DNA from: Stramenopiles sp. TOSAG23-6
Taxonomy: Eukaryota
Reading direction: 5' to 3'
NCBI GenBank assembly: GCA_900128565.1
Contig: LT635919.1
Coordinates: forward strand, 1-55,584
DNA length: 55,584 bases
Every line of letters starts with the position of its first letter. Within the stretch, counting starts at the first letter, position 1. The notes under the pieces were generated by a model. The model saw nothing but the letters and a program-made list of their open reading frames with translations, made no database searches and had not been told where the DNA came from. Of this stretch, positions 1 to 55,584 are shown piece by piece. The position numbers and the translations under genes are program-made.

Positions 1-58
1 TTTTTATAAAAAAAAAATTCGATTTTTTTTTTCGGTAAAAAAAAAAAATAAAACATAC
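1..58 (-). other. Intron of the formin gene (5' part only; AT|GTATGT donor)
   Basis: The minus strand reads CTAT|GTATGTTTTATTTTTT, the same start as intron 439-546, and is truncated by the window edge. Confidence 0.7.
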
Positions 59-694
59 ATAGATGTTTTCGTAACGCAATCCGATCAGCTTGATCTGAAG
101 TTTTGTTTATAAGTTCATTAATGAAACTCATTATACATAGTTGAAATCGCAAACAATTACCAGGCTCAAACGTCTCATCATCGTTTCTATTCAATGATGA
201 CGTGGACGCATCTCGCATAGCAGTTACAAAAGATGCAAATAATGATATTTCATTTCGAGTGATTGACCATCTACGAAGGCCGTCAATTACAAGTAGATAT
301 CCTCGAGAGTCGTGATCATCAGCTTCAAAAAAAGCCACTAATGTGAGAAGCTCCAAAGTATCTTGTGCTAAAAGAGGCTGACTTAAAATATCCAGGGGAA
401 GAGCCATGAATATTCGATCTATGGCACCATCCGTTTCAATGTATTTTGGAAAAATATTTCAAAATTTTCTTTAAAAAAAAAATTTGTTAGGTACAAAATT
501 TCGTACGAAAAAAAAATTTCGAAATTGAAAAAATAATAAAACATACATGACATTATTCATTCCGAAATCATTATTCATTAACGCTTTCATTGCGTTGCAA
601 ATGTGATGTTGGATCATAATGTCGACATCACCTAGAACCTTTGTTATTTCAAGCCTGCGAAGTTGAGCGCAAAGGTCTTCGATTCCACCTGCAA
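59..694 (-). CDS. Formin (diaphanous-type GBD/FH3 region), partial; exons ~547-694 and 59-438, continues beyond the window start
   Basis: Manual translation gives GGIEDLCAQL...ICNAMKALMNNDFGMNNVI|ETDGAIDRIFMAL...ELLTLVAFF...FQLCIMSFINELINKTSDQADRIALRKHL, resembling the formin GBD/FH3 pattern. There is an AG acceptor at 696-695 and GTATGT donors at 546 and 58. Not in the ORF track. Confidence 0.75.
439..546 (-). mobile_element. Non-canonical GT-AT intron, putative introner element (108 nt)
   Basis: CAT|GTATGT...TACGAAATTTTGTACCTAAC...AAAATACAT|TG. Removal restores V-I-E-T-D. Retention gives an in-frame TAA, and the only downstream AG (470-469) gives an in-frame TGA. Similar along its length to intron 44628-44728. 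Confidence 0.75.
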
Positions 695-839
695 CTGAAA
701 AAATATTTAAAATTTTAAATTGTTCAATTGTTATATTGAAGAAAAGTACAGTAGTAATTACACATTTTTAACAATGTTGAGAGTATATGTATCTATTTTT
801 GTTCACATTGTTGTGTGTGTCTCTGGTATTAGAATTAAC

Positions 840-1445
840 ATGAACCCGTCAGTATCACAGCAGCAGCCTGTTACAGAGGTGCCAGGCTTTGTTTCATTTT
901 TATTTCCTTGGTTTAAACGTGTTCAACACCGAATGTATCAACGGAGGATGAGATTCTTAGATAAAAAATCTCATGATCCAGCTGTAAATCCAGACACTGT
1001 TTTAAGTTCAGTTTCAGGAGATTCAAGAGAAGAGTTTCATGTCACTAATAAAAATAATAAAAATAATACAAGTGATAAAACCGAATACAAAAAAGATCAA
1101 ACTGATACCACTGATACTCATGAAATAAAAGACGCTAGTACCAAAAGCAATGGTGTTAGCAACGGAAGCGTCGTCGAAAACGACAGCAATGCTCTAGAAG
1201 AAGAAGTCGATGAAGTAGAAGATGATGATGAAGACTATGATGAAGTAGAAGATGATGATGATGAAGAAGATGGCCAAGGTACACCAATAGAGGTTGCTTA
1301 TGCGCGTTCCAATCAAAAGTCTTTGCAAAAACAAAAAGTAATTACGGATATTGAAAACAAGTGGCGAATTAATTTCGTTTTAGGTTTATTGACAACTTTT
1401 GCAATGGCGATACTGTGTGGTATCATTTGGATTTTAATGTCATAA
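840..1445 (+). CDS. Acidic low-complexity protein with C-terminal transmembrane anchor
   Basis: ORF with a D/E-rich tract and a hydrophobic C-terminal helix. The track start at 720 is TTG, so the ATG at 840 was chosen. Confidence 0.6.
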   Translation: MNPSVSQQQPVTEVPGFVSFLFPWFKRVQHRMYQRRMRFLDKKSHDPAVNPDTVLSSVSGDSREEFHVTNKNNKNNTSDKTEYKKDQTDTTDTHEIKDASTKSNGVSNGSVVENDSNALEEEVDEVEDDDEDYDEVEDDDDEEDGQGTPIEVAYARSNQKSLQKQKVITDIENKWRINFVLGLLTTFAMAILCGIIWILMS

Positions 1446-1927
1446 AATTCTAGTATTTTTATTGCCAGGGTAGAGGAGTTGACCGGGAGTTGAGACAAAT
1501 GAAAAATGTATTCGAACTTATTTTGATTAAAAGATTAAAATCGATCAAATCGATATGTGTCTGTTTCGCCTATCTTGTTCGTTTCATGAAAAATTCTCTA
1601 TTTTGATAAATTTTCTCTCAAATTTAACGAAATTCAATTTATTTACTTCAACCAAATTATATTTTAGTTTACATTTTACTCTTTCTTAGCCTTAAATTCT
1701 TAAATTTCCGTATTTTAAGGCATTTTAATAGCTAGTAGCAGGTTTGTTCAAAGATTTGAAATTTTTCGAAATTTCAAAAATTCAAAATCAAATTTTCAAA
1801 AGTTGTACTTATCTCATTTCTTTTTTGTAGATACGTGTACTACTAATATATATATATCACTTTACATAAGAAAGCAATAGTTGTATACGCAATACATTTT
1901 ATTAATTGGAAGTTATCCTTTTTAACG

Positions 1928-2929
1928 ATGCAGATTCTGTTTTGCATCATAGCTATTGCCTTTTTATTTAAAGTTTCTGCTCTTCAAAGAGGTTCTCTTC
2001 GTCGTCACTACTTGCCAGAATCTGAAAGAGTTCGTTACAATGTCAATCCATATGACACATCAGATTCGATATTTTCGTCATATGAATCCTTGGATCATGA
2101 TGACAATCCAATAGTGAATAAAAAATTGCAACACCTTGTTGATACTGTAGACACTAACAAAAAGAAAATGAATAATAACAGTGAAAATCAACTTGATATG
2201 AACGATACAACCAAGGACAAATTTCTCATAGTCAAAGAAGAGGATATACCCGCAACAAATACCAAAGAACTTCCACAAATTTTCGATGCAACAGTGAAGG
2301 ATAAAGTCAAAAGTGCGAAAATTGCTGCAGCAGAGGCATCTGAACAGATCTCTAATGAAAAAGCATTATATGATGTGACTTCACCATCAAAAACGGGTAA
2401 CTCTAAAGAAGAAGAATCAAAGGTGAATACAAATAGTAAAACTACTAATAAAGTAGTGGAAGATGCTCTTGAATATGGGCGTCATGTAGTTGATGTTCAA
2501 AGAAATATGCGAGCAGAAGCTGCACAAAAAATAGCGAAGTCTCAGTCTCTCTCAAATGTTGATGAATTAAAGACAGAAACGCTATTAAAACAAGGAGATG
2601 GAAGTGAAAACACAGAAGAAGAAGAACCGAATGAAGAAAAAATCAACAAAAAAGAACTCGTGGAAGAAGCAAAACAAGAATCTAAAGAGGAAGAAATTGA
2701 AATGGTGAAAACCAACGAAGAAGATCATCAAAAAGAAGAATTAGAAGAAGAAGAAGCACCACCAACTGAACTGATTATGAAAAAAATTGAGGATGGAGTA
2801 GGCGATGTTATTACAGAAGACATTGTATGGAAATCTCATGTAACTTTTGCAGTTGGTGTAGCCATGATAGTAACATTAGGTACAATGGTAGCGCTTGCTG
2901 TTGTATGGACGATTGTAACAGGTGAGTAA
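1928..2929 (+). CDS. Secretory-pathway acidic protein with signal peptide and C-terminal TM helix
   Basis: 333-aa ORF with N-terminal MQILFCIIAIAFLFKVSA, a Glu-rich middle and a C-terminal hydrophobic helix. Confidence 0.75.
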   Translation: MQILFCIIAIAFLFKVSALQRGSLRRHYLPESERVRYNVNPYDTSDSIFSSYESLDHDDNPIVNKKLQHLVDTVDTNKKKMNNNSENQLDMNDTTKDKFLIVKEEDIPATNTKELPQIFDATVKDKVKSAKIAAAEASEQISNEKALYDVTSPSKTGNSKEEESKVNTNSKTTNKVVEDALEYGRHVVDVQRNMRAEAAQKIAKSQSLSNVDELKTETLLKQGDGSENTEEEEPNEEKINKKELVEEAKQESKEEEIEMVKTNEEDHQKEELEEEEAPPTELIMKKIEDGVGDVITEDIVWKSHVTFAVGVAMIVTLGTMVALAVVWTIVTGE

Positions 2930-3140
2930 ATTATCATTTAGAATCGTTTTATATAAACTAAAAAAAAGTAAAAAAAATTAATTCCATTATTTTTCTAGTA
3001 AAATTTGAAAATGTAGAGGCATTCAGAGGAGGATTCGATAACATCTCACCTGAAAATCAGTCAATTTCTTGACTTCTTGAATTATTATATTATCAATCAA
3101 ACAATCAAAGGCCCAAAAAACATTTTCCCTGTTGTAGTAT

Positions 3141-3995
3141 TTATGAAATTAGACACCCATTATTTTCATTATTTTTTTTTTGATTCTCTATATTTGGTTG
3201 TTGGGCAACATTTTGCATTCTAATTGTTTCCTTTGATTGATTTCTTCGTTGTTGTCGCTGCTTTAATCTTGTTTTTGAAGATTTAGTACGTTTTCGCTCT
3301 TGATGCTCTCGTAATTTCATTTTTTTTACATATTTCGTCTGTTTGGCTGACGACGTGGACCGTCGTCTGTGTCGTCTTTGATGTTGTCGATGTTGTATAC
3401 GTTTTTTTCGTGCTTTCGCTACACAAGCCAAACGCGTATTTTTTGCTACTCGAGCTTCCTTTATAGCAGCTTCCTTGGCTATTCGAATCATTCGAAGTTT
3501 CTTTGCTTCAACCAAACGAGCTCTCTCGGCAGCTATTCGAAGTTTCTTTGCTTCAGCTAAACGAGCTCTCTCGGCAGCTATTCGAAGTTTTTTCGCTTCA
3601 ACTAAACGAGCTCTCTCGGCAGCTTGGGATATTCGAAGGATTTTTGCTTTAGCTAAACGAGCTTTTTCGGTAGCTAATTGTGCTTCCTGTGCGTCATGTA
3701 GTAGTTGCCAGTGAGTTTTAACAAAATGGACCCGTTTCTGAATATCTTTAGCGGGATCCTTACCATCCTTGAGCGGTTGACGAATCTTACCACTTTGGAT
3801 TTGAAATTGAAGCTTGGGAGAGTTCTCCCGACGTCCAACATTTGCGTCTCCTATTTGTTCAATTTGTTCGTCCCATAATTTCGCAAGGTGCCTAAGTCGC
3901 TTAATTCGTATGTTGTTGTCTGTAACTACTCTGGTTGCTCTAGTTGCTTGAGATACATACAATAGTGTAAAAGCAAGTAATCCACGTCGATTCAT
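3141..3995 (-). CDS. Basic helical-repeat protein with putative signal peptide and CaaX-like end (CLIS)
   Basis: 284-aa ORF with repeated RIAAERARL(V/A)EAKKL and an R/K/Q-rich tail. Confidence 0.6.
   Translation of the reverse strand: MNRRGLLAFTLLYVSQATRATRVVTDNNIRIKRLRHLAKLWDEQIEQIGDANVGRRENSPKLQFQIQSGKIRQPLKDGKDPAKDIQKRVHFVKTHWQLLHDAQEAQLATEKARLAKAKILRISQAAERARLVEAKKLRIAAERARLAEAKKLRIAAERARLVEAKKLRMIRIAKEAAIKEARVAKNTRLACVAKARKKRIQHRQHQRRHRRRSTSSAKQTKYVKKMKLREHQERKRTKSSKTRLKQRQQRRNQSKETIRMQNVAQQPNIENQKKNNENNGCLIS
3478..3665 (-). repeat. Coding tandem repeat, 45-nt unit, about 3-4 copies
   Basis: gctattcgaagtttctttgcttca..taaacgagctctctcggca is repeated head to tail. Confidence 0.9.
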
Positions 3996-4420
3996 TGTGT
4001 AATAAATTTCCCGCGGGTCATCTGGACAAGAGAGTTTTTTTCGCTTTTCCTGATGTTGTTCGATGTTTGGCCATCATCATCATCANGCATCATCATAAAT
4101 TAATTTTTTCAAAAATAAAATCAAAACAGGTTTGTGTGCATGGCGGATCCAGATCGATGCCATGCCGGATTTGTGTCTGTGTGCACCACCATGCTGCTCT
4201 CGGCGGTACATTTTATCCTCTCGTCTGCTGTGTAGAAGAACGGATCTTGGAAAAAAAACTAATAGCAATAATTAATTATCACTGGAGTTAATAATTAATG
4301 ATATTGCTTTAAAGATGTGTTTGGGTTATNAAAATTTTTCAACTCTTTCAGATTTTGATTGCTGTAAATATTTTGTAAATGTTTTCCACGGAAAGCAGGT
4401 GATTTCTGCACTATACCTTG

Positions 4421-7400
4421 ATGAGCTTAGACGAAGAAGTCTATGGCAAGCCCCAACAAAGGGTTAAGAATGTGGCTATATCAAATGTTTGTGATAATTC
4501 ACCTACTGAAGTTACAAGAATGTTCCCAGGGGCATTTGTTGAGTATGTTTGTTGTCTGAAGATATTAGATGCTACTAACTTACCAGCTTTGGACAAGTGG
4601 TCTGGTGCCGCCGACCCTTATTGCCGGGTTTTCCTTCAAAACCCTGAGTTAGTATCGACGTCTATAAGTAGCGTAGGAATACAGAAAATAAAGCAAGTAA
4701 AGAGGACGTCAAAGAAACAAAAAACAGTTGATCCAAATTGGGCAGACGAAAATGTTATGAAGTTCATTCTCCGAAGTGACAATGGTATTCAAGAAACTCT
4801 TTGTATTGAAGTGTGGGACTTTGATAGTGGCTCAAAAGATGAGTTAATAGGATTTGCAAAAATAGAAATAGCGTCAATAATGGCACCACTTTTAGCTAGA
4901 AGAGCAGCTATAGTGCAGGTAGATGAAGATGATAAGTTGATATCAGACAAAATAGTTGGAAACGTTGCTTTTATGAGTCAAAACCCTGAGCCTATGACTA
5001 TTACTTTATCTGGTGGTCAGGTTGATAAATTTAATAGTAAGAGTTGTATTCGCTTTGTTTTGGGATTCGAAAGTTATTTGGTTACACTAGCTGCGTATTC
5101 ACAGCTAAGATTGTCATCAGTCAGTCCTATTGCTGCACAGGCTCGTGGTTTTCTCGTTACTCGTGATTGTGAAGGTAATAAATATGTCCAATATGTATTA
5201 GATGTTACTTTGGAGTATGAAATAGAAAAAGGTAATGGTATTGATACATCAAAATCTTCTTATCTCTCGTCAACAGTTAGTGATGGTGAACGAATAATGA
5301 GTACTCAAGGAATTAAAGTGAAAACACAAGTAGCCCGTCGAATGAAAGAATTTCGAAAATTAGAAGATTGCGTACAGCGTGATTTTAGACACACATTGAA
5401 ACACGTTAAAGATCGTCCTGAATTCCCACATGGGTCTTTGCGAGAATATTTTAAAAATGGAAAGACTGGCACAAATGAATCTTTAGTATTGAAACGTCAG
5501 AAAAGACTGAATTTGTGGTTACAGGCACTTATCAATGTACCACCTATAGCTAATAGCTGTGCAATGAAAACATTTCTTTTTGAACCAGTGCTCACACAGA
5601 ATTGGACTAAGAAACTTGCCGAATCTGTATTTGATGAAAAAAACAGGGTACGGCATCATACAGTGGATAGGTCAAATTCTGAATCTAATAATAGTGATAA
5701 CTTTGATGACTCTTTATCAAAGAATGTAATGAATACATCTGAAAGTATTAGAGATGTGTCAAGTTCATCAGTGGAAGAAGGGACGCATATACAAAATGAT
5801 TCTGATAATTCTGAAACATGTTTCAACAACGGCAGTCGAATGCTTCGAGTAAGTCAGCAAACATCTACACAAAAGAAATCGAGAGGTTTTCAAGGTCAAT
5901 GTAATAGGGAGAAGTCTGGCAGTTCATTTGAAATGAAAGTGATTGATACCACAACGCGTGATTCGACTTCCTTGAAGTCCTCGCAAGTACCACAACCACG
6001 AATTAGTTCAATATCACCTGGTCCTGGGTATACAAGAAGAAAACCACGTTCCACTGTAAGTATTCCTCAAGGTTGGTTACCAGTGCAAAGTGATGATCAA
6101 ATTGGACCAACTGAAAATATAGACAATAGAAACCATACGATTCATGGTGGTAGCCACCATGAAGAATCAACTCATATCTCAAATAATAATAATAATAATG
6201 AAAATAAGGGAAAACGTCAAAGTATCCATAATGTACGTATCCAGCGTGGTAATAAAAACAAAGTTACTTTTAAGGAAAATGTAGTCGTTCAACAAGGAGA
6301 GCATCCTCATTCATCATGTGAAACATTTGTTGAAAATACACTATTGCGATGCATGACATATAGTAAAAAACAACCGATTGATGTACGTCCACGCAGATTT
6401 GCACTAATGGCTGCATCTAGTAAACAAAGTGCAACTGCAGTATCGGCTTCAATTAGTGTACGACAAGGTCATGAATTTGCGAGCATGTATTCACCAGATC
6501 CGAATGAGTTTAAGGCATTTTGGATGATGAGAAAACTCGGTGCCGCAGTAGCGCCAGGTGATGGTGGATATTTAACGCCTGCGTTGTTCCTTCCTTCCCA
6601 AGTTTGGAGTCGTGTAGGAGTCAAATTAGAATCCTTACCCTTAAAACAAAAAGCATTCCAAGAACTCAGTCGACATTTAGGGCACATGCATTCTGTACAA
6701 ATAGGATTTGGAACGAAGACAAAAACACAAGCAGGAGATTCTTTAGCAAATTTGAAACGATTTAAAGTTGGTTTAAAGCATATTTGTAAAATGCTTCCAG
6801 ATATGCAATCAACATTATCAAAACATTGCCCATATATACCTGAAGCAAAAGTAAATCGATCTTGGATTCGAGAATTACGACATAAAGGAGCCCGTGTCCG
6901 TGAAAGGGCTAATTTGAAACTCCAACGATATTTTAAAGATGATATTCGTGTACCAGATCTTGGAAGTTATCGTCGTGTTTTGTGTGATATATGTGAAGGA
7001 ATCATTTTAATTAATGATATATTCTTGGCATTTGTTGCTGCAGAGGCCGCTTCCATTGGTACATCAAAAAGATCTTCAAGTAGACGTCGTGCAGTGTCTG
7101 TTGTCCGCAACTCTAAAGCTTTAAGTGATGATATGAAAGACGTTGTTGCCCATGTTAGTAAACTTGCAGATTTTGTGAAGGTTGTTGTTTGGGCTATAGT
7201 TCTGAGAGACTTAAAAGTTTTAGTGGAACATGATATCCTACATACACGACGTGTTTTCGCAGCACCACCTCCAAGTTTTAGAAATACACAGAGGCAAGAG
7301 CAACAAGAACGTGAAGAAAGAAGGGAGAGACATCGTGAATGGGAAAAGGCGAAGAAACGTACTAAAGAAAAACGACGTATTTCATTGAATAGAAAGAAAA

Positions 7401-7501
7401 AAATAATAGATGAAACAGGTTCAAAGGTATTTCGTCTAAGTCGTCTTCAAATCCCTGAACATGTTATTAAAAGCGAGAATATTGATCTAGACTGGCGCTG
7501 A
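4421..7501 (+). CDS. C2 and PX domain-containing protein
   Basis: C2 motifs (ILDATNLPALD..GAADPYC, IEVWDFDSGSKDELIG) and PX-like motifs (VARRMKEFRKL, RQKRLNLWLQAL). Confidence 0.85.
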   Translation: MSLDEEVYGKPQQRVKNVAISNVCDNSPTEVTRMFPGAFVEYVCCLKILDATNLPALDKWSGAADPYCRVFLQNPELVSTSISSVGIQKIKQVKRTSKKQKTVDPNWADENVMKFILRSDNGIQETLCIEVWDFDSGSKDELIGFAKIEIASIMAPLLARRAAIVQVDEDDKLISDKIVGNVAFMSQNPEPMTITLSGGQVDKFNSKSCIRFVLGFESYLVTLAAYSQLRLSSVSPIAAQARGFLVTRDCEGNKYVQYVLDVTLEYEIEKGNGIDTSKSSYLSSTVSDGERIMSTQGIKVKTQVARRMKEFRKLEDCVQRDFRHTLKHVKDRPEFPHGSLREYFKNGKTGTNESLVLKRQKRLNLWLQALINVPPIANSCAMKTFLFEPVLTQNWTKKLAESVFDEKNRVRHHTVDRSNSESNNSDNFDDSLSKNVMNTSESIRDVSSSSVEEGTHIQNDSDNSETCFNNGSRMLRVSQQTSTQKKSRGFQGQCNREKSGSSFEMKVIDTTTRDSTSLKSSQVPQPRISSISPGPGYTRRKPRSTVSIPQGWLPVQSDDQIGPTENIDNRNHTIHGGSHHEESTHISNNNNNNENKGKRQSIHNVRIQRGNKNKVTFKENVVVQQGEHPHSSCETFVENTLLRCMTYSKKQPIDVRPRRFALMAASSKQSATAVSASISVRQGHEFASMYSPDPNEFKAFWMMRKLGAAVAPGDGGYLTPALFLPSQVWSRVGVKLESLPLKQKAFQELSRHLGHMHSVQIGFGTKTKTQAGDSLANLKRFKVGLKHICKMLPDMQSTLSKHCPYIPEAKVNRSWIRELRHKGARVRERANLKLQRYFKDDIRVPDLGSYRRVLCDICEGIILINDIFLAFVAAEAASIGTSKRSSSRRRAVSVVRNSKALSDDMKDVVAHVSKLADFVKVVVWAIVLRDLKVLVEHDILHTRRVFAAPPPSFRNTQRQEQQEREERRERHREWEKAKKRTKEKRRISLNRKKKIIDETGSKVFRLSRLQIPEHVIKSENIDLDWR

Positions 7502-7643
7502 ATGTATAATAATGTAATTTATCAAGTGATGTCCAACAATCACTGTATAACAAATAATATATCAAGTGATTTGATTTTACTATAGAATAGCCCAAGAAAA
7601 AGAATTTATACTAAAAAAATATTTATTTCCTAATCTTTTGTTT

Positions 7644-9887
7644 TTAATCAACTTCAACAATTTCTTCAAGCTTACCACTAACCCATCCTAACTCATCTAC
7701 TACACTAACTACTTCTTTCTGCAACATAGCTCTCATTTTTATTAGTTTGCCACCAGTACCTCGAGTTAGCGCTGCCATAAATAATGCACGAACCGAGAAA
7801 AACAAACGAAAGCCAATCTCCGATACTTGAATACCTATTAATGCAAGAAACGGAGAAAAGAAAAAATAAATCACCGCATACACTTCTGCTAGATAATACC
7901 AACATAACACAGTATATATAATATGTTGCATTGGTATAAACACCATTCCTACAATTACTTTCCATGTAGCAACAACATCTCGAGCTTCTATTTTAACTCT
8001 TGACTTTTTTAATGCCTTGCGTTGTTGCCATCCAGAAACTACTCTAGTAAGTATAATACATGGACCAGCAATTACTAAACCCAATGGAATCATTAAACAC
8101 CAAATAATAAGCATCGGGACACGTACGGCCAACCTTTGATATACCTTACCCACACTCCAAAGAGTTCTGTCACCTTTAGAATTGTTAATCATTTGTTGGA
8201 CTGAAGCTATTTTGTGATCTGGTATACCATAATTCTTCTTCAATAAATTATATTGTTCAATATGTTTACGCAATAATAATACCCGAGGATGTGACTTGAG
8301 TGAAGAATACCCAGAGGCTATTGCATGTCCTAGATTAAACTTAGCCACAAGGGATGCATGGTCGACTTCAGCATGTCTTCCAATATCTTTTCTCAATGAA
8401 TGTATACTATTTTCAGCAAGATCAAACCCAGCATGTGCAACACCCATCAAAGAAAGTGATGGATTGGAGAGACTTCGCTTAATTCCATTCAAACTAGACA
8501 CTCTTCTACGTAATCCTACATCTGTAGGACGTCTTACTGCTCTATATTTGTTTCTGTTTGAAATCATGGAAAACTCATTATGTGATTGATGTGATTTCAT
8601 CGTACTTGTCATTCTAACAGGAGCTCCTTTACTTGTAGATGTATCATTTACCATTCCCTGTGTGCACCCTTCAGCATACATTCTTCGAACACCACGGAAA
8701 AATTCTAAAGTTTCTGCATCAGGTGCTTGAAAAGTGACCATAGAAAGACCTAGTTTTATACGGTCAAGTAGTTCTGTACACGCAACACGTTTCAAAGCAC
8801 CACCAGCGATATAATTATCAACAAGATGAGGTGATACAATAATTGGATCACCATATTCAACAAACACAGAACCATGAAATCGATGCCCTTTATAGTAGTT
8901 AAGTCCAACAGGAATAATTCGAAGTGGGAGGTTTTTATTTCTAGCAAGTGCGCCTAGTGCCATAAGGGATACACCTGCTTTGAGTGGCAGTAATCGAGAT
9001 TGATCATGTGAACCACCTTCAGGGAAAACACCAACTGCACCTCCTGCATCAAGGCAATCAAACACCGAAGTATACATATCTTGATTATTTACTCTTGGAA
9101 TCATCTTATAAGAAGAGGGTGGGACTGATAAAGTTTCAAAGCCTTTTTCATATAACCCGCCACTTTTAGTACCTATTTTATTTAACTCGCTACTTTTAGC
9201 ACCTAATGACACGTTCTTTTTATGTTTACTGGTAGGAAGACCATGAGGTAGCTCTAATGGACTCTGTAGAATTAGATGGGAATTACTCACCACTTTCAGA
9301 ACGCGACTTGATTTTTTTGAATATGGTTCATCAGTCAATAATATTGTATATCCAGATTTAAATAAACTAAGAAATCGAGTTTCCTTATCACCAAGCACAT
9401 GCAAAAACAAGGACTCCTTTTCGTCAGAAATACGGCCTATAGTCACACGACCAGCACCAGTCACTGACAGGTCTTGGGGACGCTCAACACTTATAGGATT
9501 TAAACCACTCATAAGATGTCCTATATATGGCTTGCGCAAAGAACTAGCGGCAGCAATGAAACGAATATCTCTTCTTTTTAGTTTAGTAGTGGCGACAACA
9601 GGATCTATAAACTGGTTAGCATGAGGGGCACAAACAAGGATTAGTGGACCTTTTTCTGGCACTTTAAATTCACCATGGGATACAAGATCACGAAAAAATA
9701 TCTCCGCTATAAAAGCAAGAAGGCCCATCACTACATTACCCCACTCAATATTCCAATATGCCCACCAAGTAAAAAAACTACCGTTTATTGACTCTGCAAT
9801 CAACCAATGGACACCCGCAGTATGTAGGACGCACGAAAACCCCAATCCAACCCATACCACCCATAGTCCATCTTTTTTAAATCTCAT
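7644..9887 (-). CDS. Glycerol-3-phosphate/DHAP acyltransferase (Sct1/Gpt2-like)
   Basis: PHANQFIDP, FPEGGSHD and IIPVGLNY acyltransferase motifs, plus C-terminal TM helices with ARDVVATWK. Confidence 0.9.
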   Translation of the reverse strand: MRFKKDGLWVVWVGLGFSCVLHTAGVHWLIAESINGSFFTWWAYWNIEWGNVVMGLLAFIAEIFFRDLVSHGEFKVPEKGPLILVCAPHANQFIDPVVATTKLKRRDIRFIAAASSLRKPYIGHLMSGLNPISVERPQDLSVTGAGRVTIGRISDEKESLFLHVLGDKETRFLSLFKSGYTILLTDEPYSKKSSRVLKVVSNSHLILQSPLELPHGLPTSKHKKNVSLGAKSSELNKIGTKSGGLYEKGFETLSVPPSSYKMIPRVNNQDMYTSVFDCLDAGGAVGVFPEGGSHDQSRLLPLKAGVSLMALGALARNKNLPLRIIPVGLNYYKGHRFHGSVFVEYGDPIIVSPHLVDNYIAGGALKRVACTELLDRIKLGLSMVTFQAPDAETLEFFRGVRRMYAEGCTQGMVNDTSTSKGAPVRMTSTMKSHQSHNEFSMISNRNKYRAVRRPTDVGLRRRVSSLNGIKRSLSNPSLSLMGVAHAGFDLAENSIHSLRKDIGRHAEVDHASLVAKFNLGHAIASGYSSLKSHPRVLLLRKHIEQYNLLKKNYGIPDHKIASVQQMINNSKGDRTLWSVGKVYQRLAVRVPMLIIWCLMIPLGLVIAGPCIILTRVVSGWQQRKALKKSRVKIEARDVVATWKVIVGMVFIPMQHIIYTVLCWYYLAEVYAVIYFFFSPFLALIGIQVSEIGFRLFFSVRALFMAALTRGTGGKLIKMRAMLQKEVVSVVDELGWVSGKLEEIVEVD

Positions 9888-10083
9888 TCTGATAATACAC
9901 TCAACAATAAACTTTTGTCTTTAATTGAAGATAAGATATGGATACAAAGGTGTTAAGCTTTGGAAAATTTAATAGTTTCCTTTTTCAACCAGCATGCTGC
10001 ATACCAGAGCCAGATGCTGGGCACGCGCTGGGCACGAAGAAGCGAGAGAGAGGAGGACAGCGAGAGATTTCAAAAAAAAAAAA

Positions 10084-10100
10084 CTAACCCTAACCCTAAC
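10084..10100 (-). promoter_or_regulatory. Interstitial telomeric motif (telo-box-like)
   Basis: ctaaccctaaccctaac lies about 200 nt upstream of the GPAT start. Confidence 0.5.
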
Positions 10101-10328
10101 TAACGCTAATAGAATTCTAATCTCAAAATTCAATCTAAATTCTAAAAATTAGATATACTATATAATTTATATTGTCGTGCATTTTATGTATTGTAATACT
10201 ATAAAATATTTATGAATAAACAGCAAAGAAGTATTATATACATTTTACTTTTATTCGTAGAATTTTAAAAGTTTTTAGTAACATTTTGGAAATTGAGCGT
10301 TGACTTGTCTGCTCACTTAATTATTTTA

Positions 10329-12668
10329 TTATACCACAGCCAACATAACATCAGGTACTGGGTTAAGAAATTTTGAAGCAACACTTGCAACCAGAAGAAA
10401 CAAAGCAGCAATAAAACAACAAAAACTAATTCCCCATGTATCAACAGTAACTTCATATAACACACCACTAAGCATTGTGCCTATAAGGCGACCACCAGCA
10501 TTAGCCATATAATAAAATCCAACATTTTTGGCAACTCTATTCTTTGGAGAGAAAGCAACAACAAGATAAGAATGGATTGCAGATATCACAGCCATTATTA
10601 TAGCAAATACTAGAAACATAATTGGTGTAACGATTGACAAGTTTTTAACCATATCTGAGTAATTTGACTTATTGGTAATACTCGTGTTTGTATCTTTCAA
10701 TTTTTGCCATTCTAAAATAGATCCAACATCATTCTTATGAATACCTAAATACACGGCACCAATTCCAGCAGAAACTAAACCGAGTATAGCAGTCCACGGA
10801 AGAACATGCACAGACTGTGGTGGAAAACATCCCAAAGGTTTTAATAAAAGATATCCACAAAACACTTGTAATTTACCATATACTATTATGTATCCACCCA
10901 TAAATGCAGAAACAAGAAAATCATCCCAGTTCAAAACTTCTTTCAAAAAAATTGGTGCAGCAACTTCAAACCAAACATCTCTAGATGCAAATAGAAAAAA
11001 CCTTGCGACAGAAAGTACTAATAAATCTCTAGGTACAGTTATAATATCTCGCAATGTTACTACTCGTTTTGTAGTATCTTTGCCTAATTGTGGGTCTGTG
11101 TATAGAAAAACAAAAGGTAATGGTATCAGAGGTAACAAACCAATGGATATACACGAGATCATGTAACTATATTTTCCATTACCAATTAATACAACACCTC
11201 CAAGAAAATGACCAACTCCTTTTAGAGAATTTTTGGCACCAGTTAAATATGCAACCATATTGAACAATTTATCATCAGAACCCGCCTTTTCTTTTTCATT
11301 GACAAGTTTTGTTACACTTTTACCACTAATTTTTAACAAATCTTTGGCAACGCCAGCAAAAGCCTGTATAAAGGTAATGTATATAGTTGTACTCCAACGA
11401 GTAGCGTTATTAGAATAATCATTTCCAAAGATATCGCTTATTGGCGATACAAGAAAAAATACAAGAGATTGAAGGAAAAGTCCTATTAAGCATGTCCATC
11501 TTAATCCAACGCGTGATGCAATATATCCACCAAATAGATTAGTAATAATACCCATCAACTCATACAGCATAAACATGGTAGCAATTTCTATAGCATCAAA
11601 ACCAAGTTCAGCAGCATGTAGTAATATGATTGTACGCAATGCCCCATCAGTTAAAGTTAATGTGCAGTACGAAAAAGCTATAGTCATAAAGTTGACCTTA
11701 TTTGCTTTCACTTTTTCTTCATTTATTAATCCTTTTTTTGCATCAAATACATCTTCTACTTCTTTTGTTTTTTCTAGCCCGTCTGGTTCATATATTGGAA
11801 TCTTACAGCATTGTAGAAGGGACGCTGTACTCGATGTACTATGAATATTTGACTTTTTTTCTATAACAATTTCCGATTGATCTGAAAGAAGAGAATCTAT
11901 TTCTCTAATTTTTGCATATTTCCATCCAGATTTCCCTCCAATTGTGACCATTTTACCTAAGCCATCATTTCCTTTCTCAAACTCATATGGAAGTTGTAAT
12001 GCCTCAGGACTTTTTACTGTGCGGTGAATAACAATAGTACAAAATCCTGGTTTATCAAACATTTCACAAACTCCTGCAGTATAACCACAACTTTTCCAAA
12101 ACTTTTCAAGGCGTGAACAAAATTGATTAAATGGTGTCGAATTGTCTACACCGAGTTGTGCAGCTAATGGTACATGACGTATTACTGCTAAACCACCTTG
12201 TGGGTCTAAAAAGGAATAAACAGCCTGAAGTGTTCCAATTGGGTCAACTAAATGATAAAACGTCGCAGAAGACCAAATCAGAGAATATGTTCTCTTTCTA
12301 GGTAAAAATAGGTGTAATTCATCAATATTAGCAATTATGTACGAATCATCGGGTATTTCACAATTCTGTGGTCGATGATCTTTTGCTGAGACACCAAATA
12401 ACTTCTCGAAAGGCATACGAAACTCTTCATGCACTTTACATAAAAGTTTTCCAGATGCAGTGCCAAGATCTATAAAATTCCGTGTCCCAAAGCAAGCTAT
12501 GATATCATAAAGTACGAAGTATCTTCCACGTTTATCTATTGGGTATCGCGCCTTCAGATCTTCCCCATGGTTAACCCATGTTTCCTTACGGTCTTGAAGA
12601 ATCTCAAACTTTTGCCGAGAAATTTCACTGACACTTGTGGGACGCGATAAATAAAGATTTTCTACCAT
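10329..12668 (-). CDS. arsJ: Fusion of a class I SAM-methyltransferase-like domain and an ArsJ-family organoarsenical MFS exporter
   Basis: The C-terminal ~450 aa carry ArsJ signatures (TLTDGALR..., LTGAKNSLKGVGHFLGG, ARFFLFASRDVWF, GFYYMANAGGRLIGTMLSG). The N-terminus has IDLGTASG (motif I), SSATFYHL.DP and LDPQGG. Confidence 0.85.
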   Translation of the reverse strand: MVENLYLSRPTSVSEISRQKFEILQDRKETWVNHGEDLKARYPIDKRGRYFVLYDIIACFGTRNFIDLGTASGKLLCKVHEEFRMPFEKLFGVSAKDHRPQNCEIPDDSYIIANIDELHLFLPRKRTYSLIWSSATFYHLVDPIGTLQAVYSFLDPQGGLAVIRHVPLAAQLGVDNSTPFNQFCSRLEKFWKSCGYTAGVCEMFDKPGFCTIVIHRTVKSPEALQLPYEFEKGNDGLGKMVTIGGKSGWKYAKIREIDSLLSDQSEIVIEKKSNIHSTSSTASLLQCCKIPIYEPDGLEKTKEVEDVFDAKKGLINEEKVKANKVNFMTIAFSYCTLTLTDGALRTIILLHAAELGFDAIEIATMFMLYELMGIITNLFGGYIASRVGLRWTCLIGLFLQSLVFFLVSPISDIFGNDYSNNATRWSTTIYITFIQAFAGVAKDLLKISGKSVTKLVNEKEKAGSDDKLFNMVAYLTGAKNSLKGVGHFLGGVVLIGNGKYSYMISCISIGLLPLIPLPFVFLYTDPQLGKDTTKRVVTLRDIITVPRDLLVLSVARFFLFASRDVWFEVAAPIFLKEVLNWDDFLVSAFMGGYIIVYGKLQVFCGYLLLKPLGCFPPQSVHVLPWTAILGLVSAGIGAVYLGIHKNDVGSILEWQKLKDTNTSITNKSNYSDMVKNLSIVTPIMFLVFAIIMAVISAIHSYLVVAFSPKNRVAKNVGFYYMANAGGRLIGTMLSGVLYEVTVDTWGISFCCFIAALFLLVASVASKFLNPVPDVMLAVV

Positions 12669-12876
12669 AGTTTCTGGGTCTAAAACAAATACAATTAGTA
12701 CAGCTTGTCGTTCGTAATAAATACTATGGCGTAATTATTCAAAGAAATTGAAGTAAAGCATAATTTTAATTATTTTGTTCCACTTGCTTGTTTCAGCACG
12801 CAGAGTACGCAGTTTGCGTTTGGTCAGAGCAAGGGTCAGAGACATCAATTGTGAATCTTGCTCCTGTACGTATTAT

Positions 12877-12888
12877 TTAGGGTTAGGG
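12877..12888 (+). promoter_or_regulatory. Telo-box-like TTAGGGTTAGGG
   Basis: Lies in the divergent intergenic region between the starts at 12668 and 13073. Confidence 0.45.
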
Positions 12889-12976
12889 CAATAATAAATA
12901 GAAAAAAATATTCAGTGCGACAATTAATCGCCCAACAACTGCTACTACTACTACTCTGGACACACAGGTACTGTAC

Positions 12977-13049
12977 TACCCTTTGAAAAAGTTACAGCTA
13001 CAATAAAAATATAGAAGAGGTACCCTTTGAAAAAGTTAGAGCTACAATA
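12977..13049 (+). repeat. 29-nt direct repeat (2 copies)
   Basis: taccctttgaaaaagtta(c/g)agctacaata at 12977 and 13021. Confidence 0.85.
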
Positions 13050-13072
13050 TTTGTCTATCCCACATTAATCTA

Positions 13073-13774
13073 ATGTCTTTTAATGATAGTATCAAATCAA
13101 AAATATTGAAAATTGTCAAGACACTGTCACATAGTAAGTTACCTATAGATATTTTACGAGCATTTGAATTGCAATCAAAGTTACTCACAGCGAGGCAGAA
13201 GTCAATTGATAGGCTAAATGCTGACCCTTGGGGAGTTGGTATTTGTGATAATGATGGAAAATTCTATCCTCATATACAGCGTATTGTTGATAATTTTTCT
13301 GTTATAGCGTACGAAGAGTGTTTTGAACAGGACCTAGCTTATATTAGAGCAAAATTGATATTTGAAGGTGGCTCTTGTATCCGCACAAAATATCGTCGTG
13401 AAAAAATGCTTAACTCTGATGTAAAAGGGGAAGAGTTAGTTGAATATTTTATAGATTTTGGTAAAACGCAGAGTGAAATCAGGGAACAAGTTCTGAGGTT
13501 TCAATACCGTTGGATCCCTGGAGAAGAAATGTTCACTAGTGGAGAAAATGTAGATAATGAAAATATTAACTTATTCTTTGATGATGAAGTTATTCAAATA
13601 TTTAGTAAGTTAGCATGTCTAGATATGGACATCAGTGATACTTTATTTTTTTTGATGACAATTCCTTTCCATGAAGCAGAAACGGAAGTGGATGTGTTGC
13701 TCGCAAAACTAATTTTTGGTGAACAAAATGAAGAAGAACAAAATGAAGAAGAACAAAATGAAGAAGACGATTAA
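13073..13774 (+). CDS. Hypothetical protein with acidic EQNEE x3 tail
   Basis: 233-aa ATG-initiated ORF; no family recognised. Confidence 0.7.
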   Translation: MSFNDSIKSKILKIVKTLSHSKLPIDILRAFELQSKLLTARQKSIDRLNADPWGVGICDNDGKFYPHIQRIVDNFSVIAYEECFEQDLAYIRAKLIFEGGSCIRTKYRREKMLNSDVKGEELVEYFIDFGKTQSEIREQVLRFQYRWIPGEEMFTSGENVDNENINLFFDDEVIQIFSKLACLDMDISDTLFFLMTIPFHEAETEVDVLLAKLIFGEQNEEEQNEEEQNEEDD

Positions 13775-13878
13775 ACAAAAATCCAAATGCAATAGAACTT
13801 ACATAATGAAGAATAACATGATAACGTAAGAAGGGTTATTTTTTTAATGGAATGATAAATCTATTTATATCTCACTAT

Positions 13879-16800
13879 TTAACACCAAACTTCTAATTTT
13901 TCTTCATTTTCGGAACTTGATATATTTTCCAGACACAACTCAACATTTAAATTATCAGCTAAAACTTCTTCATCAACTAATTCACATTCACTACAAAATG
14001 AATGTTCTAGTAACTCTGATGCAAGAGCGCGGTCTTCGGGTTTCATACAAAAACAAAGGCCAAGAAATTCGTGCACAGTAGATGATACAGAGTCTGGTAT
14101 TGGTGGTGGTTTATTTGCTGTTGCAACATGAAATAATGCAGAAAGGTTGTTTTCAAAGGATGGCCATGGATGCTTTGCAGTAGCCATTTCAAGAACGGTT
14201 GCTCCGAGACTCCATATATCTGCTTTCCTACCGTGCCCAGTCTGGCGTATTACTTCAGGTGCCATCCATGGTATTGATCCTTTTAATGTCTTGAGGCTTT
14301 CATCTAATCTATTTGTTTTCATTCCGGCCATTTGCTTCGAGCATCCAAAATCAGCAAGTTTTGCCACGCCATTATCACTGACTAATATATTAGAACCTTT
14401 AATGTCACGATGAATAATTTTACGGTCGTGGAGATATGAAATACCTTGTGTGATGTGTCGAGTATATCTTCTTATAATACAGTCTGGAAATGCACCAAAC
14501 TCTGATAACATTCTGCTCAGAGAACCTCCTGGAACATATTCAAGGAATATATGAAGACATGTGCCTCGACGTTCAGTTCCTAGATACTGTACAATATTTG
14601 GATGTTTCAAACCTTTTAATAAAGATATCTCTCTCTCTATTTCCAATGCTTGATCGTCACTTGCATTATCTAATTGCATTTGTTTTACTGCAAATAATGA
14701 ACCGGATACTTCGTTTAGAGCTTTATAAACACAGCCAAAAGAACCACTTCCAATTAATTCCCCCATACGCCAACTTTCAGGACCATCTGAAAAAGATATG
14801 TGCATCAATCTATCACCAGATTTAGCCCTGCCACGAGATTTGCTGGATATATTCATTTTACTTTCACTATTACTTTCAGCTGTCTCATGTCCGAGTTTCA
14901 TTCTTCGCACATGATCAGAGTCTACTTTGTCGTACGTATTACTTCTACTACGGCTACTTTCCACATCAAAATCGTGGCTGTAATTTGATACAGCAACGTT
15001 ATCGACTTTTACGGAATCTAAAAGACTTTGGCGTAAATCTAAATGCAACGAAGGTATATCACTTTTAGATTCGCTAGTCATATTTTTGTGTTCATTTGTA
15101 GCTGTTTGTGTTTTTGTGTCAAGTTTTGTATTTAATTGTGTATACGGATCAATGTCAATTAATTCTAAATCACTGTCTCTGCGGCTACTTTTCTGAAATG
15201 AAATAGATAAACTATTATCTGAAAACGAAAGATCGCTTGTATCTAAAGATCGAAAACGTGGTCTCCGCGGGGATCGGCTTGCTGCAGCAGCAGCTGCAAC
15301 TGCCACACCTGTAATTTGTAAATTATTTCCTTTTTTAGAAATATGAAAAGGGGATTGGGATCGTCTTGGATTTTTTGTATTATTTGACACTGAACTGGAT
15401 GTAAACTTATTCATAGTTAGTGCTGGTGATATTGAAGACCTTAAGTTGTTGCCACGGAATATATTATTACGAAGATTATTCTGAGAATTACCAAGACTTA
15501 AGCTCAAACTGTGGGTACTATGACCAAGGCTAGCAACAATTTCATCTTCGATACTTTTTCTTGATATTTCTAAATCTACATCAGTATAATCAATAACTTC
15601 AGAATTCTTCATTCGAATAGCAGACGCTCGTGATGCTTGATTGCTTCTTGGTGTTAATTTTCCGATCATATTAGCAAGTATTCCTCCACTTCTTGAACCA
15701 TTAAACTCACTTATATCTTCTGAAGTTTTGAGTATCTCATCACGTAAGTCATTTAGATTTTGTTCATGAGGTTTCCTTGTTGTGTGTGACCCATTTACCA
15801 AATTATTTTTTGTATTTTTCACATGTGCTACAGTAATATGAGTAAGAATATCCTTTTCACTGCTTTCACCACTTGATGAAATTTCACTGAGACGAAATCG
15901 TTTTGTCCCTCCGCTGCTTCGAGCACGGGGTGCAGAAGCACGAGGTGATGTGCTTGGATATTCAAACCCATCATTATAATTTACGTTATTCATCGTGGAA
16001 GAAGTGGTACTCTTGGTTCGCTTTGTTTCATCTACACCACTAATATTTCGATTTTGTTTCCGTTTAACATTTTTCGGTTTTTCTATTTTGAGTGTTACAT
16101 CATTTTTTTTGGTATTTTGTGACTCCTCTGAATTTCGTCTAACATTTTGCCATAATGGAAATTTATACAATGTTTTCGTCTTATTATTATTTATTATTCT
16201 ATTATTTATTCTTGCACTTGTCGAAGATATTTTAGCTTGTTTTTTCTCATCTATAGACATATTTCTAGTATGTCGTTTTTTTTTGCTACGAGAAAAACCC
16301 TTGTGAATAGAATTATGCGAATTATTCGAAGATGTTGACGTTTTTGTATCTGTTGAACTTGTTCTTAATTTTAAAGAATTTGGTTTATCATTTAATGGTG
16401 ATAATTCTTTTCGTACAACAAGATTTTTTGTTGTAAAATTATCAATTTTGTCACTCCGTATTTTTTGTTCATCAACATAAACTTTTCTGTGGATACGCTC
16501 CATAGACCGAGGTAAACTAGTAGTATCCTCATCAGTTACGTTATCACAAGTATCTTCAATATTTACTTTAATTTCGCGCATTCCCTGTCGCTCTTTAGAA
16601 CGGTCTTTAACTTGGGTATTTTGCCTTCTATGATTACGATAATATCTTTCTTCACTATGCTTCACTTCTAGATCAAACGAGAATCTATTATTGTTAGTCA
16701 TTTTCTCAGTTTTTTCCCACTTTCTGACTCTTTCTCTGGCTCTTTCCCGTTGAACGTTGAGAGGCGGGGTCCTAAGTTTGTCTACTGAATGTGGTGAACC

Positions 16801-16998
16801 CGATCTATGAGAAAGTGACCCAGGTGAAGCCCCCCCACTGGCTGTTCTAGCGTGATTCAAGACACTCGCAAGAGACGATTGACCTATTGGAGGTCTCAGC
16901 GTTTCCTTTGTACGAACATGGACTCCTCTGCGTTGATATTCTCCATACTGGCCTTCCACTAACGAAGGGGGGGTATCTACCCATTTGTTTGAAATCAT
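13879..16998 (-). CDS. MAP kinase kinase kinase (STE11/MEKK/NPK1-like)
   Basis: C-terminal kinase domain: GELIGSGSFG, AVKQ, HPNIVQYLG, HRDIKGSN, DFG, GSIPWMAPE, ADIWSLG. Long disordered N-terminus. Confidence 0.95.
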   Translation of the reverse strand: MISNKWVDTPPSLVEGQYGEYQRRGVHVRTKETLRPPIGQSSLASVLNHARTASGGASPGSLSHRSGSPHSVDKLRTPPLNVQRERARERVRKWEKTEKMTNNNRFSFDLEVKHSEERYYRNHRRQNTQVKDRSKERQGMREIKVNIEDTCDNVTDEDTTSLPRSMERIHRKVYVDEQKIRSDKIDNFTTKNLVVRKELSPLNDKPNSLKLRTSSTDTKTSTSSNNSHNSIHKGFSRSKKKRHTRNMSIDEKKQAKISSTSARINNRIINNNKTKTLYKFPLWQNVRRNSEESQNTKKNDVTLKIEKPKNVKRKQNRNISGVDETKRTKSTTSSTMNNVNYNDGFEYPSTSPRASAPRARSSGGTKRFRLSEISSSGESSEKDILTHITVAHVKNTKNNLVNGSHTTRKPHEQNLNDLRDEILKTSEDISEFNGSRSGGILANMIGKLTPRSNQASRASAIRMKNSEVIDYTDVDLEISRKSIEDEIVASLGHSTHSLSLSLGNSQNNLRNNIFRGNNLRSSISPALTMNKFTSSSVSNNTKNPRRSQSPFHISKKGNNLQITGVAVAAAAAASRSPRRPRFRSLDTSDLSFSDNSLSISFQKSSRRDSDLELIDIDPYTQLNTKLDTKTQTATNEHKNMTSESKSDIPSLHLDLRQSLLDSVKVDNVAVSNYSHDFDVESSRSRSNTYDKVDSDHVRRMKLGHETAESNSESKMNISSKSRGRAKSGDRLMHISFSDGPESWRMGELIGSGSFGCVYKALNEVSGSLFAVKQMQLDNASDDQALEIEREISLLKGLKHPNIVQYLGTERRGTCLHIFLEYVPGGSLSRMLSEFGAFPDCIIRRYTRHITQGISYLHDRKIIHRDIKGSNILVSDNGVAKLADFGCSKQMAGMKTNRLDESLKTLKGSIPWMAPEVIRQTGHGRKADIWSLGATVLEMATAKHPWPSFENNLSALFHVATANKPPPIPDSVSSTVHEFLGLCFCMKPEDRALASELLEHSFCSECELVDEEVLADNLNVELCLENISSSENEEKLEVWC

Positions 16999-17232
16999 CG
17001 CTATTTATTCCGCATCATTAATCAATACATTCTTCAAGGTAATGCCACGGGACATATGTAGCCCTAATAATATAACGAATGACTGTTTTTTAAACTTTTT
17101 TTTCAGTTACATTCGGACATTTTGGAATTATTATATATATCTCATTTCGATTTGGAAATACCAGTCAAGTCACAAACACGAAATGCAAGCCGGCAAGATT
17201 GAATTATTTTCATAAAAAACTTAACTTTATGA

Positions 17233-17366
17233 TTAAATTTTAAGTAATAATATAATATATAATGTAACAAATTTACCGATCGGCACAATATTTAGTACCA
17301 ACCTTTTCGCCTTTAAAGCGTTTCCTACCCACAATATCTCGACTAGAAGATTTTCGCTTTTTTTTT

Positions 17367-17404
<38 letters not shown>

Positions 17405-18991
17405 CTTTTTTTTCTTTTTTTTTTGCAATATTCTGCTTTCTTTTTGGCAAGATACATGGCACTTTTTTTATCTAATAAATCCAATTTCATGTCAAAGTTG
17501 TCTCTAGTATTCAACTTCTCTGCAATTGCAGCTAAATCTGGTCTCTCTTTTTTCATCTTAATTAGTAGTTTTCTCGCCATTTTTTTTCTACCACTTCGAG
17601 TTTCTTTCCAAACAAATTCAAAATTTTGTTCATTACAATAGTTTTCAGTAATAGCAACAGAATCCTCTAAATTCAAAACTGCGTGCCACCAACCTCCAGG
17701 CACATAAACTGTCTCTCCAGGATATTGAATGAACTCATACATTACCATATTTTCTCTTCTAATATTATCTCTACGAATTTTAGGGAGTATTTCATTGAAG
17801 TATGATATAGCTTCATCGTCATCATTTTTCCCAATATATTTTTCACCCTTGGCAATTTCTTCTGGAGTACCTGGACTGAATACGACCCATCTAAATTATA
17901 TACAATATGTAAAAATAAGTAAACATATGAGTATTTAATATAATGTAAAAACTATATATTAAAAAATCTAACTGTAATTTTGAAATGTGTCATCGCATGG
18001 AGGCTTGAAGATGGGTTCAAATGACAGCCTATAAAGGCGTACCAACAAGTACTATGTGAATGACTCAAAGTAATCTAGTCACGAAAACAACCAAGTGTAT
18101 TGCACATGGTCAGCGCGTACCCGCAAGGACTTTGAAGAAAAAACTTCTTCGTAGTAATCTTAACAAAAGGATGTGGGAAATCCCTGGGCTTGCAACAAAT
18201 GTGACACAAATATTCAATATAGTAAAAGAAGAATAAAACACAAAAAGAAAATTGACCTACCTCTTTGCACCAGAAATTATACTATTCCAAGCACTTGTTC
18301 CTAGAGGATCTATATGTACTGTCGTGCCTGACCGTTTTGGTCCTAATAAAAACCATCTATATGGAGGACGGTTATCCTCGTCTACCATTTCAAAAAGCGT
18401 ATTTCTAAAATATACTGGGGGCGAATATGAATTCAAAATGTCTTTTGCGACTTTATCGTCACCAAATGTTCCATCAAATATATAAAGAGGAGAGTCATCT
18501 ATTTGGTCTGGGTGTTTCATGTATTCTATAAAATGTTTTGCTTTCACGCGTATAGCATAACCATCGTCGTCTTCGCCGCATTTAAGCTTACATTCGCCAT
18601 ACTTTTCCAGTATATTGGGTAAGGTCCAATCTTTGTTAGCCGGCCAGTTATCAGTTAAACCAGAAATAACGACTGGTTTCGCAGGTCTTTCAAATTCGTC
18701 AATAAATCTCTGTCGAGACATGTCACTAGCATGAATCCGCATAATGTAATCCACAGGACGATCACATGGCGTCTTACCTAAAGTTCTTTTAGCAAACCCA
18801 AGTTTATGCCAAGCTGCAGCAGTTTTGAGCTCTGTCCTATGTTTTAGTTTGGCATCGAGCATTACTCCACGCCATTTATCAGAGCTATGACCCCCTGATA
18901 ATGCAACTGATGCATTTCGCTTTGAAGCAAATTTATTGCGTTGTCTCTCAGCCGCAAGTTCAGCTCGAATATCGGCTCCTAATGAACCCAT
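17233..18991 (-). CDS. JMJD6: JmjC arginine demethylase/lysyl hydroxylase JMJD6; exons 18261-18991 and ~17233-17890
   Basis: RPPYRWFLLGPKRSGTTVHIDPLGTSAWN...GAKR|WVVF...QYPGETVYVPGGWWHAVLNL. Canonical GT-AG intron at 17891-18260. The exact stop is uncertain because of a homopolymer run. Confidence 0.93.
17986..18208. ncRNA. Candidate structured intronic RNA (unassigned)
   Basis: GC-richer block inside an AT-rich intron, closed by TGTGTCA/TGACACA and containing several internal hairpins. Confidence 0.35.
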
Positions 18992-19214
18992 ACACGTTAG
19001 AAGTGAATGTCTTTCGACAAGTGAGAGACCACTAAGTAATTAACCAGTAAATCGCTTGCAATGTCACATGTGAACTGAATTCATGTCGCACACGCAAACA
19101 AACCTGCTTGCCTTGGCCTAAAAAAAAGAGTTCAGCTTGAAATGAATTCTTTCTTACATCACACACACAAGTACTTACTTTCGTACTTGTGAGAGGCTTT
19201 ATTCCTTCAACAAG

Positions 19215-22181
19215 ATGGTATCCTCTTCTGGAATATGCCGAAATTCGAAGCTATTGGCACCTCTTCGGACGGTGGGTATGATTACAGGTGAAATACCTTG
19301 TGCGCTTACTACTCTTGGAAAAGAAAATTTTGTTGTTTTGGGACTAGATCACACGTTTCAAGTTATGAAAGCTTCGCGTCTCGAAACCTCCTTAGTTGCT
19401 CCACAAATCGCAGGTTCAATCCGAGCTTTGACTACAAAGGGTATGCTTACGTTCACAGCTGTTGGCGCTGATGTAATTATCTGGGATAGCTCTCGGAAGG
19501 TACGTGTCTTGTCAGGGCATGCGAATAATATAGATATGTTGCTTGTGCTTGGCAATCATCTTCTCTCTTTAAGTCGTGCTGACCGCTGTCTTAAAATATG
19601 GGAAGTTACTACTGGTCTACAAGTAGGAGAAGATATCATTTTCCCCATAAATTTTGTACCAACGGCGTGGGCCCATCCAAGCACATATTTAAACAAAATT
19701 GTGATCGGTAGTGAAGATGGTCGTTTACATATTTGGAACATGCGAACTCGTAAACTTATATTTGAATGTTCCTTTGAACTTCGTTCTATTATCACATGTA
19801 TCGAGCAGTCTCCCGCAGTTGATGTGATTGCTTTAGGTACTCAAGATGGTAGAATATTACTCCATAATATCCGTTTCGACCGATCGTTAATGATATTTCA
19901 ACACAGTGAAGGTAGTGTTGCTTCACTTTCGTTTAGAACGGACCCTGGAAGTGATCGACTCCCGTTACTCGCTTCTGGCTGTAGTAGCGGGCGTGTTATT
20001 TTCTGGAATTTAGCAGAAAAGAAATTACACTCTCAAATTGATGCTGCGCATGATGCAAATGTTACAAAAGTATGTTTTCTTCCAGGTCAAGGAATATTAC
20101 TCACTACCGGACTTGACAACGCTATACGTCAGTGGGCTCTTGACCGTGTAGATGGAAGTGCTAGACTTTTACGATGTCGTATGGGTCACCAAGCACCACC
20201 TACACATATTCGTTATTATGGTGGTGTAACAACGGCAACTACAGTAGATGGTGCAGATGGTCGTTGTTGTCAGATTTTATCTGGGGGTGATGATTGCTCT
20301 TTTCGTGTTTTTCACACGGCTAGACAAGAACAAAGTACCGAGCTTTCACAAGGTAAACTTTTGTCAAAAGCTAGACAATTAAAAGTTAGTGTAGAAAGCT
20401 TGAAATTGCCACCAATAATAAACTTTGCATCATCTGAAACTCGGTCTCGTCAATGGGCTAATATTATTACATGTCATCGTGATCATCCAACAGCTCATGT
20501 TTGGAGCTTCGATAAGCGTTCGATAGGTAAACATATACTCACTCCACCTAAAGCTGCCGGTGTTCCAATATGCTGTACGATTTCAGTATGTGGTCATGTT
20601 GGGCTTTTAGGTACTGCAGGTGGTGTTGTAATACAATTCAATCTACAAAGTGGTCAGCAAAGAGGACAATATGGTGGACAAGAAGGGGCAAGGGGTACAT
20701 ATACATCATTGGATAAGGGTTGGAGTCTTGGTATACATAAAGGAAAGAATGATAAATTTGTCCAAGATAAGTTTAAAGGTGGTGTTGGGAAATATAGCAC
20801 TGATACAACTGCACGAAAATCGAATCAAAATGAATTTCCTCAACATAATGGTGAAATCACAGGAATTGGTGTTGGAGGTTTAGGACTAACTCTAGTGACA
20901 TGTGGAATAGATGGAACTGTGCGATTTTGGAACTATTCAACAAGGCAACAGTTAACATGTATTAATCTTCCAGATAATGTATCAGCCTCACAGCTTGTAG
21001 TATTTCGTAATTCCGGTCTTGTTGCAGTTGCTTCTGATGATCATATTATTCGAATATTTGATGTGTCATCACACAAACTTGTACGTCGTTTTTGTGGACA
21101 TAAAAGTCGGATTACAGATATAACTTTTTCCAACGATGGTCGATGGCTTGTATCTGCATGTGCTGCTGGAGATCTTCGAGTATGGGATCTCATGACCGCA
21201 CGATGTATTGATTGGGTTAGATTCAAAGAAGCAATCACTTCACTTACCTTTTCCCCAACTGGTGAATACTTGGCAACTTCTCATGTAGGTCATGTAGGAA
21301 TTTCTCTTTGGGCAAATAGAAATCATTTTGATGATATCTTATTAGATGCTGCGCCATCTTCGCCAATAGAAATTGACCTACCAATGCCAAAATCTGAAAA
21401 TAAAAAACAATACAATGATGATAGTGATGATGATAGTGGTGATGATGATAATGATAATGAAACAATAAATACTGGTAAGAATAACAAAGAAAACGAAGAA
21501 GATGACGGTGTTCCAACACCACTTAAAAATGGACTTGTGACACTATCTTCTATACCACGAAACCGATGGGCTACTTTACCCCAATTAGATATCATTATAG
21601 AGCGTAATAAACCAAAAGAAGCACCAAAGGTGCCAGAAAAGGCACCATTTTTCCTGCCAACAACTATTTCAAGTAATGGTACCGCTTTCTCAGCTACTGC
21701 AGAGACTGCAAGTGATGGTATAAAACGTGTATCTTCTGAAGATACGCCTGTGTCAAAAGTATTGAATGACAAAGCCTCAGGAAAACTCAATCGTTCAAAG
21801 CCAAAGTTAGTACAACTTTTAACTGGAACAACATATGATTGCAACGCTGTACTGAAGTATCTACAAAGTCTTACACCGTCTGCTGTTCATGTCGCATTGA
21901 GTTTTCTCTGTATGGGACCTGAGGATTACTCTGGCATTCTTGCACTCAAGGCATTTTTGGATTGTGCTGTTGAACTTGTTCAAAACCGGCAGTGTTTCCA
22001 AACTGTGCAAGCATACATCAATGTTTTTGTAAAAATGCATGCAGATGCGATTCAGGCACATGCTAGTCTACAAAGTCGTGTTGACATTCTCAAAAATGTT
22101 GAAAGGAAATCTTGGCTGCATTTACAAGAAATGATGCGTAGTAATTTATGTTTGCTTAAATTTTTCGCTGAGATTAGATAA
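19215..22181 (+). CDS. WDR36: WD-repeat protein 36 / U3 snoRNP component Utp21
   Basis: HPSTYLNK, many WD40 repeats, and the Utp21 C-terminal motif RNKPKEAPKVPEKAPFFLPT. Confidence 0.95.
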   Translation: MVSSSGICRNSKLLAPLRTVGMITGEIPCALTTLGKENFVVLGLDHTFQVMKASRLETSLVAPQIAGSIRALTTKGMLTFTAVGADVIIWDSSRKVRVLSGHANNIDMLLVLGNHLLSLSRADRCLKIWEVTTGLQVGEDIIFPINFVPTAWAHPSTYLNKIVIGSEDGRLHIWNMRTRKLIFECSFELRSIITCIEQSPAVDVIALGTQDGRILLHNIRFDRSLMIFQHSEGSVASLSFRTDPGSDRLPLLASGCSSGRVIFWNLAEKKLHSQIDAAHDANVTKVCFLPGQGILLTTGLDNAIRQWALDRVDGSARLLRCRMGHQAPPTHIRYYGGVTTATTVDGADGRCCQILSGGDDCSFRVFHTARQEQSTELSQGKLLSKARQLKVSVESLKLPPIINFASSETRSRQWANIITCHRDHPTAHVWSFDKRSIGKHILTPPKAAGVPICCTISVCGHVGLLGTAGGVVIQFNLQSGQQRGQYGGQEGARGTYTSLDKGWSLGIHKGKNDKFVQDKFKGGVGKYSTDTTARKSNQNEFPQHNGEITGIGVGGLGLTLVTCGIDGTVRFWNYSTRQQLTCINLPDNVSASQLVVFRNSGLVAVASDDHIIRIFDVSSHKLVRRFCGHKSRITDITFSNDGRWLVSACAAGDLRVWDLMTARCIDWVRFKEAITSLTFSPTGEYLATSHVGHVGISLWANRNHFDDILLDAAPSSPIEIDLPMPKSENKKQYNDDSDDDSGDDDNDNETINTGKNNKENEEDDGVPTPLKNGLVTLSSIPRNRWATLPQLDIIIERNKPKEAPKVPEKAPFFLPTTISSNGTAFSATAETASDGIKRVSSEDTPVSKVLNDKASGKLNRSKPKLVQLLTGTTYDCNAVLKYLQSLTPSAVHVALSFLCMGPEDYSGILALKAFLDCAVELVQNRQCFQTVQAYINVFVKMHADAIQAHASLQSRVDILKNVERKSWLHLQEMMRSNLCLLKFFAEIR

Positions 22182-22308
22182 TTTTTACTATATGTACCAT
22201 AAATGAGAATATAAAATAATGAGATTTTAGTCATTCTTTTTTTTTTATTACACGAAGCAATATACTGCATAATTAAATTAATGATAATATTTACATCATT
22301 TACGATAA

Positions 22309-23883
22309 TTAAAGGGCACTGCCATAATTGTTTGTTGGAGATGCTCGTTGTGACCCGTCTTCTTTATGATGATGATCACTGAGTGTCTTTACATCAGATT
22401 TAATCGATTTCAATATTTCAGAATGCGATTTCAAATGCACATTACCATATGTTCGATTATTGTGGTTTTCTTTGTGACTGTAATTATGGTGTAACTTTGA
22501 CGCTATCTCTTGGTGATAACTAGTAAGTTGTTGAGCAAAAGCACCACTCGCTGTTGATGGACCACGTCGAGTGTTGCGCTTCCACGAACTAGATTTAGGC
22601 GTTCGACTCTGCATAAACGCAAGATAAAATTGAATGACTTCAGTAACTCGCTGTTCGATTGTCGATAATGTCGATAATATATCAGTAGCAGTGCTAGTAT
22701 CATCAAGCATCACTGATCGATCTTTATGTAGCATAGACGTCGTCACAACAGCGGATAAATGTCCTGTAAGTTTTGCAGGGTCGCATTCTTGCTGAAGGCG
22801 ATTAAGAGGTCTTATCATATTTCGTAGAAGTGACATTGTAACTTGCAGTTTTCTCTCTGTGTCACCAATTACGCGTTCTACATAATCTGTACGTTTTTGA
22901 AGACTACTTACAAAGTCTTTTTGTTTATTCACCCGAGTTTTGCTTGCAGCAATGATCTTTTTTTGTTCAGCTGAGAGTGCCCTAATTTTACTGTTTATAG
23001 ATTTGATGTCTGCAATATGAGATGTTGCCTCCATCATTTTCTCTAACTTTATTTTTTCCATTTGACTAAAAACAGCAGCAAGTTCGTCCGCTGTTGAAAC
23101 ACCAGTTTTTACATGTATTCTTTTCCACATTTCATTGAGATATGCAATATCAGTGATGAGTTTTTTTCCAGCAGATTTCGATTTATCATTAACGGAAAGT
23201 TTCATTCCCATCAGACTCCCCTTCAATGATTCTCCTTTTTTTTTCTTTCCTTGGCCCATCATATCCTTTATTGACATTGCCTCTCGTTCCTTTTCTTCTT
23301 CTTCAACAGCTTGAGCTTTTTCTTTTGCGTTCAAGTCTGCTAGCTCTTGTTGAAGTTTTGTTTGACGCTTGTTAAATTCGTCGAGAACACTTCGGCACAA
23401 TACTTGTGCCTTATCACGCAGTTCATATTTGCGTTCAATTATAACATTTTGGGTATCAAAAGTTTCTTCTGCGTTTGTCAACTCTTTCCGTAATCTTTCA
23501 AATGCTTTGAGATACACAAATTTTTCTTGTCTCAAATCGTTAATCTCTTGGCGTAAAACAGCATTTTTACCGACTACCTGATTTAATCTGGACGATACAC
23601 ACTCATTCGAATGCTCCATTGTTTCTAGTCTATGTAACATTCGTAATCGATTTTGCTCGGCCTTGTATGTTCCTGAATCGGCGCCTCCTAGTTCTACAAA
23701 TTGAAGTAACTTCTGCTCAATCAACACGGACGTTCCTTCCACAGCTTCTAATGCTTCCCTTTTGTCCTGAACTTTTGTTTCTCTCAGAAAAACCTTTTTC
23801 TCTAGAGCTTCTATTCGCGCATGACGTTGTCGAACAAGCATACTTACTTTCCCCTTTTTGGGAGACACAGTTTTTCCATCCAT
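22309..23883 (-). CDS. Coiled-coil protein, outer dynein arm docking complex ODAD1/CCDC114/CCDC63-like
   Basis: RLNQVVGKNAVLRQEINDLRQEKFVYLKAFERLRKEL resembles the ODAD1/DC2 core; the protein is coiled-coil throughout. Confidence 0.7.
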   Translation of the reverse strand: MDGKTVSPKKGKVSMLVRQRHARIEALEKKVFLRETKVQDKREALEAVEGTSVLIEQKLLQFVELGGADSGTYKAEQNRLRMLHRLETMEHSNECVSSRLNQVVGKNAVLRQEINDLRQEKFVYLKAFERLRKELTNAEETFDTQNVIIERKYELRDKAQVLCRSVLDEFNKRQTKLQQELADLNAKEKAQAVEEEEKEREAMSIKDMMGQGKKKKGESLKGSLMGMKLSVNDKSKSAGKKLITDIAYLNEMWKRIHVKTGVSTADELAAVFSQMEKIKLEKMMEATSHIADIKSINSKIRALSAEQKKIIAASKTRVNKQKDFVSSLQKRTDYVERVIGDTERKLQVTMSLLRNMIRPLNRLQQECDPAKLTGHLSAVVTTSMLHKDRSVMLDDTSTATDILSTLSTIEQRVTEVIQFYLAFMQSRTPKSSSWKRNTRRGPSTASGAFAQQLTSYHQEIASKLHHNYSHKENHNNRTYGNVHLKSHSEILKSIKSDVKTLSDHHHKEDGSQRASPTNNYGSAL

Positions 23884-24125
23884 TATTACTCGATATTGTC
23901 TAAATATTGTTCACAAGTATAGTAAGGTTTCCTGTTCAAGTGAAACCGTATTTTTTTGACCTTTCTTTACATTTCCAAATGGACTTCATAAAATAATATA
24001 TATTTTACTACGGGATTTTCTACTTAAAGGAAAGCATCGAAATCATCTAAAACCGCGATAAACCGTATCCCAAAAAAACGGAATCTAAAACAGCAGACAG
24101 TTGAATAAAAAGTTTCTTATTAAAG

Positions 24126-25493
24126 ATGTGTTGTAAATTACGAATCATTCTAATGTTGTCTGCGTGTGTGGTGTTCGTGCGTGGGATGTCGGAAGCCGAT
24201 GCACTTGCGCAGATACATGAAGAAATCGCGAAATTGGAAGGAGGAGTAAAAGTAAAGGATCCAGAAATTGGTTGCAGCAGTGATGGCGATTGCGGCAAAG
24301 GAACTTGCGTTTTAGGCTATTGCAATGCTGGTTCTGAATTTAAGAATCGTGAATCTTGTATTACAGTATCAAAGTGTGTAACATATAAAGATGCAATGGC
24401 GGCCACCTCAAGAACAAAATTTACAGAAATTTCTGCTGTAAAAGAAATAACGGATAAAGAAACATGCGAGAAATCAAATATCTGTAGAAACGCTTCATTT
24501 GGAAATTTGCCAGAACTAAAAACTGCTGAAGAGTGTAATGATCCTCTTAATAACATATATGAAACCCCAAATATTTGGGCACCTGAACATATTTGGCTCA
24601 AACCACTTTGGAAGAGAGTAGAAAAATGCAAATGTAACCGCGACTATTATGGCACTCACTGCGAGCAAATAGATGGCAGGAGTTTTTACGACGAATACAA
24701 AAACAAACATGGAGATGAAGCTTTTGAAATTGGGGAATCTATTTTATACCGTGTTCATTCTTACGGTCCCAAGGGTGGTCAGACTGCTCCTACGGATTGG
24801 CGGACTCCCATTGAAGTCAAATATACTGAAAGTCGGGCTCGAGATGGTGTTGTTGTATTTTCTTCTGATGCGCAAGGTGGTGATAATAAGAATACTATTA
24901 TGAATATGGTGTCCGCAACTAAAGGCATTAAAAGTCTCGTTGAGCAACTTCAAGAAGGTGATCACATCGAAGCCATTTTGCTTCCATCTGTTCATCATGG
25001 TGCACTTGGGCGCGGGAAAATATGTGGAAGTTGTGCAGTTGTATTTGACTTTACACTTGTCAAGGTTCGTTCCGATCTTAGGTTTCCTGTATTCGCGGAA
25101 GATGTGCCTCATCTTGGCGATTCTGAAGATATTACGAAAAACGTAGTGTCATTTGAGACGTTCCAAAAAGAGAAATCCAAGAGTGGGGAAGGAAGCATAG
25201 TTATGTTTTATTCGCCATCCTGCATTTATTCACAGAAGTTCATGCCTGTATATACGAAAGCCGCAGTTAAGTATGCGAAGGATGTTACTTTTACAGCCGT
25301 TAATTGTATCAAAGAGAAATCGACTTGTCTGCAAAATACAATTACTGGTTATCCAACTATAAAATTCCTGAAAGGTGAATCCATGACAATGAAATTTGTT
25401 TATGAGAGATCTGCGGCTGGTATTGATCAATTTATATCACGTTTGAAAACAGGTAAGCAACTAAAAAGAGAAGAAACTAAAAGTGAGCTGTGA
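24126..25493 (+). CDS. ER-lumenal protein: signal peptide, Cys/EGF-like region, FKBP-like segment, thioredoxin domain (CxxS), KSEL
   Basis: CKCNRDYYGTHCE; VMFYSPSCIYS...ITGYPTIKF; C-terminal KSEL. Confidence 0.8.
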   Translation: MCCKLRIILMLSACVVFVRGMSEADALAQIHEEIAKLEGGVKVKDPEIGCSSDGDCGKGTCVLGYCNAGSEFKNRESCITVSKCVTYKDAMAATSRTKFTEISAVKEITDKETCEKSNICRNASFGNLPELKTAEECNDPLNNIYETPNIWAPEHIWLKPLWKRVEKCKCNRDYYGTHCEQIDGRSFYDEYKNKHGDEAFEIGESILYRVHSYGPKGGQTAPTDWRTPIEVKYTESRARDGVVVFSSDAQGGDNKNTIMNMVSATKGIKSLVEQLQEGDHIEAILLPSVHHGALGRGKICGSCAVVFDFTLVKVRSDLRFPVFAEDVPHLGDSEDITKNVVSFETFQKEKSKSGEGSIVMFYSPSCIYSQKFMPVYTKAAVKYAKDVTFTAVNCIKEKSTCLQNTITGYPTIKFLKGESMTMKFVYERSAAGIDQFISRLKTGKQLKREETKSEL

Positions 25494-25614
25494 GCATTTA
25501 TAATCAAAATCAAACAAACAATATTTATTTTCAAAATAAAAACTCAAAGTCTACTGAATTGTTTGAAAATAAAATATTCAAAGAAAACTAAAATCAAATC
25601 AGACATTGTGTTGC

Positions 25615-27879
25615 TTATTGTGAAGCTCCGGTGGGATTAGTTTTTCTCCACATCTCAACAATCTTTGGTAATTTATCTAAAGGTCTCTCGAAAACGTCAC
25701 CTGTATTTGCTACTTCTAACTGTAAAGCTAATCTTGTTCCTTGATCAATAGCACGATTTGCATCAAGCTCACCTGCATATTGAGCTCCACCAATACGAAA
25801 ATATTTAATGCCTGAAGCAATTAATGATGGTTCTAATTCCAATTTAGATTCCTGTCCAGCGCATATTACAATATTATCATTCACAAGAACTCGATCTTCT
25901 ATTTTATATTTTTCTTGAGATTTATCCTTCTTCGAATCTTTTGTACCTACCTTGGTTTTGATTGCAACATGAAGATTTCCTTCACTATCAATCTTTTTGT
26001 AAGAAACTCCACCAATCATCTCAACACCTAAATTTTTTAGGCCCGCCCGATGAATCCACCCAGTTGTTTTACCAAGGTTCTTGCCGTGTTTCACTGACTT
26101 GCGTTGCAGAAGCTGAACCTGTCGCGGACTTTTCCATTTTCCTTTTTTCGATAACAGACCTCCACGATTTTTATTTTGTTTGTCGACACCCCATTTGTTC
26201 ATAAATGTATCTACATTCAATGATGTATCATCTGATGATTCATGTGTTAATAACTCTGCTACATCGAAACCAATTCCACCAGCTCCTATTATAGCGACAC
26301 GAGAACCAACATCAGCATTTCCCTGCAATACATCTACGTAAGAAAGTACCTTAGGATGATCACTTCCAGGAATGTCAAGTTTCCTCGGTAGAACTCCGGT
26401 AGCTAACACAACAATATCAAACTTTCCTTCAATTAAATCACTTGGCAAAATCGTAGTGGAGAGACAAACGTCAACGCCATCTATTTCAAGTTGGCGATTA
26501 TAGTAACGTAAGGTTTCGTTGAATTCTTCTTTTCCAGGTATCTTTTTTGCCATATTAAACTGTCCACCAATTTCATTAGATGAATCAAATAGTGTTACCT
26601 TGTGTCCTCGTCGTGATGCAGTTGTAGAAAATGCCAAACCAGCAGGACCTGCACCAATAACAGCAACGTTTAATGATTCATTTGGTTTGACGGGTGATTC
26701 TACTAATTCGAGTTCATATCCAGCAGTAGGATTGACAAGACATGAAGCTCGTATTGCTTTAAATGTAAAATCAAGACATGCTTGATTACAACCTATACAA
26801 GTATTCACTTCATCCATTCTCCCCTCTTCCGACTTCATCATTATGTTTGGATCGGCAAGAAAAGGACGCGCCATCGATATTAGATTTGCTTGGCCTTTAG
26901 CTAAAACATTCTCGGCAACTTCTGCACTGTTTATTCTATTTGTGGCACACAGAGGAATATCAACCTCTTTCATCATTTTTTCAGTCACCCAAGTGAAGGC
27001 ACCGCGGGGAACTTTCGTAGCGATTGTTGGCACGCGTGCCTCGTGCCAACCAATCCCTGTATTTATAATAGTAACACCAACTTTTTCTAATGATTTTGCT
27101 AGAACTACAATCTCATCCCACGTGCTACCTGCATTGATCAAATCAAGCATACTAAGCCTAAACATAATTATAAAATCATCTCCAACAGCTTGTCGAGTTT
27201 GCCTTACAATTTCAACCGGAAAAGACATTCGGTTAGAATAATCACCACCCCATTCGTCTGTTCTATGGTTAACATGTTCAACAAGAAATTGATTAAGAAG
27301 ATATCCTTCTGATCCCATTATTTCAACTCCGTCATATCCGGCCTTTTTAGCAAGTTCGGCACATCGCACAAAATCAGAAATTGTCGACTCAACAGAATTT
27401 GCAAAAATTCCCTTTCCTTTGGACGAAAGTTCCCTGGGCGTGAACCAACCAATTGGAGCCTTAATAGGCGATGGGGCAACATTCCAAGGGTGATATCCAT
27501 ATCTACCGCTATGTAGTATCTGCATTGCAATCAGCCCTCCCTCTTCATGAACCGCCTCAGTTACTTCTCTGTGAGCTCGACTCTCAAAACTATTACTCAT
27601 TTTCCCAGCTAGCGGGCTTACTTTCCCAGCTCTATTTGGGGCTATTCCACCAGTCACTATAAGCCCCGCACCTCCTGCGGCGCGAACTCTATAAAATTCG
27701 GCTAAATTTTTGAGACCACCTCTTCCGGTAAATGGGTTACCTCCTACAACAGCGAAATCTTCTAAACCCAAGTGCATTGAACCCATAATACTGCGGTTTC
27801 GGAGAACATGACCTGATTTAAGCTGCAGTGGTGAAAAAAGATGCGTGAAAAGTTGTTTTCCACCTTTTATTGACGCCAT
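25615..27879 (-). CDS. fadH: NADPH-dependent 2,4-dienoyl-CoA reductase, FadH type (OYE barrel + 4Fe-4S + FAD)
   Basis: MGSMHLGLE, QILHSGRY, EIMGSEGYLLNQF, NTGIGWHEARVPTIAT, CIGCNQAC, GAGPAG and GKTTGWIHR. Confidence 0.95.
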   Translation of the reverse strand: MASIKGGKQLFTHLFSPLQLKSGHVLRNRSIMGSMHLGLEDFAVVGGNPFTGRGGLKNLAEFYRVRAAGGAGLIVTGGIAPNRAGKVSPLAGKMSNSFESRAHREVTEAVHEEGGLIAMQILHSGRYGYHPWNVAPSPIKAPIGWFTPRELSSKGKGIFANSVESTISDFVRCAELAKKAGYDGVEIMGSEGYLLNQFLVEHVNHRTDEWGGDYSNRMSFPVEIVRQTRQAVGDDFIIMFRLSMLDLINAGSTWDEIVVLAKSLEKVGVTIINTGIGWHEARVPTIATKVPRGAFTWVTEKMMKEVDIPLCATNRINSAEVAENVLAKGQANLISMARPFLADPNIMMKSEEGRMDEVNTCIGCNQACLDFTFKAIRASCLVNPTAGYELELVESPVKPNESLNVAVIGAGPAGLAFSTTASRRGHKVTLFDSSNEIGGQFNMAKKIPGKEEFNETLRYYNRQLEIDGVDVCLSTTILPSDLIEGKFDIVVLATGVLPRKLDIPGSDHPKVLSYVDVLQGNADVGSRVAIIGAGGIGFDVAELLTHESSDDTSLNVDTFMNKWGVDKQNKNRGGLLSKKGKWKSPRQVQLLQRKSVKHGKNLGKTTGWIHRAGLKNLGVEMIGGVSYKKIDSEGNLHVAIKTKVGTKDSKKDKSQEKYKIEDRVLVNDNIVICAGQESKLELEPSLIASGIKYFRIGGAQYAGELDANRAIDQGTRLALQLEVANTGDVFERPLDKLPKIVEMWRKTNPTGASQ

Positions 27880-28326
27880 AATTTCAAAGATACTTACTTC
27901 CAGAGTAGTTAGTTACAATGTCATCTGATAAGGGGAATAGGATTGGAACACACACAGAGCTACACGACTAGTGCCGACGGTAGCAAAATTTTCTAAGAAT
28001 CTGGTTTCTGTCAACAAAAACGGTCTGGTACACTTGTGTATATATCAAGAAAATTTAATAATAACTGCAATATTTAATTTAGTTTGTTTATTTGTCAAAT
28101 CTTAAAATAGAAAAATCATTGAAATGAAAATATATATTAAAAATGCAAATACAAAAATAAAACCCATAACAAACTAAAATACACTAGGTATTTAATGATG
28201 TATATCAGAAGGTACGATAAAACCTGGGAACTATGTTTTATTCATGCTTCTTCATTTTTATTTATCAAAATTAACACCGTGAATATTTTTTATCATTTTC
28301 AAATGTAACATTTTATTGCGATATAC

Positions 28327-28818
28327 TCAACCTGTTTTTGCTTGTACTTCATAGTATTCTGTTCTTGGTTCTGCTGCGCGTAATTCTTGATGTCGTCTAT
28401 GCTGAATTTTCTTAGATTCTACCTCTTGCAGTTTGAATTCTTCATTTCCTTTCATCGAATCCTGCTCATTCATGCTCGTTATTGCGCCCTTGGAAGAGAA
28501 ATATGGAAAATCCACGTTACGACCTCGGAATAATGGGCGGTTCTCGAAGTTTACATCTAGAGGCCCATCTAGTTTTCTCCCACGACTACCAGTCCTCGAA
28601 CTACCCACAGCCGCAGCCGCTCTTTTCGCTAAGGAAGCCTCTTTCAACCCGGCGAGTTCAACATCCCTCATAATCAGCGCCCTCTCCGTGGCTCTGATCT
28701 GCGATTCAGAAATTGAAGCGGCTCTGACGTGATTGTAAACACCGTCTGTTGCTGCCATTGCAATACAAAGGACTCTAGAAAGCATGGCTGTTACGAATAT
28801 TTTTTTCATATATATCAT
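28327..28818 (-). CDS. Hypothetical secreted protein
   Basis: 163-aa ORF with a hydrophobic N-terminus and higher GC than its flanks. Confidence 0.55.
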   Translation of the reverse strand: MIYMKKIFVTAMLSRVLCIAMAATDGVYNHVRAASISESQIRATERALIMRDVELAGLKEASLAKRAAAAVGSSRTGSRGRKLDGPLDVNFENRPLFRGRNVDFPYFSSKGAITSMNEQDSMKGNEEFKLQEVESKKIQHRRHQELRAAEPRTEYYEVQAKTG

Positions 28819-29011
28819 TTCCGTTTAAATATATATGGTATTTAATCCGGGAAATGTGAGTTTGTTAGTAATCGGATAGAATACGAGGGATACTAGTAGA
28901 TCTAATTCAAAATTATGATACCTGTGGCAAGAGTATCCATTTTTTGTTTTTTTTTTAAATTTTATGGCCGCGCTCCTATTTCCGGGTTTCGTGTCATGTG
29001 ATACTATTAGC

Positions 29012-29022
29012 TAGGGTTAGGG
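29012..29022 (+). promoter_or_regulatory. Telo-box-like TAGGGTTAGGG
   Basis: About 145 nt upstream of the FDH ATG. Confidence 0.45.
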
Positions 29023-29164
29023 TATGGTAGCAATTTTTAAAATGAATGGTGAGAATCAGCTGGTCACGTGGGCATTTTCCAAAATATCTTTTTCGCTGTG
29101 TGTCCACGGACAAGTCCTTTCCAAACAACCATTCGTTCTTAATTGTATTTTCCAAGTTTAAAAA

Positions 29165-30625
29165 ATGCTGTCTCGCGCTCTTCCTCTCAAAACTCCTCTT
29201 GTCCGTGGATTCAGGGCTTCTGCAAGAAAGAATGACAAGGTAAGTTTGTACTTTTGAATGTATATGGTGTTGATAGTAATACTAATCTTGACATTTTCCA
29301 AAATATCTTTTTCGTCTCCTTCTCACATCTATTGTTCTCTTTATATTTCCAATAATCCTCTCCTTAAACAACATATCAAGCTCATTCATATTTATTGGAT
29401 ATATACTTTTACATATAAGGTCCTTGTCGCTCTATATGCTGATCCAGTAAAAGGATACCCACCAAAGTACGCTCGTGATGACATTCCGCTAATTCAAGGA
29501 TACAACGATGGACAGACTACCCCAACCCCTGCTGGACGTGACTTCAAAGCAGGAGATCTCCTCGGATGTGTCAGTGGAGAACTTGGACTTCGCAAGTTCT
29601 TAGAAGATCGTGGTCATACTCTTGTTGTTACGTCTGACAAAGACGGTGAAGATTCCGTTTTCGAGAAAGAAATTGTTGACGCTGATATTGTAATCTCTCA
29701 ACCTTTCTGGCCAGCATACATTACAGCTGAACGTTTCGCTAAAGCTAAGAATCTCAAACACTGTATTACCGCTGGTATTGGTTCCGATCATGTTGATCTT
29801 GAAGCTGCTAAGAAACACAACTGCACTGTCACAGAAGTAACTTTCTGTAATTCTATCTCTGTTGCAGAACATGTTGTTATGCAAATTCTCTCTCTCGTCC
29901 GTAACTACATTCCTTCATACAAAACTGTTGTTGATGGTGGATGGAACATTGCTGATTGTGTTGAGCGAAGTTATGATGTTGAAGGTATGCATGTAGGCAC
30001 TGTTGCTGCTGGTCGTATTGGACTTGCTGTACTTCGCCGTATGCACCCTTTTGACTGCAAGCTCCATTATTGTGACCGTCATCGTCTACCAGAAAGCGTC
30101 GAAAAGGAGCTCAACCTTACTTACCATGCTACTCCAGAAGAGATGTACCCACACCTGGATGTCCTTACTTTGAATTGTCCTCTCCATCCAGAGACAGAAC
30201 ACATGTTGAATAAGGATTCAATCAAATTGCTCAAGCGTGGTGCATATGTTGTCAACACAGCTCGTGGAAAACTCGCTAACCGTGATGACCTTCGTGATGC
30301 ACTAGAAAGTGGTCATCTCGCTGGTTATGCTGGTGATGTGTGGTTCCCACAGCCTGCGCCAAAGGATCATCCATGGCGTTCAATGCCAAACCATGCGATG
30401 ACTCCTCATATCTCTGGTACTTCACTCTCTGCTCAAACACGATACTGTGATGGAGTGCGAGAGATTTTGGAGTGTCACTTTGACAAGAAACCAATCAGAA
30501 ATGAATATTTGATTATGCAAGATGGACAACTCGCTGGTGTTGGCGCACACTCTTACTCTGATGGAAATGCTACAGGAGGTTCTGGGGAAGCAGAAAACTT
30601 CAAGAAAATGGGAGGAAATATTTAA
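29165..30625 (+). CDS. fdh: NAD-dependent formate dehydrogenase with probable mitochondrial presequence; exons 29165-29239 and 29420-30625
   Basis: ISQPFWPAY, AGIGSDH, AAGRIG, NTARG, GDVWFPQPAP and TPHISG motifs. GTAAGT...TAAG intron at 29240-29419. Exon 1 encodes MLSRALPLKTPLVRGFRASARKNDK. Confidence 0.95.
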
Positions 30626-30812
30626 AGTGATAATATTTCGTGTATTTGTTGACATAGAATGAATTGGAATACAGTCTTCTTGTGTACTACTAAATAAAAT
30701 TGAGGAAAAAATATTTTATTTGCCTTCATAATGTTAGAAATCTTTTACACGCTTGATGCTCTCTCATAAAAGTTGATCTGCTCTCCAAAAATGTCCCAAT
30801 TAAGATTTAGAT
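30593..30812 (+). repeat. Direct repeat, copy A (FDH 3' end + intergenic + decayed TPR-gene 3' end)
   Basis: Shares cagaaaacttcaagaaaatgg, gaggaaatatttaaagtgataatatttcgtgtatttgttg and taaaagttgatctgctctccaaa...cccaattaagatttagat with 37301-37653. Confidence 0.85.
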
Positions 30813-30996
30813 TATCCCTCGTCGTAATATTCATTTGAATAAAATAAAATTTAAAAATTAAATTAACACGCAGAATGAGCTGCAGGTTTGTCAAAATTGT
30901 GAGAGCGAGTTTATTTACGTAGTTTTGTTTTCAAATCTTTTTGTTTTTCCTTTTTTTTTCCTATCTCTTTTTCTCTTTTGACTATCTATTTTCGAG

Positions 30997-33900
30997 ATGC
31001 GGTTTGTCCTTTTTCTGTCATGCCTTTCGATAATTCCATCGTCGATTAATGCACTTTGTACATGTGCGAATGGGACTCCAGCTGATGGATGCTCGAAGGA
31101 GGAAGAAAAGTGTAAGAGCTGTAATGGCGTGGACTTGGAGCAAGCTCGTTATATCCGAATTAGCACTGCAGCAAACAAGAACAAATGTTGCTTAAATTTG
31201 GCTGAAGTTGAATTGTATGATTCAAAGGAGCAAAAATTTGTTCTGAATGGGAAAGACGTATCGATGGATAGTACGTATAATGATCATGAGTCTGATGCAA
31301 GATACTGCGTTGATGGGAATACTACAGATCAAAAGTTGATGTGTCACTCAGGGACTGGTAGTGATAAGGAGCACTGGTTTTTGATTGATTTAAAAGATGT
31401 GATGACTCGAAATGCTGACAAAACGTTGAGTAAGATTAAAATCTACAATCGAGTGGGAAGGTTGTGGCAGAGAATCGAAGGAGGTAAAGTTGAGTTCTTA
31501 ACACAAATTGGACCCGACAAGGTTCTTTTGAAGTTGGATATCGTTGGCGCAAAAGCAACTTACGAATATAATTTGGAGAAGATTAATGTTAGGTATGAAT
31601 TGAATGATGAAAACAAATGCACTGAATGGGATGGAAAATGTGCTGTCGGGCAATTTTTGGATTCTGGCACTTCCGCTTGTAAAGATTGTGTAGCTGGAAA
31701 ATATTCTGCTGCTCGTGGCTCTTCGGCATGTACAGACTGTGTATCTGGAAAATTTTCTGATACTACTGGTTCTTCATCATGCCAAGCCATAAACAATTGT
31801 TACGGTAAGATAAAATTGAAAGAAGGTACAACGGTGTCCAATTCTGTATGTAGAGATCGATGTGATGATTCGGAGTATTTCGATACGAAAGCTGGTAAAT
31901 GCAAAGCAAGTAAAACGGATTGTGATGATATTAGAAAAATCATTAATCCTTCTCGCGATTTTATTTCCGATGATTATTGTGTATATAGAGACGAATGTAG
32001 TTTTTCTCCTCCTTCTAATGGAACGATAGGAACTTGTCCGAAAAGCTTGAAACTTCCTGCAGGGACAAGTTGTAACTTCGAATGTAATCCAGGTTTTGAA
32101 TTGAAATTAGAACCAACCACTTTAGTTATTCGTCCTCCAAAAAATTATTTTGTAAAAGGGTCTCAATTGGTATCAAAAACAACTATGTCTTCAACTAGTC
32201 TTTGTTTTCGTCTATTTTTTCAAGATGATAGGTTTCGAGATGCTAAACTTTGGTCATATTTTTACCATGATAGGCAGTGCTTTATTTATAACGAAGTACC
32301 AAAGAACGATGATTCCGAAACTATTTTGACGAAGTTTCCATCTGATACGGATCGTAGTAGTGATAGTGATAGTAGTAGTGATTCTGATACTGATGAAGAC
32401 TCAGAGAAGGAACGTACCACTGTGTATGGTCTAAGGGATGCTAAAACGAGGTGTGTAATAAAAAGATATGGTGGGGGTAGTAAGCTTCAACCCGTTACAT
32501 GTGTAAAAACAAACGTTTGCACATGTGAGAATGGAACAGCTGCAAAAGGAAAAGATTGTCCTAAAGATGGTGATCCAAAGTGCTTGAAATGTTCTTCTTC
32601 TTTTTATCTCTCTTCTTCTAATTCATGTGAAAAGACTACTGATTGTGATGCAATTGGAAAAAGTGAAGTAAAAGCTGCAACACCAACAACCGATGCAGTA
32701 TGTGGTCCTTTACGTGAGTGCACATGTAAAAATGGAACAGCTGCAAGAGGATCCATATGTCCAAAAGATGGTGATAAGAAATGTATGTCTTGCAATCAAG
32801 GTTATTATTTTCAGCAAGCATCCAAAAATTGTGTTCAAGTAAAAAATTGCTCTAAGCTTGGATTGAGAGTTAAAATGAGTGAAACACCATATTCTGATGC
32901 TATTTGTGGAGAAGAAAAAGTTTGTACATGTGTAAATGGTGTTGGAACAAGAGGTAAAACTTGTTCCAAACATGGTGAAAGTCATTGTTTATCTTGTAAC
33001 GATGGCTTTTATTTTTCAAAGGAATGGGACAGTTGTATAAAACATAAAAAATGTGATGAACTTGGATTGCAATTGAAAACGGCTGCCACTACAAACACTG
33101 ATGCAATCTGTGGAGAAGAAAAAGTTTGTACGTGTAAAAATGGAACAGAGGCAAAGGGAAAAGATTGTCCTAAACATGGCGATGAAAAGTGTGTCTCGTG
33201 TAATTATGGATTTTATTACACTTCTACTATGTGTAAGAAGAGTACTAATTGCAATGCCCTTGGCAAAGTAACTAAAGTTTGGGAAACGAAGACGACTGAT
33301 GCTATTTGTGGAAATGATAAGATATGTATATGTAAAAATGGTAATTTCTCCACAGGAACAAAATGTACGAGTAATGGAGTTTCAGGATGTGATAGTTGCA
33401 ACTCTGGTTATTTCCTTTTGGGGATGTTTGGGCGAATGTATTGTCAAAAATGTTACACCGCAACATTTACACGCGACAAATATGATAAAACGTGCCCATT
33501 ATGTGGTAAAGGCTATGGTGTTGAGCCGACAGGTAAAATTAAATGGATGAAAAATGGATATTGTGTTGAATGTCTTGAAAAAAATAACGAGTGGAATAAC
33601 ACTGTTGATGCATCACCTTGTGGACAACATAAAAAATGTCCCGCTGGACAAGGGTATAACTATGTGAATAAAGAAGATGCATGTATTCCATGTTCAGCTG
33701 GAAAGTTTTCAGATAAAGAAAATTATCTTCCATGTCAAGATGTAAAAAAATGTGCCACACAAGGAAAAGTTGAAAAAACTGCTGCAAGTGCAAAGAATGA
33801 TGCAATTTGCGGAGATGTTCGCAAATGTATATGTGAGAATGGAACGGGTGCAGAAGGATTAATATGTCCAAATGATGGTGATAAGAAATGTATTTCTTGC

Positions 33901-36900
33901 GATCAAGGTTATTATTTCCAGCAAGCGTCCCAAAATTGTGTTCAAGTAAAAAATTGCTCTAAGCTTGGATTGAGAGTTAAAACGAGTGAAACACCATATT
34001 CTGATGCTATTTGTGGAGAAGAAAAAGTTTGTACATGTGTAAATGGTGTTGGAACAAGAGGTAAAACTTGTTCCAAACATGGTGAAAGTCATTGTTTATC
34101 TTGTAACGATGGCTTTTATTTTTCAAAGGAAAAGGGAAGTTGTATAAAACATACTGATTGTTCCGATAAAAAAATGTGGATGAAAACAGCAGGTACTTCG
34201 ACAAGTGATGTTGAATGTGTTTCATGTGTACATGGAAAATCGATTTCTGAAGAGAAGAGAACAAGGCCACACGAATGTGGTGAATGCGATGCAGGATATG
34301 CGTTGAGGAAGGGTACATGTGAAGCATATGAAGGAGATTGTAAAAATGGTGATTTGGTTGAATTGAAACTTCGTACTGCTGATGATCAATGTGGTAGCTG
34401 TTTTAGTGGGTATGGTTTGAACGAAAAAGATAAAACATGTGAACCATGGGGAGGAACGTGCTTAAATGGTAATCTTGCTGAACAATGGGCTCGCATTCGA
34501 GCAAATGAATGTGGTAGTTGTGATGCTGGTTATGAGTTGACAGCATCAAAAAAAAGTGGTGGAGGACCAAAAACGTGTCAAGCATGTCCGAAAAAAATGT
34601 TCAATGGAGATGGTTCAGACAAACGATGTCAATTATGCCCAAATGGACGATACTTGATAAATTCAAAGGGTGCAAGTGTCAAAGATGCATGCAAAGAATG
34701 CGAAGAAGGCACTTTTTGTAAAGATGGAGAAAAAAAAATTTGTGCTGACGGGGAGTGGTCGGGCCTTGCTGCAACAGAATGTGGGAAATGCCGTGCAGGT
34801 TATGCATGTAAAAATGGTACAAAGAAGGAATGTGTTGCTGGAACGTACGCAAATGATGGCAGCACCGAATGTAAAAACTGCAGTGATCCACAATGGAGTG
34901 CTGCAAGGTCACGTTTCTGTTCCTTCTGCAAGTCGGGTTATGGAGTGAATAGCGGTGATGGTGGCTATTGCGTTGAATGTATTGAAAAAGACAGAAGCTA
35001 CAGCACGGAGGTGAATGCAAAACCATGTGGTCAACATGCGCCTTGTGGTCCAGGGACGGGATACAAATATGCGAATGAAAAAGATGCATGCATTACATGT
35101 GGTACAGGTTTCTTCTCATCAACTACAGACTACCGGCCGTGTCTGCCAAAGACGCATCCAACAAAAGATAAATGCCAAGATGGGTACAAATTTACGCTTG
35201 GTTCAAACGAAGAAGATTCTTCATGTGAAAAATGTGACAATAACACTATAGGAGTGGGTGAGTGGACAGGAAAAAATAATTGTACCATCAAAAGGTGTGG
35301 GCCTGGATATCACAATAATTCAGGTAATTCGAACAAGTGTGTTGTATATGCTGGTTCATGTAGTAATGGAAAGCTTCGCGAGATTGCAAAGCGACGCTTC
35401 GATGATGACTGTGCTTCTTGCAATGCTGGTTTCGTTTTGACAACTGGGAAAGATAGGAAACCAATCTGTCAAGCATGTCCAAATGGTTCGTATGCACAAG
35501 AAGGTACAGAAGATCATTGTACAGTTTGTGATGCAGGAACATATCTTGTAGATGCTACCGCTGTGAGAAAGCCATGTGTATCTTGCCCGCAAAGCTATGC
35601 TTGTACCAATGGGAAAATGACGAAATGTGAATTGACGACTTATGCAAATGGTACAGGCAATAAAACATGTTCATCGTGTCCTGCAGCTTTTTTTTGTGAA
35701 AAGGGAATTAAAAAAGTTTGCTATGAAGGCTATTATTCAGCGAAAGATGCCTCAGAATGCAAAGAATGTGAGGAAGGAACGGCATGTAGTAAAGGTGTGC
35801 AGCGTATATGTCCAGATGGAATGTGGACAAAATCGAAAGGTGCCACACAATGTGACACCAAGTGTCCAGGTGGCTATTTTTGCAAAAATGGCAAGAAGAT
35901 TGCATGTGCTGCTGGGACATATGCTCCAAAAGGGAGTACGGAATGCATACGTTGTACTGACCCACAATGGAGTTTTATGGGATCGGAAAATTGTTCATTT
36001 TGTAAATCAGGATTTGGTGTAGGGGATAGTTCTGCTAGTCCTTTGAAAGCTAATTACTGCGTTGCTTGCAACGAATCGAACACTTCTTGGAACGTAGCAA
36101 CAGATGAATCACCGTGCGGATTGCATGAGAAGTGTCCAAAAGGCATGGAATACAAACACGCGAACAATAAAGATGTGTGTTCTGAATGTAAAAAGGGTTT
36201 TTTTTCATCTTCAGTCGACTATGGTGCTTGCAAACCAGTGAAACAGGCAGATGCTTGTGATTATGGAACAAATTACATGCCTTCGAAAACAACTCAAGAA
36301 GATGCCCAGTGCACGAAGTGCTCGAAATGTTACAGAAGAGATCAAGTAGTTAGAACTTCTCATACAATTAAAGATTTGTTTAAACATGAAAAACAAAAAT
36401 ATTTCTGTGATTTATGTCAAAATAATCAACAATATTGTCGTTTTTGTATCTGCAATGTTGCAAAATGGAAAACAAGAGGAACGTGTGAAATTGAAGCATG
36501 TAAACAATCTTATAAAGTGGACAATGGGAAGCATAATTGTGTGCATTGCCATGCATCGGCGTCTCAGTTAAAAGGTTCAAGTTGTTTGCAATGTTTCGAT
36601 GATGTTACTAATTCAAATACAGCAAAAAATACATTGCAATTTGACAATAATTGTAATCCAGTAAAATGCAAACCGGGTTATGAACTGAGAGATTTTGAAG
36701 GAGAAAAACTTCTTTTTCTTCAAAAGAAACAACGTGATGGTTTTGGGATAGGCTGGAAGAAACTTTGTCTTCCATTTGCAGGTACTTGCAAGAATGGTGA
36801 CCTTATTGAGCAAGAAAAACGAACGAAAGACGGGCATTGTGGTTCTTGCTTCTCCTATGAACTGAAAGGAGATGAATGTGTTGTGAAAGGAAAGGGTGTT

Positions 36901-37272
36901 GGTGCAGGTGCTGGTGCTGCCAGTGGCGGTGTTACTCATTCTGCAAAGGTTCAAGAGAGCGGAGAGCAAAGGAGGAGAAGACACTTGATTGAAACACCAC
37001 CACATAATATGATGGAGAAAAACAGCACGCTTCACCTGACCTGGAGCCCCGTCCCCGCCAAAACTATCAACCCCGTGTGGTTAGGAAACGATAATAATGC
37101 TGAAATTTATGTAGTAGGCATTGTCTGTATTGTGAGCCTTTTCATTGGCAGTGTTATTGGTGCTATTTTTGGTATATTGTACCAGAAACGTCGTGATTTG
37201 AAAGATGAAAAAACGAAGAAACTAATGGAAATGATTCCAGAAATTATTGTTGATAGACATGTGTATGCATAA
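30997..37272 (+). CDS. Large Cys-rich type I surface protein (lectin-like N-terminal domain; TNFR/furin/GCC-like CxxC repeats; C-terminal TM)
   Basis: 2091-aa ORF with a signal peptide, dense CxxC repeats, a TM helix (IYVVGIVCIVSLFIGSVIGAIFGILY) and a short tail. Confidence 0.9.
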   Translation: MRFVLFLSCLSIIPSSINALCTCANGTPADGCSKEEEKCKSCNGVDLEQARYIRISTAANKNKCCLNLAEVELYDSKEQKFVLNGKDVSMDSTYNDHESDARYCVDGNTTDQKLMCHSGTGSDKEHWFLIDLKDVMTRNADKTLSKIKIYNRVGRLWQRIEGGKVEFLTQIGPDKVLLKLDIVGAKATYEYNLEKINVRYELNDENKCTEWDGKCAVGQFLDSGTSACKDCVAGKYSAARGSSACTDCVSGKFSDTTGSSSCQAINNCYGKIKLKEGTTVSNSVCRDRCDDSEYFDTKAGKCKASKTDCDDIRKIINPSRDFISDDYCVYRDECSFSPPSNGTIGTCPKSLKLPAGTSCNFECNPGFELKLEPTTLVIRPPKNYFVKGSQLVSKTTMSSTSLCFRLFFQDDRFRDAKLWSYFYHDRQCFIYNEVPKNDDSETILTKFPSDTDRSSDSDSSSDSDTDEDSEKERTTVYGLRDAKTRCVIKRYGGGSKLQPVTCVKTNVCTCENGTAAKGKDCPKDGDPKCLKCSSSFYLSSSNSCEKTTDCDAIGKSEVKAATPTTDAVCGPLRECTCKNGTAARGSICPKDGDKKCMSCNQGYYFQQASKNCVQVKNCSKLGLRVKMSETPYSDAICGEEKVCTCVNGVGTRGKTCSKHGESHCLSCNDGFYFSKEWDSCIKHKKCDELGLQLKTAATTNTDAICGEEKVCTCKNGTEAKGKDCPKHGDEKCVSCNYGFYYTSTMCKKSTNCNALGKVTKVWETKTTDAICGNDKICICKNGNFSTGTKCTSNGVSGCDSCNSGYFLLGMFGRMYCQKCYTATFTRDKYDKTCPLCGKGYGVEPTGKIKWMKNGYCVECLEKNNEWNNTVDASPCGQHKKCPAGQGYNYVNKEDACIPCSAGKFSDKENYLPCQDVKKCATQGKVEKTAASAKNDAICGDVRKCICENGTGAEGLICPNDGDKKCISCDQGYYFQQASQNCVQVKNCSKLGLRVKTSETPYSDAICGEEKVCTCVNGVGTRGKTCSKHGESHCLSCNDGFYFSKEKGSCIKHTDCSDKKMWMKTAGTSTSDVECVSCVHGKSISEEKRTRPHECGECDAGYALRKGTCEAYEGDCKNGDLVELKLRTADDQCGSCFSGYGLNEKDKTCEPWGGTCLNGNLAEQWARIRANECGSCDAGYELTASKKSGGGPKTCQACPKKMFNGDGSDKRCQLCPNGRYLINSKGASVKDACKECEEGTFCKDGEKKICADGEWSGLAATECGKCRAGYACKNGTKKECVAGTYANDGSTECKNCSDPQWSAARSRFCSFCKSGYGVNSGDGGYCVECIEKDRSYSTEVNAKPCGQHAPCGPGTGYKYANEKDACITCGTGFFSSTTDYRPCLPKTHPTKDKCQDGYKFTLGSNEEDSSCEKCDNNTIGVGEWTGKNNCTIKRCGPGYHNNSGNSNKCVVYAGSCSNGKLREIAKRRFDDDCASCNAGFVLTTGKDRKPICQACPNGSYAQEGTEDHCTVCDAGTYLVDATAVRKPCVSCPQSYACTNGKMTKCELTTYANGTGNKTCSSCPAAFFCEKGIKKVCYEGYYSAKDASECKECEEGTACSKGVQRICPDGMWTKSKGATQCDTKCPGGYFCKNGKKIACAAGTYAPKGSTECIRCTDPQWSFMGSENCSFCKSGFGVGDSSASPLKANYCVACNESNTSWNVATDESPCGLHEKCPKGMEYKHANNKDVCSECKKGFFSSSVDYGACKPVKQADACDYGTNYMPSKTTQEDAQCTKCSKCYRRDQVVRTSHTIKDLFKHEKQKYFCDLCQNNQQYCRFCICNVAKWKTRGTCEIEACKQSYKVDNGKHNCVHCHASASQLKGSSCLQCFDDVTNSNTAKNTLQFDNNCNPVKCKPGYELRDFEGEKLLFLQKKQRDGFGIGWKKLCLPFAGTCKNGDLIEQEKRTKDGHCGSCFSYELKGDECVVKGKGVGAGAGAASGGVTHSAKVQESGEQRRRRHLIETPPHNMMEKNSTLHLTWSPVPAKTINPVWLGNDNNAEIYVVGIVCIVSLFIGSVIGAIFGILYQKRRDLKDEKTKKLMEMIPEIIVDRHVYA
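32755..34153 (+). repeat. Near-identical internal duplication (~290 nt: 32755-33046 and 33862-34153)
   Basis: Both copies encode CQGYYFQQAS.NCVQVKNCSKLGLRVK.SETPYSDAICGEEKVCTCVNGVGTRGKTCSKHGESHCLSCNDGFYFSKE; offset 1107 nt. Confidence 0.95.
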
Positions 37273-37300
37273 GGGAGTGACTGAAAGTGGGATGAGGAAC

Positions 37301-37653
37301 ACAGAAAACTTCAAGAAAATGGGGTATTGAACCAGATACTTGGTTTTCCCACAAGCTCAATTCTACGAGATTAATTAGTTGATCAATTTCCGTTGGAATT
37401 GTACCAGATAGTTTGTTGTTGTGCAATTGCAAAACCCAAAGATTTCTTAGTTGACCAATTTCCTTTGAGGAAATATTTAAAGTGATAATATTTCGTGTAT
37501 TTGTTGTTATAGAATGAATTGGAATACAGTCTTTTTGTGTACCAAATAAAATAGTTTATTTACCTTGATAATGTTGGAATTCTTTCTGTTATACGCTTGA
37601 TACTCTCTTGTAAAAGTTGATCTGCTCTCCAAATGCCCCAATTAAGATTTAGA
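37301..37653 (+). repeat. Direct repeat, copy B (decayed FDH 3' end interrupted by an LRR insertion + intact TPR-gene 3' end)
   Basis: Matches 30593-30812 except for a 144-nt insertion and small indels. Confidence 0.85.
37323..37466 (-). pseudogene. Isolated fragment of exactly two 24-aa LRR units
   Basis: Translates as KEIGQLRNLWVLQLHNNKLSGTIP-TEIDQLINLVELSLWENQVSGSIP, with no start or other domains. Confidence 0.9.
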
Positions 37654-38675
37654 TGATTTGTGGAAACATATGAAGTATCAGGTGTACGTTGTTGTCGCCG
37701 CGCAATGAAACTATTCCAGTTTTCTTCATCATCATTATTATACAAAGATGATATTGCCGATGGTGAAAGTATCAATTCGGTGACTTCAGAATCACTTTCT
37801 TCGTCGTTACTTTTAGAAATATCATTTAGTGTATTTGGCTGTTGGTTTTTACTATTTCCTCTACTAGGACTGTTTTTTGAATGTGATTGGTCACTGGATT
37901 GTTTTCGTTGTATATGAGAAGTTCCAAGCCCAGCTCGCCTAACACTACGTTGTTCCATTCGTTTCGCATCCTCTTCGTCTTCATTTACAAATACAGAATC
38001 TAGTTTATAACTGTCTCTCTCACTTGACTGCAGAAGAAGTGCTTCATTCAAAATCAAAACACGTCGATGAAACTTCATTGCTTCATGCCTTCTCGAACCT
38101 CCAGCTTCACGAATGAGCGCAGCAGCATAACTGGATAATATTTCCGATTCCACTTCGATTGTGCTATGTGGTACGTTTTTTCTATTATTCTGAATTAATT
38201 CTAAGGCTCGCTTGAAGTATTCCTCTGCCTGTAAAATGTTCTTTTTCCAGGTCCAATGTATTATTCCAAGAGAATTCAAGCTCCGTGCCACAATGATTGC
38301 ACATGAACCTGATAACTCGGCATCATCTTTTACACCATTCCTAGATATTACTAGATGACGGTTTTGAAAAGTAATTGCGTCATCAAACTTTCCCAACAAA
38401 GCAGTGGCTTCTGCTAGCTTGGATAGTGGTTCTAATAAGTGACCATGCGTATCACTACCTACTTCTAACTCAATTCTCCTTACATCAGCTAAAAGTTTAT
38501 CTATTTCTTTGTGAACAGAAGCAAAGGGAGCTTCAAATACAGTATGTTTTGCCAGTGTCGTAGGCCGAGCATGTAGTTCCATTCTAATTCGAACCCAGGT
38601 CTCGACGACTTGGAAACTAGAAAAGAAAAGATGAATAAACGATTTGATTTCCATGTTTAACCATACATCCAACAT
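37560..38675 (-). CDS. TPR-containing protein (start possibly 38582)
   Basis: TPR-like helices: LGKFDDAITFQNRHL, ARSLNSLGIIH...AEEYFKRALEL and EAMKFHRRVL. Confidence 0.7.
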   Translation of the reverse strand: MLDVWLNMEIKSFIHLFFSSFQVVETWVRIRMELHARPTTLAKHTVFEAPFASVHKEIDKLLADVRRIELEVGSDTHGHLLEPLSKLAEATALLGKFDDAITFQNRHLVISRNGVKDDAELSGSCAIIVARSLNSLGIIHWTWKKNILQAEEYFKRALELIQNNRKNVPHSTIEVESEILSSYAAALIREAGGSRRHEAMKFHRRVLILNEALLLQSSERDSYKLDSVFVNEDEEDAKRMEQRSVRRAGLGTSHIQRKQSSDQSHSKNSPSRGNSKNQQPNTLNDISKSNDEESDSEVTELILSPSAISSLYNNDDEENWNSFIARRQQRTPDTSYVSTNHLNLNWGIWRADQLLQESIKRITERIPTLSR

Positions 38676-38883
38676 TAGTTACCCGGGTCACTTTTTTTTA
38701 AGTCACGGAGATTTTTTGCCATTTTTTTGTTTTTTTTGTCAACTAGTATAATACTTACGTAGTAAATGAGTCAGCACGAAGTGCACGAAGACCTTTAGAC
38801 AGCGACATCTTCACAACTCGGCACACGCATCTTCTCGCGTAACTAATTCGTAAAGCTATTACTTCTTGATTGAAAAATACATT

Positions 38884-39891
38884 ATGACAAATTTATTCAC
38901 TCCAACATGGTTATTCTGTCTTTTCATTCTACTTTCTAACACAACAGTTGTAAATGGTATGGATGGACAACAACAATTGAAACCCCATGGCGATAAAGAG
39001 ACGATTCTTGAACTTGAACAACAGCTCGCTGTAGCGAACGCAACGATTCGTGAACTTCAAGGACAGCTCACTGCAGCAAACGCAACGATTCGTGAACTTC
39101 AAGGACAGCCAGGACAACCAGGACAGCTCGCTGTTGCACAAGCATCAAACAACATGAAACTCGCATTAGGCCTAACATTTAGCCACATTTCCGATTTATC
39201 TAACACAGTCGTAGGTAGTTTGTCTGCTGTTTCACGTGCAATGAACGAGGCAAGTGAAATTGAATTTGGCATGCGTGCAAATCGTATGTATGAAAGGCTG
39301 ATGGAATCGATGGAATCGCTAGCTGTAAGTGAGAAGGAAAAACTTTTCATTGAAGAAGTAAAACAGAGCTCAAGTCAACGACTAACCATAACCCTAAAAC
39401 AGAGCTCAAGTCAACGACTAAGCCATTTAAGAAGTATTCGTAAGTTATTGGAAAGAAAAGCTTTAACTGCATTGTATGATAGTACAAATGGAGATAGAAC
39501 TTGGAAAAATAAGACAAAATGGAAGACAGATAAAGATATTTGTGAATGGCATGGAGTTACGTGTACTGACGAAAGTGTTACTGTATTGAACTTGCACTAT
39601 AACAAACTATCTGGTGAAATACCAAAAGAAATTGGTTATCTAACAAGTCTCAAAGAGTTGAACTTGCAAATGAACAAACTATCTGGTCCAATTCCAANGG
39701 AAATTGGTCAACTAACAAATCTCNAANAGTTGTACTTGAATGATAACAACCTAACTGGTCCAATTCCAACGGAAATTGGTCAACTAACAAATCTCAAAGA
39801 ATTGTGGTTGACATACAACAAACTATCTGGCCCAATTCCAAAAGAAATTGGTCAACTAACAAATCTTAAAAATTATAAGATTATGGGTTGA
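38884..39891 (+). CDS. Secreted coiled-coil + LRR protein (LRRNT cap + ~4 plant-type LRRs), possibly C-terminally truncated
   Basis: Signal peptide; [23 protein letters not shown]; repeated [22 protein letters not shown]; ends mid-repeat. Confidence 0.85.
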
Positions 39892-40394
39892 GCTTAAGAA
39901 GTAACTACGGCATATCAGAGAATTTGTGTAATTGCATAAAATAAAACTAATAAAAATGTCAAAAAAAGGTTCGTCGTCTTTTAAATTTACCTAAACCTGT
40001 TAATGTGTTTGGTGATTTTTATTTTAAAGAGAGTAAAGTTTCAATTAAAATCAATATTATGTTTTCCAAAAAAAAATGCACACCTCAAGCTCCACATTTA
40101 ATCCTGTCTACGTACATAATATCCTCAATGAAAATTTACCTACTATTTTATAATTATGGTACTTGTATTAACTTCAAGGTAAACCGTAGAAGTCCAGAGG
40201 ATTCCAAAGGTGAACAAATTCGAAAGCAAAAATTAAATTTTATCAACCTGAAAATGTATTCGTATATAATATAGCTAGTAATTTTGATTTTATTATTCAA
40301 AAAAGACAGACAAGAGTAGCAAGTTGTCAAAGGTATCAAATAAACTTATTTCTTGAATTTGTTGGTACATTATTGTCACTATTCTTTTAAAACC

Positions 40395-43300
40395 TTAATT
40401 GCTGTTGAGTTCCTCAATAAGAGTCGAGTCATTCACTGAATTTCCAAGACCTAACTTCAATGCCTGTTCTAAAGCCGCAGCACCGTCAACTAACCTCTCA
40501 GGTTTCCAGTGTTTACATAATAAAGCCAATTGACCCCAAACTTGGGGATTTGACCTATCTAGAATATTAGCTTCAACAAGTGCGTCCTCCGCAGCAGCAA
40601 GATCTCCAAGTTTCATACAGGAAATCCCCACTCCTAACCACAATGTTGCTGAAGGTTGTCCTAGGGGATATGGACGACAAATGCGCAGGAAAATTTCCCT
40701 AGCTAAGACATATTTTTCATGTAGTAAATAAAGATTACCTAAACGCATGTATACAAATGCTGGGGTACTCAACGAAGTAGCATTGTCGTCTTTACTCGCT
40801 TCAAGTGTGGCCTCATAGCAGTTTTGCGCCTCGTAGTGCATTCCTTTTTCGAAATTTATATGTCCCAAAAATTCAAATATTTTTGCTTTTTCTAAACTTC
40901 CATGCCCTGGCATTTCAAGAGCTTCTCGGAACTGTCGTTCAGCATTCTTCAAATCATCGCATTGAAGCATACACCTCCCTTCAAGAATACATTGACGAAT
41001 AAGCATTTTCGAGCTTGATGCTTTCTCTGGTCGTTGTAAAGTTCCTAATATAGAAAGTGCATTTTTTGCAATATCTACTAAATTAATATCAAGAAGAAAA
41101 TTTGTAATGTCTAAAAGAGATTGAAATTGATCCAGTAAACCACCTCGAGAAATTCTTGGCCAGTACTTATGCTTGAATCGTCGTAAATCTTGATTGTTTT
41201 CAGCCCTCATGAAATGTACAATGCGTAGGAGAGCAGTAAGATCTATCAGACTTGTACCAGATATATCACTATTTTCTTCATTTTGTTTTTTTTCGACAGA
41301 ACTTTTTACGGAAAGAGCAAAACGAATGAATAAACTTGCTTTACTCAAATCTCCTTGGGTTAAATACAGCGCAGCTATAGTTTTCAATGCATATAGAGAG
41401 TTTATATCCAATGCTAGTACTTTTAATAATGTTTCGATGGCAGCGTCCCTATTTTTGAATTTTAAAAAGCAATTTGCTTCACAGATTAATACTTTTATCA
41501 AAGCTGATATTTTTGTATCGCGCTCAGATTCATCACAAGATGGCAATCTCTCGGCATTCAATTCTATTTTTGTGAACATAGACTGAGCAAGATTTTCATC
41601 TCCATTCATTTCTGCTTCAGCTGCGAGTGTATACAGTGCATCATTTGAAGATCCATCCGTATTTACATTATTGGCTGAAAATTTTCGAATATCATCTGAA
41701 GATCTAGGTAACATTGGTCCTCCTTGGTTTGCAGCATTAACTAATTGATTCAGTGTTACATTACTTTCATTTAGCAAGTCTTCGTAAACACTCGCTAGAA
41801 ACAAATCCGATTGAGGTTCTATTGAGGAATCAACTGCTCTTGATTCTTTAACTACTTTAACAATAGATCTCTTTAACTTTTCTTTGAATAAATAATAATC
41901 ACCAGACTCATTCAAACGATACATCACCTGACGACGCAGATCTTTAGCCGATAATGTGATATTATTTCCAGCTGATTCTTCTACAACATGCTTCAATACA
42001 AGACTTACTACGTTTCTCACCTCTCCACCAAAACTTTCTCGCGCACTACTACTTGATGGTTGGAGTTTTATAATTCTAGGGGGAATTAAATCTGCTAAAC
42101 TCTTACCGTCATCTTTATCTTCGTCATTGGAAATTATTATTGGTTCATCATATGACACGCGACATGAAAAAGATCCCATTTCTTTCTCACCATGTTGTCT
42201 TACTTTGCATGTATGATAACTTGTTTTCACATTTTCTTCAAACATATTTAAAAAATCACACTTTCCAGTCAATTTTTCTTCATCTGTTGTATCTGTCTTA
42301 GATGAACTTGGCCGACTGGATTCATTTCCAATGATACTTGTGCCTAACATCGTTGATGCTTTCAGGGTAATTTGCCATGATACAAAATCGTCATCATTAT
42401 CAATCATTGCTTCGATAGATGTATTACTCAAGAATACACGAATAGCTGCATTGCCCCACGATGCAGTTCGAAGATTATTTCTAGAATCTTGAGTAACTGC
42501 ATCACCTGCAACCGCATCATCTACAACCGTATCACCTTCAACCACATCACCTTCAACCGTATCACTTGCAACCACATCATCTGCAACCACTTCATCTGCA
42601 ACCACATCGCCAGGAACTATACCAGATTCTCCTTTGGCTTCTTCTGTTCCAGCTTCTTCATCTGCTGCAATATCTGGAGATTCACTAGCTATTTGAGGCA
42701 TATCTGTCACTACTTCTTCAAATTCTCCACCGCCTACTTGCCAATAGCAGAAACCATTTTCATCTCCAATACCAAATGACTTTGTACTAAATTGAAGAGG
42801 TTTTCCGGCACAAGTATTTACAAAATCATTTGATACACCTAAAATGGAAAATTCTGAAATATTAATGACTCGACCTTCTTTGCAATATGTTTTCAATGTT
42901 TCACTCATACTTAAATCAATTTCAATTTGTGAATTTGAAAGAGTAGTAATAAGAGCTACTCTAGCTGCAGCAATATTTCTCTCATCACTCAAAGTTGAAT
43001 CCTCTACCTCGGTATTTTGTGGTGCTGTGACAGATTCCTCCAACACAGCATCTGTGGCTTCTGCGTTCTCTGCTTCAGTAATAGAGTCTTCTGTTTTTCC
43101 TGTTTCTTCAGGTTTTTCTACTTCTTCTATTTTTTCTACTTCTGTTTCTGCTTTTTCCGTTGTTGAAGAACTTAAAGAATAAAAACCTGTATGTGAGCCA
43201 CTACGAGCAAAACTCGATAATTCCACTGACTCCATACAAGCAACAAGTGTACTCTTACTCTGTTTACCCTTTTCGCCTTTGGGGCAAATATAAACATCCA

Positions 43301-43658
43301 CAGATAATTCCGAATTCACAAGACTAGTAACATTTAGTTCATTGACGTCTATAGCCTTTGATGAACGCGAATAATCAAAAAAATATTCTTCACTCAGCGT
43401 AGCAAACTCTTCCAAGTTATCATCCGCATCATCATTTTCAGCCCACCAATAATTAAATGGTTTGTCCGTAGATGTGTCTTTAATTGAACACTTAGCCCAT
43501 ACATCGAACACAGAAAGCGGTTCTATTTTTTTATTGTTTGTATTCGTCACAACATCAGCATTTGCAGACTCAGCAACAGAAGTACTTTCGTCGGTGTTTC
43601 CTTTTAAAAGTGAGAGGAGTTTAATAGTAAAGAAATTACTGTTGCTACAATTATCCAT
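40395..43658 (-). CDS. CFAP70: Cilia/flagella-associated protein 70 (TTC18)-like TPR protein
   Basis: LNESGDYYLFKEKLKRSIVKVVKE and the C-terminal PSATLWLGVGISCMKLGDLAAAEDALVEANILDRSNPQVWGQLALLC. Confidence 0.8.
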   Translation of the reverse strand: MDNCSNSNFFTIKLLSLLKGNTDESTSVAESANADVVTNTNNKKIEPLSVFDVWAKCSIKDTSTDKPFNYWWAENDDADDNLEEFATLSEEYFFDYSRSSKAIDVNELNVTSLVNSELSVDVYICPKGEKGKQSKSTLVACMESVELSSFARSGSHTGFYSLSSSTTEKAETEVEKIEEVEKPEETGKTEDSITEAENAEATDAVLEESVTAPQNTEVEDSTLSDERNIAAARVALITTLSNSQIEIDLSMSETLKTYCKEGRVINISEFSILGVSNDFVNTCAGKPLQFSTKSFGIGDENGFCYWQVGGGEFEEVVTDMPQIASESPDIAADEEAGTEEAKGESGIVPGDVVADEVVADDVVASDTVEGDVVEGDTVVDDAVAGDAVTQDSRNNLRTASWGNAAIRVFLSNTSIEAMIDNDDDFVSWQITLKASTMLGTSIIGNESSRPSSSKTDTTDEEKLTGKCDFLNMFEENVKTSYHTCKVRQHGEKEMGSFSCRVSYDEPIIISNDEDKDDGKSLADLIPPRIIKLQPSSSSARESFGGEVRNVVSLVLKHVVEESAGNNITLSAKDLRRQVMYRLNESGDYYLFKEKLKRSIVKVVKESRAVDSSIEPQSDLFLASVYEDLLNESNVTLNQLVNAANQGGPMLPRSSDDIRKFSANNVNTDGSSNDALYTLAAEAEMNGDENLAQSMFTKIELNAERLPSCDESERDTKISALIKVLICEANCFLKFKNRDAAIETLLKVLALDINSLYALKTIAALYLTQGDLSKASLFIRFALSVKSSVEKKQNEENSDISGTSLIDLTALLRIVHFMRAENNQDLRRFKHKYWPRISRGGLLDQFQSLLDITNFLLDINLVDIAKNALSILGTLQRPEKASSSKMLIRQCILEGRCMLQCDDLKNAERQFREALEMPGHGSLEKAKIFEFLGHINFEKGMHYEAQNCYEATLEASKDDNATSLSTPAFVYMRLGNLYLLHEKYVLAREIFLRICRPYPLGQPSATLWLGVGISCMKLGDLAAAEDALVEANILDRSNPQVWGQLALLCKHWKPERLVDGAAALEQALKLGLGNSVNDSTLIEELNSN
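42495..42615 (-). repeat. 15-nt coding repeat (GDVVA/DEVVA/GDTVV)
   Basis: Tandem accacatcacct(t/g)ca-like units. Confidence 0.8.
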
Positions 43659-43931
43659 TGTAGTCTTATTCTAAGCTTTCTCAGGTCGTCGAGTTAGTTT
43701 TCTATTTTTCAATTACAAAAGACTGTGTAGAAGATCAAGATTTGGTAGAAGTAGTAAATTGCAAAAATGAAAAGTAACTCCCGTGAAACGGAACTCCTTT
43801 TTCGTGTTTTTTCCATATATTCTAAATTTGCTATCCACGTGTTGTTGATGTTCTCATCTCAAGTTCAACAACAACAGTGTCAGTCAATGCCATCACACGA
43901 TTGTGTGTGAGTCGAACTGCATCTTGATAAG

Positions 43932-45937
43932 ATGTCAAAGGTTCTAAACATTAACGTAGGTATTTTGGGTCATGTTGATAGTGGGAAAACTAGTCTTGTC
44001 CGTGCGTTGAGTACACATTTATCTACAGCAAGCCTTGATAAAAGTAGACAAAGTCGAGAGACAGGCATGACTCTTGATCTGGGGTTTAGTGCCTTCACTC
44101 GCCCAGCACTTCCCCCCCAACTCAAACCTTTAGATAGTTCAAAGCAATTTTCCAGTCTTCAATACACATTGGTTGATTGTCCCGGTCATGCTTCTCTTAT
44201 AAGGACTGTAATTGGTGGAGCACACATTATAGATTTGATGCTACTTGTAATTAATATCACCAAAGGGATGCAAACGCAGACTGCGGAGTGTCTCGTGATT
44301 GGTGAAATAACAACCGATAATTTAATTGTTGTACTTAATAAAATCGACATGCTTCCTGAAGATACTCGTGAGGAATCTATTGAAAAAGCAAAGTGTGAGA
44401 TTCGGGAAGCTTTAAAACCAACACGGTTTGCAGATGCCCCAATGGTAGCCGTAGCTGCAGCCGTAGGTGCTGGTGGAAAAAATGATACAAAACGTCAAGA
44501 TAAGGAACAAGATGCTGCATCAGCAGCTCTTGGGTTGCCAGAACTTATAAGTGTCATGGATTTACAAGTTAAATTACCAAATCGATGTGAGGTTTCAGAA
44601 TCTCAGTTATATTTCGCAGTAGATCATGTACGTTTTTCTCATGAATTTCGAATTTAGTTTTTTTTTCATACGAAATTTTGTACCTAACGATTTTTTTTAT
44701 GAAAAAAAAATATTTTTTTACAATACATTGTTTCCCTATTCGAGGTCAAGGAACAGTCATGACAGGCACAGTATTGCGTGGTTGTATCACTGTGGGTCAA
44801 TCAGTTGAGATTGTTGCTTTGGGTGTTGTAAAAAAAGTTAAATCTATGCAAATGTTTCACAAACCTGCAAAAATAGCAGTTCAGGGTGATCGAGTTGGTA
44901 TCTGTGTTACTGGGTTAGATGCCAAACTAGTAGAGCGAGGAATTGTTGCAGCTCCTGGTTCAGTCCCTACTATTACTACAGCCATTGCTCTTATTCGACC
45001 TGTTCGGTATTTTAAAGAAATTTGTAACAGTGGTCAATTGTATCATATTACAGTTGGTCATACAACTGTTATGGCGTCCGCAACGTTTTTTGGGGCACAT
45101 GAACTTCAAAACGAAATCTCTGCTAAAGAAACGTTTCTGAACAGTTCGACTCTTCCTCGGAAAGAATTTGATTTTACAAACGAATTTGTTTATCAAATGG
45201 ACCTTAAAAAGTATATAAATACACGTGGAAGTAGTTCAGGATGGATGATTCGAAAGGGCAGAGGAAGAGGTCGAGGAAGNGGCAGAGGTCGAGGCAGAGG
45301 CAGAGGCAGAGGTCGAGGCAGAGGTCGAGGCAGAGGTCGAGGTCGAGGTCGAGGGAATACCACAATAAATGCAACTCCTCCTATTCCACCTCCTGATACA
45401 AATGATTGCAGAACATTAGATGAGTCAGGTAAAGATCAATATCCACCTTTCCAATGGGTTTTACTACGTTTCGAAACTCCAGTGCAATGTCCAATTGATA
45501 GTGTAATTATTGGATCTCGACTGGATACCGATATCAAGAAAAATGAATCCACATGTCGCTTAGCATTTAATGGAAGATTATCCTGTCAGATAGATGCTGA
45601 TGACCCAAAAGAATTAGAAAAACTTCGGTTGTATAAAGATAAGCAAAGAACAGCTCAAATCTATAGATTAGATACTCAACCAGGTGTCGTTATATGTAAT
45701 AATCTTTTTGGGAAACTTTCTGATCCATCTAAATTCATTGGAATGAAATTAGAACATCGATGTGGAGCTATTGGAACTTTTGTTTCTGTATTTGGCAAAT
45801 CTGGAAAATTTCGAGTCCAATTTAATCCAGCAGAAGTTAAAGGTAAACTCCAAAAAGGCCAGCCTTTAGTACTTCGATTTCGAAAGTATGTCTACGCTTG
45901 TGATAGAAAAGAACTCACGCAATTATATGGTAGTTAG
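43932..45937 (+). CDS. EEFSEC: Selenocysteine-specific elongation factor eEFSec; exons 43932-44627 and 44729-45937
   Basis: NVGILGHVDSGKTSL, MTLDLGFS, DCPGHASL, NKID, FAVDH|CFPIRGQGTVMTGT and CRLAFNG. The two track ORFs join on removal of 101 nt. Confidence 0.93.
44628..44728 (+). mobile_element. Non-canonical GT-AT intron, putative introner element (101 nt)
   Basis: CAT|GTACGT...TACGAAATTTTGTACCTAAC...CAATACAT|TG. Removal restores the conserved FAVDHCF. There is no AG between the branch motif and the exon. Confidence 0.85.
45256..45355 (+). repeat. (Gly-Arg)n coding microsatellite within eEFSec
   Basis: ggcaga/ggtcga hexamers, about 16 units, with one N. Confidence 0.9.
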
Positions 45938-46161
45938 GCCTTACCAAAACCAAAAGATGACTTATTATATAAAAAACAAAGATGAAAGTCTTTTCAGTGT
46001 CTCTTTTTTGTTTTCCTTGTTGCAAAAGAAAACATAANATATATATATATATATATTAGTTTAAAACAATTTTCCACACACATTTCTTTATTTATGATCC
46101 ATTTGATATACAGAAGATTACAAAAGAATTAGTTTTATATTAATAATCTCGTTGACTTTCC

Positions 46162-49100
46162 TTATTGAACTGAGCATGAGTTTTCATCATCATCGCGTAA
46201 AGCTGAAAATGTCTCGTTATCTTGGTCACGCAATTGAAATATATTTTCTAACTTACAATTAGATGATGATCTCTTCCGGTAAAATAAAAGGTATGCCATT
46301 CTATTTATAACAGCAGTTTCCTTCACATGTTGATAATTGTTATCATTAAAGAAAGTCCAATTACCATCAGTAGGATTTTTGGTATACGCAACATAATGGC
46401 CGGCTCCAAGTTGACCAAAATGACTTACTACAGCATATAAATCATATAAACAGTCCATTCGACTAACTTCTAGCGGCATTGGCTCAATAAAACTTCCAGG
46501 GCTTCGGGGTTTTTTATCCACTTTTTCAACCATTTTTATATTATTCATTCCTGTATCTTCATTCGTGTCATTTGATACCATAAAGGGAGACATATCTAAA
46601 CCCTCTACTGGAAATTTTACGAATTTATTAATCTTCTGGATTACACCACGATGATGACGGAAACGTTTCAACTGGATGACCAAGACTTCAGGTAAGCGCC
46701 ACAAATTCATCTTCTTCATATGAGGAGAGAAAATTGGACAAGCAGAAGAAGAATCAACTCTATTATTTTTTTCGGTAGAAGAATCAACGCTATTATTTTT
46801 TTCAGTAGAAGAATCAACACTATTACTTTTTTCAGTAGAAGAATCAACACTATTATTTTTTTCAGTAGAAGAATCAACACTATTATTTTTTGTACTAAGT
46901 TTGTCAATACCTGCATTCACAATAGCACAATCACTGACTTTTACAATCTCTTTTGTATTTTGAATGTCTGATTTTTCAGACGTTTTGGCAGTTGTTTGCG
47001 ATTGATTTGCCGTACATTTTGAACAAAATAAATCATCAATAATTTCCTCTTCTATAAAACGATCAAGACAATGTTCGACAGTAAGATCTTTTGCATCTTT
47101 ATATACATGACGTGCCACACTGGGATGAATCGCAGATTTATGTGCCTCTCCCTTATTTAACGTTTCATCTATAATATTTTCCGACCAATCTACAGCAATC
47201 AAATAACCTTCAAAAATTAACTTTTCTTGTTCCAAAGTTGGCATTATAAGTTCATTCATTTCATTTGGGTTTAGCCAAGATGATACACGTGACACATTAG
47301 TCGTAGTAGTGTTACCTCTCCTGGTATTATTATTACGGTGCATTCTTCTTTTGGAATTTTTTGTGTCGATAATGCGAACACACCCAGAACTGTTTTCTAT
47401 ATCTAAATATTTTAGTGTAAATCCCCATTGTTTAGATACCTCTTCACTTTTTGTACCTTCACATATTGACGCTTCCGGAATCTTCAACGTAGAAGCATTT
47501 CTACGTAAATGTAGCAATCGATGCCAAACGTATTTATATAGACTAAAACCAGTTAAAGATGAAGGGAAACATCGATAAATAAATGGTATACCAGATAACT
47601 GTCTGTGACAAGGTTTCGTAGCGTAAATTGTGGCAATTGTAAATATTCTTTGTACAAACAAAACGTATATGGGTAATGCAGCACGATATATCAAAGATTC
47701 ACACGGCAAATGATGATGTAAATCACCATTACTACATCGTATAGAGACTGTTTTACCATTGTCTTGGACATCAACAACTATACCAGTTGTAAATGCTAAT
47801 GTTCTAGAATTTCTAGAATACGCTGTTAATCCGAGTGTAGGGGTAATCTGCTCCTTCACTTCCGGCGATTCTTCACCGATAGAACGACTACTTTCATAAA
47901 AAACATCATGATTTGGAGGGGTATTTATCTCACTTTTGTTCAACATATGTATTTCATTCGGAGTAGTCGACTGTATAATACTACTGTTTTCCTCTATCTT
48001 TGATTTAAGTTGTTCACGGCGCCAAGCAGCAGGAGAAATTATACCTGTTGATGAGGATAAAATACTTCCAATTTTACCTGGAGATCCAAATGATGATGAT
48101 CTCGAAAAAGGGCGAATCGTATTTTCAATATCACTGCAAGATGTACGACATTTACTTTCAATTTCAGGTGTCGAAGATATATTAGATTCATTATGAATAC
48201 TATTATGTCTAGATAAATTATCTTTACTACATTCCTCGTATGGGATTTCATTCGCATGTATTGCGTTTTGTTCTAATTCAGTATACGGATGCATTTCATA
48301 AGCAACTAAACGATCGGCACCAACACATAAAGTTTTCAAAGAATCTGAATGATTTGCTATTCGAATAATCTTTTTACCCTTGAGAGCAGCAAGAACCCAG
48401 ATTCCTCGATCAATGGTTTCATNCTCATTTTCATCTTCACTTGTGTCACTTTCAGTATTGTCTTGATAATCTTCATCTTTTGATAACAATCGAGATAATT
48501 TGTGTAAAATTATGCGCGTAGAACAGTGTAATGAAACTGAAATCGAACAACGAAGAAGTGTTCTATTTCCCCATATAATCTGCGGCGCTTTGTACATCAC
48601 TGTAATTGAAATTGTTTTTTTTACAGGATCAGGAAGATCCAATTGAATTAATCCTTGAAATGTTTCAAAACGAGCTCTTTCTTTACCACATGTACAACAA
48701 GTTAATACAGATTTGAATTGGCCAGTAAATAATGCAGTAATAATAGATAATTCACGACTTATATGATTATTCCACCATTCTGCAGCGACTTCAGCATCAG
48801 ATCGTCCGTCACTATCTTTCATCTGCATATGTTGAGAATTCCTACGAGAAACGCGATTAAGATCTTCGGATAGACCTGTTAACAAAAACGATAGTAATTC
48901 TTGTGCATCCTGTTGTTCATAGCTAGAAAATCTTGGTTGAAATCTTCCCATTGTACGTAGAAAACTACTCGGTGAAATTGACGACTTTCGAGTATTCCAC
49001 ATTTTACTGACGAGACTAGCATAAGCCATTGCAATTTCTCCCCGCATTCCCCATTTATTCACAGTATTAATATCATGTAAATGCTGTTCGCGTAAAAAAT

Positions 49101-51825
49101 ATTCAGTCAATGTCGAAGTACTGGCAAGACACTGCAATGCAGAGTTCAAAAAGCACGTATTACCTAAGTTAAACAAACCTACGCGACCTCGTTTCCTATT
49201 TTTATTTTTCCCATTTTGATCTTCATTATTATCCTTATATTGAGTCGGAGTTTTCATCAATGATTGTTTCAAACTATCACAAGTATTTACATTCGAAAAT
49301 ATGTTTTGAAGATTAACTAAATTTTTCTGCCAAATAGGTAACTTTGTTGAGTCTTCACTGACTAATGAGGTTGTGTCTACTATTACAATGCTGCCATCTA
49401 AAATATTTTCTCCTTTAAAAGTTGTTTCTTTCGTTTGTAGCCTTTTAAAATGATCACACGATATAGTATCGACTTCTTCACCATCATTCGTTTCATGTCC
49501 TTCATATAACCAAATTTTCATTCTTTCTTTCACCTTTTCTTCATAAAAAAAGTTAGAGGCAAAATTCATCAAGTCATCCATCTTGGCAGTTACAGAAAAT
49601 GATTTTTTTGTTTGATTCCAAAAATGTAAACGACCAAAATAATCAATAAAGAACAATGTAATATTTAAAGGAAACACTTCTAAATCATAGATATAATCTC
49701 CATCATCATTTGAATTAAGTGTCTTCATTGTCGATCGAGAAATCGGATCACCATTGATAGATCGATAACCATACCAAGAGGATAAAGCATTCCACACAAT
49801 ACTATTGACTACCATGTAATCTTTTCCAAAAAGCAAATTAGACTGTAAAATAGGATTAATAGTGTCTACTTTTAATTTCCCACTCGCAATGTCAACAGCT
49901 GCGGTCATCAACCTATCTGTCATACCAAACTGTTTCAATCGCATCGCTTTATACTTACCGACTGTTTTACTTATAATACCCCGAAATTCTTTTGATACAT
50001 TTACATGTCTATTATTTTGTTTTGGAGATGAATTATTTGCAGTATTCGAAAACCCTTTGTTTACACATGTTTCTAATGGAACACATAACTCAACCAAATT
50101 AATATTTCCAGGTGTTTTTTTACTTTTATTATCCAGACAATATCTATGAAATTCTTCTACTAGAGCTTCACGCTGTTTACTATTCAAACTGATACCAGAT
50201 GGTTTATCTTTTGTTTGTTGTAAAAAATCTAAATACGGAAAATTAACAAAATTACACCAAACTTTCCACCAATTGGATGGTACAATATACCACGTTTCAT
50301 TTTCGGAAAAACAATGCACTGTACAATCCACAAATATCGCTTTTATTAATCTACATTCTTCTTGTAATGAATTTGGCTTTATCCCAAGAGTACAGTGTAT
50401 AACATCTTGAATTTGTTGAAAAACATTTAATAAAATTGGATATTTTTCTGTAAAAGATAAGAACACTTCAAAAGAGAATAAAGCATTCTTATTTGTATGA
50501 TCAATACTAGGACAGGAGTTCAACAATACATTGTATAAATTAGTTCCCAAATCAAGAGAAATCGGATTTTTCTCATTTTGTTTGCTTTTATCATTATCAA
50601 CTTTCCCACTATTTCTCTTATGATATTCTAAAGTCATTGAATACGATATAAGAGATTTTACATTATCCAAAGACAAATTTCCATCTTTATCCGAATCAAA
50701 TAGTTCAAAGTAGAATTTTAATTGATCCTGAACGTCACCTTTACATAATTTAGATACTACATTAATAAAGCGAATTTCACTGACTTCTTCATTTTCGAAC
50801 AATAAATTACCTGAGCCAAATAAACGACTAATGAATATTTCAAAACTTGCTTTACCATTGATATTTTCCTTCATTTTTGTATTTGTATATTTTGCACTGG
50901 GTAATATAAAAAACTGTAGTAAACACTGAATATCAATAATTCCAGAAGCACTTTCGTCTCGTAAAACATCAAAATATTCCTGAAGTCTAAAAATTTCACT
51001 CCTACTAAAATTTGTACAATGCTCCAAACTTTGTGCAATATCTTTACGGTATGGATGAGTTGGACGATGAAAGCGACGAAGTCTTTTCTCCCGTTCAAAT
51101 TCAGTAGCATCTGGCGGAGTTTGAACGAATGCGTGAATTACAACTGCAAACCAAGAAAATAAAGGAGTTTTCGGATTTTCTTTACAGAAAGTCAAGAAAT
51201 GATCCCGTGAAATAAATGAGCGTGAAAGTTGATGATGCCCAATCAACCTAAATGATTCATTGCTATTAAGAGAACTATTCGCAACAATATAAGAACTGTT
51301 TCTGTTGTTTGAAGATTTTGTAGCTGAAGAATATCTTTTGGAAAATAACTTATAAAGCGACTTCCTGAAATTATGTTGTGGATAAACTTCACGTAGAACA
51401 CAGAAAAACTTAATCATTACTTCTTGTGTCAATTCACCTTCGCCACTTATGTCATAAATCTTGTACAATAAGAGTATCCTTTCTGTATACGTACCTAATA
51501 GTAACAAAGCGATACCCACTAGAAATTCCGTGGATGAAATGTAACCTTTTCTATCATGGTCCAACGCTGCAAAAATTCTATCGGTTATGAAATATGGCAT
51601 TAAAGGAAAATGTTCCCGAAACAAAATGCTAAAACCATCTGGGTGTACACGTTGAGACTGTGATTGTTTGGTGGGAGAATTATGGAACTGGCGTGGTGAA
51701 TTTGTTTGAGAATTACTAGTACGAGATAAGCGTAGAAAAACAGAAAGCCAACGACGAGTTTCTCTAGGACCTAGCCGTCGCTTAGCAGTATCAATATCTA
51801 TTATATGTGAATGAGACTGACCCAT
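46162..51825 (-). CDS. USP32-like ubiquitin C-terminal hydrolase (EF-hands + DUSP + USP)
   Basis: MGQ myristoylation-type start at 51825; EF-hands (DHDRKG, DISGEG, DSDKDG); GLFNLGNTCFLNSALQ, QQDAQE and HFGQLGAGHY. Confidence 0.92.
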   Translation of the reverse strand: MGQSHSHIIDIDTAKRRLGPRETRRWLSVFLRLSRTSNSQTNSPRQFHNSPTKQSQSQRVHPDGFSILFREHFPLMPYFITDRIFAALDHDRKGYISSTEFLVGIALLLLGTYTERILLLYKIYDISGEGELTQEVMIKFFCVLREVYPQHNFRKSLYKLFSKRYSSATKSSNNRNSSYIVANSSLNSNESFRLIGHHQLSRSFISRDHFLTFCKENPKTPLFSWFAVVIHAFVQTPPDATEFEREKRLRRFHRPTHPYRKDIAQSLEHCTNFSRSEIFRLQEYFDVLRDESASGIIDIQCLLQFFILPSAKYTNTKMKENINGKASFEIFISRLFGSGNLLFENEEVSEIRFINVVSKLCKGDVQDQLKFYFELFDSDKDGNLSLDNVKSLISYSMTLEYHKRNSGKVDNDKSKQNEKNPISLDLGTNLYNVLLNSCPSIDHTNKNALFSFEVFLSFTEKYPILLNVFQQIQDVIHCTLGIKPNSLQEECRLIKAIFVDCTVHCFSENETWYIVPSNWWKVWCNFVNFPYLDFLQQTKDKPSGISLNSKQREALVEEFHRYCLDNKSKKTPGNINLVELCVPLETCVNKGFSNTANNSSPKQNNRHVNVSKEFRGIISKTVGKYKAMRLKQFGMTDRLMTAAVDIASGKLKVDTINPILQSNLLFGKDYMVVNSIVWNALSSWYGYRSINGDPISRSTMKTLNSNDDGDYIYDLEVFPLNITLFFIDYFGRLHFWNQTKKSFSVTAKMDDLMNFASNFFYEEKVKERMKIWLYEGHETNDGEEVDTISCDHFKRLQTKETTFKGENILDGSIVIVDTTSLVSEDSTKLPIWQKNLVNLQNIFSNVNTCDSLKQSLMKTPTQYKDNNEDQNGKNKNRKRGRVGLFNLGNTCFLNSALQCLASTSTLTEYFLREQHLHDINTVNKWGMRGEIAMAYASLVSKMWNTRKSSISPSSFLRTMGRFQPRFSSYEQQDAQELLSFLLTGLSEDLNRVSRRNSQHMQMKDSDGRSDAEVAAEWWNNHISRELSIITALFTGQFKSVLTCCTCGKERARFETFQGLIQLDLPDPVKKTISITVMYKAPQIIWGNRTLLRCSISVSLHCSTRIILHKLSRLLSKDEDYQDNTESDTSEDENEXETIDRGIWVLAALKGKKIIRIANHSDSLKTLCVGADRLVAYEMHPYTELEQNAIHANEIPYEECSKDNLSRHNSIHNESNISSTPEIESKCRTSCSDIENTIRPFSRSSSFGSPGKIGSILSSSTGIISPAAWRREQLKSKIEENSSIIQSTTPNEIHMLNKSEINTPPNHDVFYESSRSIGEESPEVKEQITPTLGLTAYSRNSRTLAFTTGIVVDVQDNGKTVSIRCSNGDLHHHLPCESLIYRAALPIYVLFVQRIFTIATIYATKPCHRQLSGIPFIYRCFPSSLTGFSLYKYVWHRLLHLRRNASTLKIPEASICEGTKSEEVSKQWGFTLKYLDIENSSGCVRIIDTKNSKRRMHRNNNTRRGNTTTTNVSRVSSWLNPNEMNELIMPTLEQEKLIFEGYLIAVDWSENIIDETLNKGEAHKSAIHPSVARHVYKDAKDLTVEHCLDRFIEEEIIDDLFCSKCTANQSQTTAKTSEKSDIQNTKEIVKVSDCAIVNAGIDKLSTKNNSVDSSTEKNNSVDSSTEKSNSVDSSTEKNNSVDSSTEKNNRVDSSSACPIFSPHMKKMNLWRLPEVLVIQLKRFRHHRGVIQKINKFVKFPVEGLDMSPFMVSNDTNEDTGMNNIKMVEKVDKKPRSPGSFIEPMPLEVSRMDCLYDLYAVVSHFGQLGAGHYVAYTKNPTDGNWTFFNDNNYQHVKETAVINRMAYLLFYRKRSSSNCKLENIFQLRDQDNETFSALRDDDENSCSVQ
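46746..46890 (-). repeat. 30-nt coding tandem repeat x5 (KNNSVDSSTE)
   Basis: gtagaagaatcaacactattatttttttca units. Confidence 0.95.
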
Positions 51826-52630
51826 TTTGATGACCAGTACCGTCGGTATTCGATGCTCTCGATGCTCTCGCCCACAAACCTCTTTTGTCTGGTGAGATAT
51901 TATTGTATTACGAGTAGCAAATAACACCGGAGGTCAAATGAATCTCAAGTCAAATAGTTAGAATATATAGATTTCGTGTGATATCCAAATATCCCGACTA
52001 TTACTTTATCTAAACCTAATTGCTCTGTTATCAGTATTAGGATAGAATATCAATGTTTCAGTAATTGATATGGTATGTACAAAAGTAATAATCTATCTCC
52101 ACTTACAGATGATTGTAGTGATGATTAGTAAAGTTTTTAGAGTGGGTATGTTACTCTTTATTTGTTAATTGATAAAAATAAAGTGGTGTTATTCAAACTT
52201 GTATTGTTGTTCAAATGTTACTGGTTGTTTACATACTAAGACCACGAGAAGAAGCCGAATCAAATCAGTAATTATCTCCGAATCAAAATAATAATCCCGA
52301 ATCAGATCTAGTCACAAACCTGTTCATTTTCTCAATCTAACTCTCCCCCAGTTATGATACACCCGGAATTATACTTACATTATTCATATAATTGCGAGTA
52401 TCATAACTCCAAAAATTAGAAAAATAATTTTCGTATCTTATTGTATGTGTTGTAATAATATTGTTGTAAAGCTAAATCATGAAAACTATTGATGTACATT
52501 TTTCCATTAAAAATTGTTCACTACGGTGTGTAGGATAATCAACGCTAAAAGGTACTAGGAATGTACATCTCATTTAGACGTTAAATACATTGTACATGGT
52601 ACAATGTCGTTTTCAAACGAAATGCTATCT

Positions 52631-54535
52631 TCATCTTGAAAAGTTAAAATCAAAGTCCTCAACTAAATTTTCAATCGCTAGGGCACTTGACATTTCTCTC
52701 AAAAGTAATTCATCGATTTGTTTTGCAGTTTTGTATACATCGTATTTGCAAGAATAAAGTCTTTGCACAAGCAATCTCGTTGCTTTAAATTTTAAAATAA
52801 TATGTATATGTCCTTGTATAATTTTCTTAGGCATTATGACATGATCTTGAGGATCGTAATGTACTCGTTCAAACTGATGTATCTCATTGTATGGATATCT
52901 GTCAGTGTTGAATTTAAACATACGAACTAAACATATTCTCCAGAAATGTGAGGGCATGATTGTAGTCGTTAAGACTGTCCAATTAGGACTTGTAAAAGTT
53001 CTTTTAAAATCATTCATTACCTCCTCTCGAAGAATATTGTCACTTACATATCTATTCATAAAAATTTCAAAATTTTCATAACTTACCTTTTCCAACGTAC
53101 TGGTGCGTATTTGAAATAGATCTAAAATCCGTGCTGTGAAATTTTGATTCAAAGCAATACGTAAACTACGAATATGATTTGGACGATGAGCAAATTTAAG
53201 ATCAGGATTAACAGTCCACATATGTATTCCACATTTATGACATTTGGACATGAGTGTACGAATCTTATTATTCTTAAAATTTAAACGTTCGATAATTTTC
53301 CAAGATGATCCGCAATCACAATATCCTGATGCAATTGTTTTACTGTTGTGAATACTTTGCGACGAATATTTACACACAGATATGCCGTGTTTACCAACGC
53401 TTATTGGTATAGACATATATGTTTTTCTTCGCTCAATGTACTTATTTGGTTTTATATTTGATCTAACAAATTGAATAAAAGATCTGTTTAGACACAAATT
53501 CTCGATATGATTTATCGCATCTTTTCTTTTTAAATTTTCTCTTCCAAAACGTACATAAAATTTACCGTTGAATGTCGTATCATATATCTTTCCTTTTCTT
53601 ACTTCGATAAAATCTATTATCAGATATATTATAACTTCCGGTATATTTTTAAAACGTGTTTGATTGTAAGGTCCTATNNNNNNNNNNNNNNNNNNNNNNN
53701 NNNNNNNNNNNNNNNNNNNNNNNNNNNNNNNNNNNNNNNNNNNNNNNNNNNNNNNNNNNNNNNNNNNNNNNNNNNNNNNNNNNNNNNNNNNNNNNNNNNN
53801 NNGTTTTGAGTTGTCAAGTTTAGTAGATCTAGGATCAGAATATTCGATGTCACATATCCTACAATAATTGTTGGATGTGTGCATAAAGTTATGTCGTAAA
53901 AATGGATAGTTTATCAGTATATTCAGACATAATTTATGAAACAGACATTTTTCATGTATATCTATTTCTTCGAAAGACATAATTATAAAATCTTGACAGA
54001 ATAATTCGCATACTGAACATTTGATAAAGTTTCGTATATTTATCGGCGTAAAAATACTGAAGTTGGTGCATTGACATAGTAAAGTATTTTGAATCCATTC
54101 GCTTCCGTTTTTATAAACATGAATTCTATTCGAACATTTTTTACATTTTGTTTTCTTAGATAATTTTTGATTTTTGAGTATTTTATCCCTGATAAAATCT
54201 GAGTGTCTATAATTTTTCGAATTCAATTTATCGTTTTCTGGATACTGTCCATTAAGGATATGTTCCCAGACTCGTGACCATGTCCTTTGGTATCTTCCAA
54301 ACTGTTCCATGTCTCTTTTCCACTTAGTGAACACGTTGGAAGTTTTGGGAGTTGAATGTCTTCTGAGTAAGTACCTATTTCTATTGCATAAACTGCACAT
54401 ATGACCTTGAAACTTTCGAAATTTCATTGTCTCATGAGTTGGTTTTACAATGTAATTGCGAGAGAAAGTCTCGCATGCTTTCAAATAGCTCTTTTCACCA
54501 TCTGCTTCAGATAATTGGGGTTCCTTAGTCTCCAT
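52631..54535 (-). CDS. Unknown Cys-rich protein (spans an N gap), possible retroelement accessory ORF
   Basis: Long open frames on both sides of gap 53678-53802, with several CxxC pairs. Continuity across the gap is unproven. Confidence 0.55.
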   Translation of the reverse strand: METKEPQLSEADGEKSYLKACETFSRNYIVKPTHETMKFRKFQGHMCSLCNRNRYLLRRHSTPKTSNVFTKWKRDMEQFGRYQRTWSRVWEHILNGQYPENDKLNSKNYRHSDFIRDKILKNQKLSKKTKCKKCSNRIHVYKNGSEWIQNTLLCQCTNFSIFTPINIRNFIKCSVCELFCQDFIIMSFEEIDIHEKCLFHKLCLNILINYPFLRHNFMHTSNNYCRICDIEYSDPRSTKLDNSKXXXXXXXXXXXXXXXXXXXXXXXXXXXXXXXXXXXXXXXXXXIGPYNQTRFKNIPEVIIYLIIDFIEVRKGKIYDTTFNGKFYVRFGRENLKRKDAINHIENLCLNRSFIQFVRSNIKPNKYIERRKTYMSIPISVGKHGISVCKYSSQSIHNSKTIASGYCDCGSSWKIIERLNFKNNKIRTLMSKCHKCGIHMWTVNPDLKFAHRPNHIRSLRIALNQNFTARILDLFQIRTSTLEKVSYENFEIFMNRYVSDNILREEVMNDFKRTFTSPNWTVLTTTIMPSHFWRICLVRMFKFNTDRYPYNEIHQFERVHYDPQDHVIMPKKIIQGHIHIILKFKATRLLVQRLYSCKYDVYKTAKQIDELLLREMSSALAIENLVEDFDFNFSR

Positions 54536-54608
54536 TGAGATTTGTTACGTTTCCGTTAACTTTCGACCGGTAACTTTTCGACTTTTCAAAATATGAAAAT
54601 CTCCTAAC

Positions 54609-54649
54609 TAGGGTTAGGGTCTTGAAGAATAGTCTCGGGGTTAGGGTTA
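54609..54649 (+). promoter_or_regulatory. Two telo-box-like motifs
   Basis: tagggttagggt and gggttagggtta lie 75-115 nt from the ATG at 54535. Confidence 0.4.
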
Positions 54650-54959
54650 AAAAAAAAAAATTTTGTATTAATTGTCCTATTCTCCTAAATGTTATTATTA
54701 CAATTAAAATTGTTACTTCGTCCAATTATTGTAATAAGTTCCTCTTTCTAAGTGTTCTGATGTACCGTTTATCTGAAATTCATGTTGATGATGTATATAG
54801 AAGTATTAAAGAATGCAATGTGAGTAGAAAAATAAAATTTTTCAGTATTTGATTTTTAAAAAAATATGATTAGGTTTCCCCAATTTAGAAAATTTGTACT
54901 TAAATTTGTAAGTATAAATAAACTAAATTTTGTTATTTTAAAAATAAAATAGTTTGATA

Positions 54960-55584
54960 TTATTCTAAAGATGAAGGTGGAGAATAGTTTATACTCTTAA
55001 CCTTATTGGAGTTGTGCATTAATTCATCATTTGATTCCGAAGTCGAGTGAACGGTATATTTGTCAAAATTTTCGTTCCGAAATCTGCGATGTTTGCTGCT
55101 GTTGGTACTCGACGGATGTCGAATGCCTTTGAGTTTGTTTCTTGGNNNNNNNNNNNNNNNNNNNNNNNNNNNNNNNNNNNNNNNNNNNNNNNNNNNNNNN
55201 NNNNNNNNNNNNNNNNNNNNNNNNNNNNNNNNNNNNNNNNNNNNNNNNNNNNNNNNNNNNNNNNNNNNNNNNNNNNNNNNNNNNNNNNNNNNNNNNNNNN
55301 NNNNNNNNNNNNNNTTCAAATCTATTACTAATCTGCGACACCATTTTAAAGTTTTCATCAGATCAACTAATGCTATCAGTTCTGCCTCAGCTGTATGCTG
55401 TGCAATAACTGTTTGCCTTCTTGAACGCCACCAAATAGGTGAGCCATGACATAATGCTATCATTGAGCTTGTGCTTTTTACAGAAGGTAGTTCAGCGTAA
55501 TTGCTGTCTGCGAAACCTGCTAATAAGTCGTTGATGTCGACAAATGTTGGTATGTCTCCATCTATGGGAGGCGGTTGTCTGCCA
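54960..55584 (-). mobile_element. Ty1/copia LTR retrotransposon pol, RNase H region (partial, gapped)
   Basis: GFADSNYA...KSTSS...GSPIWWRSRRQTVIAQHTAEAELIAL matches the copia RNase H pattern (DSDWA...STSG...W.S.KQ..VA.ST.EAEY.A). Confidence 0.9.

Follow-up and report, generated by a model that had tools for sequence, protein, structure and literature searches.

A candidate intron without a terminal AG, repeated as a short foldback element in formin and eEFSec genes of a stramenopile

Among the proposed sources of new introns, introners have the strongest support, and GT/GC-AG ends are almost universal in the known families. The exceptions, those of Fritillaria and Amoebophrya, have been altered wholesale, in their splicing machinery as well as at either end of the intron. 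Canonical introners, such as those of Micromonas pusilla and Aureococcus anophagefferens, are described as short, non-autonomous elements resembling DNA transposons, which lie in sense orientation and generate a 3-nt target duplication (PMC11282704). One splice site comes from the element and the other arises at the duplication, from which the AG of the resulting GT/GC-AG intron is co-opted (PMC11282704). In a large introner survey, only AG or AC was accepted as a 3' end unless RNA confirmed another one (PMC12130899).

Introns of Fritillaria and Amoebophrya are both held to be transposon-derived, and both are spliced with non-AG ends (PMC11282704; PMC13326754; PMC7789003). In F. borealis and F. 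pellucida, non-canonical introns of transposon origin have a YAY triplet both just ahead of the 5' site and at their end, as the last three bases (PMC13326754). The 5' end is mostly AG, the 3' end is AT in 34-44% of introns, and 95% of introns are non-canonical. Terminal inverted repeats (TIR) and target-site duplications (TSD) mark a MITE origin, removal is attributed to the U2-type spliceosome, and U2AF subunits are duplicated (PMC13326754; PMC11282704). The introners of Amoebophrya (Syndiniales) have direct repeats of 3-5 nt over their borders, inverted end repeats of 8-20 nt and a hairpin that joins the exon borders; their end dinucleotides follow no prevailing pattern, and U1 snRNA went undetected (PMC7789003). 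Nonconventional introns of euglenids have non-GT-AG borders, paired ends and TSD-like repeats, with CAG/CTG pairing at +4..+6 and -8..-6, and are described as being without a 5' GT, a branch motif or a pyrimidine tract (PMC11282704).

Introners and MAST or other stramenopiles were not mentioned together in any of the papers listed by the literature search. A term search of the available text of two MAST-3 papers (PMC5778133; bioRxiv 10.64898/2026.04.17.719054) returned no unusual introns, and the word 'intron' does not occur in the available text of the Incisomonas paper. Here, an insert is described that shares borders and foldback structure with these systems and is placed beside them at the end of the text. 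It lies in a formin gene at one end of a 55.6-kb stretch of DNA, which was analysed as a whole and is called the window.

Host genome, host gene and borders of the insert

The window has a G+C content of 36% and densely packed long ORFs, among whose products are flagellar proteins and proteins of the selenocysteine machinery. Its Utp21 ORF is 90% identical to a CDS whose source label indicates a MAST-3-type stramenopile single-cell assembly, 63% identical to another protist protein and about 40% identical to oomycete proteins. By sequence, the host looks like a MAST-3-type marine stramenopile. A tunicate origin, considered for the likeness of the insert to Fritillaria introns, is ruled out by the Utp21 comparison. 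For an oxidoreductase ORF in the window, the protein search gave bacterial look-alikes only. Rfam and tRNA scans of the window found nothing, an snRNA gene included. An ordinary GT...AG intron of 370 nt (GTAGGT...TTTAG, 18260..17891) joins two ORFs that split a JmjC/cupin domain, and a second candidate of this kind (GTAAAT...CTAAG) is located at about 37562-37443. The presence of an ordinary GT...AG intron in the same genome indicates that the host spliceosome uses AG, and the element family described below is therefore a special class.

The insert, copy A of this family, occupies 546..439 of the minus strand and is 108 nt long when read in the GT..AT register. It opens as ...GTCAT|GTATGT, with the 5' splice-site motif GTATGT (541..546, minus strand) at its very first base; GTACGAAATTTTGTACCTAAC follows, and the 3' border reads AAAATACAT|TGAA. 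Together with its flanks, the minus strand runs ...AATAATGTCAT|GTATGTTTTATT...CGTACGAAATTTTGTACCTAAC...CCAAAATACAT|TGAAACGG. The last three bases of the element are CAT (439..441, minus strand), a non-AG end that yields the border ATACAT|TG. The exonic triplet adjoining the 5' site (547..549, minus strand) is also CAT; it repeats the last three bases of the insert, has the form 'YAY' and may be a target-site duplication. Because CAT stands at both 549-547 and 441-439, the sequence allows four border registers (GT..AT, TG..CA, AT..AC and CA..TA), all of which give an identical mRNA.

The exons on either side of copy A are in the same frame and share a split codon, AT|T, for Ile. If the insert is retained, translation meets an in-frame TAA at 473-471 and a TGA at 461-459. 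The sole AG within the insert, at 470-469 on the minus strand, leads to ATA AAA TTT TGA when used as a 3' end. Use of the AG that follows, in exon 2 (420-419), would take out 128 nt and shift the frame. The 3' end that restores the frame is ...ATACAT, so the border lacks the AG that a U2-type GT-AG intron would have there, and no AG yields a productive mRNA from copy A. A preliminary description of this DNA had reported an insert beginning at GTCAT|GTATGT and followed by TGAA, had predicted that retention would run into TAA and the lone AG into TGA, and had proposed that the loss of 108 nt would rejoin the reading frame. The inserted feature is confirmed at those positions, together with the TAA and the AG, and the joined product was found to align gap-free to all three formin relatives introduced below.

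Several lines of evidence bear on the nature of the interrupted gene. The exon before the element (698-547, minus strand), which ends in the first two bases of the split codon, aligns with Drf_GBD of Pfam (positions 108-154, E 1.3e-5), and the exon after it (59..438, minus strand) holds the end of the GBD and the start of FH3, with a weak match to Pfam Drf_FH3 (E 0.0073). Both scores stay below the curated gathering cut-offs because the exons are fragments; the FH2 part of the gene lies beyond the window. Exon 1 also matches nine distinct mDia1 sequences from PDB (best E 0.0063). A word-based protein search with exon 2 returned no match, and HMMER returned 8 proteins at E <= 0.001. Four of the latter (P0001, P0002, P0005 and P0007) were taken into a domain scan, the remaining four being multi-stretch matches that were left out. 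P0001 is without a formin domain; P0002, P0005 and P0007 carry Drf_GBD and Drf_FH3 above cut-off and align over residues 2-124. When the two exons are joined by coordinates, with the 108 nt taken out, the product passes through the junction without a gap against each of these three relatives (3/3). Judged by the gapless junction and the domain matches, the gene is a diaphanous-type formin that needs the loss of exactly 108 nt. The assignment to formin in the preliminary description thus holds.

Sibling copy, family anatomy and predicted fold

A second full copy, copy B, is present in the same window. A blastn search with the insert found 44658-44698 on the plus strand (92.7% identity over 41 nt, E 2e-11), and the full element is 101 nt long, at 44628..44728, bordered as CAT|GTACGT ... 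ATACAT|TG. It interrupts a gene for eEFSec between VDH and CF. The two ORFs that it parts are in different frames and are joined by removal of the 101 nt; the upstream ORF encodes the GTPase domain and the downstream ORF domains 2-4. The exon before copy B aligns to human eEFSec residue 240 and continues for 12 further residues to its end (about residue 250), and the exon after it begins at residue 251. Uninterrupted sites were sought among metagenome loci found with the eEFSec exon. All 14 of these distant loci (best identity 58%, no close relative among them) are uninterrupted across (V/I)DH|CF, with the qualification that locus L010 has stop codons just upstream of the site and locus L013 diverges after seven residues. 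A protein search for eEFSec, which covered lengths of 705-2010 aa against an expected size of about 640 aa, gave no close relative. Copy B has no AG after its branch motif, and the first exonic AG leads to a TGA after five codons.

In a global alignment, copies A and B agree in 82 of 112 columns, with mismatches at 15 of 97 aligned positions and 15 gap columns; because of these differences, both copies cannot be fresh from one master. The borders that restore the frame are also precisely where their similarity begins and ends. A two-copy profile recovered only these copies in the window (E 1e-23 each; next best E 0.37). Similar copies are thus repeated in unrelated genes, as expected of introners, and the claim in the preliminary description of a second family member in an unrelated gene on the opposite strand is upheld by copy B in eEFSec (+) and copy A in formin (-). 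It had also remarked that both empty sites read TCAT^TG and had seen in this a target preference. The reading of the sites is correct; a preference, with n=2 and identical flanks, is inseparable from a target-site duplication or from the ends of the element itself. CAT (or AT) is doubled at both borders of either copy, and what is said here of target duplication, target preference and conservation of the fold rests on n=2, since two full copies were studied.

A further intervening sequence starts in the same formin gene at position 58 (1..58, minus strand) and ends at the edge of the window. It opens as TAT|GTATGTTTTATT, and shares its first 12 bases and its T- and A-runs with copy A. As it is not significant with the two-copy profile, it was not adopted as a family member. 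Counting this partial sequence, the orientation is sense within coding sequence in three of three cases (n=3).

The elements agree best in their putative splicing signals. Conserved between A and B are GTAYGT at base 1, AATTTCGA, nine consecutive T, a block of 27 nt around GTACCTAAC that is identical but for one G/A difference, a second T-run, and the last 21 bases, AAATATTTTTnnAnAATACAT. In copy A, the candidate branch motif GTACCTAAC lies at 494-486 on the minus strand, with CTAAC at 490-486, and is followed by T10, so a branch-like site and a pyrimidine run are both present. The motif occurs twice in the window, against 0.11 occurrences expected. GTATGT in copy A and GTACGT in copy B both resemble the GTRNGT type of 5' site. 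Despite indels, CTAAC ends at intron position 61 in both copies; from the branch motif to the 3' end there are 48 nt in copy A and 41 nt in copy B. The candidate splicing signals therefore sit where spliceosomal introns need them, and are, on this comparison, the best-kept parts of the element.

Copy A is also an imperfect foldback. Its terminal arms, 439..462 on the 3' side and 525..548 on the 5' side, are 24 nt long and 71% complementary, reach out to the very ends and take in the last two exon bases, AT. Nested within them is an inner foldback (456..525) with arms 456-485 and 496-525 (30 nt, 73% complementary), which exposes the branch motif in a 10-nt loop at 486-495. Copy B has an inner stem of 18 nt and 89% complementarity around the same loop, with a terminal pairing of only 5 bp (ATGTA/TACAT). 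RNAfold predicts for both copies a long stem, in which an A-rich stretch downstream is paired to the T-run upstream; the branch motif caps this stem, and the 17 nt of the 3' tail stay single-stranded. The predicted energies are -16.6 kcal/mol for copy A and -18.1 kcal/mol for copy B (z -2.72 and -3.71), and 2/200 and 1/200 shuffles, respectively, folded as well. The sole internal AG of copy A (469..470), 19 nt past the branch A, falls inside the predicted stem. The final ATACAT of copy A is perfectly complementary to AT|GTAT, which spans the 5' junction, and in the RNAfold prediction with flanks these two pair, exon UCA pairs with exon UGA, and the junctions face each other. For copy B, RNAfold does not predict such end pairing across the junctions. 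The hairpin that had been proposed before, GTACGAAA/TTTTGTAC, can form in copy A, but RNAfold prefers another fold in both copies, and in copy B an A replaces the first G so that the closing pair is lost without a compensating change.

RNA-derived contigs and competing explanations

Seawater metatranscriptomes were the only source of matching RNA (five runs, with shares of 0.06-0.23). All runs are represented by contigs and they include poly(A)-selected libraries; four of the five, from two studies, were compared over positions 1-20000. Between 104 and 892 contigs were placed per run. Contigs with 0-3 differences are found along the window, and the organism or a near-identical strain was therefore present in these runs. 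In the bin 1-667, the mean word depth was 3425, 3396, 174 and 5453 in the four runs, whereas none of the 29 bins past 667 exceeded 7.15. At position 517 the depth was about 10,300, 10,100, 124 and 9,800, and at 534 about 1,870, 2,080, 9 and 370; loose contig ends cluster at 473-482 and 516-519. The peak thus covers a 45-nt core, which must be common to very many transcribed or co-purified loci. This conserved core (473..518, minus strand), composed of CGTACGAAATTTTGTACCTAAC between two T-runs, is matched by hundreds of metatranscriptome contigs. An exact 20-mer of the core had 0 matches in metagenome contigs and 0 in viral contigs. Abundance of the core in poly(A) libraries could equally reflect pre-mRNA, stable excised introns, retention of the element or carried-over DNA.

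Among the contigs listed for the four runs, no joint of 547 to 438 appears; the repeat swamps the first bin, and no listed piece covers the formin exons. Eleven joint rows from three runs link 59-64 to 435-483, that is, a family 3' end followed by a family 5' end within 0-6 nt. These rows derive from other family members and are heterogeneous, with sides of 18-26 nt; they fit tandem copies or circles alike.

The explanation preferred here, with slightly better than even confidence, is an introner: a mobile element of MITE-like foldback form, short and AT-rich, of which the insert is one copy and which acts as an intron. Its family would come with a 5' site and a branch site of its own, and target duplication would create the non-AG 3' end at which it is removed. 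Such an introner would supply a strong 5' site, GTATGT, at its first base and a branch site, CTAAC, in the loop of a long hairpin. It would neither carry nor create an AG; its 3' border would be CAT, which repeats the exonic CAT, most simply as a target-site duplication. U1/U6 and U2 would recognise the canonical 5' and branch sites, and the first step of splicing would be ordinary. The second cut would fall after ...ATACAT, about 17 nt past the base of the hairpin, while the hairpin would conceal the sole internal AG and the last six bases could pair with AT|GTAT at the 5' junction. Through these steps, the element and one CAT would leave and the original codons would return.

Judged from their reading frames, both unrelated host genes, formin and eEFSec, need exact removal, and exact removal would suffice for both. 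That this removal occurs in RNA, that the spliceosome is its agent and that one particular register of the four is used is what we infer. An element so short and so numerous in a mostly coding genome could presumably hardly spread unless it were harmless in genes. There is precedent in the spliced, transposon-derived introns of Fritillaria and Amoebophrya, which combine direct border repeats and inverted-repeat hairpins with non-AG ends (PMC13326754; PMC7789003). Of the registers, GT..AT is probably preferable to AT..AC, since in the latter U1/U6 would not find GTATGT in register; this preference draws on work on yeast and mammalian splicing. Other points weigh against the introner explanation. 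The ordinary GT...AG intron of the host, which indicates that its spliceosome does use AG, is one of them. To our knowledge, yeast genetics offers no support for a second step with G as the first and U as the last intron base. The AG of copy A lies at a normal distance from the branch A, and, should the predicted stem not form, its use by a conventional spliceosome is to be expected. The short terminal pairing and the uncompensated loss of the central hairpin pair in copy B, both noted above, also count against it. Overall, interpretation as an AG-less spliced intron is plausible from the sequence.

A more far-reaching version of the same explanation is tentative at best. In it, a free-living marine stramenopile with ordinary AG introns would harbour, beside them, a family of mobile introns, perhaps numbering thousands, in which RNA structure and not AG determines the 3' cut, at a fixed 17 nt past a hairpin that displays the branch site and with the last six bases pairing with the 5' junction. 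If this were true, the element would be a self-contained 'portable intron' that needs only CAT from its target, and a stable or circular excised form may explain its abundance in ocean metatranscriptomes.

The main rival is a dead transposon insertion. It supposes a burst of MITEs that are not spliced out of formin and eEFSec, being retained or spliced at a wrong AG, in genes that no longer function, are decaying, or are knocked out only in this one individual or strain. Frame restoration is by itself no proof of splicing, because the frame necessarily returns whenever a recent transposon insertion is taken out, and a foldback with inverted ends, a short direct repeat and no AG at its end is what a MITE would look like. 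Retained sequence would be abundant in RNA-derived contigs, as the core is, and no spliced contig is listed, in contig runs where no listed piece covers the formin exons. Even so, we consider this explanation unlikely. On either side of the insert, both genes still have long, intact frames that strongly resemble their relatives; the two copies have diverged from each other to the extent given above; and formin would have to bear two such insertions within 500 nt. A transposon has no need of the best conserved parts, the exact GTAYGT at its first base and the CTAAC at constant spacing. The fixed splice signals, the sense orientation of all three sequences, the intact hosts, the diverged copies and the high copy number make up an indirect case against a dead insertion.

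Excision without the spliceosome would have the paired foldback ends juxtapose the exons for other machinery to cut and ligate, perhaps with release of a full-length circle. We know of no such machinery in stramenopiles and consider this improbable. The fold of copy A with its flanks, in which exon UCA pairs with UGA and intron UGUAU with AUACA so that the junctions are opposed, is what it would predict, but such end pairing is absent from the prediction for copy B. Likewise, the 11 joint rows are expected of circles or of tandem copies, and the nonconventional introns of euglenids are described as circular after excision (PMC11282704); the joints are, however, heterogeneous, short-sided and taken from other members, and they also fit tandem insertions at the terminal CAT. 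Perfect GTATGT and CTAAC followed by a T-run are spliceosomal signals that this explanation leaves unaccounted for.

The same excision could be written as that of an AT-AC intron, GTC|ATGTATGT ... AATAC|ATTG, of U2 or U12 type, to which little weight is given here. The CAT repeat permits this register, the mRNA is the same, and an intron with A as its first and C as its last base is a combination known to splice. U12-type introns have the 5' site (A/G)TATCCTT and a TCCTTAAC-like branch site about 10-20 nt from the 3' end. In copy A, by contrast, the 5' site is GTATGTTT, and the branch motif of the two copies lies 41-48 nt from the end, too far for U12; GTATGT would fall at +3 to +8, outside the U1/U6 register. 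AC is accepted as a 3' end in introner surveys (PMC12130899).

Programmed elimination at the DNA level, comparable to that of ciliate IESs and leaving an expressed genome without the element, would suit a short, AT-rich, precisely excisable sequence with direct-repeat borders and inverted ends, but it is very improbable, since the core is abundant in RNA-derived contigs of two studies, poly(A) libraries included, the borders are CAT or AT rather than the TA of ciliate IESs, the splice-like signals would go unexplained, and we know of no such elimination in stramenopiles.

Comparison with known systems

If the elements are spliced as introners, the family isolates a single variable: the 5' and branch sites are canonical, AG introns exist alongside, and only the 3' end, CAT, departs. 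The strictness with which the second step needs AG, and the possible substitutes for it, would then be directly testable. Gene finders that demand AG would then break or truncate the genes that bear such copies, which in the 55.6 kb studied are those for formin and eEFSec. Because AG or AC was required at the 3' end unless RNA confirmed another, a family like this one would be missed by the large introner survey (PMC12130899). Surveys restricted to these ends would be blind to such families, and intron gain in uncultured marine protists may be under-counted.

The family resembles canonical introners in being short, non-autonomous and like a DNA transposon, in lying in sense within genes in the three cases seen, and in having one candidate splice site borne by the element and the other at a 3-nt repeat that may be a target duplication. 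In contrast to canonical introners, no AG arises here, because the repeated triplet is CAT. With the nonconventional introns of euglenids it shares non-GT-AG borders, paired ends that in copy A are predicted to bring the exons together, and TSD-like repeats. It differs from them in having 5' GT, branch and pyrimidine signals, and in copy A positions +4..+6 are TGT. Compared with U12- and U2-type AT-AC introns, one of its registers does read AT...AC, but an ATATCC-type 5' site is absent and the branch motif is too distant.

The likeness to Amoebophrya introners extends to direct repeats at the borders, inverted ends, a hairpin and a marine protist host, whereas GTAYGT and CTAAC are conserved here and the 3' end is a constant ATACAT. 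The borders of both copies, CAT/CAT, correspond to the YAY/YAY arrangement of Fritillaria, and TAT precedes the third 5' site. Unlike in Fritillaria, the deviation is confined to the 3' end, the 5' and branch sites being of textbook form. A stramenopile with a GT...AG intron is the host and, by the Utp21 comparison, not a larvacean tunicate; no U2AF gene lies in the window. The traits of the borders and the hairpin are thus known from Fritillaria and Amoebophrya, and the difference here is a predicted intron, in a stramenopile, that deviates at the 3' end only.

End-to-end joins of the candidate AG-less introns

Metatranscriptome contigs from three seawater runs join window positions 59-64 to 435-483; the sides of these joins are short (18-26 nt) and the individual matches heterogeneous. 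In the joined contigs, the 3' end of the candidate AG-less intron family (...AAAATACAT) is followed by a family 5' end (GTATGTTTTATT), with a gap of 0-6 nt. Such joins are compatible with tandem insertions at the terminal CAT and equally with excised RNAs that are circular. Members of the intron family carry internal A9-A10 runs, and a stretch of some 60 A, interspersed with a few G, which encodes a poly-lysine tract, lies on the minus strand within the C-terminal coding part of a JmjC gene (~17345-17440). Oligo(dT) could capture RNA via the latter stretch and, likewise, via the A9-A10 runs of the intron family.

The formin gene at its 5' end and at the window edge

The sequence 5' of formin exon 1 reads ATGT/GTAATT...TTTTTTCAG/TT on the minus strand (~699-768), an arrangement that would make a first exon of 4 nt (ATG plus one base) followed by a 66-nt GT-AG intron. 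If this putative structure is correct, the formin would lack the N-terminal part of its GBD, the Drf_GBD domain. A divergent plus-strand gene, with its ATG near 841, starts only about 80 nt away. At the window edge, a further intervening sequence of the formin gene (1-58, minus strand) is incomplete; it begins with TAT/GTATGTTTTATT, and a T12-ACCG-A10 palindrome comes next. It would measure 53 nt if ended by a TAT...TAT direct repeat at position 6.

Ordinary introns and other genes in the window

AG 3' sites are in use in this genome, as shown by an ordinary minus-strand intron of 370 nt (GTAGGT...TTTAG, 17891-18260) located between two ORFs that each contain one half of a JmjC/cupin domain. 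Reading frames identify a candidate phase 2 intron on the same strand (GTAAAT...CTAAG, ~37443-37562), which would join a TPR-bearing ORF to an LRR ORF. Two adjacent plus-strand ORFs (711-1445 and 1847-2929) are alike in build: each combines a low-complexity, acidic body with a hydrophobic anchor at the C-terminus. They may represent a tandem pair of tail-anchored proteins. Pfam yielded no match for either ORF, nor for the last ORF of the window (54963-55583, minus strand). A short telomere-like stretch, CTAACCCTAACCCTAAC (~10084-10105, plus strand), occupies the spacer separating two minus-strand genes. The source assembly is a draft, as is evident from two runs of N (53678-53802, 125 bases; 55146-55314, 169 bases) and eight single N elsewhere. 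The eEFSec gene (43911-45937, plus strand) is complete, encoding the GTPase, domain 2, the eukaryotic SelB domain III and a C-terminal RIFT domain. Its presence implies selenocysteine use in this MAST-3-like flagellate.
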